Below, piece after piece: positions 1-64,000 of a stretch of 64,000 nt of DNA. The notes beneath the pieces are model-generated. The model had not been told where the DNA came from, made no database searches, and saw nothing but the letters and a program-made list of their open reading frames with translations. Numbering within the stretch: the first letter of the stretch is position 1; every line of letters starts with the position of its first letter. The stretch comes from Haliotis rubra (taxonomy: Eukaryota). The translations under genes were made by a program, and so were the position numbers. The stretch is from NCBI RefSeq assembly GCF_003918875.1, contig NW_025767188.1:62001-126000 (forward strand), given 5' to 3'.

Positions 1-13
1 ATACTGTAAGTGA
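1..13 (+). CDS. Last codons (Y-C-K-stop) of an upstream TRIM-NHL paralogue (copy 0); the gene body lies outside the window
   Basis: 1-~1470 is colinear with the 3' ends and flanks of the two TRIM genes (32598-34095 and 46452-47448). TAC TGT AAG TGA matches TGC TGT AAG TGA at the end of copy 1. Confidence 0.7.
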
Positions 14-164
14 GAGAACATGTCACAATCTCTTTCTGTATGTTAAATATAGATATATGTTACCTGGATAGATAGGATGTGATGCACTGTAGGAACATCT
101 GACTTTTGATGTGAACGTGACGAACGATACCTGTTGTAGAAAGACCCAGCTTGTAATATAATGA

Positions 165-325
165 GGGTTGATGGGGTAGCCTAGTGGTTAAAGCGTTCGG
201 TCGTCTCGCCGAAGACCCGGGTTTGATTCCTTACATGGGTACAATGTGTGAAGTCCATTTCTGGTGTCCTCTGACTTGATATTGCTGGAATATTGCTAAA
301 AGCGATATAAAACCATTCTCTCTCA
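165..325 (+). mobile_element. tRNA-derived SINE family A
   Basis: A-box/B-box head (TAGCCTAGTGG ... GGTTTGATTCC) and tail GCTGGAATATTGCTAAAAGCG. Other copies (approx.): 940-1060(-), 7470-7630(+), 9890-10040(-), 11759-11928(+), 11945-12056(-), 26305-26460(-), 27550-27650(-), 32760-32915(+), 33560-33685(-), 42150-42250(-), 46600-46735(+), 47040-47165(-). Confidence 0.85.
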
Positions 326-1499
326 CCTACTGGAATGTAATGTAATGTAAGCAGCCATTACTTCTACTTTATATTCAGATATATTGTCTCAATAACTATG
401 TGGTCCAAAATCATGTAGAATATTGATATTTTGAGTTGTAATGATTTTGAATCACTTTTTCTTTAAGTGACTTTGATGAACAATTTTTTTACAAAATTTA
501 CTGAATGGGTTGTAGGTCTTTTGGGATGTTTAACATCGGTTCTCACCCTCTCGACATGTTGTGTGATATGCATAGCAGGGAAATCGTCTCTGCTCACATT
601 GTATCAACTCTGTATAAGTTATTCTGATCACATTTATGCTGATGATGTTAACTCAGTGTTGGATACAAAAGCAGCCAAACTAGTTGGAGGATGAAATCAG
701 TAAAGAGCAGCCATTGTGGCCAACCGATCACCAGATAGATACAGTACTACCACTGCACACATACACATGAAATGTCTTGCCAACTTGTGACGTGTTGTGA
801 TGTTCGAACCGACAGGTCTGTCTGTTGAACAGCGGGTACGTGAGATTGACATGACAACTGAGTGGTCAAAAGGGAGATAAGTCGTTATGAGAAGTATATG
901 AAGAGCCATAAAATGTAACGAACGAATGAATAGTTTATCAGTGAGTTAGTTGCGGTTTTACGCTGCTTTTCACATTATTCCACACATTGTAATTTGTTGG
1001 GAATCGAACCCGGGTCTTCGTCGTGACGAACGAACACTTTAACCACTGGGTTACCAAGCCCCTATTTTATCACAATTTGTGAATAGTGTGCGTGTTATAA
1101 ATTGATACAAGCAGTGTTTATACCGACGTTTACAGTTATATACTCTCTGCCTCATATCATTCATTCACTTGATGGAGGAGTAAGAAACGTTGTGTTCCTC
1201 ATAATAAAGAAGTTGACATCGATAAAACTCTCTTCCTGATGTGTATCCCTTCTAAATGCCATCACAGACCTGATGTGTTACATGTACGTAGTGATGTCTG
1301 GCTCAGTATAGAACATTGCCATTTCCTTTGCTAATATGTTATACTACCCTTGCTATTGTTCTGCCTTTGAAATTTCAAATTATGATTTGTCTTGATTTGT
1401 AAACTGGGTTACTTTTATAATACAATTGTTAATTTGTTAAATGTATTACACTTGTTTGTTGTTTCACACTACACTAAACGCCAAAAGAAACGTTACCCT

Positions 1500-1721
1500 C
1501 CTTCCTTACTGAGAGAGGTACCTATCTTCAGCTGGCGTTGAGATGCGTGGACGTCCACTACTTGGTCTGTCTCCGGGGACCCCGAGTCTGTCTGAAGCCT
1601 TGAATAAGTCTTATAACCGTGATACCATGGCATCCGAGGGCGCTGGCAACAGCATTGTATGTCGACCCCATCTGCACCATTACAATGGCTCTTTCTCTCT
1701 CTTCAGCTGTTAATTGTGGCA
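1500..1721 (-). mobile_element. Tc1/mariner transposase N-terminal (paired-like HTH) fragment, frameshifted
   Basis: Manual translation: MPQLTAEERERAIVMVQMGSTYNAVASALGCH...TVIRLIQGFRQT/GDRPSSGRPRISTPAEDRYL, containing the Tc1 GRPR motif. Confidence 0.75.
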
Positions 1722-1814
1722 TATTTCTCGTACTTGTGTATCATATCATGCATTCTAGGTTCTCTTCATATCTTATAGAATCATTCTACATATGAAATGG
1801 ATGCAAATACTGCT

Positions 1815-2350
1815 CGACTCGAGATCTGTAGTCTTTCGTTACTGTTATACGTATGTAGCAATTTGTTATATAATTCATGGTGTATATACTCATATGTTTC
1901 CAACATTCCTTGTTTTGTCTTTTATCTGAACACGTTGTATGGTGTTTATGTTTTCAATACGTGTGTATACGTTCATGTTTTATTTACCTGTTATTTTGTA
2001 CTTGAGATGTCATTGTGATTGTTCTTGCAATAAATGTTTGAAAAAATGTTCTTTTCACATTATTTGTCAATAAATGACATCAAGACACAGAAGCCATACT
2101 CTGGGTAAGCACACTGTGCAATGTTTAGTATCGATCCCTGGATGCACATTTCAGAGATGCGGCGTACAACAATATCCACTCATTCCTTCTTTTGACCATC
2201 AGATCTTGCATCGTCCACTCATCTGTGGTGGACGCTAAATGATTTAAAAATTCATATCACATATTTATTATCGCATTACACAAAAAACTATCTATTTAAT
2301 GGACATCCAATTTCAGATTGTTTCCTAAATATCCGTTTTATAAAAGTTGG
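1815..2350 (+). repeat. Relic copy of the 3' flank/UTR of the intact ARF-like gene
   Basis: Colinear, highly similar match to 22270-22810 (ACTCGAGATCTGTAG...ATCCGTTTTA). Confidence 0.85.
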
Positions 2351-2728
2351 ATCGCGGTTTCCTTTATCGGTTTATGGGTGCGATGCAGCATTCGGTATTG
2401 GCATTGTACGCATTCTACCTCGACCCTGAAGAATTATTGCTTCTGATTCTGTCATTTCAACAGAACGGGCATTTCAAATTCCATTATTTCCCTCCAAAGT
2501 AGCAAGCCCATTGCCACTCAGGACATATGTAATATAGCGACCATTCATATTGCATGAGGACACTAGCTCGATAATGGATAACGGTCCTTTTGACTACAGG
2601 ATCTGGATAGTTAAAGCAGAAAAAGTTATCAAACGTTTAGAAGTTACAGTGAAGTTATAAAAATATGCTCTTAAAAATATCACTATCTGTAAATATTTTC
2701 ACTTGCTGAGAGATGGAGATGACGAAGA

Positions 2729-2860
2729 NNNNNNNNNNNNNNNNNNNNNNNNNNNNNNNNNNNNNNNNNNNNNNNNNNNNNNNNNNNNNNNNNNNNNNNN
2801 NNNNNNNNNNNNNNNNNNNNNNNNNNNNNNNNNNNNNNNNNNNNNNNNNNNNNNNNNNNN
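2729..2860. other. N gap or masked run (others at 3924-4063, 34182-34347, 47449-47618)
   Basis: Runs of N, mostly next to simple repeats. Confidence 0.95.
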
Positions 2861-3329
2861 ACTACAACAATGCTACTATTACTACTTCACCAATTCTAAG
2901 TAGAATAGTTACTAGAGAATCATTCATTCAAGAGGGGGTCATAAAAATAACACGCATATTTGGAGAGCGTCATTATATAGAAGAAATCACTAATCGTACC
3001 CCTAACAGTCAATTATAAAAGTTGTCAAGGCGCTTGGAAGAAACAAACCCTAATAATCCCTAATTCCCTTATCCTTGGTAGGTATACATTGTGCTCTATT
3101 TTTATTTCTCAGACAGGGCTAGGGACTGTTAAGATCCAAGGGGCGTAACTCTAGTCGCACTGAGTCATTAGTGGTGCAATAACTTTACCTTCGTTGGTAT
3201 GTGTTGTCAATGTTGGAGGTAGATTGTAATTGACCATGTATGGGATTCAAAACGGGCGATAATTGCAGTATCGACCAGGTGTGTTCTATATTTAGCAACG
3301 ATTACAACTGTGACAAATTCGCTTGGATT

Positions 3330-3475
3330 ATAAACAGTGGAGCGGCGGGGAGAGAATGTACTGTTTGAGGAAGTAAACAGCGGAAACTTGCAGGAATCTC
3401 ATCTTGAAGAAGAGTAGCATCGCTCAGCAGTCAGCCGAAGCCGAGGCTAAAAATAACCCACTAACGACTCGCCAG
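3330..3475 (+). promoter_or_regulatory. Probable promoter and non-coding first exon of the DUSP gene
   Basis: CpG-richer patch ending in a consensus donor CCAG|GTAAGT at 3475/3476. The next exon has an acceptor TTCCAG ending at 4970, just upstream of the ATG. Confidence 0.5.
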
Positions 3476-4604
3476 GTAAGTCAGCGTTACGAACAGATCC
3501 TAGAAGGTTTCATTTAAAGATAAACCCCCAAACCAAAGTTGACCCCGCAAAGAGCGACTTTCAGTGGAAAGCCAGTGTACAATTCGGTAGTGTTATTAAA
3601 GTAATAGTATCGTGCAGATTCATCCAGACAGTTAAATATACTGTTAACGAATCGATATTCATTGGAAAATTGAAATGACATTCATAATATATTCTGTGCT
3701 GTGTACCAAACAGTACATGACTCAACACATAACTATATAGCTACTATTCTATACTGTACCAACAAACCCCTTAATGAGGACTTGTTTGTTCTTCCGGAAT
3801 ATTAGTGGTTATGGGTCCACACACATTCACCGCTGAGGATTAAGCTTGACCTCTTGTTAGCTGTCATGATAATGTAGTATAAGCATTATGATAATATTAT
3901 AATGTTTACATTGCTTAACAAATNNNNNNNNNNNNNNNNNNNNNNNNNNNNNNNNNNNNNNNNNNNNNNNNNNNNNNNNNNNNNNNNNNNNNNNNNNNNN
4001 NNNNNNNNNNNNNNNNNNNNNNNNNNNNNNNNNNNNNNNNNNNNNNNNNNNNNNNNNNNNNNNGGCATACAGTAGAAACCCTCTTATCTTATGGAGGCCT
4101 TGAGCCATATTATCAGTAACACAAACACACAATACACAAATAGAAATAAATTTACATTGCCTTCAATGTCCTTAGATATAGACCACAAGAAATGTTATTA
4201 TTTATGTTCAGCCACAAATCCCTGTGAATCCATGTTGCCTGTGCAAATGAAATATGGGCAGTCCAAGTTTTTGGCAAATGGGAAAAATGTCAGTATTACG
4301 TGCAGCGTTGTTACAGTTAATCCTGGATTATCACTGATTGATCGGTTTTAATTTCCATTGAAAGATTAATTAGGTGATTGATTGTCATAATTCATCACCA
4401 TTTTTCTGAATAGCTAAACTGTTTGTATTAAATTTGTAGTATTCCAACCACAATGTTGTTGCGTTAATAATATAACCAGTCTCCATTTTCTGAATGGAAT
4501 AGATTTTCCTCACTCTGCTATTGTGGAGGGAGAAGATACACAGAAGCCTAACTGTGGTATGTTTACATATTTATACCAAAGTATGCATTTGTCATCCACC
4601 ATTC

Positions 4605-4873
4605 GACCCGTGAAGATCCGGGGTAGAATAGGTCTTCAGCAACCCATGCCTGCCATAAAAGGCGACTGTGCTTGTCGTAAGAGGAGACTAACGGGATCAG
4701 GTGGTCAGGCTTTCTGACTTGGTTGACACATGTCATCGGTTCCCAATTGCGCAGATCGATGCTCATGCTGTTGATCACTGGGTTGTCTGGTCCGGATTTG
4801 ATTATTTACACACCGCCGCCATATAGCTGGAATATTGCTGAGTGCGGTATAAAACTAAACTCACTCACTCACT
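4605..4873 (+). mobile_element. SINE family B (GACCCGTGAAGATCC... body with CTTGTCGTAAGAGG(C/A)GACT motif and (CACT)n tail)
   Basis: Repeated at about 8050-8333(-), 25343-25570(-), 26573-26813(-), 34670-34810(+), 38990-39235(-), 48050-48180(+), 52025-52265(-). Shares its 3' tail with family A. Confidence 0.8.
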
Positions 4874-4982
4874 TATCCACCATTCTTTCTTGCTGACATG
4901 GGTGATGTATGACGACTATGTAAGGGAGGTGTCCACGACCTGTGTATGATATTGTTACATATACTTCCAGTTCCGCCTTGCA

Positions 4983-7900
4983 ATGACGTCACATGATCCA
5001 GACTTGTTGCGTGAGGTACGAGAGTATCTTCATTCCAACAACGATGCTATGACCTCCAAGCCGATCCCCCAGGGAGCCTATAGTCTGTTTAGCTTCCCTG
5101 CCACCCCCAAACACAAGCATGATGAAGTGTACCCAGGGATTATCCTCGGTGACCAGTAAGTCAAAGTAATCTTTGGTTCACGTTTCACTGTCTTTGTTTC
5201 CTCTCTGATGGGAATTCTGGGTAAGAAAATGTACCTGCTGTGATGTAACACATGCTATGTTTGGGATTACACTTTCTCAGTAAAGTATTCTAGTACTTGT
5301 CCTCCCTCATCATCATCATCATCCCCCCTCATCATCATCCCCCCTCATCATCCCCCCTCATCATCATCATTCACCCTCATCATTCCCTCCTCATCATCAT
5401 CATCCACCCTCATCATCATCCCCCTCATCATCATCCATCATCCTCATCATCATCATCCCTCATCATCCACCTCATCATTCCCCTCATCATCATCATCCAC
5501 CCATCATCATCATCCCCCTCATCATCCATCCTCATCATCATCACCCTCATCATCCACCATCATCTCTTCATCATCCACCTCCTCATCATCATCATCCACC
5601 CTCATCATCCTCCCCTCATCATCATCATCCATCCCCTCATCATCATCATCCCCTCATGATCCACCCTCATTATTCCCCTCTCATCATCATCATCCACCCC
5701 TCATCATCATCATCCCCCTCATCATCATCCCACCCTCATCATCATCCATCCCTCATCATCATCCACCCCCATCATCCCCCCTCATCATCATCCCCCATCA
5801 TCATCACCCCTCATCATCCACCCTCATCATCCCCATCCATCCACCCCTCATCAGCATCCACCCTCATCATCCCCCTCATCATCCCCTCTCATCATCATCA
5901 TCATCTCACCCTCATCATCGTCATCCCTCATCATCCATCCTCATCATCCCCATCATCATCATCCCCCTCATCATCATCATCCACGTCCTCATCATCATCA
6001 TCCCTCCTCATCATCATCATCCCTCATCATCATCATCCTCATCATCATCATCCTCATCATCATCCCCCGTCTCATCATCATCCATCCCTCTCATCATCAT
6101 CATCATCATCATCCACCATCATCATCATCGTCCTCATCATCATCTTCATCCACCCTCATCATCATCATCAATGGTTCCCTCATCATCCACCCTCATCATC
6201 ATCATCATCCCTCATCATCCACCCTCATCATCATCATCATCTCATCATCCACCCTCTGCATCATCCACCATCATCATCATCATCCACCCTCATCGTTCCC
6301 CATCATCATCATCATCCACCCTCATCATCATCATCCCTCATCATCCACCCTCATCATTCCCCTCATCATCATCATCACCACCATCATCATCATCATCCAC
6401 CCTCATCACCTCATCATCATCATCACCCTCATCCCTCATCATCCATCCCTCATCATCATCATCCCCCTCATCATCCACCCTCATTATCATCATCATCCAC
6501 CCTCATCCACCTTCATCATCACCCTCATCATCATCATCCACCACCATCATTATCATCACCCTCACCCTCATCACGCTCATCATCCACCCTCATCATCATC
6601 ATCATCACCCTCATCAACCACCCTCATCTCATCATCATTATCCACCCTCATCCATCAGCCACCCTCATCATCATCATGCCCCTCATCGTTTCCCCTCTCA
6701 TCATCATCCACCCTCATCATCATCCATCATCCACCCTCATCATCACCATCATCCATCATCATCCATCATCCACCCTCATCATTATCATCATCCACCCACA
6801 TCATCCACCCTCATCATCATCCACCCTCATCATCAACCACCCTCATCCATCATCCACCCTCATCATCATCATCATCATCCTCATCATCATCATCACCCCT
6901 CATCATCATTCCCCTCATCATCCACCCTCATCATCCACCCTCATCATCCACCACATCATCCACCCTCATCATCATCCACCCTCATCATCACTTATCATCC
7001 ACCCACATCATCCACCCTCATCATCCACCCCTCATCATCATCACATCATCACCCACCCTCATCATCATCATCATCATCATCCTCATCATCCACCCTCATC
7101 ATCATCATCCACCCTCATCATCATCATCCCCCTCATCATCCACCCTCAACATCATCATCCACCCTCATCATCCACCCATATCATCCACCCATATCATCAT
7201 CATTCTCCCTCATCATCCACCCTCATCATCTTTAAATGTTTTATACCTGTCTGAAATGGCTTCATGGTTTCAGGAGAAATTATGTGTTTCATTTAAAAAC
7301 AAAAGTTTTCTCCAAAATGTTAAAGACCAGTTACCTTGAACCTGATATATGAAATAGTCACAATATGTAGCCTTGTCGAGACATATTGCTGCCAACAGCT
7401 TGTAAACAAACTGTGACTCCAACATTATTTTCCCAATATATTCTATTTGATTGTAATTCATAAAATTAAAGGGGCAGTGGGGTAGGCTTGTTAAAGTGTT
7501 TGCACATCACACTGAAGACCCGGGTTCGATTCCCCACGTGGGCACTATGTGTGAAGCCCCTTTCAGGTGCCACCCGCAGTGATATTGCTGGACACTGATT
7601 AAAGTGGTGTTAAACTCACTCACTCACTCATTCATAAAACCAAAACATGCATAAACTTTATGATTTAGAATGTATTGCGCAAAAGGGTCACAAACACAAA
7701 AAAATCATGTTTATCCTGTTTTTATCTCTGCTGTGTTGTAGCTCGGCGGCCCGGAGCAAGGAGGACTTGAAGGAGATGGGCATCACACACGTGGTCAACA
7801 CCTGTATGGGAGCCAAGTTCAATATGATTGACACAAGTGCTGAATATTTTAGTGATGTTGGAATCAAGTTTTTTGGTTTCCCTGGGAAGGACATTTTTAC

Positions 7901-9551
7901 ATACAACCTGAGTCAGCACTTTGAGAAGGCAGCTGATTTCATTGACAAAGCTCTTGCAGACAATGGTGAGTTTTCAAGGAATATGAACATAGATTGGGTT
8001 GTACTGTCTTAGGTATTCATCTGGGATTTCATGTTATTAAATGAAGTTAGTGAGTGAGTGAGTGAGTGAGTGAGTGAGTTTAGTTTTATACCGCACTCAG
8101 CAATATCCAAGCTATATGGCGGCATCTGTAAATAATCGAGTCTGGACCAGACAATCCAGTGATCAACAACATGAGCATCAATTTGCGCAATTGGGAACCG
8201 ATGACATGTGTCAACCAAGTCAGCGAAACTGACCACCCGATCCCGTTAGTCACCTCTTAAGACAAGCATAGTCGTCTTTTATGGCAAGCACATGGGTTGA
8301 CGAAGATCTATTCTACCCCGGATCTTCACGGGTCTATTAAATGAAGTGATGTAAACTTGATGCTCATCTGTATTGATCTTGTTATCACAGGAATGCAAAA
8401 AAAAATCAAAAAGAATGTTTGGAACTATGGTTACATGGAATAGGATTTAAATGCAATGGAGCAGTTAATACTGAAAATTGCTACAGACTTAGGGACCGTT
8501 CATAACCTGTGACTAGAGGGGTTGGTGATGATTTTGAAGGGGATGTCATCAAGTTTCAACACATGTACTGGGGAGTTTGTACATCAGTAAATTAAAAGAT
8601 TATGCTTTAAAATTATAAAAAGGGGGTTGGGTAACTCACTTTGTACATGACATGCTAGGGGTGGAGGTGGGGGACACTTACTTTGTAAATAAATTTAGAG
8701 GGGTTGGGGGGTACAGTGTACATGCTTCTCGATAAAAATCATCCTCCTCCTCCCTAGCCATGAATTATGAATGGTCCCTTAGGGGAGAATATTGGCCTTT
8801 TGGGAGGTCAAGATAGAGTACTTCAAAACTGAACATCTTGTTTTCTGATCATGAAAGACTGCGGGTGGATTGTGGGTGGGGGTATGTCCCAAGTAAGAGG
8901 CATTGAGGAGTTAGCTCCCTTAGACATGCCTGGTCCCAAAGATCATGAGTTCGAATCCAGATTAGCCTGTGACTCCAGATTTGTTTGCTCCATACTCATG
9001 GGTTTCCCTTAAGTGGTAGGCATCTAAGATCTGCATCACTGTGGCAGTCCTCCAAATGTGTTGACTTGTCAGGACATAACTGGGACATTATCCAGGATCC
9101 CAAACTAAGGACCCATGGCAGGCAAATTGGATAAAAATTGTGACTGGGATAAAACAGAAATTCATGACCTTATGTGATAAATTCTGAGGCATTGGGAAAT
9201 TGTTTATCTGGAATTTTTACTGTCATTTGCTGGAGACATGGAATAAGTGTCAGTCACTGAGCAGATCTGGATAAATCCTTGAAATTCTGTTTAGAGCAAT
9301 GAACCAAACTCACTGACTGTGTGTTCTGCAACTTGTCTTTGTTCTGTTGTCCAGGGAAGATCTACATCCATTGTATGCAGGGCATCAGCAGATCAGGGTC
9401 CACAGTATTGGCATTTCTCATGTTGAAGCGCGATATGCCTCTGAAAGAGGCTGTGAAATTAGTTCGAGCCAAGCGAGAGATCTTCCCCAATGACGGCTTT
9501 CTAAAACAGCTGTGTGAGCTCAACAAGAAGTTGCACGAGAAGCCATCTTGA
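4983..9551 (+). CDS. Atypical dual-specificity protein phosphatase, DUSP3/DUPD1/DUSP13-like, 197 aa; exons 4983-5155, 7742-7965, 9355-9551
   Basis: GT-AG introns with consistent phases (173+224+197 = 594 nt). Motifs DEVYPGIILGD, GITHVVN, general-acid D in GKD, catalytic loop IHCMQGISRS, and REIFPNDGFLKQL. Confidence 0.93.
5300..7230. repeat. About 1.9-kb degenerate (TCA)n / CCACCCTCATCA low-complexity tract in a DUSP intron
   Basis: Directly visible; it generates the spurious His/Ser/Ile-rich ORFs. Confidence 0.95.
8492..8778. mobile_element. MITE, probably PIF/Harbinger-type
   Basis: Terminal inverted repeats GGGACCGTTCATAA / TTATGAATGGTCCC, flanked by TTA on both sides (3-bp TSD). Confidence 0.65.
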
Positions 9552-11121
9552 CGTCTGCTGAATCCATATAGTGACTTGAGTGTACAGACCTACATATCAA
9601 TCATGTCCAGACCATAATGAGATTGGTAGAGGATTGAAACTCAATTCCTTTTCTACTCCCTCTGTACCTGTACTTTCTTATGTTTTCCTTTTCAAGGGAT
9701 TATGAGTAACACAGTGATTTAAGTGTTCGCTTGTCACATAGAAGATCTGGGTTTGATTCCTCACAAAAGCCCATTTCTGTGATATTTGAGAATGTCCTAG
9801 GTTGTATGAGGGCCATGTCAGGGACACTGTGACAATCTATCCTGGTTTCATCAGCATCAGGGCGTACTGGGCTGTGTAAGAGTGAATGTTTCAGTTTAGT
9901 TTTACACCGCTTTTAGCAATATTCTAGCAATATCATTGCGGAGTACAACAGAAATTGGCTTCACACATTATACCCAAGGGAATCGAACTCGGGTCTTTGG
10001 CGTGATGAGCGAACACTTTAACCACTAGGTTACCCCACAGCTTATGTTGTTTGAGAATTTCCTGAGTTCCATCAAAGCATTTGAATGGCTTTGGTACTTT
10101 CAGGGACATTGTTGAAAATGTTATTAAATTTGTTATTAAACTTGACTGACATTCTCACTTCGTAATTCTTCTAACAATTAAGCTTTAATAATTTGTTGAT
10201 AGATATTTTGGCATCTATTTTGATTACTGTTTCCATGGAACATATTTTACTGAGCGTAATTAGCTTTACTGGATAAATATCAGTGTTATTTTATTGAAAT
10301 GTATGTTTTGTTACCATGTTGATCTGTTGTTGGAGAGAAACCCTCTCGTGGGGCCTTTCGTGTGTTTGTATTTGAACCAGCAAATGAATCAGAACCAGCA
10401 AATGGGGGCACATGTTGTTTACGGTGCCTCAAATCGCTGCAGAGATTTTTGTGTGTGTTTGCACTTAGGTGGAGCAATAAACAAAATGGATTTGAAGACT
10501 TAACAAAAATAACTTCAGTATTACAGAACATGAACATAGGTTATTGTGAAAAAATGTTTTGAATTAAATATTTTATTGAAAATTTTATTTTAAAAAATGT
10601 TTTGATCCTATGCACACGCTCACAGAAATCGGTAGCTCCTCAATTCACTAATCAATTACTTCATGTTGTACAGTGCACAGATTTGTGATCATGTTGATTT
10701 AATGCAAAGATGTCTTCACTGTAGGAATACAGGTTATCTTCAGCAACAATAGTTGTGTAATGGGATGTTTATTTATCCGTGGAGATTCTCTTTGTAATAA
10801 CCCATGAACAAATTCATTTGGAAACATTTTAAATTGTTGTTTTTTTAACAGACGTGCCTTTCAAAGTCGCGTATATATATCACAAGGGAGACAACTCTGT
10901 CTGCCTCGGCAACGCATATCGAGCTGGGTTGCTGTCTGTGGTAATAGTCAGTGAAGTGAGACTAACTTGGAGCATGTCTCAGTAACAGAGCCTTCATGAA
11001 TAGATCAGTTAATCCTTGCTATCAGCTGGGGCGTAACTTGCAGTCTTTAAAGGGCATTTAGAAATTGGAAGAACATGAATGCATGACACTTTTTATGGAT
11101 AACAGATTCTTTTTTTATTCT

Positions 11122-11169
11122 CTATCACAACATTTCAAAGCTAATTCTTGCTCCTTCATCAGGTGATAG
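11122..11169 (-). ncRNA. Minimal type I hammerhead ribozyme-like motif, Penelope-like retroelement remnant
   Basis: Minus strand reads CTATCAC-CTGATGA-AGGAGC aagaatta GCTTT-GAAA-TGTT-GTGATAG: 7-bp stem I, CUGAUGA and GAAA cores, hairpin stem II, minimal stem III, then AATAAA. Confidence 0.6.
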
Positions 11170-12807
11170 GGTGTAACATGTATGTTGATCAGTCAACCCT
11201 TGCTATCAGTTGAGGTGCAACATGCATGTTGCCCAGTTCACTCTTGCTGTTAGCGCCTATGTTGCCCAGTTAACTCTTGCCTGCAGGGATAACCAGATGT
11301 TGTAGTAAACGGCCAGTGATTCTCTCAGGTCTGTGACTTTTCCATGTTCCAAGGTGCCTGTCTCACCTCTCAGAGCATTATCAGGTTTCAGTGTTGTCAC
11401 TTTTGGCAGGGAGAATAGAAGACGTTGTAGGTTATCCCTGTGGGTTAGTTCTGTGTTGTTTTATATCTATTTTCCTCTTACTCATGTTTAATACATTTTT
11501 ACAAAATCACTAATATGCTGGATATAAAATATATTGTATCTCGTACATTTTTACGAATAAATATGTTTCCTACTTGTCATTGTTTAATATTACTCAGGAT
11601 AGACTCAGGATAGACTCCATTGTAAGTTAACATTGAATGACTTATAACCTCCCTGTTGATGTCATGGGGACGTGTCAATTTCACGTCAAGCCTTTCTCCC
11701 ACTGGGATACTGTTCCAAGTTGCACAATCAAACAGTACTGATGTACTCTCATAACGTAGGGGCGATGGGGTAGTCTAGTGGTTAAAGCGTTGGCTCGTCG
11801 CGCCGAAGACCCGGGTTCGAATCCCCACATGGTTACAATGAGTGAAGCCCATTTCTGGTGTCCCCCACCGTGATATTGCTGGAATATTGCTAAAAGCGGC
11901 GTAAAACCAAACTCAGTCAGTCAGTCTAATAACGTAACCCTAGACTGACTGACTGACTGAGTTTAGTTTTACGCCGCTTTTTAGCAATATTCCAGCAATA
12001 TCACGGCGGGGGACACCAGAAATGAGCTTAACACATTGTGCCCATGTGGGGAATCGTAACCCTAGACTTCATGAAGGCAACCTAATACACTGGGCCCATA
12101 CAAAGAAATCAATCTTAACGAAAAGGATGATCGTAACTCCTCCCATCCTTTAACACAAATTTACGACATACATACAGTTGCGTCCCTTAGCTGACAATGA
12201 TCCGACGATCGTAGGTTCGAATTCACCTTGATTATCTTTGATTGGTCAGCACCATATGTGTTCCTTCCATATTGAATCGACACACTGTGATGTACCAAAG
12301 GACGGTATCCGGTATCTATATATATCTGTTGAAAGTGGAAAAAGCTATCTGTAATCGCTTCTTAAATAGTCCAAGTATTACTTAATTGAACAAGACCGTA
12401 AAACGCGACTGAATTAAACAGTTTACTGTATAAGTGGGTACAGAGTGTTGAAGAGATTTTACCCTCAACAGCATAATGTGGCCCATGTTCCCAAGGGTAC
12501 TTAGATGCAGATTGGATGGTTATATTGTGTTTCATGTACACAGTCTACCCTGGTTATAACACCAAACTGGTTATAACGCACAACATTGCCAGCAAGGATT
12601 TCCCACCACTACAGTTCCCTGGCTATGACGTCACAACCTTTCGCTGAACAAATGTTCCAGTTCCAATTCTATATGCTGCCAGTTCCTTTTGCCAGGTGGT
12701 CAACTTCAACACATCGTCTGCTTGGAGTAGGTGATTATTCAGGAAGTGTGCAAAGTTTTAAACCTTCCTTAAGCTGATTAACAGCCCGTACTCATTCACT
12801 CACATAC

Positions 12808-13140
12808 GAGACCGCCTCCGTGGTGTAGTGGTTAGAGCGTCCGCACGATCCCCGACCGCGTCATACCAAAAGACGTTAAAGTATGGTACTTGTTGGTCCT
12901 TGCCTTGCGCTCGGCATTAATGGGTCCAACAAGGACTGGTCGGCTCGGAGTCAGTATAATGTGTCTGAGTGGGGTATTCATGCTTCACTGCGGCATGGTA
13001 TCTCAGTGGGCTAGCACTATAAAACTAGCTTAAGTCTGGGCTAGTACAAGCAGCCGCACTTACACATACACACGCATCCACGTCGTCATATGAGCGAAAT
13101 ATTCTCAAGTACGACGGAAAACCCAATTTCACCTCAGCTC
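12808..13140 (+). mobile_element. SINE family C, tRNA head plus V-domain-like core (resembles mollusc RUDI V-SINE)
   Basis: Core GGTCGGCTCGGAGTCAGTATAATGTGTCTGAGTGG...CAGTGGGCTAGCACTATAAAA. 13-bp TSD TCACTCACATACG (12796-12808 / 13139-13151). Other copies at 39940-40346(-) and 55195-55534(-). Confidence 0.8.
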
Positions 13141-14904
13141 ACTCACATACGGACCCGATAACATATTTGTGTGTCAGGAAAACCAAGGATAACTGTGTTT
13201 GAAAAACGTGTTTATTATGAAGAAAAAAATACAAACAATATTTACATAACATTTACAAACAAACAACAAAACAATAATGACTAACTGACTGACTCGCTCA
13301 CTCACGTGTAGTTGGATTCAATATTTTAGCCTGCCTTAACAGTACCCGGAACAAGCAATATCAAGTATCTCTGTCATGCGAAGTTACATGCAGGATGGTG
13401 GACATCCGGAGAGGCCCCGGTAGAGCTGTGGACGTCATCTTCTGTGTCAGATCAAGACGTAAATGAAGCCGTATTTCCGAGGGCAGAGCTGTTCCCTATG
13501 TGCGTCATAATTGTCCCCTCGGCAGTTTTGACTGGTTTGTTATATTGGACATTGTGGAGAGACCATACTCATCATCGACCTTTCTTCGGTACGTATTTCA
13601 CAAGACGTGACATTTCCCGCACCGACTCGAACAGCCCTTCTCCATTTGGTGCGCATGCGCCGTGTATGTGCGGTCGCGGTTTTTGAGGTCGCGGATGTCA
13701 AGTTCCTCAGCAACCTCGGGGGGCTTTAGGGCACCCATGTCCAAAACACAAATATATTTTACAAATTACTTCATTCATAATAATTTCCTTCTACAGCGTG
13801 ATAAACGATGTCCCATGATGACTCCATAGAACACATCTTTTATTTAATGTGAAGAGTGGCGGCAGGGTGGCCCAGTGGTGAGTGTGTTAGCTCTTCTCAG
13901 ATAAAACTGGTTTGATTCCCCCAAACACCTCGTGTCCATCACTGTACAGTATGCTAGCATATGGCAGGAATGTGACTTATGCCAGTACAAAAACCAACAT
14001 GTTATGTATCTACCTGTCGGTAAAACCATTGGTGAGTTCTCCCAACGCCCTGGTTTAATTTCCCCATAGCAGTGTCACTGTGCAATAGTATCAACCACTA
14101 GTTTGCCTGCTGTAGGTCTGATTCCACCTTGCCGGTCATTATGGACCAGTCTGACGCACTCACCTGGCAAATCCTGCTTGTTAGCTATCACCACTACCGG
14201 CACCCCCGCCATCTCTGGCGAACTGAAGATCCCATGGAGCTCCGACAAGGCTTCCTTCATGCGCAGCCGATCTGCGCTGTCCACCACATAGATCAGACCT
14301 GTGGAGTATTGAAGAATTGACTTCAACATGTTGGGCGCTGTTCTCACTGTGTAAATCCTCACAGCCAACCATTATAACTTCACAGACTGCTCACGTAACG
14401 TTTAACACAAACACACACCACGAAGTCTGTGACACACCCATCCTTTTGTCACCCAACCAGGATTCAGTGGTCAGTGGGAAAATGCAAAAAATATTTTTGG
14501 GGTTAGCCAATCAAAAGCCACGCTATATCTGAAAGGCAATTGCGTTATCCCATGTAATTGTAGTTGGAATATCTATTGATGCAATTTATTTCGTGTTCCT
14601 AACCTAAACCGTAGGGAAAGTTATGAAATGCTGTCTAGGGGGTTGTATAATGTGTCGTTGTAGCATGTGTTGGTCAACCACTGCACTGCCGTCAACGTCA
14701 ATCCACCCAGTGGGGGTATTACGATACGCCAGAACAGCCAGGCTACAGCTGAGGGCCCAGCTGGAGAGGGTCTCCGGCCAAGTTCACTCACAGACATTTT
14801 CTGATATCTACCCCATTTTGTCGGCCATAACAACAGACTGGGTGTACGCATTGTGCACCGTGGGTTATTTTGTGTGAAGAGTATGACTCCCATTTTAATA
14901 TATG

Positions 14905-15417
14905 ATAGTGTTGGGTACATTTGTTGACCTACCTTGGGTGTTGGGGTAGTAGCATTGTGAATATGTTGACCTACCTTGTGTGTTGAGGTAGTAGCATTGT
15001 GAATATGTTGACCTACCTTGTGTGTTGGGGTAGTAGTGTTGGGTATATGCTGACCTACCTTGTGTGTTTGGGTAGTAGTGTTGGGTATATGTTGACCTAC
15101 CTTGTGTGTTGGGGTAGTACTGTTGGGTATATGTTGACCTACCTTGTGTGTTGAGGTAGTAGTGTTGGGTATATGTTGACCTACCTTGTGTGTTGGGGTA
15201 GTACTGTTGGGTATATGCTGACCTACCTTGTGTGTTGAGGTAGTAGTGTTGGGTATATGTTGACCTACCTTGTGTGTTGAGGTAGTAGCTTTGTGAATAT
15301 GTTGACCTTGTGTGTTGAGGTAGTAGTTTTGGGTGTATGTTGACCTACCTTGTGCGTTGCGGTAGTAGTGTTGGGTACTAGTATATGTTGACCTACTTTG
15401 TGTGTTGGGGTAGTATT
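14905..15417 (-). repeat. 42-bp minisatellite (about 12 units) made of the ARF-B exon 2 end plus its 5' splice site
   Basis: Unit TACTACCCCAACACACAAG|GTAGGTCAACATATACCCAACAC; its first half is the YYPNTQ coding end of the exon. Confidence 0.9.
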
Positions 15418-15699
15418 GTCTCCACAGCTGTCGGATCTTCTGCTGACCCCCCACGTCGCACACATGAGTGAACGTCACACCTTTGAAAAATAGTTGTTGT
15501 TTTCAACCAAGACCCAAATTCTTGTAGGAATACCATCTCAGAATTGCAGGAACAGTGCCGTGTCGACGTAAAACTATATTCACTCTAACCTCGGCCAGTC
15601 CCACGGTTTACTGTTTACTCCCAAGTCCCGGGGACCATAACGAGCACTTTACTCTTAGCTCGACACAAACGGAGTACTATATATAGTATGAGATACTAT

Positions 15700-16500
15700 T
15701 CAGACTTACAGTCTAAGTGTCTTTTCAGTACTTCGTGAGACCCCCTGCTATACATGACTGAACGTGCCAAGGTACACTATCGATCAAAGTTGCTATATTG
15801 GACCACTTCTTTCTTCATATCCTCAATATTTCTAAGTCCTTTTATTGTTTATTCTGTCCTTCTTTAGTCCCCACACATTCTCCAAAGGGTTATAATCTGG
15901 GCTGTAGCTGGGCAAGCCTAAAACTTGACCATTTTCGTCCAACAGCCACTGTTTTGTGTAGCCAGCGGTGTGTTTTGGGTCATTATCATGCTCGAAAATC
16001 CAATTATCTTCATACAGTGTTCGGGTTGTTGGAAGGAGGTAACCATTTAAATGTCAACATATCGTTCCTTCGTCAAACTTCCAGTGGAAATACACAACGG
16101 CGTCACTCCCACATGTGAAATTTCGGGCTATGTTTTGGGCGTTGGTAGATAGGTTTCACGGTACCTTTTGTTTACATTTTCACATAGTTCGAAAACAGCC
16201 AGACAGAACTTTCATCAGAAAAGGAAACATTATCCCAATCAGTGTATCTACACCAGTTTAAACGTCTTTCTTTTTGTTCATCATTTATCAATGGTCAGGG
16301 GATTCTGCGCTGTATCGACCAGTTAAGTCTGTGTAATTCGTTTCTAAGGGTTCCATTACATAATGGAGAACTTCCTCTATCAATCATCTCATTTCTGATA
16401 CATTCAATATGTTTCAATTTTCCGCAACTCACTTTCCCCGGCTAGACGTAGTACTGAACTTCCTTGGCCTCCCTGCCCTTATCTTGTGCTCAATGCTAAC
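15700..16500 (-). mobile_element. Decayed Tc1-like transposase in ARF-B intron 1
   Basis: Minus-strand motifs WDNVSFSDES, FEHDNDPKH and PSYSPDYNP. Confidence 0.7.
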
Positions 16501-17127
16501 TCCTGACTGAATATTAAAGTTCTGTATTTAAAGTTCTGTATACTGTAGACAGGAATGTCACGTCTACTAGCTAACTCATTTGCATTAGTCACACCCCTTT
16601 GAAAATCATCTAGAACCAGCTTTCTTTTCCCTTCTGCTGTCAAATCTGCCATGTCAACAGAGGAAGCCGTATACTACATCAGGGGAGATAACTCTTGATG
16701 TAGTAACAAGAGTTGCCTCCCGTTATGAGTACCTTACTACATAATGTAACATCTATTTTATAAGTTTATTATCAGTATTAGGAAACAAACATTTTCTCAA
16801 TAATTTCTGTGAAAACAGTATATGGTGAGTCTATCGGCTTCAAGCGATATAAGTAAAAAAATCTGTCGTACGTTGTGAACATTGTGTATTTCTTGATATA
16901 CCACACCTCACCTACCACATCATCGTTCAATCGTGAGAATCTTTGAACCCTTTGATTATCAAAGACAGTTTTTGAAATTTATAAAACCATAACAAAATTT
17001 GAATGAGAACATAGGACTTCTTACGGTATATGATCTGTCTTGTATTATAGGTTTTCAACAACAGGTTATACTGATCAGTAAATAAGGAACGCTTAATACT
17101 GATTCTCTGAGTTAAACATAATGAAAT

Positions 17128-17935
17128 ATTATTATGTTTTACAGATTAAAGATGAAAATGCAGCAGAGAGGGTTCGAGTGATCCTGGCACAGTCAGGCTG
17201 GTAAGGTTCATCATCAGCTCAGGGCCCTCGCCCCCTCTACACGCAGCCAAGGAAACACTGCCTAGTCGAACCCACCAAGAACTTTTCGGAGAATATGAAG
17301 GCTCCCCAACACTGCAGCCTTCTGCATTACCCAGAGTGTCAGAAGGGCTGTACTCCTGTTGGAAAACCCGGGCACTCTCCTGATCTGCGCCAAGAGATCA
17401 GGGGGTACCAAACCAAGGGCATCGAGAACAATTGGGAGTCTGAGGACAGTGTACTTGGGATGCAAGCGAGACATTCAAAGGCAAGGTCCGCATATTTATC
17501 ATGCTTTTCCTGAATCTTGCCAATCATATTGCTGTCAAAAGGGACAGAAAATTCAATGATATAAATAAATTAATTGGCTTTATCAAAAAGGACAAGATCA
17601 GGTTTGTTGGCAGGAATTCTTCTGAGGCTGTATATGGGCCTATTCCACAGAAGTTTGAAAGCATCATTTTCCATGACGCCCTGGACATGTTCAGGGTCGT
17701 ACCATGGATAGACCTCGGAGTCAAAGCCACAGACATGGCGGAGACAGTAGTAAAATCAACGAGCCATGCCATCATGTTTAAGATATGCTGTTTGTGCCAA
17801 AGAAGGGCATCCACTGACAAGATGTTGGACAGTCTCTGTTAATTCATTACATAGTCGACATTTCATATTGATATTTTCTTTAAGAATCACATTTTGGCGA
17901 TTACGAGTGGGAAGTGATTATTATTATTATTATTG
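17128..17935 (-). mobile_element. 5'-truncated R4/Dong-like non-LTR retrotransposon (CCHC finger plus restriction-like endonuclease)
   Basis: KCRLCNELTETVQHLVSGC, KPDLVLFDK..IYIIEFSVPFD...EKHDKYADL, MQKAAVLGSLHILRKVL-stop. Both ends abut (TAA)n. Confidence 0.8.
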
Positions 17936-18494
17936 TTATATCTCAACATCCCTCCAGTAGATCCCGGTTATACGCATTGATCTTCACGAACCAACAGTTA
18001 AAGTTAACTGGGTCCGGCGATGGGACTCGATTATTCAAGGAACGCTGTCAAATAGCTGGAATTTTTATTAGTGCGTCTTTCAACAAACAAATTCACAAAC
18101 AAACAAAGTCACAAACAAGCATCCCCGAGCCTACCTGCCCCATCCAACCCAAGCATCAGGATACGAGCTTTTGCCGATGAAAACTCATGGTGGATCCTCA
18201 TAAGACGTGATAGTGACCAGCCCATAGCGATGACACAAAACGTCGCAACACGATAAATAGTCCTCAAAATGTGTCCACGGCTGTGTATCACGGCTGTCTC
18301 TTTCCGCTCTGAATTTATACCAGTTGTTATCCCCAGTCTAGTCAGTCTGCTTGAGCGTCGTCACCATGACCACATACACCAATGGGAGTCTTACATACGT
18401 CACATTCTGGAAGCTTGTCGGCGCAATATACAATTGTCAATTTCTGGTCACGTGGAGATCTAAAAATAGCTCCGCAGTGCGATGGGTATGGCGA

Positions 18495-19350
18495 CAGCCA
18501 TTTTCCGAAACCTCCGACATCCCCTCTATGGATATCATGTGCGAAAATACGACGATCCAACCAGAATGCGCATAAAGGGTTGAGGTACTTTGATAAAAAT
18601 AATCCCCCTTACATTAATCGGTTTAATATGATTGTCTAGAAAACTTATATAAAATGTATCGTCATTTTCACGTGACTCTTATTGCAACTGCATATTCAAG
18701 AAAATAATCCCATTTGCAATTTTTAACCCGTCTTTAGAAATATGCATTTATAAAATAGAATTTGTATTAGCTGTTTACTTTATATCTATAATTCATACAT
18801 TAAGACGGGTTAAAAAACCAAAATGGGATATTTTTCTTGAATGTACAATTGTAATAAGAAAAATAACTTCATCTGCAAAAAGTCCCAAACACAATTGCTT
18901 AAAATTAGTTATCACCTCTTAATAAATATGGAGATGAAAATAAAAATAAACTTTCGAAACCAAATGGATCAACACGCATATAATGTCAGTAAGCGCAGGT
19001 AAAATCTCAGAAGAAAACACTGAGTGGAAACACGGGAGCAGTTATTAATGTGAACAAACACACGAGTGTGTATTTGAATGTTTCACTGTTCATGGCGCTG
19101 TCCATATTAAAAACTCAAAATTATGCAAAACAATTCTGCTATAGTTACATCGTTATTTGTAATGTCAAAATGACGATACATATTTCCCCGATTTTCTAAA
19201 GAATCACATACTGTCATAACCGATTAAATGTTCTCGGAATTATTCTTATTAAATTACCTCAAACCCTTCCACTCATTCTTATAGGTTTGGCGTATTTCCG
19301 CTTATGATATACATCGGAGACGAGACACTCTCGGCGATTGCGGAAATGGG
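18495..19350. repeat. Long degenerate inverted repeat (foldback/MITE-like) between the divergent ARF genes
   Basis: Inner arms about 18678-18740 / 18800-18858; outer arms about 18495-18672 / 19161-19350. Confidence 0.6.
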
Positions 19351-19581
19351 CGAGTGATGACGAATTGTGGAAAGGTATCATTTACAAGGTGAAGGTTATT
19401 TCAGAATTGACAGAGTGAACTAAAAACTGACACGACTGGGCTACGTTCTGACCCCTAGGTACACTAATCAGCATCACGTTCGTCAAATCCAATCACACAT
19501 CACAGACAGCTGGAAACAGTCAACTTCCCCTGCATCGGCAAATCAAAACAGTAACCCTCAGCGCAGAAGGCTATATTTAGA

Positions 19582-19765
19582 GGGGATTCCCCGTCACATG
19601 ACCCGGTTTCCCGTGACGTCATTTTCTCCAGCGTGTTCTGCGCCAGGTGTTTGGAGTTTCGTCAGCAGGTGTGCGTGTTGAATATGACAGCGTAGAAACC
19701 ATGTTGCATCACGACCCGAAACATAAATATATCCCTCAACGCTGGAACCTCGTCGACTATATAAA
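19582..19765 (+). promoter_or_regulatory. Promoter of ARF-like gene A: kB site, CLEAR/M-box E-box, CRE and TATA
   Basis: GGGGATTCCCC 19582-19592, GTCACATGAC 19593-19602, TGACGTCA 19614-19621, TATATAAA 19758-19765; ATG at 19888. Confidence 0.65.
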
Positions 19766-19887
19766 CCAGGTTTAATAACACTGTATCATTCAAACTGTGA
19801 TCGAGACACAACATAAGACGACATTAACGCGTCCTGCGCTGTCCCAGATATTAAATATTGACTTCTCGTGTCAGAGTTACTCAAATC

Positions 19888-21916
<2,029 letters not shown>

Positions 21917-22929
21917 ATATTTACAGACATAAATAACCACAAACAAGTATCTGTGATAATGTCCAGAAGCTCAGGGATGACCAACTGAAGGGTATCTGTG
22001 TTGACACCTGAATGGACTGATGTGACCTCCCACAACTATATTTAATCACGTGTTTGTTTGTTCAATACATGATATGCAAGTTGAAATGCTGTCATATGAC
22101 TTTGACAAGGTTTTTCAAGTTTGTATTGTGGCGAGGAAGCCTAAAGGAGGACCCCACTGTTGCGACACGTTGCCGTCAGAACAAAGACTCCCATCTCGAT
22201 GTTACTGATTCAATCTTATGCCCAGTCCGTCCCCATGGTTACCGATCCTTACCGTGTTGTCACGTGATGACTCGAGATCTGTAGAGCTATCAGTCTTTCG
22301 TTACTGTTATACGTATGTAGCAATTTGTTATATAATTCATCGTGTAAATACTCACATGTTTCCAACATTCCTTGGTATGTCTTTTATCTGAACACGTTGT
22401 ATGGTGATTGTGTTTTCAATACGTGTGTATACGTTTTTATTTTATTTACCTGTTGTTTTGTACTTAAACATGTAATTGTAATTGTTGTTGCAATACAAGT
22501 TTTAATTTTTTTGGTTTTTTTTACAAAGTTATTTGTCCATAACTGACATCAATGCACAGAAACGTTACTTAACCACATTGTGCAATGCTGAGCATCGATC
22601 CCCGGATGCACATTTTGGACAGTTGCGGCGTACAACAATATTTACTCGTTCCCCCTTTTGATCATCCGATCCTGCATCGTGAACTCATCAGTGGTGGACG
22701 TTAAAACGTTTTAAAATTAATATCACATTTATTATCTCATTACACCCAAAACTATCTATTTGATGAACATTTCCTTCCAGATTGTTTTCTACATCCGTTT
22801 AATAGAAGTCAGACCGAGAATGTTTAGGTCGATAGGATGAACTGAGAATCTCACAATGCCAAAAATAAAAGGCGTAAACAAAGTGTCAAGTCACAAGAAA
22901 ATAAATCTGATGTTTCAAACATTCAGTAG

Positions 22930-23835
22930 CGTGTATGGTCACCCTGTGTGTTCACAACTGCCAAGCAACGCCTCCTCGTGGACAGTCTATTGTGTGTAAA
23001 CACATTATTGGGAAGTCGGCGCCATTGTTCCTGCAAAGCAGCACCAAGATCCTGCAAATTCTGGGGTTGGTTCCTGAAAGTGCGCAGACCTGTACCAATA
23101 GCATCCCAGATGTGGTCGATTGGATTGAGATCAGGTGGCCTTGACGGCTAGTCAAGAACATTGATTCCTGCGTTCTGCAGGTTATTCCTGGCCAAGATGG
23201 CTGCATGTGGTCTGGCATTGTTATGTTGGAAGTGCAGACCTGGACCATGTGCTGCCATGAATGGAATAAATTCGGGGGTTGGCATGCCTGGTCGCGGTAA
23301 CCTGCAGCATTAAGGTTCCCACGGATAACCAGAAGTCGGGAACGGGCAATCCCACAGAAAGTACCCCAAACCATGATACTTCCGACCCCAAATTTGTCAA
23401 CTTCCTGTACACAACACTGGGCATAACGTTCACGGCGTCGCCTCAACACTCTCATCCTACCATCAGCGAATCTGAGGGTAAATGTTGATTCATCACTGAA
23501 GACAACTCGATTCCAGTTTCTGTGAGTCCATCGGAGGTGTCGTCGGGCCCACAGCAACACTGACGTCAATGTCATGGCGTAAAAATGATTCCGCGATATG
23601 GTCGTCGAACACGAAGGTGTGCAGCTCGCAGCCGGTTTCGGATGGTTTGTGCCGACAGTCGACCCCTAAACAGCTCATTTCTGGTACCTGTTTCCGTCAA
23701 AAAACGATTACGGAGGTCACGTGACACAGTTTGACGGTCCTCCGCCTGTGACGTCACACGTTGCCGGCCTGGCCTGAGGCGATCAGTGGTGCCGTTATTG
23801 CAATGAAACGTTTGACAAATTGTTTTATTGTAGTG
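22930..23835 (-). mobile_element. Tc1-like transposase pseudogene
   Basis: GRQRVTSQAEDR, LSAQTIRNRLRAAHLRVRRP, WNRVVFSDES, IMVWG, QHNNARPH and SRQGHL/DLNPIDHIWD spread over several frames. Confidence 0.85.
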
Positions 23836-24065
23836 TATGTCAACTAATGCCTGGCTGAAATCAAGGGTAAGGACAATTTGTATTTACATTGGACTTGTCA
23901 GTGAGTCAGGGTATGCGTCAGTTACAATGATGCAGTCCATGATGAGTGATGAAGGAAAAGTCCTGTCTGTCCAGGCAGATGTCCGTGTGTATGTGAGTGG
24001 TGGCTTGCAAGTCTTGGACCATGTGTTACTGAAACCAACAAGGATCAAGGAGATCCCCCTGTATC

Positions 24066-25195
24066 ACCCTTACGACTAGTGGTAGTGTAGCCTTACGACT
24101 AGTGTAGCCTCACGACTAGTGGTAGTGTAGCCTTACGTCTAGTGGCAGTGTAGCCTCACGACTAGTGGTAGTGTAGCCTTACGACTATGGTAGTGTAGCC
24201 TCACGGCTAGTGGTAGTGAAGCCTTACATCTAGTGGTAGTGTAGCCTCATGACTAGTTGTAGTGTAGCCTTGCGACTAGTGGTAATGTAGCCTTACGTCT
24301 AGTGGTAGTGTAGCCTCATGACTAGTAGTAGTGTAGCCTTGCGACTAGTGGTAGTGTAGCCTTACGTCTAGTGGTAGTGTAGCCTCATGACTAGTGATAG
24401 TGTAGCCTCAAGACTAGTGGTAGTGTAGCCTCACGACTAGTGGCAGTGTAGCCTTACGGCTAGTGGTAGTGTAGCCTCACGATTAGTGGTAGTGTAGCCT
24501 CACGACTAGTTGTAGTGTAGCGTTACGACTAGTGGTAGTGTAGCCTCACGACTAGTTGTTGTGTAGCCTTACGACTAGTGGTAGTGTAGCCTCACGACTA
24601 GTGGTAGTGTAGCCTCACGGCTAGTGGTAGTGTAGCCTTACGTCTAGTGGTAGTGTAGCCTCACGACTAGTTGTAGTGTAGCCTTACGACTAGTGGTAGT
24701 GTAGCCTCACGGCTGTGGTAGTGTAGCCTCACGACTATTGGTATTGTAGCCTCACGACTAGTGGTAGTGTAGCCTCACGACTAGTGGTAGTGGTAGTGTA
24801 GCCTCACGACTAGTGGTAGTGTAGCTTTACGTTTAGTGGCATTGTAGCCTCACGACTAGTGGTAGTGTAGCCTCAGGACTAGTGGTAGTGTAGCCTCACG
24901 ACTAGTGGTAGTGGTAGTGTAGCCTCATGGCTAGTGGTAGTGTAGCTTTACGTTTAGTGGCAGTGTAGCCTCACGATTAGTGATATTGTAGCCTCACGAC
25001 TAGTTGTAGTGTAGCGCTAGGACTAGTTGTAGTGTAGCGCTGCGACTAGTGGTAGTGTAGCCTCACGGCTAGTGGTAGTGTGGCCTCACGACTAGTGGTA
25101 GTGTAGCCTCAAGACTATGGTAGTGTAGCCTTACGACCATGGAAGTGTAGCTAGAGTAGTTGTAGTGTAGCCTTACGACTATGGTAGTTTAGCTA
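24066..25195. repeat. 23-bp satellite (CACGACTAGTGGTAGTGTAGCCT)n
   Basis: Directly visible. Paralogous arrays at 36877-38810, 50733-51192 and 51756-51850. Confidence 0.95.
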
Positions 25196-25689
25196 CATAT
25201 ATATATATATATATATATATGTAGTAATTGTATCTACTTGTTGGAAACTTGTAATTATCAGTAAATATTGCAACAGTTTTGTGTCATTTCTGCATTGTTG
25301 TGTTGATGAGAAATGTAGACACTTCTTTTTTGTAATCCAGGCGTGAGTGAGTTTAATTTTACGCCGCACCCAGCAATATTCCAGCTATATGGCGGCGGTC
25401 TGTACATAATCGGATCTGGACCAAACAATCCAGGGACCAACAGCATGATCATCAATCTACGTAATTGGGGCACGATGACATGTGTCAATCCAGTCAGCGA
25501 GCCTGACTACCCAATCCCGTTAGTCGCCTCTTACGACAAGCATGGGTTACTGACCCTGATCTTCACGGGTGTTATCCACGAACTGCCATGGATCACGGAA
25601 GGAGGTCACAGAGGACATGCAATGAAAGTAAAACGCCAAGAAGACATAATGACCACGATCTATTGACCTTGAGGAAAAATAGATGTATA

Positions 25690-26120
25690 GCAGATCTAGA
25701 GATGTAGAGCAGGTCGACTACAGATGTAGAGCAGGTAGACTACATATGTAGAGCAAATAGACTACAGATGTAGAGCAGGTAGAGCAGGTAGACTACAGAT
25801 GTAGAGCAGGTAGACTACAGATTAGACTACAGATCTAGAGCAGGTAGACTACAGATGTAGAGTAGGTAGACTACAGATGTAGAGCAGATCTAGAGATGTA
25901 GAGCAGGTAGACTACATATGTAGAGCAGATAGACTACAGATGTAGAGCAGGTAGACTACAGATGTAGAGCAGGTAGACTACATATGTAGAGCAGATAGAC
26001 TACAGATGTAGAGCAGGTAGACTACAGATGTAGAGCAGGTAGACAAGGGATGTAGAGCAGGTAGACAAGGGATGTAGAGCAGGTAGACTACATATGTAGA
26101 GCAGGTAGACTACATATGTT
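25690..26120. repeat. 22-bp satellite (GTAGAGCAGGTAGACTACAGAT)n
   Basis: Directly visible. Paralogous arrays at 39460-39730 and 52490-53480. Confidence 0.95.
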
Positions 26121-27899
26121 TCTGGGATATCTCCACATGAGAGAGTTGTATGTACGGTCAAATGACATACGTCTGAGCTGCCCTCTGTTCAACGCGATCA
26201 ACACCTGTTACTGAATTGATTTGACAACTGAGTGGTGTAAGGGAGATAAATCGTGATGAGGTATTTATATATAGCAATAACAGCGAGCGCCTGACTGACC
26301 GACTGGGTTTGGTTTTATGCCGCTTTCAGCAATATTCCAGCAATATCACGGCGGGGGACACCAGAAATGGGCTTCACACATTGTACCAATGTGGGGATTC
26401 GAACCCGGGTCTTCGGCGTGACGAGCCAAAGCTTTAACCACTGGACTACCCCACCGCCCCGCGAACGCCTGAATAGTGTATCACCACTTGAGCTGTTCTC
26501 ATGTGTTGTAACCAGACATACGAGGGGCACATTGAAGAGCGATCGACAGCAGTTCGAGTACTGAGTCAAGTGTGAGTGAGTGAGTTTAGTTTTACGCCGC
26601 ACTCAGCAATATTCCAGCTATATGGCGGTTTGTAAATATTCGACTCTGGACCAGACAATCCAGTGATTAACAGCATGAGCATCGATCTGCGCAATTAGGA
26701 ACCAATGACATGTGTCAACCAAGTTAGCCTGACCATCCAATCCCGTAAGTCGCCTCTTACGCCAAGCATGGGTTACTGAAGATCAATATTCTAACCCGGA
26801 CCTTCACGGGTCTGCATTTCAATGTGTTTTGCCGTGTGGCTCTAGGGGACCAAACACTTTATGAATACTCTGTACTCAAGCTTATTCATTTCTGCAGTTT
26901 CGATAGGGGTACATGTGATGTCACGTAAAGTAGGGACATGTGCATGTCAACATTACGTTTATGTGAATGATATAAACCTTTCTTCAGTATCATACAGTCA
27001 TTTTTATCATGCGCATATCAGAAGTATTTCAGACTCCAACATTTTGATAGACCCTCGTAAACAGTGTACACGCCCACTTGATGGTCAACGCCGGACTCAG
27101 TTTTCCAGCCACATGTTGATGACGGTAGTTTGTATATAGTCGAGTGTTGGCTCGATAAACGAGTGATTGCTATTGTAGCAGCTTCCAAGCAGCCGGTGCA
27201 TGACAACAATTATTCTTCCTGGTGACGGAACCTATTCATATAGTCCCAATGGACGACAGGAAGATGTTCCTTGATCCTTGATAACCAGAATCCATGGGGA
27301 ATGAAGCATACGGTTCGTGAGTCAGTCTTGACCAATCTGTACACAAGTCTGTGACTGAACCGACATCATTCAGTAATCTTGAGGGTCAACGTGCGGGGTT
27401 ATGTCCAGGAGCTCTGACGGTCTCCGGTCGCCTTCACTCATTTCCGCACAGCAAAAATCTTGTCCAGTATACTTCAACATTTACTCTTAAATATCAAACG
27501 TCAGTACAGACAATGTGAAGTCTTGACCTACCTCAGAAAAGTTAGGGAGTGTTTTAACACCGGCTTTTAGCAGTATCACGGAGGGACACCTAAATGGGCT
27601 TCACACATTTGGTCCATGTGGGGAATCAAACCCGGGTCTTCTGTCTGACGAGCAGACGAGTCAACATGAATGTTCATGTTCTCCAAGGTACTACAGTTTC
27701 CATATTCAAGTCCAAACCAACAGACAACATGTGCTTTGTGAACGTGTAGAGTGTGGCAGACCCACAAAAGGATAACGGTGTGACTTATTCCTGGGTCAGT
27801 GAGTGAGTGAGTGATTGTAGTTATGCAGTCATCCAGCTATATCACAAGTGACTGAAGTTTCTAATCTTAACACTATCACAGCTATAAGACTGCGACAAT

Positions 27900-28100
27900 A
27901 AATCTTGAATCGTGACCCTGCGCATTCAAGACGATTTCAAAACACTATCACTCATTCGACATCACTCGTCCCTTTCCGTAACATGCAAACTGTCCCTGAA
28001 TGACGAGTTGATCACGAATGAACCACGTCAACCCTGGACGGAAAATCTCTTCCTGTGCCCAGTTCCCTCTACACCGGTTACCTGGCTGTCTCGGGTAAGT
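27900..28100 (+). promoter_or_regulatory. Probable TRIM promoter and non-coding first exon (paralogues at about 42475-42690 and 62425-62690)
   Basis: Block conserved in all three units, ending in a donor CTCGG|GTAAGT (CTCAG|GTAAGT in unit 3). The RING exon starts after an acceptor TTTTGGTAG, 5 nt before the ATG. Confidence 0.45.
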
Positions 28101-29228
28101 GTGTTGTCACAGGGGCTGTGTCTATTCCAGTTATAACGCTACACACCTGTCCTACTGTGTACAGGTAACACTAAAATGGTTCATCTAACTGTTAGGTCAT
28201 CTCCAGGCACATTCTCAAATCCGGGCACCTAATATACTGCAATATTTAGACTGAGCATGGTGTATGAAGTGTCTACTTTCATTACTTCCTTGATCGGCCT
28301 CTTGACTTCAATACTGAGATCTGTCCCGATGTATGTGGATGTATGTATATAATGTGTGTTTGCTAAAGTTGTTACTGAATTGATCTCAGATAAATGCTAC
28401 AGCACAAAGTATGGTAAAATACTTCTACATGACCACAATATTTGACATCTAATGTAGCGGAATCCGAACTTAACGTCTCCTACTTTCGATATGGTAATGA
28501 GCGGGTGTCGCCATGTAACTCTGTCAGGTGAATGACATGCTGCACACGGTACATAGCTGCATGTTGTAAAGCTGGTGACGACGAGTTGCAAAGATCCATT
28601 GACGAGCTGCTGACAGACAGGCCACTGATTCATGGTGCTCCGTGACACCAAAACATACCCAGTCTGTTATACTATACAATGTCATGTGGTAACGCTTGTC
28701 AACTTCAAAAGATAACATATTCCTATAGCACAATAGCACAACTCATACAACAGCACAGGGGACTGACCGCCTGACTTTCATGGCAGTGTTTCGTGAACTA
28801 AAAACCTGAACTAAATTATGAATTAATTCCGTAAAAGAATCAGCTTTAAAAGCAACAAAAACAACAACATAGAAATGTGCTGTAATTGAGAGTTGTATTC
28901 TAAAATTAACAAAGTTCCGAAATCAGTACAAAGGCACCACAACTGCCCATAAACATTCGTATTGTAGCTCAACGGTTCCAGTATGTCAGGCAAAAGAGAG
29001 AATTTTGTGTTTGTGTAAACCGTGAAATATCTGAGGGAATGTATGTTCTGTGTTTTACTTATGAAAAAGTATCCAGTATCAATATCCGGCCAAAGAAAGA
29101 ATCATCAAGACGGACAGAATCAAATAAACAGGCGGTTACTTCCTTTCATCCAGTCTCAGGTTTCTAACAATTCTCAAATACAGGATTGGTTGTGTATAAC
29201 GTGAAATATGTGATGACATGGCTGTTCT

Positions 29229-29672
29229 ATGTTTTATTTATGACCAGCAAGACAGAGCGACCCACACACGCACACATCATACACACACAATACAGACGGC
29301 CCATGTTTTATTTATGACGAGCAAGACAGAACGACCCACACACACACACATCATACTCACACAATACAGACGACCCATGTTTTATTTATGACCAGCAAGA
29401 CAGAGCGACCCACACACGCACACATCATACACACTCAATGCAGACGACCCATGTTTTATTTATGACGAGCAAGACAGAACGACCCCCACACACACACATC
29501 ATACTCACACAATACAGACGACCCATGTTTTATTTATGACCAGGAAGACAGAGCGACCCACACACGCACACATCATACACACTCAATGCAGACGACCCAT
29601 GTTTTATTTATGACGAGCAAGACAGAACGACCCACACACGCACACATCATACTCACACAATACAGACGGCCC
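29229..29672. repeat. 74-bp minisatellite, 6 copies (single copy in units 2 and 3)
   Basis: Units start at 29229, 29303, 29377, 29451, 29525 and 29599. Confidence 0.9.
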
Positions 29673-29894
29673 AGTTACAACCCGTCTACCAATGTTATCT
29701 CTCATTGATTATAGGATCTACATACATCTGGAATATGTTTTCATTCGTTCATAATTCCAAGAGCAGGATTTACTAGACATAGTTCTGTCAGTTAATCGGG
29801 ACTACAAATATGGTCGGTGTTTGTGTAATGAATGTTGTGGTTTGTATAGTGGAAAGGATGTTTATGTCGTGTCTCCTGACTTTTGGTAGGAGAG

Positions 29895-32610
29895 ATGGCG
29901 ACCTCCCAGAAGTTGACAGAACACTTCCTGACATGCACCATATGTACAGAGGTGTTTGACAAGCCCTGTACACTTGTGTGTAATCACACCTTCTGTCGGA
30001 AATGTGTCGTCAACTACACCAAAACCAGACCAGAAGCCCTCAGTGCCAAGTCTCTCCTGTGTCCATTCTGCAGGAAGATGACGAAAGTGTCTGACCCCGA
30101 GAGACCAGTGGAGGAGTGGGCGGATGACGTCAAGCCTATCTTTGTCATCCAGGGACTGTTGGACTCGTTTGGCCCCGGATCTAAAGGTGAATAGTTGTAG
30201 GTTGTAGCAATATACGTGTTGTTTACAAGCAGGTAACAGTATAATTGATTTAAGCAAAATAAATGTTTGTGATGTTATGAACATTGTATGACCCCTGCTA
30301 TGTATATACTACTATAGTTTGATGTATGTAAAAATCTGATTGTGAGGAATGTGAACTTTCATTGTGGATATGTGTTCAACGAGCAAGACACAGCATATCA
30401 GGTGACATGACCAAAGACATATATAAACCTTATTCATGATCCGTACTACAACGTTTACGGTGAGATAATTCCAAACATATTTACATGACGTTTCAACCTG
30501 AGACATGTTGATATGTTTCCGATACATTTTCTCACATGTGTCAAGTAGGAACATGATGCGACACATCCAGCCCTATAATACATTGCGATGTTACCAGGTT
30601 AATATCACCACATCTAGCCCTGTAATACATTGTGATGTCACCATGTTAATATCACCACATCTAGCCCTGTAATACATTGTAATGTCACCAGGTTAATATC
30701 ACCACATTTAGCCCTATAATAAATTGTGATGTCACCAGGTTAATATCACCACATCTAGCCCTATAATACATTGTGATGTCACCAGGTTAATATCACCACA
30801 TCTATCCCTGTAATTCATTGTGATGTCACCATGTTAATATCACCACATCTAGCCCTATAATACATTGTGATGTCACCATGTTAATATCACCACATCTAGC
30901 CCTATAATACATTGTGATGTCACCAGGTTAATGTCACCACACGAATGAATGGTTATTTCAGATACAACTAACTGCAGTTATTGTAAGGAGGAAGGGGAGA
31001 CAACTCCAGCTACATCTTGGTGTTCTGTTTGTGACGACGCACTATGTGAACAATGTACAAGGATGCACCAACGAACCCCCTCTTTCCGTCACCATGACGT
31101 AGTTGACCTGTCTGGTGAGACAAAGGTCAAGGTCAAGAGAAAGGTCATGTGTAAAGTTCACAAGAATAAAAGGATCAAATATCTTTGTAAAGATTGTAAA
31201 ACAGCTGTTTGTCAAACATGCTGCACGATCCATCACAGGAAATGTGATATGGTTGTTGAAATTGAGTCAGAGATTCCTGCAATGAAAACCGAGCTGAAAA
31301 GGAATAAAGAGAATTTGTTAAAGAAAGACAATGAGATGAAAAGATATGTTGGAAAACAAAACTCCCTTGTCAAAGAAGAATTGGCGCTATATATACAAAT
31401 AGAATCAAATATCAAGTCTGCAAGTCTCACTGCAATACAGATGATCAAAGCCAAGGAACGGAAACTTCTGTCTGAACTGAAAGAGATGTCTGACAGACAC
31501 ATTGGACAACTGAAGGCAGACGTAAAGTCAGGTGAGATGTCAGTACAGATGTACCAACAACAGGCTGAGCTGATAGACCAGGCTCTACAATCTGAGTGTG
31601 ACATGGATGTGTATGAGATGTATCAGGGATGTGAGGCCGGTGATGTGGAGGCTGTCGGAGTCGAAGACATGAAGGAGAAGGGAAGAATAGACAGGATAAC
31701 ATTCAGACAGGACACGGACAAGCTGAGTAGAGCACTGGAAGATCTCCATCTGGGTGAGATACACGTCCAGTATGACGATGTGCTGGACCTGAAGGCTACC
31801 CCTGTGTTACAGGACACCATTAACGTGACAGTAGCAGGAGATGCAGGTGGGGGAGACCCCACTGATGTGACGGTGTTAGAGGTGAATGGTACAGACACAG
31901 TGGTAGTTACAGACTACAAGAACAACAGTGTAAAGTCCTTCTACACCAGGAACAGTCAGCCAGGTCACAGCAGGCTCAGTGTGGGAGGTGCACCACGGGG
32001 TATAACAAGGCTGAAACACAACCAGGCAGCTGTCACTGTGCCGGATACCAGTCAGATTGTAACAGTTGAAGTGAACCCTGACCTGGTGCTGCTGTCGACC
32101 ATCACAACCAGCAAACAGTACCGGGGTATAACGTCTCTGACACCATCAACACTAGCAGCAAGTTCCCACTTCCCTCCCTGTGTTGATATCCTGGATATGT
32201 CGGGACACGTGCTGAAGTCAGTTTATCCTCGCCCCAATGGCGGAGACATCTTACAGTATCCCGACTCCCTCTGTACCACGAGGACAGGAAACATCCTGGT
32301 GTCTGACTTGGGAACCAGGTGTGTCGTGTGTCTGACCCCCGAGGGAGATGTGGTGTTCAACTACAGACCTACAGGAGACACAACATGGAAGTATTCACTT
32401 GGTATCACAAGTACCAGCACAGGCGACATCCTGGTGACAGACGAACCACAACACAGAGTCATCCATCTGACAGAGTCAGGACAGTTTGTTAGAAACATAC
32501 TGACATCACAGGGTGGTGTCAAGAAACCAAGGGGACTGTGTTTTGGTGGGCGTGGTCGTATGTACTTGTGTACACCAGATGTAGTGAAGGTATTTACATG
32601 CTGTAAGTGA
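29895..32610 (+). CDS. TRIM E3 ubiquitin ligase (RING-B1-B2-coiled coil-NHL/beta-propeller; TRIM56/TRIM2/3-like), copy 1, 646 aa; exons 29895-30186 and 30962-32610
   Basis: C3HC4 RING CTIC...CNHTFCRKC...CPFC; B-box 1 CSYC...CSVC...CEQC..H; B-box 2 CKVH...CKDC...CQTC..HH; coiled coil; NHL-like repeats (PRGI, GNILVSD, GDILVTD). Phase-1 GT-AG intron; 1941 nt. Confidence 0.92.
30563..30940. repeat. 47-bp intronic minisatellite, about 8 copies, just upstream of the TRIM exon-2 acceptor (paralogue 44365-44746)
   Basis: Unit ACATCTAGCCCTATAATACATTGTGATGTCACCAGGTTAATATCACC. Confidence 0.9.
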
Positions 32611-34986
32611 GTGAACATGTCAGAACCCTTTTTTTGTATTACATATAGATATATATGTTACCTGGATAGATATGATGTGATGCACTGTAGGAACATTTGA
32701 CTTTTGATGTGAACGTGACGAATCATACTTGTAGAAAGACACAACTTGTAATGTAATGAGGGTTGGCGGGGTAGCCTAGTGGTTAAAGCGTTCGCTCGTC
32801 ACGCCGAAGACCTGGGTTTGATTCCTTACATGGGTACAATGTGTGAAGCCCATTCCTGGTGTCCCAAACCGTGATATTGCTCGAATATGGCTAAAAAGCT
32901 AAAACCATACTCTCTCACCTACTGGAATGTAATGTAATGTAATGTAATGTAAGAAGCCATTACTTCTACTTTATATTCAGATATATTGTCTCAATAACAC
33001 TATGTGGTCCAAAATCATCTAGAATATTGATATTTTGAGATGTAATGATTTTGAATCACTTTTTCTTTAAGTGACTTTGATGAACAATTGTTTTACAAAC
33101 TTTACTGAATGGGTTGTAGGTCTTATGGCATGTTTAACAGCGGTTTTCACTCTCTTCTCGACATGTTGTGTGAAAGGCATAGCAGGGCAATCGTCTTTGC
33201 TCACATTTTAGCAACTCTGTATACGTTATTCTGATCACATTTATGCTGTTCATGTTAACTCAGTGCTGGATACGGGGTCGTGTTTGATTATTACAAAAAC
33301 AGACAAACTAGTTGGAGCATGAAATCAGTTTAGAGCAGCCATGTGGCCACTGCACACTACCACTGCACACTACCACTGCACACATACACATGAAATGTCT
33401 TGCCAACTTGTGACGTGTTGTGATGTACAAACCGACAGCTCTGTCTGTTGAACAGCGGGTACGTTGGATTGACATGACAACTGAGCGGTCAAAGGGAGAT
33501 AAGTCGTTATGAGAAGTATATAAGGAGCCATAAAAGGTAGCGAGCGAATGAATAGTTTATCAGTGAGTTAGTTGCGGTTTTACGCTGCTTTTCACATTAT
33601 TCCACACATTGTTATTTGTTGGGAATCGAACCCGGGTCTTCGTCGTGACGAACGAACACTTTAACCACTGGGCTACCCCAGCCCCTATTTTATCACAATT
33701 TGTGTTTAGTGTGCGTGTTGTAAATTGATACATGCAGTGTTTATACCGACGTGTACAGTTATATACTCTCTGCTTCATATCAATCATTCACTTGATGGAG
33801 GAGTAGGAAACGTTATGTTCCTCATAACAAAGAAGTTGATATCGATAAAACTCTCTTCCTGATGTGTATCCCTTCTAAATGCCATCAAAGACCTGATGTG
33901 TTATATGTACGTAGTGATGTCTGGCTCAGTATAGAACATTGCCATTTCCTTTGCTAATATGTTATACTACCCTTGCAATTGTTCTGCCTTTGAAATTTCC
34001 AATTATGATGTGTCTTGATTTGCAAACTTGGTTACTTTTATAATACACCTGTTAATTTGTTGAATGTATTACAGTTGTTTGTTGTTTCACACTATTTTGT
34101 TTTGAGAGAGAGAGAGGGAGGGAGAGAGAGAGACAGAGAGAGAGACAGAGAGAGAGACAGAGAGAGTGACAGAGAGAGAGANNNNNNNNNNNNNNNNNNN
34201 NNNNNNNNNNNNNNNNNNNNNNNNNNNNNNNNNNNNNNNNNNNNNNNNNNNNNNNNNNNNNNNNNNNNNNNNNNNNNNNNNNNNNNNNNNNNNNNNNNNN
34301 NNNNNNNNNNNNNNNNNNNNNNNNNNNNNNNNNNNNNNNNNNNNNNNCTCCAGGGTCCCGTACTACAAAACAACCGTAGCTCTAAGGTTACCTTATCTCC
34401 TCAAGTTTTAACCTTAGGCCTTTGCTAAGGTTGACGTCCCGTTGTACGAATCTACCTTACGCTAAGGTAGCCTTAGTTAAGGTGAAATTTTAAGGTTGGT
34501 CCGACCCAACCTTAGTGTGGCTAAGGCTGACAGAAGACCTTTACCCAAAACACCCTCTGTTTACTCTGCGGCGTAAAACGCTATTCACACAACCACCCAC
34601 TCGCCCACTGAGAAACTGGATACTGCAACCGCAACTCGTCAATGGTCGAGTTTATACCTTTCAAACTTCAAACACATGTCATCGTATCCCAGTTGTGTAG
34701 ATCGATGCTCATGCAGTTGAGCACTGGATTGCCTGGTCCAGACTCGATTATTTACAAACCACCGCCATATAGTTGGAATATTGCTGAGTGCAGCGTTAAA
34801 CAACAACAACTATTAAGCTTGGCTGAATCTTTTTGGTCTGCAATAGACAGAGGTATCCTGTTAAATAGGTGCGATTCCTCACATGGGTACTAATTTCTGG
34901 TGATATTTCTGGAATATTGCTAAATGCGGCGTAAAATGAAACTCACTCACTCCTTTTTAACAGTCAGTTGTTGTGTGGTATGTGTA

Positions 34987-35500
34987 TAGCTTTAATCTGC
35001 ACACACACTATTGGCATATATAGACCCAACACAGAAATCTCAATATTAGGTACCCGTAATGGTGGCCAGATCTAGCTTTAATCTGCACACACACTATTGG
35101 TATATAAAGACCCAACACAGAAATCGCAATATTAGATACCCGTAATGGTGGCCAGATATAGCTTTAATCTGCACACACACTATTGGCATATATAGACCCA
35201 ACACAGAAATCTCAATATTAGATACCCGTAATGGTGGCCAGATATAGCTTTAATCTGCACACACACTATTGGCATATATAGACCCAACACAGAAATCTCA
35301 ATATTAGGTACCCGTAATGGTGGCCAGATCTAGCTTTAATCTGCACACACACTATTGGTATATAAAGACCCAACACAGAAATCTCAATATTAGGTACCCG
35401 TAATGGTGGCCAGATCTAGCTTTAATCTGCACACACACTTTTGGCATATAGACCCAACACAGAAATCGCAATATTAGATACCCGTACTGGTGGCCAGATC
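34987..35500. repeat. 84-86-bp minisatellite, 6 copies (paralogue 48367-48790, 5 copies)
   Basis: Unit TAGCTTTAATCTGCACACACACTATTGGCATA...GGTGGCCAGAT. Confidence 0.9.
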
Positions 35501-36108
35501 TGTTGCATGATTAATGATGCACTGCTGGGTTTGGGAACATATGTTCTTATGCATTTTCAAAGCGATATTGGACCAAGTCGAGTGTCCCTCAGTGACATTG
35601 GTTCAATACAAGTCACACAACGACGCTACAGATGGGTACTTTAGCAAGTTGAATAACACAAGGGGCTCTTTGAGTGACTATTCCTACACCTACTATAAGA
35701 GTAGCAACATGTTAACACATTTTCATTGTCCATATCACTGCCCATATTAAGTGGTATACTAGTGTACACGTGTAACGTCATAATTTATCACGTTGTGACA
35801 CCCATGGAGATTGTTTAGGTAAACATTCCGTGACAAAAATAGATACAGAGAGTGAAAGTGAGAGTGAGAGTAAGAGTATATGTCGTATAATGGCCTCATG
35901 GCCCAGGGTACAAAATATACATGATTGTTTGTTTGTGCGCATACAATACATAAACATAAATATAATGCATCACTGTATAGCAATCAAACAGGTAGGTTTC
36001 TCTTCAGGTAGACTGCTAGGCTTTTGATAACATTCATATTTTTTGTGCATAACAACTGGTTCAACTTAAATACAGATGGATTTATATGATAATAACCAGG
36101 AATATAGA

Positions 36109-36215
36109 AGGCCTCTTCTCCGTGTTTTCCAGAGACCCAGCTACAATTCTGATGATTTGACTCGACGCTATCGGTATGTTAATGAGTATTTATTACAGTT
36201 ACTTGTTTGCACAAC
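36109..36215 (+). pseudogene. Relic of ARF-A exon 1 (3' part plus donor)
   Basis: AGGCCTCTTCTCCGTGTTTTCCAGAGACCCAGCTACAATTCTGATGATTTGACTCGACGCTATCG|GTATGT aligns to 19923-19993; in-frame TGA replaces GGA. Confidence 0.85.
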
Positions 36216-36322
36216 TTCAAGCTTCAAATATTTCAAATCATAAAATATCTACTTATTTGTTGGTTCATTAACTTATCATAAATGAACATATTTTAATATT
36301 CATTTGCGATTACTCCCACTCG

Positions 36323-36480
36323 TAAAGGTGGATAGTCATATGAATAGCGCCTAGGTATTGAAAGGTGGATAGTCATATGAATAGCGCCTTGGTATCGGAA
36401 AGGTGAATGGTGATATGAAAAGCGCCTAGGTATAGGAAAGGTGAATGGTGATATGAATAGCGCCTAGGTATAGGAAAGGA
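36323..36480. repeat. 37-38-bp tandem repeat, about 4 copies
   Basis: Unit AAAGGTGGATAGTCATATGAATAGCGCCTAGGTAT. Confidence 0.8.
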
Positions 36481-39400
36481 AGCTCATTGGTGACCATCTC
36501 CATGAGAGCTCGGGAGCATTTGTGTACAAATGTATCCATGGTGTAACTCCACGTCGAGCCCTATATATAGATTACAAATAACTTTCGTTGTTAGACTGTG
36601 TTCAGAATGGTGTCAAGACAGCTGATGCATGGCAGTTGCTAGCCTTGTAGCCTTGTGGAAGAACAGCATCCTGAAATCAGACGGAAGAGTCTTCTGTGTT
36701 GATCCAGAGCCACCAGGACAAAGACTGCAACCATTATTTAACTCATCCTATGGTCCTGTACAGGCGATCGTTTCCACGACAGAAGTGATTGACTTGCTCT
36801 GCGAGGGTTACATTGCTAACACCGTTTCAATGTAACTTTTCTCTTATTTCGTATGTATCTCGAGCTCTTAGCATTTACTAGTGGTAGTGTAGCCTCACGA
36901 CTAGTGGTAGTGTAGTCTCACGACTAGTGGTAGTGTAGCCTCGGGACAAGTGGTAGTGTAGCCTCACGACTAGTGGTAGTGTACCCTCACGGCTAGTGGT
37001 ATTGTAGTTTCACGGCTAGTGGTATTGTAGCCTCATGACTAGTGGTAGTGTAGCCTCACGGCTAGTGGTAGTGTAGCCTCACGACTAGTGGTAGTGTAGC
37101 CTCACGACTAGTGGTAGTGTAGCCTCACGACTAGTGATAGTGTAGCGTCACAGCCAGTGGTATTGTAGCCTCACGACTAGTGGTAGTGTAGTCTCAGGAC
37201 TAGTGGTAGTGTAGTATTACGACTAGTGGTAGTGTAGCGTCACGACTAAATGGTAGTGTAGCCTCAAGGCTAGTGGTAGTGTAGCCTTACGACTAGTGGT
37301 AGTGTAGCCTCACGACTAGTGGTAGTGTTACCTCACGACTAGTGGTAGTGTAGCCTTATGACTAGTGGTAGTGTAGCCTCGCGACTAGTGGTAGTATAGC
37401 CTCACGACTGGTGGTAGTGTAGTGGTTGTGTAATCACACGACTAGTGGTAGTGTAGCCTCGAGAATAGTGGTAGTTTAGCGCCACGACTAGTGGTAGTGT
37501 AGCCTCACAACTAGTGGTAGTGTAGTCACGCGGCTAGTGGTAGTGTAGTGGTTGTGTAGTCACACGACTAGTGGTAGTGTAGCCTCACGACTAGTGGTAG
37601 TGAACCTTCACGACTAGTGGTAGTGTAGTCACTCGACTAGTGGTAGTGTAGCCTCATGGCCAGTGGAAGTGGTGCCTCACGACTAGTGGTAGTGTAGCCC
37701 CAAGACTAGTGGTAGTGTAGCCTCAAGGCTAGTGGTAGTGTAGCCTTACGACTAGTGGTAGAGTAGTATTACGACTAGTGGTAGAGTAGCCGCACGACTA
37801 AATGGTAGTTTAGCCTCAAGGCTAGTGGTAGTGTAGCCTTACGACTAGTGGTAGTGTAGCCTCACGACTAGTGGTAGTGTTACCTCACGACTAGTGGTAG
37901 TGTAGCCTTATGACTAGTGGTAGTGTAGCCCCAAGACTAGTGGTAGTGTAGCCTCACGGCTAGTGGTAGTGTAGCCTTACGACTAGTGGTAGTGTAGTAT
38001 TACGACTAGTGGTAAAGTAGCCGCACGACTAAATGGTAGTTTAGCCTCACGGCTAGTGGTAATGTAGCCTCACGACTAGTGGTAGTGTAGCCTCACGACT
38101 AGTGGTAGTGAAGCCTCGCGACTAGTGGTAGTGTATCCTCACGACTAGTGGTATTGTACTCACGCGACTAGTGGTAGTGTAGCCTCACGACTAGTGTTAG
38201 TGTAGCCTTACGACTAGTGGTAGTGTAACCTCACGACTAGTGGTAGTGTAGCCTCACGACTAGTGGTAGTATAGTAACGCGACTAGTGGTAGTGTTGCCT
38301 CACGACTAGTGGTAGTGAAGCCTCACGACTAGTGGTAGTGTAGCTTCACGACTAGTGGTAGTGTAGTCACGCGACTAGTGGTAGTGTAGCCTCACAGCTA
38401 GTGGAAGTGCAGCCTCACGACTAGTGGTAGTGTAGCCCCACGACTAGTGGTAGTGTAGCCTCACGACTAGTGGTAGTGTAGTCTCGCGACTAGTGGAATT
38501 GTAGTCACGCGGCTAGTGGTAGTGTAGCCTTACGACTAGTGGTAGTGTAGCCTCACGGCTAATGGTAGTGTAGCCTCACGACTAGTGGTAGTGTAGCCTC
38601 ACGATTAGTGGTATTGAAACCTCGCGACTAGTGGTAGTGTATCCTCTCGACTAGTGGTAGTTAAGCCTTACGACTAGTGGTAGTGTAGTCTAACGACTAG
38701 TGGTAGTGTAGCCTCACGACTAGTGGTAGTGTAGCCTCACGACTAGTGGTAGTGTAGTCTCACGACTAGTGGTAGTGCAGCCTTGCGGCTAGTGGTAGTG
38801 TAGTCTCACCATATATATGTATTTACTACATGTGTGCTTAATGATCCAGGAATTGTATCTACTTGTTTGAAACTTGTAATTATCAATAAATATTGCAACA
38901 GTTTAATTCAAGCGTATTTCTGAATTGTGCTGTTTACGCTTTGATGAGAAATGTAGACACATCTATTTGTGATCCACGAGTGATTGACTGAGTGAGTGAG
39001 TTTAGTTTTACGCCGCACCCTGCAATTTTCCAGCTATTTGGCGGCATTCTGCAAAATAATCGGATCTGGACCAGATAATCTGGGGATCAACAGCATGAAC
39101 ATCAATCTAATCAATTAGGATACGATGACATGTGTCAACCCAGTCAGCGTGCCTGACCACCCGATCCCGTTATAGTCGCCTGTTACGAAAAGCATAGGTT
39201 ACTGAAGATCAATTCTAACCCTGATGTTCACGGTGTCTCACGAACTGCCATGAATCACGGAAGGAGGTCACAGAGGACATATAATGAAAGTAAAACGCCA
39301 AGAAGGCATAGTGACGACGATCTATTGGCCGTGATAAAAAACATACTAGTATACGAACAAAGATGTATGCTTTTTGGTTTTGATACCTTTGTGTGATACA

Positions 39401-39912
39401 TTAACAGTAAATACATAAACAGTGACATGACACGCCATGGTGGGTTTGGGAGGACCTTGCAGATGCAGAACAGGTAGCCTACAGATGTAGAGCAGGTAGC
39501 CTACAGATGTAGAGCAGGTAGCCTACAGATGTAGAGCAGGTAGCCTACAGATGTAGAGCAGGTAGACCACAGATGTAGAGCAGGTAGACAACAGATGTAG
39601 AGCAGATAGACTACAGATGTAGAGGAGGCAGACTACAGATGTAGAGGAGGTAGACTACAGATGAAGAGCAGGTAGACTACAGATGTAGAGCAGGTAGACA
39701 ACAGATGTAGAGCAGATAGACTACATATGTTTCTGGGATATCTCCACATGGGAGAGATGTGTTTACGGTCAAATGACATGCGTCTTCTGCCTTGTGTTCA
39801 ACGCGATCAACACCTGTTACTGGATTGATTTGACAACTGTGCGGTGGAAGGGAGATAACTCGTGATGAGGTATTTTTATAGAGCAATAACAATAATAGTG
39901 ATAGCAATAATT

Positions 39913-41713
39913 TTGTTGTTATCGCAGTTTGCACAAGGTGAGGTGTGGTGAGGTGAGGTGAGGTGTGGTGTGGTGAGGTGAGGCGAGGCGAGGTGAGGTG
40001 AGGTGAGGTGAGTTTTACGTTGTGCTTGAGAATATTTCGCTCATATGACGACGTGCATGCATGAGTAAGTGTGTGTGTGGCTGCTTGTACTAGCCCAGAT
40101 TTAAGCCGGTTTTATAGTGCTAGCCCACTGAGATACCATGCCGCAGTGAAGCATGAATACCCGACTCAGACACATTATACTGACTCCGATCCGACTAGTC
40201 CTTGTACCCATTAATGTCGAGCGCCAGGCAGGGACCAACAAGTACCATATTTTAAGGTCTTTTGGCATGACGCGGTCAGGGATCGAGCCCGCGACCTTCC
40301 GCTCTCGGGGCGGACGCTCTAACCACCACATCACGGAGGCGGTCTCTAAACACAACGTAGTGATGGGTGCTACAGCACTCGTACATCGGGTAGCTTTGGA
40401 TTGGCCATCCGATGCTGCTCGTATGTTTCCGGGTGTGATCGAGGCACGTGATCAACTTACCCGCCAAATCTGACAGATGACAATTAGGAGATCAAGACGA
40501 GACACTGACGACTACGGACACGAATACTTCGCAGAACCCTATAAAGTTGATCTCCCCACTCATCATCACTTACGAAGCAAGGTAAGCGCCTTTCCCTATC
40601 ACCTGGCTTTCACAACAACAAATAATGGCAAAGTATCTCAATCGAAGGTTTTATAGTGTATCAAATATATCTTTCCATGCTTATCATTATGTCTATATGG
40701 ACAGTTTACACTGACTCGGTTTGGTTTTGGTCTATTGTATTCGTCCGTTTGAATCCAGGGACTTGTTCAGATGGGACTGATCACACTTTACGCATTACTA
40801 CTAGAACACACTGAAGAATTTTCTTTTTCACTAGCTGACAGTTAATGAGATAGAAAAAGATTTGTCAGTTCTATTTTTTTCATCTATATTTATTATATCT
40901 ATTATCAGCTGTTAAGGAGGTTACAGGTCTTTATCATTTTATGTATATTTTGCAGATTTATATGACTAAGTATCACGACAAATAACCGATGCTTTACACG
41001 TGTATGGAAATCGAAAATGTAATAAAACTGATGTTTGATGCACCATATCAGAGACGATACATCGACTTCTCCCAAAACATATACTAACGAATTTAGGGTA
41101 CTTCTGTACTGTATACAGTAGTGAGATCGAACTTATCGACTTCCGTAACGGTACGTATTTCATAGAAAAGATTATCACCATACTTAAACCTTTACGGACA
41201 AATTTAGCAGAAGACGCATTTTATGAAATAAAGCTGAAAGTTACTTAATAATCTTCATAAAATCATGAACCTCGAACGTAACTATTTCAGTGTTCCCATA
41301 CTGATGTATACCGGAATACAGGCTCAACACATTGATCATTGCCGTTATCATGACTGCAAATGTTACCGTGACCGAGGAAAAATTAATTCAGTATCTAATC
41401 AGTTTTCCATGAACATGTGATAGGCAAGTGGCTTGCATACCAGTGTGCAGTAGGTCTATTCAAAACATAGTCATAGTTGGGATCGTCCCACGGTTGTATG
41501 TTGTCAACTGGTGGAATCGTCGTTAATACTGTTAGTGTACTGAATATTTACAAATAGATGTAAATGTATGTTCTGTAAACATGCTGAACATTGTTATTAT
41601 ATTGTTATTATATTGTTTCAGGGTTTAGCGTGTACACTGAATTCTCAAGCCACTTGGAAGTAAACTTACAACCCTGCCTTCACTTTGCGTGTTGTCACTG
41701 TGACCCAGCCACA
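39913..41713 (+). mobile_element. Right part of a solo-LTR-like element (left part preserved at 54539-55915)
   Basis: Ends ...CCAGCCACA|TGTT; the unit-3 copy begins TGTT|TGTGGCAG. The empty site CCAGCCACA-TGTT-GATGAC is at about 27105-27123. This gives TG..CA ends, a TGTGGC/GCCACA inverted repeat and a 4-bp TSD. Confidence 0.65.
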
Positions 41714-43695
41714 TGTTGATGACGGTAGTTTGTATATAGTCGAGTGTTGGCTGGATAAACGAGTGGTTGCTATTATGGCAGCATCCAAGCAGCCGGTGTA
41801 TGACAACAATTATTCTTCCTAGTGACGGAGCCTATTCAAAGAGTCCCCATGGACGACATGTTCCTTGATCCTTGATAACCAGAATCCCATGGGAATGAAG
41901 CATACGGTTCGTGACCGTTGTTAACCACAAGCAAGTCTTGACCAATCTGTACACTTCTGAGAATGTACCGACATCTTTCATTAATCTTCAGGGTCAACGT
42001 GCGGATGTCATGTCCAGGAGCTCTGACGGACTCCGGTCGCCTTCTTTGATACCAGCACAACAAAATCTCGTCAAGTATACCTCAGCATTTACTCTTTAAA
42101 CGTCAGTACAAAAACATGTCCAGTCCAGTCCTCAGAAAAGTTAGGGATTGTTTTAACACCGCTTTTAGCAGTATCACGGCGGGACACCTAAATGGGCTTC
42201 ACACATTTGGTCCATGTGGGGAATCAAACCTGGGTCTTCTGTCTGACGAGCAGACGCGTCAATATGAATGTTCATGTTCTCCAAGAAAAACTGTTTTTCA
42301 TATTCAAGTCCAAACCAACAGACAGCATGTGCTTAGTGAACGTGTAGAGTGTAGCAGACCCACAAGAAGATAACGGTGTGACTTATTCCTGGGTGAGTGA
42401 GTGAGTGAGTGACTGTAGTTATGCAGTCATCCAGCTATGTCACAGGAGCCTGACACTATCACAGCTATAAGATTGCGACAATAAATCTTGACTCGTGACC
42501 CTGCGCATTCAAAGCGAAATCAAAACACAATCACTCATTCGACATCACTCGTGCCTTTCCGTAAATGCAAACTGTCCCTGAATGACGAGTTGATCACGAA
42601 TGAACCACGTCAACCCTGTACGGTATATCTCTTTCTGTGCTCAGTTTCCCTCTGCACCGGTCACCTGGCTGTCTCGGGTAAGTGTGTTGTCACAGGGGCT
42701 GCGTCTATTCAAGTGATAAGCTACACACCTGTCCTACTGTGTACAGGTAACACCACACTGGTTCATCTAACTGTTGGGACATCTCCAGGCACATTCTCAA
42801 ATCCGGGCCCCTGATATTCTGCAATATGTAGACTGAGCATGGTGTATGAAGTGTCTATACTTTCATTACTTCCTTGATCTGCCTGTTGACTTCAATACTG
42901 AGGTCTGTCCCAATGTATGTGGATGTATGTATATAATGTGTTTTTGCTAAAGTTATCACTGAATTGATCTGAACTAAATTATGAATTAATTCCGCAAAAG
43001 AATAAGCTTTGAAACCAGTAGAAACAACAACAAAGAAATGTGCTGTAATGAACATTTGCATTCTAAAATTAACTAAGTTCAGAAATCAGTACAAAGGCTA
43101 CACAACTGCTCATAAACTTTCGTATTGTAGCTCAACGGTTCCAGTATGTCAGGCAAAAGAGAGAATTTTGTGTTTGTGTAAACCGTGAACTATCTGAGGG
43201 AATCTATGTTCTGTGTTTTACGTATGAAAAAGTATCCAGTATCAATATCAGGCCAAAGAAAGAATCTACAAGACTGACAGAATCAAACCAACACACGGTT
43301 ACTTCCCTTCATTCTATATCCAGCTTCTAACGCTTCTAAAATACAGGATTGTTTGTGTATAACGTGAAATATGTGAGGGAATGGCTGTTCCATGTTTTAC
43401 GTATGACCAGAAATACAGAGCCATCCACACACGCTCACATCATGCACACACAATAAACACGGCCCAGTTGAAACCCGTCTACCAATGTTATCTCTCATTG
43501 ATTATAGGATCTACATACATCTGAATATGTTTTCAATCGTTCATAATTCCAAGAGCAGGATTTACTAGACATAGTTCTTTTAGACCTGTCAGTAAATCGG
43601 GACTACAAATATGGTCGGTGTTCGTGTAATGAATGTTGTGGTTTGTATAGTGGATAGAATGTTTATGTCGTGTCTCCTGACTTTTGGTAGGAGAG

Positions 43696-46464
43696 ATGGC
43701 GACCTCCCAGAAGTTGACAGAACACTTCCTGACATGCTCCATATGTACAGAGGTGTTTGACAAGCCCTGTACACTTGTGTGTAATCACACCTTCTGTCGG
43801 AAATGTGTCGTCAACTACACCAAAACCAGACGGGAAGCCATCAGTGCCAAGTCTCTCCTGTGTCCATTCTGCAGGAAGATGACGAAAGTGTCTGACCCCG
43901 AGAAACCAGTGGAGGAGTGGGCGGATGACGTCCAGCCTATCTTTGTCATCCAGGGACTGTTGGACTCGTTTGGCCCCGGATCTAAAGGTGAATAGATGTA
44001 GGTTGTAGCAATATACGTGTTGTTTACAAGCAGGTAACAGAATAATTGATTTAAGCAATATAAATGTTTGTGATGTTATGAACATTGTATGACCCCTGCT
44101 ATGTATATACTAGTATAGTTTGGTGTATGTAAAAAAACTGTTTGTGAGGAATGTGAACGTTCATTGTGGATATCTGTTCAACGAGCAAGACACAGCATAT
44201 CAGGTGACATGACCAAAGACATATATAAACCTTATTCATGATCCGTACAACAACGTTTACGGTGAGACAATTTCAAACATATTTACATGACGTTTCAACC
44301 TGAGACGTGTTCCGATGTTTCCGATACATTTTCTCACATGTGTCAAGTAGGAACATGATGCGACACATCCAGCCCTATAATACATTGTGATGTCACCAGG
44401 TTAATATCACCACATCTAGCCCTATAATACATTGTGATGTCACAATGCTAATATCACCACATCTAGCCCTATTATACATTGTGATGTCACGAAGTTGATA
44501 TCATCATATCTAGCCCTATAATACATTGTGATGTCACCAGGTTGATATCATCATATCTTGCCTTATAATACATTGTGATGTCACCAGGTTAATATCACCA
44601 CATCTAGCCCTATAATACATTGTGATGTCACCAGGTTAATATCCCCACATCTAGCCCTATTATTAACACATTGTGATGTCACCAGGTTAATATCACCATA
44701 TCTAGCCCTATAATACATTGTGATGTCACCAGGTTAATATCACCACACGAATGAATGTTTATTTCAAATACAACTAACTGCAGTTATTGCAAGGTGGGAG
44801 GGGAGACAACTCCAGCTACATCTTGGTGTTCTGTTTGTGACGACGTACTATGTGAACAATGTACAAGGATGCACCAACGATTCCCCTCTTTCCGTCACCA
44901 TGACGTAGTTGACCTGTCTGGAGAGACAAAGGTCAAGGTCAAGAGAAAGATCATGTGTAAAGTTCACAAGGACGAGAATATCAAATATCTTTGCAAAGAT
45001 TGTAAAACAGCTGTTTGTCAAACATGTTGCACCATACATCACAGGAAATGTGACATGGTTGTTGAAATTGAGTCAGAGATTCCTGCAATGAAAACCGAGC
45101 TGAAAAGGAATAAAGAGAATTTGTTAAAGAAACACGATGAGATGAAAACATATGTTGGAAAACAAAACTCCATTGTCAAAGAAGAATTGGCGCTATATAT
45201 ACAAATAGAATCAAGTATCAAGTCTGCAAGTCTCACAGCAATACAGATGATCAAAGACAAGGAACGGAACCTTGTGTCTGAACTGAAAGAGATGTCTGAC
45301 AGACACATTGGACAACTGAAAGCAGACATAAAGTCGGGTGAGATGTCAGTACAGATGTACCAACAACAGGCTGAGCTGATGGACCAGGCTCTACAATCTG
45401 AGTGTGACATGGATGTGTATGAGATGTATCAGGGATGTGAGGCCGGTGATGTGAAGGCTGTCGGAGTCGTAAACGTGAAGGAGAAGGGAAGAATAGACAG
45501 AATAAAATTCAGACAGGACACGGACAAGCTGAGTAGATCACTGGAAGATCTCCATCTGGGTGAGATACACGTCCAGTATGACGATGTGCTGGACCTGAAG
45601 GCTGCTCCTGTGTTACAGGACACCATTGATGTGCTGGACCTGATGGCTACCCCTGTGTTACATGACACCATTAATGTGACAGTAGCAGGAGATGCAGGTG
45701 GAGGAGACCCCACTGACGTGACGGTGTTAGAGGTGAATGGTACAGACACAGTGGTAGTTACAGACTACAACAACAACAGTGTCAAGTCCTTCTACACCAG
45801 GAACAGTCAGCCAGGTCACAGCAAGCTCAGTCTGGGAGGTGGACCCTATGGTATAGCAAGGCTGAAACACAACCAGGTGGCTGTCACTCTGCTGTATACC
45901 AGACATATTGTAACAGTTGAAGTGAACCCTGACCTGGTGCTGCTGTCCACCATCACAACCAACAAACATTACCGGGGTATATCGTCTCTGACACCATCAA
46001 CACTAGCAGCATGTTCCCACTACCCTCCCTGTGTTGATATCCTGGATATGTCGGGACACGTGCTGAAGTCATTTTGTCGAGGCCACAGAGGTAGAAACAT
46101 CTTAATGTATCCCGACTCCCTCTGTACCACGAGGACAGGAAACATCCTGGTGTCTGACCGTGGAACCAAATGTGTCGTGTGTCTGACGCCCGAGGGAGAT
46201 GTGGTGTTCAACTACAGACCTACAGGAGACACAGTACTGAAGGATCCATTTGGTATCACAAGTACCAGCACAAGCGACATCCTGGTGACAGACACCTCAC
46301 AACACAGAGTCATCCATCTGACAGAGTCAGGACAATTTGTTAGAAACATACTGACATCACAGGACGGTGTGTGGTATCCAAGGGGACTGTGTGTTGGTGG
46401 GCGTGGTCGAATGTACTTGGTGTGTGCATTAGATGTAGTGAAGGTGTTTACACACTGTGAGTGA
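43696..46464 (+). CDS. TRIM-NHL copy 2; exons 43696-43987 and 44768-46464; canonical exon-2 acceptor mutated, possibly an incipient pseudogene
   Basis: Same domain architecture with both exons open. Acceptor reads TTTCAA rather than the TTTCAG of copy 1. 45-bp in-frame internal duplication at 45583-45672. Confidence 0.8.
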
Positions 46465-49189
46465 GAGAACATGTCACAATCTCTTTCTGTATGTTAAATA
46501 TAGATATATGTTACCTGGATAGATATGATGTGATGCACTGTAGGAACATTTAACTTTTGATGTGAACGTGACGAACCATACCTGTTGTAGAAAGGTATGG
46601 TGGTTAAAACGCTCGCTCGTCACGCCGAAGACCTGGGTTTGATTCCTTACATGGGTACAATGTGTGAAGCCCATTTCTGGTGTCCCCTGTCGTGATATTG
46701 CTGGAATATTGCTAAAAAGCTAAAACCATACTCTCTCACCTGCTGGAATGTAATTTAATGTAATGTAATGTAATGTAATGTAATGTAAGCAGCCATTACT
46801 TCTGCTTTATATTCAGATATATTGTCTCAATAACTATGTGGTCCAAAATCATCTGGAATATTTATATTTTGAGTTGTAATGATTTTGAGTCACTTTTTCT
46901 ATAAGTGACTTTAATAAAGAATTGTTTTACAAAATTTAATGAATTGGTCAAATGGGACAAATTAGTGGTCAAAGGGAGATAAGTCGTTATGAGAAGTATA
47001 CGAAGAGCCATAAAATGTAGCGAACGAATGAATAGTTTATCAGTGAGTTAGTTGCGTTTTTACGCTGCTTTTAACATTATTCCACACATTGTAAGTTGTT
47101 GGGAATCGAACCCGGGTCTTCGTCATGACGAACGAACAATTTTTTACCACTGGGTTACCCCAGCCCCTATTTTATCACAATTTGTGTTTAGTGTGAGTGT
47201 TGTACATTGATACGTGCAGTGTTTATACCGACGTGTACAGTTATATACTCTCTGCCTCATATCATTCATTCACTTAATGGAGGAGTAAGAAACGTTGTGT
47301 TCCTCATAATAAAGAAGCTGACATCGACAAAACTCTCTTCCGGATGTGTATCCCTTCTAAATGTCATTCAAAGACCTGATGTGTTACATGTACGTAATGA
47401 TGTCTGGCTCAGTATAAAAGATTGCCATTTCCTTTGCTAATATGTTGTNNNNNNNNNNNNNNNNNNNNNNNNNNNNNNNNNNNNNNNNNNNNNNNNNNNN
47501 NNNNNNNNNNNNNNNNNNNNNNNNNNNNNNNNNNNNNNNNNNNNNNNNNNNNNNNNNNNNNNNNNNNNNNNNNNNNNNNNNNNNNNNNNNNNNNNNNNNN
47601 NNNNNNNNNNNNNNNNNNTCTGAGTTTAGTTTTACGCCGTTTTTTAGCAATATTCCAGCAATATCACGGCGGGGACAGACAGGGGAGAGAGACGGGGAGA
47701 GAGGGGAGAGAGAGAGAGAGAGAGAATCTCCAGGGTCCCGTTGTACAAAACAACCGTAGCTCTAAGGTTACCTTATCTCCTTAAGTTTAACATTAGGCCT
47801 TTGCTAAGGTTGACGCCCCGTTGTACGAATCTACTTTACGCTAAGGTAGCCTTAGTTAAGGTGAAATTTTAAGGATGGTCCGACCCAACCTTAGTGTGGC
47901 TAAGGCTGACAGAAGACCTTTACCCAAAATACCCTCTGTTTACTCTGCGGCGTAAAACGCTATTCACACAACCACCCACTCGCCCACTGAGAAACTGAAT
48001 ACTGCAACCGCCACTCGTCAATGGTCGAGTTTATACCTTTCAAACTTCAAACACATGTCATCGTATCCCAGTTGTGTAGATCGATGCTCATGCTGTTGAT
48101 CACTGGATTGCCTGGTCCAGACTCGATTATTTACAGACCACCGCCATATAGTTGGAATATTGCTGAGTGCAGCGTTAAACAATAACTATTAAGCTTGGCT
48201 GAATCTTTTTGGTCTGCAATAGACAGAGGTATCCTGTTAAATAGGTGCGATTCCTCACATGGGTACTAATTTCTGGTGATATTTCTGGAATATTGCTAAA
48301 TGCGGTGTAAAATGAAACTCACTCACTCACTCCTGTTTAACAGTCGGTTGTTGTGTGGTATGTGTATAGCTTTAATCTGCACACACACTATTGGCATATA
48401 GACCCAACACAGAAATCGCAATATTAGATACCCGTAATGGTGGCCAGATCTAGCTTTAATCTGCACACACACTATTGGCATATAGACCCAACACAGAAAT
48501 CGCAATATTAGATACCCGTAATGGTGGCCAGATCTAGCTTTAATCTGCACACACACTATTGTCATATAGACCCAACACAGAAATCGCAATATTAGATACC
48601 CGTAATGGTGGCCAGATCTAGCTTTAATCTGCACACACACTATTGGCATATATAGACCCAACACAGAAATCTCAATATTAGATACCCGTACTGGTGGCCA
48701 GATCTAGCTTTAATCTGCACACACACTATTGGCATATATAGACCCAACACAGAAATCGCAATATTAGATACCCGTAATGGTGGCCAGATCTGTTGCATGA
48801 TTTATGATACACTGCTGGGTTTGGGAACATATGTTCTTATGCATTTTCAAAGCGATATTGGACCAAGTCGAGTGTCCCTTAGTGACATTGGTTCAATACA
48901 AGTCACACAACGACGCTACAGATGGGTACTTTAGCAAGTTGAATAACACAACGGGCTCTTTGAGTGACTACTCCTACACCTACTATAAGAGTAGCAACAT
49001 GTTAACACATTTCCATTGTCCATATCACTGCCCATATTAAGTGGTATACTAGTGTACACGTGTTACGTCATAACTTATCACGTTGTGACTCCCATGGGGA
49101 TAGTTTTGTTAAACATTTCGTGACAAAAATAGATACAGAGAGTGAGAGTAAGAGTATATTTCGTATAATGGCCTCATGGCCGAGAGTAC

Positions 49190-49885
49190 AAAAAAATACA
49201 TAATTGTTTGTTTGTGCGCATACAATACATAAACATAAACATAATGCATCACTGTATAGCAGTCAAACAGGTAGGTTTCTCTTCTGGTAGATTGCTAGGC
49301 TTTTGATAGCATTCATATATTTTGTGCATAACAACTGGTTCAACTTAAATAGAGATGGATTTATATGATAATAACCAGGACTAAACTGTACGGTATGGTA
49401 GTAAGGACATACTAACAGAAAGTGGTATTCTTCTTCTACGACATAACTAAATGACACTTGATACATATTGCTATTGTATTATCGACATTGTCTTTATTGA
49501 AACGCAGCTGTTAGACGCCCAATTTGTGCGATAAGCAACGAAAATCACATAATATACGCCTCAAGTCTCTATTAGTGTACAACGCAGTTATATACACTTC
49601 TGTTTCCAAAACTGACTTGTACGATGAATAAACTTTAAGAAAGGAACTACTACCAATATCACAGTACCAATATCACTGCTCCTAGTTTGGAAACAGATAT
49701 CCTTGGAGCGTTGCTTAAACGTTGCAATAATACATCTACGTCGGCAAAGTCTTGTGCAGTCCACACAAAAGAGAATCCAAATTTAAACAATAGTGAACGA
49801 ACATAAGACACGAAGTTGACACTTCCATTTTCACCATTCATTCTCACGAGTCTACACCAGTACCTGATACAACGGCTAAAATAAT
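49190..49885 (-). mobile_element. CR1/L2-group LINE 3' fragment (shorter copy at about 35915-36100)
   Basis: IRYWCRL...YVRSLLFKFGFSFVW and VEEEYHFLLVCPYY motifs; AAACAAACAA-type tail. Confidence 0.7.
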
Positions 49886-50280
49886 TAAATATATCCCTCC
49901 ACGCTAGAGCCTCGTCGACTATATAAACCAGGTTTAATAATACCGTATCATTCAAGCTCTGATCGAGACACACCATTAGACGACATTAACTCGACCAACC
50001 TTGATCAAGGACTAGAGTGCTGTCTCAGATATTGAATATTGACTTCGTGTGTCCAAGCTACTCAAATCATTAGTGATATCATGGATAAACTTGCTGACTT
50101 TACAGGCCTGTTCTCCGGGTTTTTCAGAGACCCAGCTAGAATTCTGATGGTTGGACTCCATGCTGCCGGTATGTTAAGTAATATTTGTTTGCAGCTACTT
50201 TTTTGCACAACTTGTTATTGACATGAACACATTCTAATTTTACAGGATACATTTGGTATTTCAATCATGCTTTATGTATT
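49886..50280 (+). pseudogene. Relic of the ARF-A core promoter, exon 1 and start of intron 1
   Basis: Aligns to 19724-20098. TATA is kept, the original ATG has become ATT, a new in-frame ATG lies at 50081 (MDKLADFTGLFSGFFRDPARILMVGLHAAG), and the donor at 50169 is intact. No exons 2-4 follow. Confidence 0.9.
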
Positions 50281-52697
50281 AATTAGGGCTCCTTGCCTCC
50301 AGGCAGGAGACCTATTGAAATCGTTCGGATTATTATTATTCATTATTCCGCTGTATTTTGTACCAAACATAGCTCCTAAACCAGAACTCAGAATCTCTTC
50401 CAAAAAATCACCAAGGTGCCCACAACATTGAAGTTGATAGCGCCAAAAAACGCAGGACTCTAGGCCCAATAGCACAGGGCAGATAATTCAAAAATAATTC
50501 AAAAATTTTAATTTCCAAAGCAATAATCTCCGAAACTACATGTCCAATGACTACCAAATTTCAGGGGCAACTCTGGAATCCGATTACCTTCAATTTCAAC
50601 TGCATGACCCAAGGGGCCAAGAGGCTCAGTTTGGCGGCTATATTGGATTCAAGGAAATATGAAGGTTTTGGCGGGTAGGCAATTCCACTGTTCCGTACAT
50701 TATATGTGTACATATGATAACTGAAGTCCTGACACGACTAGTGGTAGTGTAGCCTTACGGCTAGTGGTAGTGTAGCCTCACGACTAGTGGTGGTGTAGCC
50801 TCACGACTAGTTGTAGTGTAGCCTTACGGCTAGTGGTAGTGTAGCCTTACGGCTAGTGGTAGTGTAGCCTCACGACTAGTGGGAGTGTAGCCTCACGACT
50901 AGTGGTAGTGTAGTCTTACGGCTAGTGGTAGTGTAGCCTCACGACTAGTTGTAGTGTAGCCTTACGGCTAGTGGTAGTGTAGCCTTACGGCTAGTGGTAG
51001 TGTAGCCTCACGACTAGTGGTAGTGTAGCCTCACAACTAGTGGTAGTGTAGTCTTACGACTAGTGGTAGTGTAGCCTCACGACTAGTGGTGGTGTAGTCC
51101 TACGACTAGTGGTAGTGTAGCCTTACGGCTAGTGGTCGTGGTAGTGTAGCCTCACGACTAGTGATAGTGTAGCCTCACGACTAGTGGCAGTGTGAATGCG
51201 TACAGTCAATACCAGAGTTAAATGGTATATGTCAAATCTGAGCACTTCGCGCCGTTACCGTATTTGCTCAAGGCAGGAATGTTGATAACGGAAATTTACT
51301 TTCACTAGTCATAAATCGTTACCGTAGTTTATGCATTAAGCGCAACATACCGTAATAATAATAAATTCCTAACCGTAGTTAACGCAATAGGCACTACATA
51401 CCGTAATTGTCATAAATGGGCCCCGTAGTTAACTCCTTAGGCGTGACATAACGTAATAGTCATAAATCTGCACAACAGTTAATGAACTAGGCACTACATG
51501 CTGTAATTAAACAGTTGGGTGCTCCACTCAGTACTTGTTCTTTGCAATTGTTGTCGATGATTAATTTATCCGTCAGGTTATGTTATTTATCAGTACCGTA
51601 GTTACGCAAGGAAATGATGTATTATTTGTATTATGTTTCTGTAAGCAGTTACCGTACATACCCTGTTGTACCACACATAGCTTGTATTACCCGACTTAGA
51701 TATAAACTGTATTAGGATATCATTGATTATTATTTCTATTATTGTATGTCATTATTACGACTAGTGGTAGTGTAGCCTTACGACTAGTGGTAGTGTAGCC
51801 TCACGACTAGTGGTAGTGCAGCCTTACGGCTAGTGGTAGTGTAGTCTCACCATACATATGTATTTACTACATGTGTGCTTAATTATCGAGGAATTGTATC
51901 TACTTGTTGGAAACTTGTAATTATCAGTAAATATTGCAACAGTTTAATTCATGCGTATTTCTGCATTGTGCTGTTTACGCTTTGATGAGAAATGTAGACA
52001 CGTCTTTTTGTGATCCACGAGAGAGTTAGTGAGTTGAATTTTACGCCGCACCCAGCAATATTCCAGCTATTTGGCGGCATTCTGCAAAATAATCGGATCT
52101 GGACCAGACAATCAGGGGATCAACAGCATTAACATGAATCTACGCAATTGGGAAACGACGACATGTGTCAACCCAGTCAGCGAGCCTGACCACCCGATCC
52201 CGTTAGTCGCCTGTTACGAAAAGCATAGGTTACTGAAGATCAATTCTAACCGTGATCTTCACGGTGTTATCCATGAACTGCCATGAATCACGGAAGGAGT
52301 TCACAGAGGACATACAATGAAAGTAAAACGCCAAGAAGACATAATGACCACAATCTATTGGCCGTGAGGAAAAACAGACTATACGCACAAAGATGTATGT
52401 TTTTTGGTTTTGATGCCTTTGTGTGACATTAACAATAAATAAATTAACAGTGACATGGAAGACACGCCATGGTGGGTTTGAGAGGACCGTGCAGATGTAG
52501 GGCAGGTAGACTAGAGATGTAGAGCAGGTAGACTACAGATGTAGAGCGGGTACCCTACAGATGTAGAGCAGGTAGACTACAGATGTAGAGCAGGTAGCCT
52601 ACAGATGTAGAGCAGGTAGACTACAGATGTAGAGCAGGTAGACTAGAGATGTAGAGCAGGTAGACTATAGATGTAGAGGAGGTAGACTACAGATGTA

Positions 52698-52760
52698 GCG
52701 CCTAGAGAAAGTGCCTTGCAGTTTGATTTGTGCGCTATACAAGAACACTTATTATTATTA
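52698..52760 (+). mobile_element. Short 3' tail of an L2/CR1-type element inserted in the 22-bp satellite
   Basis: GCGCCTAGAG...GCGCTATACAAGAACAC(TTA)n interrupts the array. Confidence 0.5.
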
Positions 52761-54538
52761 TGTAGAGCAGGTACACTACAGATGTAGAGCAGGTAGACTA
52801 CAGATGTAGAGCAGGTAGACTACAGATGTAGAGCAGGTAGACTATAGATGTAGAGCAGGTAGACTACAGATGTAGAGGAGGTAGACTACAGATGTAGAGC
52901 AGGTAGACTACAGATGTAGAGCAGGTAGACTACAGATGTAGAGCAGGTAGACTACAGATGTAGAGCAGGTAGACTACAGATGTGGAGCAGGTAGACTACA
53001 GATGTGGAGCAGGTAGACTACAGATGTAGGAGCAGGTAGACTACAGATGTGGAGCAGGTAGACTACATGTGGAGCAGGTAGGAGCAGGTAGACTACAGAT
53101 GTAGAGCAGGTAGACTACAGATGTGAAGAGCAGGTAGACTACAGATGTAGAGGAGGTAGACTACAGATGTAGAGCAGGTAGACTACAGATGTAGAGGAGA
53201 GGTAGACTACAGATGTAGAGCAGGTAGACTACAGATGTGGAGCAGGTAGACTACAGATGCAGGAACAGGTAGCAGAGGTAGATGAAGAGCAGGTAGACTA
53301 CAGATGTGGAGCAGGTAGACTACAGATGTGGAGCTGGTAGACTACAGATGTAGAGCAGGTAGTCTACAGATGAAGAGCAGGTAGACTACAGATGTAGAGC
53401 AGGTAGACTACAGATGTAGAGCAGGTAGACTACAGATGTAGAGGAGGTAGACTACAGATGTAGAGCAGGTAGACTACAGATTTTTCTGGGATATCTCCAC
53501 ATGGGAGAGTTGTGTGTACGATCAAATGACATACGTCTGAGCTGCTCTCTGTTCAACGCGATCAACACCTGTTACTGAATTGACTTGACATTATTGTGTG
53601 GTGGAAGGGAGATCACTCATGATGAGGTATATTAAAAGAGAAATAACACCGAATGTTACACACCACCAAATGTTTTCCCATAGACTTTTTTTTGTAACCT
53701 TATATTTTTTTTCAAAATATCCAGGCTATCGACAGCCATTGCATGTACTCGTGGGTACACTCTGGCCTTTAAACTACCATAAAACAAAATATCAGGCCAA
53801 CTTGTCCGGCTTGTTTTGCGAGCCAAGGAAGCGGAACACATCAACCCCAGTTCCGCACCAAATGTCACCTACTGGAAAATATCTGTACACACAATAAGCA
53901 TAAGTGATGGTGATAAAAATGACAGTACTCAATACTTAAAATTGTGGTCAGTTTTAATTACTGATTGGATGTGCGTTTAAAAAACAAACTTCTTACACTT
54001 TTTCATCCAATCACAGCTGTCACATGTCTCACATGTCGCTTCACTTGTTTACACACGGCTCTCGCGCAGGGAGCATGTGATACTGATTTAGTGTAGTGGA
54101 ACCTAAATAGTGTATTGCCATTTGAGCTGTTCCCGAACTTCCCGTGTGTTGTAAACAGACATACGAGGGGCACATTGAAGAGCGATGTTCTAGTAGCAGT
54201 ACGAGTACTGAGTCCAAAGGGGTACTGTCAATAGCTCTTCAATGTGCTTCGCAGGGTGGCCCTAGAGGACCAAACACTTTATGAATACTCTGTACTCAAG
54301 CTTATCCATATCTGCAGTTTCAATAGGGATACATGTGATTAAATGTCACGTGACATGTTGTGCATGTCACCATTACGTTTATGTGAATGATTTAAACCTT
54401 TCTTCAATATCATACAGTTATTTTTATCATGCACATAACATAAGCAATTCAGGCTCAAAACGTTTTGATAGCCCCTCGTATACAGTGTACACGGCCGCTT
54501 GATGGTCAACGCAGCACTCAGTTTTCCAGCCACGTGTT

Positions 54539-55915
54539 TGTGGCAGAGACCTTTTTGTATATCTGAGTATTATGAACCCTTTGCGCCAGTTAGCTTTTAA
54601 GTATTGTAAATAATCGTTAATTCTCTAGCTTTTTTTTATCATCCAACAGGCGCTGACATATCCAATTTAAACATATAATTTAATATATTGCTTTGTTTCC
54701 GCTCACTATAGTAGCTGAAATGAAATAGTTCATAATTCATGTACTTTTGTTAGGTTTCTTGATTTCAGCTCATATCAGCGCTGAAACAATTCATATACTT
54801 AATCGCTTAGTTTTAATAATACAATCAATAGTGTCTACTCAACCATGACCATACGTTACGATTGGTCCATTCAAACCTGCATGCTTTTTCTATGTCTGAA
54901 CACCTCGCACCCTCACACGTCATATCGTCACCAGACACGACTGACAACACTTGTGTGACACATGTAACTATCTTCAATGTGTAATCTTAAACACATCATA
55001 TATTAAATAAGGGTAATTAATGCCGTAGTTAGCGTGTGTTGTAAACGGCACGCGGGTAAACGCAAAGTTTTTGTTTTAATGTGTATCATATCTTCCCCTT
55101 TAAACGTAAATAACATTCAATAACTATAAAGCGAGGCATTGTGAGAATGTTTTGTGTAGGAATGTTGTCTCATTGTTGTTATCGCAGTTTGCACAAGGTG
55201 AGGTGAGGTGAGTTTTACGTTGTGCTTGAGCATATTTCGCTCATATGACGACGTGCATGTATGTGTGGCTGCTTGTACTAGCCCAGATTTAAGCCGGTTT
55301 TATAGTGCTAGCCCACTGAGATACCATGCCGCAGTGAAGCATGAATACCCGACTCAGACACATTATACTGACTCCGAGCCGACCAGTCCTTGTACCCATT
55401 AATGCCGAGCGCCAGGCAGGGACCAACAAGTACCATATTTTAAGGTCTTTTGGCATGACGCGGTCGGGGATCGAACCCGCGACCTTCCGCTCTCGGGGCG
55501 GACGCTCTAACCACTTTACCACGGAGGCGGTCTCTAAACACAATGTAGTGATGGGTGCTACAGCACTCGTACATCGGGTAGCTTTGGATTGGCCATCCGA
55601 TGCTGCTCGTATGTTTCCGAGTGTGATCGGGGCACGTGATCAACTTACCCGCAGAGTCTGACAGATGACAATTAGGAGATCAAGAGGAGACACTGACGAC
55701 TACGGACACGAATACTTCGCAGAACCCTATAAAGTTGATCTCCCAACTCATCATCGCTTACGAAGCAAGGTAAGCGCCTTTCCCTATCACCTGGCTTTCA
55801 CAACAACAAATAATGGCAAAGTATCTCAATCGAAGGTTTTATAGAGTATCAAATATATCTTTCCATGCTTAACATTATGTCTATATGGACAGTTTACACT
55901 GAATCGGTTTGGTTT
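54539..55915 (+). mobile_element. Left part of the solo-LTR-like element, with nested SINE C
   Basis: Starts TGTGGC after TSD TGTT; about 55173-55915 is nearly identical to about 39913-40728. Confidence 0.65.
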
Positions 55916-56169
55916 TGATCACAACCTATGTTATTTCCAGTACTCCATCGTCTGCTATGGCAGCCCAGACACAAACACGGCCCCTGTGCCATACATAGAG
56001 TATGTAATGTGCCGGACAATACTGTTTATAACATGTATATATATCATTCTAACATAAAGAATCATCGTTCTGTTATAGTGCAAATATTTCATAAATATTT
56101 CACACACAAAAATATAATAACTATGATATGAAATTTATATGAATTCACAAAGGTACCTATGTTGTGATT

Positions 56170-58154
56170 TTTATTAGGCTTCATTGGCCAACTTTCAAAA
56201 TCTTTGTTTGGCACAGACTGCAACATCTAAGGATGTCAACATCTTAGCCAAACACATCAATGCACTAACCAAGCACGAATCACTGTTAGGCAATGTATTA
56301 ACAGAGCATGAACACAAATTGACCTCGATAATGGCAAATGAAGATACTCGATTTTCAAATGCTCTTAAAGGCATAAAAATCAATCATGAGGCAATAAAAT
56401 ATGCTACAGCAAGCATTAAAGCTTCATACACCAATCTTCAAAATGCATAATATATGTATCCTTATCATCAGTCTTGCTTCACCAAATTGAGCAAGCTGCA
56501 CTTATTGAGCATAAATGGCAGGAGTTTAAACTAGGAACCTTAGATCTGCGAAAAGGCAAACTTTCACCACTGTTAATTTCCCCTGCAATCATTAGCAAAA
56601 CTATCAATCACATTCAACATCTTCTTAAAAGTAAATATAAGTGATTCAAATTGTTACAAACTGATCTACAGTTTTATTACAATAATTCTAATTTCTTGTA
56701 TGCCAGGACAAAATCAAACAAACTATACGTTACTGTCAAATTTCCATTGGCACCATCTGATGTTTCCTTTAAACTGTACAAACTCATTTCAATGTCAGTT
56801 CCTGTAAATGAGTCTACTAGCCATTCTACACAACTACTTAATCTGCAACCTTTTCTTGCAACTGCTCTTAACCAGCAATATTTCACAACTCTTAATTTGG
56901 ATCAGGTTTCTCAATGTTATGGCACTTCTACCTTACACTGTCCCTTTAGACTAACCCTAGCCACCAGAACACAAACGTCCTGTGAAATGGCATTATACCG
57001 TAATAGCAAAGCGGAAGTCAAAGCACAGTGTAATTTTAGGTTCCTTCAGCAGGAACAAAAGTCACAACTAATTGAAATAACCCCCTCCAAATTACTTGTC
57101 TATAACTCTCCATTACTAACCCTCACTTGCCCTGATGGTCAACGAATCATCACAGGTTGTTCCTTTTGCATGGTCGCACTGCCATGCTTATGTTCTGTCT
57201 CAACAGAGAATCTCGTCTTTCCTGCTCATCCAGGAACTTGTCAAAACCTTACTCACGAGGATATCAGCTACCTACATCTACTACAGCACTTTTTCGAGGA
57301 ATCAACTTTAGATACTATTTCTGGTATACCTTATATAATGAACCAGTTCAAGTCACGATTCCTGATTTTCATCTTTACACGAATCAGTTTTCGAAAGTTA
57401 TTGCTAATGATCATAAGGATCACCTTAGTCTTAAGCGTATGGCTAAGAGTGTTAAAAAGAATGAGGTTATCTTTCAAAGTTTGACTGACTCTCTCTTGGG
57501 TGGTAAAATTAATGTAAAATCGTCCTGGTTAGACCTAAGTTCTATTATCCCTATAGTTGCTGCAGTACTATCAGTCCTAGCCATAGCTGCAATTATTTGG
57601 ATGTTCTTCAAGATCAGAGGTTTAACTGTCACTATCACCATTCTTCAAGCTACTGTATCAGTTAACTCTACCCCCATCCCCTCATTCGAATATCATAACC
57701 CAACCCCACAACCACCCAGCAATATGTACCCAATACTTAATACCATGTATGACCACATTCAGATGATATTTGTTTTCATATCATTTGTACTAATTTTGAT
57801 TATTTTATATAAATTATTTACCAAGAAATCACACCACACCCTCATTTTGTTGGAACTTACTTCCGGCTCATTATGTGAAGTAGTGCCAATAATGCCCTTT
57901 CATTGTGTCCGTCATACTTGGACATTTGCCCACCTTCCGTTATCAAAAACCTGTATCCATCAAGTTACCTTAGACCTACTCTCAATGTAACTTGGCCGAA
58001 TTTTCGAATTGCAAACAAGCTTACCCAGCAATCATTAAAAATTCCCCTTTCAGTAAAAATCTCACCTTTTATGGCAAGACGTATAAACGTCATACTCTCT
58101 CAGCCTTTTGCCGAAAACATCCTCATCTCTCACCATGGTCTATATGAAGTCTAG
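56170..58154 (+). pseudogene. env: Envelope fusion glycoprotein, baculovirus F / errantivirus env-like (F1 part), with stops and frameshifts
   Basis: Fusion-peptide-like LLGFIGQLSKSLFGT-ATSKDV, heptad region, Cys cluster (QCYG..HCP..SCE..QCNF..CPDG..GCSFCMVALPCLCSV), TM helix IIPIVAAVLSVLAIAAIIWMFF, then PPT and LTR. Confidence 0.75.
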
Positions 58155-58684
58155 ATTATCATTACAACATATTTCTTACCATGCATTGTGTTACACCTTG
58201 TATCATTATGTACGAACCTTATCAATTTGGTTCCATATAGAAGTGTATTATGTTATGTACATAATTTTTGTAAACAATATTCTCATAGATGATTATTTTT
58301 GCTTTTGAGGACAAAAGCTTCTCGCGACAGAGGGGTATTGTTATAGTGCAAATATTTCACTCATATTTCACACACAAAAATATAATAACTATGATATGAC
58401 ATTTATATGAATTCCCAAAAGTAACTATGTTGTGATTTTCCGTACACAAACGAGAGTAACTCACTCAGGTTGTAAAATACATGCCGCCAGACATGGACAT
58501 ACTGTAGACAATAGATAACGGTTTGCACGGCAGTTACCGGCTGCACGTCACTTCCTGATTGACACGCTGACCACGTAATGATAATCCCACAGGCAAGTCG
58601 GCGGTCAATCTGAAATGCTTCTGGCTAAATGAAACGGTAGCCTTGTGTTTTTATTACCACCGTCCGGTCATAGACCGATGTACG

Positions 58685-60970
58685 ACAGACAGACAGACAA
58701 AATAGTTTATTTATGTGTCACGTGAATGTACGTGTCAAAAAATGGCAACGTTAAAGAGACATAGAAAAATACAGACACCAGGCCAGATGGCCAATGAGAC
58801 ACACTAGACAATATGTGCATGAAATGTATAAAATATAAGATTAAAACATTAAAGAGTATCACGCATATGAAAGACCTAAGGAAAAAGAAAGAAATTTATA
58901 GGGATGATAGCTTATGCCGATACATACGGCTAACTAAAGCGGCCAGTGAAATAACAATACTTTCTGTTTGTAAGAGGAGTGTAGCTTGTTCAGTGTTTGA
59001 TAACTGAGCAAAAGTTGGGTATAAGATACTAGTTTTTCTAAACAAATCATATCTAAGATCAGAATAATAAGGACAGCTAACTAAGAAATGGACTTCGTCT
59101 TCGACAGCCTGACTACTACAGTGACGACAAAGCCTGTCTGCAAGTGGCGTCGCAGGACGAGAAAATCTACCACGTTCTATTTCTACTGGAAGTGTTCCAC
59201 AGCGAAGTTTACCTAGAACGCTACGGTGCCATCTGGGCAGTATAGCAGTTATGTATGGTTCTGGAGTAACAGTGTACTTAAACTGTCTATATGTGCGTAG
59301 CTTATTACCGTTGGGATTACCCTGGTCATTCCACAATTCCCGTAGCCACTCCTGATGATCTAACAACTGTATATGTTGAAATGACAAAGTCAATTCACTA
59401 CTAGACATGTGTAGCAAGTCTTGCACTGGGAGTTGCAACGATTGTAATAAAGATGACACTGTGTTATCCCATGATTTGGCTAAACGCCGTGACCAGCTGC
59501 TAATAACAGAAGGCAATCTATCAGGTCCCATACGATGCAACTTAACCCAAACCTCGTCAGGAGCGATAAGTGCTACATATGTCGTCTGCATATAATAACA
59601 AACTGAGCCTAACATCATCAATTTCAATGCCACATCCTAAACTGTTTATCTCGTGAGCAAGGTCGTTCACATATATTGAAAACCGTCGGTGACAACCCAC
59701 ACCCCTGACGAACGCCGGAGGTTACAGAGAAAATGTCTGTGTATTCATCGTTAATACGGACCCGGGCCGAGGTACTGTCATACATGGACTGAACTGCGTG
59801 TAAGAACTTCCCGTTAATGCCAAGCTGCAGTAGTTTATACCAAAGACAGTGTCTGTTTACCTTATCAAAAGCCTTCATAGCATCAATATAGCAAACAAAG
59901 GTAGACTTGTTAGCTTGTCTTCTATTTTTTATAACTGAATAAATGCTATACAAGTGCTCTAAGGTTCCACGTTTAGAGCGAAACCCATTTTGTTCATCCA
60001 CTAAAATCTTATTCGCTTCCAGCCAAGAACTAAGTCTAGAATTAAGTATATTCGCATAAATTTTACACGGGACTGATAACAAAGCTAGATGCCTCTATAT
60101 CCCAACGGGTCACGGGGGTCAGAACCGGTTTCCTAATAGGATTAATAATGCTATGACACCATGCTAGGGGGCAGATATTATTATCAAAACAGTAACTGTA
60201 AATACGAAAAAGGATATCAACGCAAGCCTTGTTCTTCAACGCCTCAGCCGGTATACAGTCGGGCCCCGCCGCCTTCTTGGGTTGTACAAGTTTTGTTAAG
60301 GTAATTGTTACGTTGTTTGAATGCAAGGAACAAAAACTTCGCTAAACGATTTAAAATACCTGAATCGTGAGATGTGCAAAGTAATACCAGTTTATCACTG
60401 GTCACATGACCGTTGTCAATTTCATTGTTTACATGACAAAAATGGGTATCACTGAAACTGGGTGATTCTTGTTTGGAAAATAAAGAGCTATAGTCATTCC
60501 GCCATTTATCAAGGACAACTGCTCCATCAGAAGATACAGAATCGTTATCAGGAATAACCTCCCAAGGAGCAGTATCTTTACGTTCTTCTGAAATACCCAA
60601 CATGCCTATGGTCTTCCAAAAACTACGAGGATTATTATCAGAGTGTTTATCTTATAGTCGTTGCTGCTCCTTCAACTGATACTCCCGTTTAGTCTTGCGT
60701 AGCTGCCTGCTTGTCGAAAGCTTTTCTATGACTGGTATAGATGTGGCGAAGTTTCCTTCGCAATACAAAAGATTTACAACGTAACCACTCACGCTCGGCA
60801 GCTTTAGCGTCATCACACAGTGACCGTAGATTCTCACTCCAATAAGGTTTATCAACTGATTTACACTTATTCAATCTAACCTTCGACCTACTAGCTGTAC
60901 AAGAGGGAACCCCATCTAATTCCGCATACATAAAGTTTAAAACATCATTAAATATCTCGTCAACATCGTC
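58685..60970 (-). mobile_element. CR1/L2-group LINE (RT fragments plus C-terminal Cys/His domain), decayed, inserted in the 3' LTR
   Basis: KAAGPDCIPAEAL, DEQNGFR, DAMKAFDKV, GVRQGCGLSP, KLRTYRQFK...LCRHC..VEDEVHFLVSC; AATAAA plus (TGTC)n tail; RT YADD region deleted. Confidence 0.88.
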
Positions 60971-62294
60971 CTATACGTTAGGCAATTTATGAGACTATTG
61001 TATCAACCAGGAACAACCCATGAAATAACAAAGGGATAATGGCGACAATAATTTACAATTGCTTTGCGTTCCTCCGATATATAAGCAGGTGCAGTTTGAC
61101 TGTCAAGTCACTCTGCATCTGAACAAACCTTGGAACGCTAGCAACTCTGATGTCATCATTATCCTGAATTCATATATTTTATTTTAAGGTAAGACATTTC
61201 CATGCGTTTCTATGTTCGTTTTATTATATGTTGAAAGTGTTTTAGGATTACTGTTTTAGATTTCGGTAACTTCAAATCATTTATATTATTGTAGATGTTC
61301 AGCTACAGGCGTGCGTTCATTTGTGTAGTTATTGTCCAATATATTGCGAAATTGTTATAATGTTTAGGAAGGGTTGAACCCCGGAAACAGGTGTACACTT
61401 ACACCTATGTAAAACTATTATGTATATTCAGGCTAATAAGAGCAGCGCTTGTATTAAAGGGAGTACGGTAGTGAGTAAATTGCACTACCGTAAAACATCT
61501 ACGAAACATCTACGATACGTGTACTAGTTAATGTTTCATTATTTTAAGCTGATGTTACCAACAGGAATCTAATGTGTTAGCTAGTGTATTTGTATCGTTG
61601 TGTGCCGTTCTCTGAACTTAAAAATATGTTCCTGTAAGGTTCTACCTGTACATAAAAATATAATGCCCAACATACGCTGATGTTTCGATAAGTATAGTGT
61701 TTATATATATGAGTACAATATGTTCGTATCAGTTATCTGTAATACTGTACCTTATCATTATTTGATGTGTTCATATATATGTATACATATGATGGAATTG
61801 AAATATTTTATAAATGTAATGTTCAAAACATGTTGATGTTCTGCGAAGCTTAATAATTATGAAGATGAATATAATATGTTCACGTCAGTCTAATGTAATA
61901 CTGTATGATTACTTTGATATGTTCATATATTGAATTGAATTGAAATGTCTTATTGAATTCACTCTGCATTTGAATAAACCTTGGAACGCTAGCAACTCTG
62001 ATGTCATCATTATCCTGAATTCATATATTTTATTTTAAAGCAAAAATTACCGTGAGACAGCGCGTTCTCAGTTCCTTTATGTTAACCTTCTAAGGTAAAT
62101 ACTGTATGCTATGCGGCGATTACCGTTTAACTTTGTTTAACTCATGTCATGAGTTATCGCCCCTGATCTTTGTAAATTTCAACCCCTCAGTGATCATGAT
62201 ATTTCTGTAATGTTTTAATGCACAGACAATATTGCCGGCGCTCATGCATTCAATCTGTATTAACATATATACTGTTAATGTACTGAATATAACA

Positions 62295-64000
62295 GACCCA
62301 CAAAAAGATAACGGTGTGACTTATTCCTGGGTGGGTGAGTGAGTGAGTGATTGTAGTTATGCAGTCATCAAGCTATATCAGAGGGGCCTGAAGTTTGTAA
62401 TCTTAACACTATCCCAGCTATAAGACTGCGACAATAAATCTTGATTCTTTACACTGCGCATTCAATGGCGATTTCAAAACACAATCACGCATTCGACATC
62501 ACTCGTCCCTTTCCGTGACATGCAAACTGTCCCTGAATGACGAGTTGATCTCGAATGAACCACGTCAACCCTGTACGGTATATCACTTCCTGTGCTCAGT
62601 TTCCCTCTACACCGGTTACCTAGGGTCTATCTCGCCTGATGATCAGTTTCCCTGCACACCGGTTACCTGGCTGTCTCAGGTAAGTGTGTTGTCACAGGGG
62701 CTGTGTCTATTCCAGTTATAACGCTACACACCTGTCCTACTGTGTACAGGTAACACTACAATGGTTCATCTAACTGTTAGGTCATCTCCAGGCACATTCT
62801 CAAATCTGGGCACCTAATATACTGCAATATTTAGACTGAGCATATTGTATGAAGTGTCTACTTTCATTAATTCCTTGATCAGCCTCTTGACTTCAATACT
62901 GAGGTCTGCTGATGTATGTGCATGTATATATATAATGTGTGTTTGCTAAACTTGTTACTGAATTGATCTCTTATAAATGCTACAGCACAAAATATGGTAA
63001 CATACCTCTACATTACCACATTATTTTACATCTAATGTATAGAAACCCGAACTAAACGTCTCCTACTTTAGATATGATAATGAGCGGGTGTCGCCATCAA
63101 CTCTGTCAGGTGATCGATATGCTCCACACGGTTCATAACTGCATGTTGTAATGCTGGTGACGACGAGTTGCAAAGATCCATTGCCGAGCTGCTCACAGAC
63201 AGGTCACTGATTCCTTGTGCTCCGTAACACCAAAACATGCCCAGTCTGTTATACTATACAATGTCATGTGGTAATGCTTGTCAACCTCAAAAGATAACAT
63301 ATTCCTAAAGCACAATAGCACAGCTCATACAACAGCACGGGGGACCGACCGCCTGACTTTCATGGCAGTGTTTCTTGAATTAAAAACCTGAACTAAATTA
63401 TGAATTAATACCTTAAACGAGCAAGGTTTGAAACCAACGAAAACAACAACATAGAAATGTGCTGTAATTAACAGTTGTATTCTAAAATTAACTAAGTTCA
63501 GAAATCAGTACAAAGGCACCACAAGTGCCCATAAACATTCGTATTGTAGCTCAACGGTTCCAGTATGTCAGGCAAAAGAGAGAATTTTGTGTTTGTGTAA
63601 ACCGTGAAATATCTGAGGGAATGTATGTTCTGTGTTTTACGTATGAAAAAGTATCCAGTATCAATATCAGGCCAGAGAAAGAATCTACAAGACTGACAGA
63701 ATCAAACCAACAGACGGTCACTTCCCTTCATCCTATATCCAGTTTCTAACGCTTCTCAAATACAGGATTGTTTGTGTATAACGTGAAATATGTGAGGGAA
63801 TGGCTGTTCCATGTTTTACGTATGACCAGAAATACAGAGCCACCCACACACGCTCACATCATACACACACAATACACACGGCCCAGTTACAACCCGTCTA
63901 CCAATGTAATCTCTCATTGATTATAGGATTTACATACAGTCGAAATTATGTTTTCATTTGTTCATTATTTCCAGAGCAGGATTTACTTGACATGGCCTTT
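62295..64000 (+). repeat. Upstream region of a further TRIM copy (copy 3); the RING exon is expected just beyond the window end
   Basis: Colinear with about 27760-29785 and 42357-43580, which end about 100 nt before the TRIM ATG. Confidence 0.85.

Follow-up and report, generated by a model that had tools for sequence, protein, structure and literature searches.

Positive selection has very probably acted on the top face of the NHL beta-propeller in a family of abalone TRIM genes, two of which, copy 1 and copy 2, lie in tandem and both on the forward strand in the window studied here, a stretch of 64,000 nucleotides from Haliotis rubra. This top face is the least conserved part of the protein among paralogues. 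A first-pass annotation of the DNA had proposed that short hypervariable patches in the propeller loops mark a recognition surface under diversifying selection, comparable to a repertoire of innate-immune receptors. Our results support the selection, by counting and by likelihood alike, and the likeness to an immune repertoire is best taken as an analogy. The two genes and the features that bear on their integrity are laid out as follows:

29888..30186, forward strand: RING exon of copy 1, with the ATG at 29895 and a C3HC4 RING (Pfam RING matches; frame checked on a joined 63-nt stretch spanning the splice site)
30187..30961, forward strand: intron of copy 1, phase 1, GT..AG (RNA-type joint and splice-site letters)
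30562-30941: minisatellite of 47 bp x 8 inside the copy 1 intron (tandem-repeat search)
30962..32610, forward strand: last exon of copy 1, with B-box 1, B-box 2, coiled-coil helix, disordered linker, NHL domain and stop codon (Pfam and model)
31804..32607, forward strand: NHL domain of copy 1, 268 residues, six-bladed; NHL residue r starts at 31804+3(r-1)
34182..34347, no strand: assembly gap, intergenic, within a (GA)n microsatellite and outside both genes
43689..43987, forward strand: RING exon of copy 2, at the homologous position (offset 13801; tblastn 95% identity; Pfam RING; donor sequence identical to that of copy 1)
44766..44767, forward strand: acceptor site of copy 2, AA instead of the acceptor dinucleotide AG at the 3' splice site, immediately preceding exon base 44768
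44768..46464, forward strand: last exon of copy 2, with B-boxes, coiled coil, linker and NHL domain, the frame open to the stop codon
45583..45678, forward strand: coding 45-bp tandem repeat of copy 2 (TRF), with the 15-residue linker unit VLDLKAxPVLQDTIx
45658..46461, forward strand: NHL propeller of copy 2, aligned to copy 1 without gaps up to residue ~255

The RING exons lie in open reading frames at 29883-30194 (copy 1) and 43684-43995 (copy 2), and the B-box 1, B-box 2, coiled-coil and NHL regions in frames at 30949-32610 and 44755-46464, open over 553 and 569 codons, respectively. The copy 1 protein is identical to the RefSeq Haliotis rubra “protein wech-like” of 646 amino acids (P0001), whose N-terminus is the RING exon and which served here as the full-length sequence. 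The linker of copy 2 is that of copy 1 with one repeat unit added, the number of units varying from one to three across the aligned paralogues. A search of positions 28000-34100 against Rfam returned no match.

By domain content, both genes are TRIM-NHL (class VII / subfamily C) ubiquitin ligases. Both exon-1 frames match Pfam zf-C3HC4, zf-RING_UBOX and other RING families (E 1e-7 to 9e-10), the Cys/His ligands being invariant across 59 relatives, and in both copies the exon-2 frame contains an ANCHR-like B-box (B-box 1, residues 9-50) and a zf-B_box (B-box 2, residues 64-97) above gathering scores. In the full-length AlphaFold model, residues 198-307 (~110 residues) form one continuous helix with pLDDT 75-90, as expected for a TRIM coiled coil, followed by a disordered linker and by a propeller that begins at residue 379. 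The NHL domain, matched by Pfam and, with phmmer, to the NHL structures of Thin, TRIM2, TRIM3, Brat and TRIM71, was modelled by AlphaFold2 with 24 strands (pLDDT 91.3, pTM 0.90), and Foldseek placed this model with TRIM2/TRIM3/Thin/Lin41/Brat at TM 0.78-0.85. No SPRY/PRY match appeared in the Pfam search, the recognition domain being the NHL, and Pfam found no filamin match at E<=0.1 between the coiled coil and the NHL. The layout, with its disordered linker of 15-residue repeats and without filamin/Ig, thus resembles that of TRIM32/Mei-P26, unlike that of TRIM2/3/71.

Contigs from three RNA-type runs, in which spliced transcripts are present, cover the copy 1 exons, start at 29888 and are absent upstream; at 95-99% identity to copy 1, they are not assignable to it rather than to a near-identical paralogue. 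The three runs, unlike the DNA run, contain the joint 30184/30960, which skips 775 nt at GT..AG, and their depth is almost nil across the intron.

The differences between the copies could in principle reflect assembly errors, collapsed paralogues or pseudogene drift, an explanation that draws on the assembly gaps near both copies, the mutated splice acceptor of copy 2 and the stop codons carried by several family members. Yet the gap at 34182-34347 is 1.57 kb away from the stop codon of copy 1, on its downstream side, no coding sequence and no comparison spans it, and the equivalent junction is read through gap-free in the unit of copy 2 (47680-47740); being intergenic, it disrupts neither gene. 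At the acceptor, 20 of the 20 other paralogues read ...TTTCAG/ATAC, versus ...TTTCAA/ATAC in copy 2, which is left without a canonical splice acceptor, so that one gene of the pair, copy 2, may be non-functional; the AA may be a sequence error, an allele or a genuine defect. Against artefact or decay as the source of the differences stand the long open frames, differences that respect codons without frameshifts, and the L032-W2 pair, where purifying selection on strands and bottom loops persists even in the lineage of copy 2. Moreover, the main result is the same when copy 2 is left out (top-loop dN/dS 1.53, P=0.009), and the family, variable at the same sites, is also present in independent assemblies of three other Haliotis species. 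We therefore regard this explanation as very improbable.

The seven pairs of patches by which the copies had been said to differ (APRG/GPYG, VPDTSQ/LLYTRH, VYPRPNGGD/FCRGHRGRN, DLG/DRG, TWKYSL/VLKDPF, DEP/DTS and VKKP/VWYP) are real as written. They lie where they had been placed, ahead of strand a with its PxG-type start and behind strand b, which ends in V(S/T)D, positions that correspond to the d-a and b-c loops of the model. That these loops form a ligand- or RNA-binding top face, as the annotation had held, matches the published statement for Brat: the NHL top face is defined by the b-c and d-a loops and ligands bind there (PMC4015489), as observed for Brat and related NHL domains (PMC4015489, PMC9070667). 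Mapping the RNA-contact residues of Brat onto the abalone proteins by sequence alignment was dropped because the blades align out of register. In copy 1, the patches and the selected sites discussed below fall in or next to the following loops, numbered by NHL residue:

31981..32052, forward strand: blade 2 top loops, d1-a2 residues 60-66 (VGGAPRG) and b2-c2 residues 80-83 (PDTS); patches 1 and 2; selected sites 61, 63, 65, 80, 81
32224..32319, forward strand: blade 4 top loops, d3-a4 residues 141-152 (YPRPNGGDILQY) and b4-c4 residues 169-172 (LGTR); patches 3 and 4; selected sites 142, 145, 152, 154, 155, 169, 172
32365..32454, forward strand: blade 5 top loops, d4-a5 residues 188-200, including TWKYSL, and b5-c5 residues 214-217 (EPQH); patches 5 and 6; selected sites 214-216
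32503..32580, forward strand: blade 6 top loops, d5-a6 residues 234-244, including VKKP, and b6-c6 residues 257-259; patch 7; selected sites 240, 241, 243, 258

The description of the remaining sequence as nearly identical holds approximately: of the 103 residues of the RING exon, 5 differ, and strands and bottom loops are 93% and 97.5% identical, versus 59% for the top loops. The two propellers (268 residues) show 45 differences, which affect 32 of the 79 top-loop residues, 1 of the 40 bottom-loop residues and 10 of the 145 strand residues. Among 16 paralogues, 27 of the 37 sites that have at least four different residues are in top loops (Fisher P=3.8e-9), a clustering far beyond chance.

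We estimated selection in 16 intact paralogues with sites classed as top loop, bottom loop or strand from structure alone (DSSP). Over eight independent pairs, dN/dS was 1.67 in top loops (bootstrap CI 1.20-2.47, P=0.0016), as compared with 0.27 in bottom loops, 0.53 in strands and 0.42 in the B-box/coiled coil, dS being equal; all 120 pairs gave 1.67, 0.22, 0.54 and 0.45, respectively, with dS of 0.12-0.14 in every class. A fixed-class codon likelihood on one tree yielded a top-loop omega of 2.43 and rejected omega=1 (2dlnL=81), and segment-specific trees yielded 2.17 (2dlnL=58), values obtained with custom scripts, rather than PAML or HyPhy, and with branch lengths fixed in proportion to the nucleotide tree; the tree-free estimate lies below both. 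In the rest of the protein dN/dS was 0.2-0.7. On the NHL domain, M2a, fitted with the same scripts, was preferred over M1a (2dlnL=267) and assigned 11.7% of sites to a class with omega 6.8, in a type of site-model likelihood-ratio test that recombination can inflate; the same comparison was not significant on the B-box/coiled-coil part. Among the 24 selected sites, 18 are in d-a/b-c loops and five are strand residues adjoining them; the bottom loops contain none. The clustering of such sites on one face had been set beforehand as a test, and 23 of the 24 lie in or next to the top loops, the face being assigned from the strand/loop topology of the model and the published definition (PMC4015489), not from measured 3D positions. 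With top-loop dN/dS above 1 and the sites clustered on one face, we found neither ratios at or below 1 in these loops nor a scatter of variable residues over the domain. For copies 1 and 2 taken by themselves, the top-loop omega is 1.47 and does not differ significantly from 1 when set against the ~10 synonymous changes of the pair (P=0.24). Significance is reached only against noncoding divergence: the top loops have 0.236 nonsynonymous differences per site, and the introns and flanks of this duplicon 0.074 (P=2e-11).

Both copies belong to a large family, with at least 107 genomic matches and ~25 close paralogues on the same 838-kb contig, and each of the best 120 relatives in the database comes from Haliotis. 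Judged from these matches, the family is a lineage-specific multigene expansion in clusters, as in finTRIM/TRIM5alpha-like repertoires. It is also, from its patterns of identity, a recombination mosaic: the PHI test is significant (P<=0.001), copy 1 shares 99-100% identity with the paralogue L002 as far as about codon 355, and past that point the best match of copy 1 is only 90-97% identical and switches between paralogues. Because the family recombines, a single tree for the whole gene was rejected, and the analyses relied on independent pairs, on a tree of the NHL domain alone and on segment-specific trees.

This recombination gives some substance to an explanation without adaptive change, in which the loops are simply unconstrained, gene conversion homogenises the framework and hypervariability arises by contrast only. 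The identity of copy 1 and L002 over the first ~355 codons would fit it, as would the lower divergence of the RING exon (K=0.019, against 0.045-0.062 in the intron next to it). However, relaxed constraint should bring omega to about 1, whereas the top-loop estimates range from 1.53 to 2.43, with omega=1 rejected and one site class far higher. In addition, dS is the same in loops, strands and B-box/coiled coil, so that homogenisation at silent sites of the propeller does not single out the framework. Nonsynonymous divergence in the top loops amounts to three times that of noncoding sequence, and the bottom loops, although equally exposed, have omega of 0.2-0.3. We consider that the absence of adaptive change is quite improbable.

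The explanation that we favour, and hold to be probable as far as it leaves the selective driver aside, is that copies 1 and 2 belong to a large family of TRIM-NHL E3 ubiquitin ligases, arranged in tandem and specific to abalone. In these proteins, the RING, the two B-boxes and the ~110-residue coiled-coil helix would make up a constant ligase and dimerisation module and the six-bladed NHL propeller the target-binding module, with the top face, to which every one of the six blades contributes its d-a and b-c loops, positively selected and the strands, bottom loops and ligase module under purifying selection. Framework and loop segments would be reshuffled as genes duplicate and as neighbours undergo gene conversion or unequal crossover, and the outcome would be a germline repertoire of differing propeller binding faces on one shared effector. 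Each paralogue might thereby bring a different target to ubiquitination or sequestration. The most likely driver would be a fast-evolving non-self or selfish partner, such as a virus, a parasite or a transposon product, by analogy with TRIM5alpha and the fish finTRIMs, although we give a role in immunity or conflict somewhat less than an even chance.

Adaptive change could also have followed a quieter course, each paralogue adapting its top face to its own cellular RNA or protein, with no arms race or defence. Every characterised TRIM-NHL protein regulates development or RNA and uses the top face for binding, with separate RNA motifs recognised by LIN-41, Brat and Mei-P26, and omega >1 between paralogues testifies to past adaptive change, not necessarily to ongoing conflict. 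The canonical TRIM-NHL proteins (TRIM2, TRIM3, TRIM32/Thin (Abba), TRIM71/LIN-41, Brat, Mei-P26 and Wech), of the TRIM subfamily C defined in PMC3503706, are indeed homologous to the abalone genes in domains and fold. Nevertheless, they are few (3-5 per genome) and conserved, these regulators being single-copy, whereas the abalone family comprises dozens of young tandem paralogues (dS ~0.1), found only in Haliotis among the matches listed. The abalone genes also differ from the canonical ones in a top-face omega >1 and in showing no filamin/Ig domain by Pfam. The RNA-binding top faces of the canonical proteins are uniformly electropositive (PMC4015489), whereas the top-loop net charge of the 16 abalone paralogues, a proxy taken from residues, spans -6 to +9. 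Finally, relatives in H. rufescens vary at the same positions (Spearman 0.56), which suggests recurrent change. Such neofunctionalisation therefore seems unlikely to us.

A germline repertoire of binding faces on a common ligase would have close parallels in fish finTRIMs and primate TRIM5alpha, which share the gene-family logic of the abalone genes: a constant RING/B-box/coiled-coil module with a C-terminal recognition domain, and a large lineage-specific tandem expansion. Selection on surface loops of the recognition domain is also common to them, being concentrated in finTRIM/TRIM5alpha in those of the B30.2/PRY-SPRY domain (PMC2657112). The recognition domain and the host differ, B30.2 in vertebrates as opposed to a six-bladed NHL beta-propeller in a gastropod, and the abalone genes are not known to be induced by viruses or to restrict them. 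The B30.2 domain of TRIM5alpha varies in a few loops, whereas the variable residues of the abalone proteins occupy loops of all six blades and so form a ring-shaped face. Fungal HET-E/HNWD NLRs carry hypervariable WD40 propellers, with top-face positions under diversifying selection and repeats shuffled by recombination or concerted evolution. They share with the abalone family a beta-propeller top face diversified along with recombination, but their repeats are WD40, shuffled inside one gene and joined to a NACHT/HET effector, whereas in abalone tandem genes swap segments of an NHL propeller joined to a RING ligase. A literature search on TRIM-NHL expansion or selection in molluscs or abalone found the vertebrate analogues and no paper on the abalone family.

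More tentative still than an immune or conflict role in general is the reading that these genes form an intracellular recognition repertoire encoded in the abalone germline on the NHL propeller, with dozens of RING-ligase genes whose top faces, selected and reshuffled by conversion, might serve the restriction or sensing of viruses (e.g., abalone herpesvirus) or mobile elements, as an independently arisen invertebrate counterpart of TRIM5alpha/finTRIM. The known diversified TRIM repertoires are vertebrate and B30.2-based, and a propeller equivalent in a mollusc would show that the combination of a constant ligase and a hypervariable binder has evolved at least twice. Invertebrate innate immunity would likewise gain a candidate family not yet studied, in an animal that is farmed and suffers serious viral disease. 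For binding and specificity experiments, the 24 selected positions offer a ready map, and the natural loop variants amount to a collection of changes that a very stable propeller scaffold tolerates. Even if the driver were endogenous, the family would still stand out as an unusually clear example of NHL domains evolving adaptively on one specific face.

Two tandem TRIM-NHL genes, copies 1 and 2, are carried by a duplicon of 13.8 kb (29597-33114 and 43390-46948 are 90.6% identical) within the window, which spans G000:C2298:62001-126000 of its source contig in a genome of 1.38 Gb. The product of copy 1 is identical to the RefSeq entry "protein wech-like [Haliotis rubra]" (P0001, 646 aa). Pfam matches include a C3HC4 RING, an ANCHR-like B-box, a B-box 2 and NHL repeats, and no Pfam match to a filamin domain was obtained. 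The coding exons are as follows.

29883-30194, + strand: copy 1 RING exon ORF
30949-32610, + strand: copy 1 last-exon ORF, 553 aa
43684-43995, + strand: copy 2 RING exon ORF
44755-46464, + strand: copy 2 last-exon ORF, 569 aa

The structure of copy 1 was examined with contigs from three small RNA-type runs and one DNA run placed on 29600-33100. RNA-type contigs span 29888-30184 and 30960-32650, their depth being nearly nil across 30185-30886 and nil 5' of 29834. One contig in each RNA-type run skips 775 nt with GT..AG ends, whereas the DNA run covers this stretch and lacks the joint, which defines a phase 1 intron at 30187-30961 that keeps the reading frame. The loose 5' letters of the RNA-type contigs correspond to 28081-28092, a sequence that adjoins a GTAAGT donor and recurs at 42664 and 62666 in the remaining two duplicons, which points to an upstream 5'-UTR exon. 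At 95-99% identity to the window, the RNA-type contigs establish transcription and splicing for the subfamily and not strictly for copy 1 itself. In copy 2, the acceptor position 44766-44767 reads AA, compared with AG in 20 other paralogues, in an otherwise intact ORF; this may represent a splice defect in a nascent pseudogene, an allelic polymorphism or a base error. Despite this acceptor, the strands and bottom loops of copy 2 still appear constrained.

An assembly gap at 34182-34347 falls within a (GA)n run, 1.57 kb 3' of the copy 1 stop codon; the first sequence past it, CTCCAGGGTCCCGT, occurs in the copy 2 unit immediately after the (GA)n run at 47680-47740, and the gap flanks are collinear in the alignment of the two duplicons. 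The gap is intergenic and is crossed by no comparison. Both duplicons have an assembly gap adjoining the same GA-rich simple repeat (34182-34347 and 47449-47618), the microsatellite being probably the cause of both. Immediately 3' of the copy 1 stop codon, a very high-copy element (32759-32875; no Rfam match), probably a SINE-like repeat, has a summed contig depth of 34,000-55,000 in each RNA-type data set and of about 8 million in the DNA run; loose contig ends are abundant at 32768 and 32865. Large minisatellites occupy the duplicon borders and intron (36877-38809, 24068-25190, 50733-51193, 29229-29673, 30562-30941 and 34987-35501), with units of 23 bp x 83, 74 bp x 6, 86 bp x 6 and, in the intron and reaching the acceptor, 47 bp x 8. 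A third duplicon begins at the window end (62293-63885; 89% identity with 27757-29303). It shares the 5'-UTR exon end, at 62666-62677, and has, just beyond the window, a coding exon with an in-frame TGA (G000:C2298:128513-130261). ARF-like GTPase exons lie 5' of copy 1 (19858-21916 on the + strand; 13575-15484 and 18109-18291 on the - strand) and ARF exon-1-like relics 3' of each TRIM copy (36101-36217 and 50039-50218); in P0005 and P0058, RefSeq models of paralogous loci, ARF sequence is fused in frame to the RING exon via an acceptor equivalent to 29888. Elsewhere, ORFs at 7647-8012 and 9321-9551 (+) contain a dual-specificity-phosphatase-like active-site motif (IHCMQGISRSG) and probably represent DUSP exons, and we observed a Tc1/mariner-type transposase remnant (22952-23575, -), a reverse-transcriptase fragment (58896-60082, -) and a His/Ser/Pro-coding simple-repeat tract with strongly negative GC skew (5656-7254).

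The copy 1 propeller was modelled with AlphaFold2 from a 33-paralogue alignment (pLDDT 91.3, pTM 0.90); the model contains 24 strands in six four-stranded blades, and the N-terminal strand closes the propeller. Foldseek matched it to the NHL domains of TRIM2, TRIM3, Thin, Lin41, TRIM71 and Brat (TM 0.78-0.85), and phmmer retrieved the same proteins. In an NHL domain, the b-c and d-a loops define the top surface, which serves Brat as its platform for binding RNA (PMC4015489), and the a-b and c-d loops define the bottom surface. The seven patches of radical difference that the first-pass annotation had placed in the propeller loops (APRG/GPYG to VKKP/VWYP) were recovered from copies 1 and 2 exactly as written, and all lie within top loops when strands are labelled from DSSP alone. 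Top loops (79 residues) hold 32 of the 45 propeller differences between the copies, strands (145 residues) 10, bottom loops (40 residues) one and the termini (4 residues) two.

The same contrast extends across the family, which has at least 107 matches in the genome, including about 25 close paralogues (78-92% identity) spread along the same 838-kb contig and other clades (57-70% identity) elsewhere; the best 120 database relatives all come from Haliotis species. In a codon alignment of 16 intact close paralogues, top loops contain 27 of the 37 sites in the propeller that show at least four residues (Fisher P=3.8e-9). Mean entropy in top loops reaches 0.87, compared with 0.32 for strands, 0.28 for the B-box/coiled-coil part and 0.16 for bottom loops. 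The positions that vary here are also the variable ones in two sets of H. rufescens relatives. Top-loop net charge ranges from -6 to +9 across paralogues (bottom loops, -1 to -4), which speaks against a single RNA motif as their common ligand.

Recombination was assessed with the PHI test, which gave P<=0.001 both for the full set of sites and for third positions, and weak significance inside the propeller (P=0.02). Copy 1 is 99-100% identical to the paralogous locus L002 up to about codon 355, past which its closest neighbour shifts window by window at 90-97% identity; for copy 1 and L002, dS amounts to 0.013 across the B-box/coiled-coil part versus 0.05-0.09 in the propeller. These sequence patterns identify the family as a mosaic by gene conversion or unequal crossover, and for that reason we place most weight on tree-free estimates. 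The RING exons of the two copies (29883-30194 and 43684-43995) diverge by K=0.019, far below the adjoining intron and flanks (0.045-0.12), with five of six differences amino-acid-changing, which suggests recent conversion of this exon.

Pairwise dN/dS by Nei-Gojobori counts
All 120 pairs: top 1.67; bottom 0.22; strands 0.54; B-box/coiled coil 0.45
8 independent pairs: top 1.67 (CI 1.20-2.47, P=0.0016); bottom 0.27; strands 0.53; B-box/coiled coil 0.42
7 pairs without copy 2: top 1.53 (P=0.009); bottom 0.32; strands 0.57; B-box/coiled coil 0.40

The diversifying selection proposed from the patches is supported by these counts, with top-loop dN/dS at 1.53-1.67, and by likelihood (2.17-2.43). Since dS is 0.12-0.14 for all classes over all pairs, the raised top-loop rate does not reflect a mutational hot spot. 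Codon likelihood models (our own GY94-type scripts, F3x4, marginal likelihood, without ancestral sequences) gave fixed-class omega values of 2.43 (top), 0.30 (bottom) and 0.69 (strands), rejecting omega(top)=1 (2dlnL=81.4); when blades 1-2, 3-4 and 5-6 were each given a tree of their own, top omega was 2.17 (2dlnL=57.8). M2a was favoured over M1a in the propeller (2dlnL=267; 11.7% of sites at omega 6.8) but not significantly in the B-box/coiled-coil part (P=0.064, zero selected sites). The predicted clustering on one face also held: among 24 propeller sites with posterior >0.95, 18 are top-loop residues and none is in a bottom loop, five are strand residues adjoining top loops (20, 107, 122, 154 and 155 of the NHL domain) and the remaining one belongs to the C-terminal tail. 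When copies 1 and 2 are compared on their own, top loops give a ratio of 1.47, which is not significant against only about 10 synonymous changes (P=0.24); nonsynonymous divergence in their top loops, at 0.236 per site, is threefold that of introns and flanks of the same duplicon (0.074; P=2e-11).

Outside the propeller, the full-length model, for which the database entry P0001 was used, has a single helix spanning residues 198-307, as would fit a TRIM coiled coil, followed by a disordered linker at residues 324-371. This linker contains a 15-residue repeat (VLDLKAxPVLQDTIx) in one to three copies by paralogue, so that its length varies among them; the underlying coding 45-bp tandem repeat occurs at 45583-45678 and also in the paralogous loci L032, L035 and others.

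The closest known system to this recombining tandem family, with its transcribed subfamily and face-specific omega above 1, is of the finTRIM/TRIM5alpha kind (PMC2657112), although the domain concerned is B30.2 there and the NHL propeller here; our literature search found no paper on a molluscan family of such kind. The top face of the propeller would be the target-binding surface, evolving under pressure from a putative fast-evolving partner, and the family may offer a range of specificities built on a common ligase module.

Follow-up and report, generated by a model that had tools for sequence, protein, structure and literature searches.

Positions 56071-62070 of the window (the whole 64,000-nucleotide stretch analyzed, C2298:62001-126000) very probably hold a frame-broken, internally deleted abalone Ty3/gypsy element with an F-type envelope gene, belonging to a family whose env likely encodes a class I fusogen together with a membrane-anchored matrix-like domain. 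The window locus is a dead, ordinary copy of a kind already catalogued in molluscs; as a fossil of a known class, its contribution is limited to a Haliotis example whose history is clean and datable. More weight falls on the family feature than on the locus, and the questions it addresses are how Ty3/gypsy capsids gain an envelope and what the source of the F-type env was.

Structure of the window copy

The limits of the element were placed at 56071 and 62070 because GTTC flanks both ends and five paralogous sites carry the joined flanks with one GTTC. At these empty sites, the single GTTC is found in L066 (second site) and L071-L073, and L074 has it with one letter changed. The interval is larger than the 56071-58440 first reported. 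The sequence-only reading had described a polypurine tract and then a 3′ LTR; the purine tract does lie before 58339, but the end at 58440 was wrong, as the LTR runs to 62070. It measures ~1,450 bp and is split into two pieces by a LINE fragment. Paired LTRs (TG...CA), a target-site duplication, and a polypurine tract are thus all present, the duplication being GTTC in the window and ATAG in a fuller copy on contig C1458.

At the left end, a direct repeat (56071-56171 and 58339-58439) begins with TG and is 93% identical, with 7 mismatches in 101 positions. This repeat and the codons LLGFIGQLSKSLFGT bear out the earlier description of an LTR stub that joins fusion-peptide codons through a T-run. 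The features of the copy are collected in Table 1. An 88-bp repeat is found inside the LTR (61105-61192 and 61956-62043), and several LTR copies appear deleted between both of its units. The insertion site itself sits in another repeat (55806-56076), ~270 bp of which are matched at many loci, often ~8.5 kb apart.

Table 1. Features of the window copy (window coordinates).
Feature	Position	Strand	Basis or remark
Left target-site copy GTTC	56067..56070	.	second copy at 62071-62074; single copy at empty paralogous sites
5′ LTR stub	56071..56171	+	first 101 of about 1,450 bp; repeat and LTR alignment
Fusion-peptide codons LLGFIGQLSKSLFGT	56171..56215	+	directly after T-run; preceded by RSKRA in C1458 and by a stop here, no ATG
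env remnant (F1 ectodomain, anchor, tail), frame-broken	56172..58154	+	2099/2154 identical (97.4%) to the C1458 copy over 56172-58338
Env membrane anchor (TM1)	57541..57597	+	hydropathy 2.79; helix in model
Signal-peptide-like segment (internal signal with cleavage site, both predicted), following the basic stop-transfer residues	57619..57669	+	hand-made rule
Second membrane helix	57763..57819	+	hydropathy; 23/25 homologues, 109/113 in another count
Conserved ~110-aa beta domain, predicted matrix-like	57826..58151	+	tail profile, fold matches; broken near 57895 here
Polypurine tract	58327..58338	+	sequence; identical tract before C1458 3′ LTR
3′ LTR, first part	58339..58684	+	mapping of C1458 LTR onto window
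LINE fragment in 3′ LTR	58685..60971	-	RVT_1 E 1.4e-18 at 59627-60094
3′ LTR, second part, end TTCTCA	60972..62070	+	94% to C1458 LTR
Right target-site copy GTTC	62071..62074	.	pairs with 56067..56070

The env remnant does not keep to a single frame. It is broken near 56213, 56447, 57326, and 57895, an in-frame stop lies near 56642, and a TGA stands two codons upstream of LLGF with no in-frame ATG. The heptad-like, Cys-rich, and transmembrane regions noted earlier are all present, in successive frames, but there are two transmembrane helices and a further domain where one transmembrane region had been described. The reported absence of gag, pol, and the pre-cleavage subunit (F2) from the window copy holds and extends to the signal peptide and the furin site. 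Neither Env production nor priming is possible from such a copy. The contigs of two sequencing runs guessed to be RNA barely touch env, which weighs neither for nor against expression.

The parent family and the history of the locus

The genome searched amounts to 1.38 Gb. A search of its contigs with env returned 36 matches, including an env 95% identical that lies between two LTRs on C1458; a search with the start of the LTR returned at least 50 matches (the best 40 of 93 candidates scored). The C1458 copy is a 10,977-bp gag-pol-env element that shares its LTR with the window copy, so that retrieval of a full-length copy through the LTR, proposed in the sequence-only reading, succeeded, and the claim of a gypsy-type element with an env gene in the host lineage is supported. 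Its LTRs (~1,450 bp, TGTTAT...TTCTCA) are 99.2% identical to each other by pairwise alignment and are flanked by the target-site duplication ATAG.

The order of elements in the C1458 copy is a gag-like ORF, a protease motif, RT, RNase H, integrase, SH3, chromodomain, and env. The gag-like ORF matches Ty3_capsid below the cut-off (E 7e-4), the chromodomain after the integrase matches PF00385 at 26.1 bits against a cut-off of 25.1, and the best PDB match of the RT is Ty3 (E 1e-87). The env, placed between pol and the 3′ LTR, opens with a segment resembling a signal peptide, then a short F2, then RSKR and ALLGFIG; it has a signal peptide, an ectodomain, and a transmembrane region, with one frame change before the latter as assembled. 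Frame changes are also present in pol, and neither this copy nor the window copy has the uninterrupted gag, pol, and env of the "intact" class of PMC13524379. A TGG-starting stretch 5 nt after the 5′ LTR is a candidate primer-binding site, judged from its position and first letters; a search for self-priming matches of at least 9 nt found none. The window and C1458 copies belong to a Ty3/gypsy (Metaviridae) LTR family with a Ty3-like RT and a chromodomain integrase, and the named proteins closest to them come from Haliotis (87% and 71%), followed by bivalves (35-40%), which makes an abalone the most likely host.

The sequence-only reading called the group little described in molluscs, which the literature does not support. 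Chary and Hayashi (PMC13524379) already list mollusc F-type errantiviruses: in the part of the paper covered here, ENV_F appears in 35 of 35 mollusc rows and a chromodomain in 8 of 15, a clade with chromodomains is described that spans Cnidaria, Mollusca, and Annelida, and a baculovirus source is argued against. The same part has no Haliotis in its intact list and marks two of three Haliotis assemblies "No intact copies". As far as that part goes, its chromodomain "ancient" F-type errantiviruses are like the abalone family in gag-pol-env order, Ty3-like RT, chromodomain after the integrase, and an F-type Env that carries a furin site and a fusion peptide, and LTR lengths of 1.0-1.6 kb occur in several of its mollusc elements, as here; unlike those elements, the window copy has suffered deletion and frame breaks.

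Further family copies with differing deletions or insertions are L053 (C1435), L054-L055 (C835), L056, L057, and L067, and the C835 copy has an LTR-element-like insert within env. L035, a full LTR flanked by a separate target-site duplication (TTAT), is likely solo. Env-like matches in the genome number at least 82 (the best 73 of 496 candidates scored) at 25-100% identity, indicating many more F-env families.

The window copy results from a single insertion and, compared with the C1458 copy, has lost 7,240 bp comprising most of the 5′ LTR, gag, pol, the signal peptide, F2, and the furin site. The stub-env junction and its 5′ flank are common to five array units, the window copy and L063-L066, all on C2298, and L075 and L076 have the same LTR end and 3′ flank as the window copy. 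Each duplicate carries further private deletions. The LINE is seen in the window copy only, of the two copies in which the site is visible, and the L063 LTR is contiguous across that site. A complete element would have integrated first and then undergone a DNA-level deletion, after which the unit would have been multiplied by host tandem duplication and decayed.

The occurrence of the junction at five places, 4 nt after the furin-site codons, might instead point to a mobile non-autonomous element or to retrotransposed spliced env RNA. However, all five units have a common 5′ flank and insertion point on a single contig, and the 3′ flank is likewise common to L075 and L076; the LTR stub stops at nt 101, GT..AG is missing from the deleted ends, and the junction shows no microhomology; neither the end of the 5′ LTR nor the primer site survives; and the junction occurs nowhere else in the genome among the at least 41 matches listed (the best 40 of 171 candidates scored). 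We therefore consider a mobile or spliced form very improbable. The position of the deletion end, 4 nt past the furin codons, is treated as chance. The earlier wording of an element "collapsed" to stub, env, and LTR accordingly stands as a layout, but one that arose when host tandem duplication copied a single old deletion, not as a mobile env-only element. Splice origin, microhomology, and self-priming were each tried against the junction and the C1458 sequence and found no support.

Another possibility is that the host co-opted the remnant as an F1-only fusogen or antiviral decoy in an immune-type B-box/NHL array, perhaps through an acceptor-like junction (TTTTTATTAG followed by G). Retention of the remnant in five duplicates, the resemblance of the junction to a splice acceptor, and the adjoining B-box/NHL genes speak for it; the frame breaks and stops, the further deletions in each duplicate, the near-neutral substitution, and the lack of an ATG and a signal peptide speak against it and make it very unlikely. 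The changes after duplication comprise 8 synonymous and 21 non-synonymous ones against a neutral expectation of 1:3.45 (285 codons in three duplicates; small counts), and the branch to C1458 has 7 synonymous and 3 non-synonymous changes (again small counts). These substitution counts fit selection while the family was active and drift afterwards. Since the stub and 3′ LTR of the window differ at 7/101 sites whereas the C1458 LTRs differ by less than 1%, the family was inserted at two or more times.

A B-box/NHL gene unit recurs many times along contig C2298, and the element was carried within it as a passenger. Two single-ORF B-box/coiled-coil/NHL (TRIM-like) genes lie at window positions 30949-32610 and 44755-46464 (both +), and arrays of 23-bp and 22-bp minisatellites at 50641-53554 are part of the duplicated unit. 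Elsewhere in the window, a short Arf-family GTPase exon-like match (14621-15502, -; E 4.5e-7) is followed by a tandem repeat, and an ORF at 22952-23665 (-) resembles a Tc1/mariner transposase fragment by eye, with no Pfam match at E 0.001.

The family Env: ectodomain and tail

Structure models and profiles support the assignment of the family Env as an F-type class I fusogen, with fusion activity predicted. Baculo_F was matched by 24 of 43 family members in the HMM search, with L069 above the cut-off, and the ectodomain model matches the RSV and paramyxovirus F folds; the F-type identity claimed at first is thus upheld at the family level, with both homology and fold found. The HMM check suggested for it succeeded for those members but not for this protein: neither the five single-frame env pieces of the window, searched against Pfam, nor the Env of the element itself gave a Baculo_F match. 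RSKR followed by ALLGFIG in the C1458 copy represents a furin site and fusion peptide, a pattern present in 37 of 51 homologues. The A2 profile matches the PDB "fusion protein" entries 9w4d and 9w4c (E 1e-14 and 4e-13), and a single-sequence PDB search with the C1458 ectodomain gave nothing under E 0.2. Baculovirus F and Drosophila gypsy Env (Baculo_F, PF12259) are alike in the family-level HMM match, the fold, and RxxR followed by G..K.LFG, but the relationship is remote.

We know of no three-pass tail with a beta domain in baculovirus F or gypsy Env. In the abalone family and its homologues, 27 of the 28 sequences aligned satisfy a hand-made rule for a signal-peptide-like segment (shuffled sequences: mean 3.05, maximum 11), and a ~110-aa beta domain is found in 93 of 96 full-length relatives. 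The tail profile matches two window frames (E 1.7e-30 and 9.8e-7). The best solved matches of the predicted tail fold are the Mononegavirales matrix proteins Borna M (3f1j), Newcastle M (4g1g), and Ebola VP40, with modest Z scores of 3.5-5.8 over 86-98 aligned residues. The profile search brought up no matrix protein, and an Atlas search with homologue tails gave weak leads only.

In active relatives, Gag-Pol would copy the RNA, and the chromodomain integrase would insert the copy. Furin would cut Env at RxKR, exposing the fusion peptide, and signal peptidase would free a second, membrane-anchored protein downstream of the fusogen. With three membrane passes, a topology drawn from hydropathy only, the tail protein would face the cytoplasm, where its matrix-like domain might link the capsid to the budding membrane.

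It is an evenly balanced proposition that env in this large lineage of invertebrate errantiviruses forms a fusogen-plus-matrix cassette, in which the freed, anchored protein is homologous to the Borna, paramyxovirus, and filovirus matrix and serves as the capsid-to-membrane link; this would tie the origin of the retrotransposon envelope to negative-strand RNA viruses and to related chu-related and abalone herpesvirus glycoproteins. Alternatively, the history of the element may be as proposed, with the tail an unrelated beta-sandwich endodomain or luminal domain and its matrix likeness a coincidence of a common fold. Three separate matrix families (Borna, paramyxo, and filo) match the same residues, over most of the domain and above other beta folds, and the size (about 110-140 aa) and predicted place beside the membrane fit a matrix. 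We regard coincidence as a serious possibility, somewhat short of probable.

To our knowledge, Ty3/gypsy Gag has no retroviral-type matrix domain. If the cassette reading is true, a conserved, separately anchored matrix-like domain in env would be a direct, testable answer on envelope acquisition and would add to the F ectodomain a further structural character tying the elements to negative-strand RNA viruses. The three-pass tail with its predicted matrix-like domain is a family-level lead not found in print: a literature search, with most subscription journals outside its coverage, found no report of a matrix-like domain in a retrotransposon Env or of the abalone herpesvirus link. PMC13524379 analyzed ectodomains only, and the words "matrix", "tail", "endodomain", and "cytoplasmic" never occur in its main text. 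PMC12583693 (Viro3D) describes class I fusogens in aquatic herpesviruses, with abalone unmentioned in the part covered.

Among predicted models only, the long glycoproteins of chu-related and Alius-type RNA viruses are matched by both the ectodomain and the tail models. The best BFVD match of the ectodomain, above baculovirus F, is the abalone herpesvirus protein A0A145VUZ2 (801 aa; E 2.6e-28, TMq 0.55); this match, likewise between predicted models only, concerns the ectodomain, and the protein is not among the 50 matches listed for the tail. A0A145VUZ2 is uncharacterized, and the virus and the element share a host genus.
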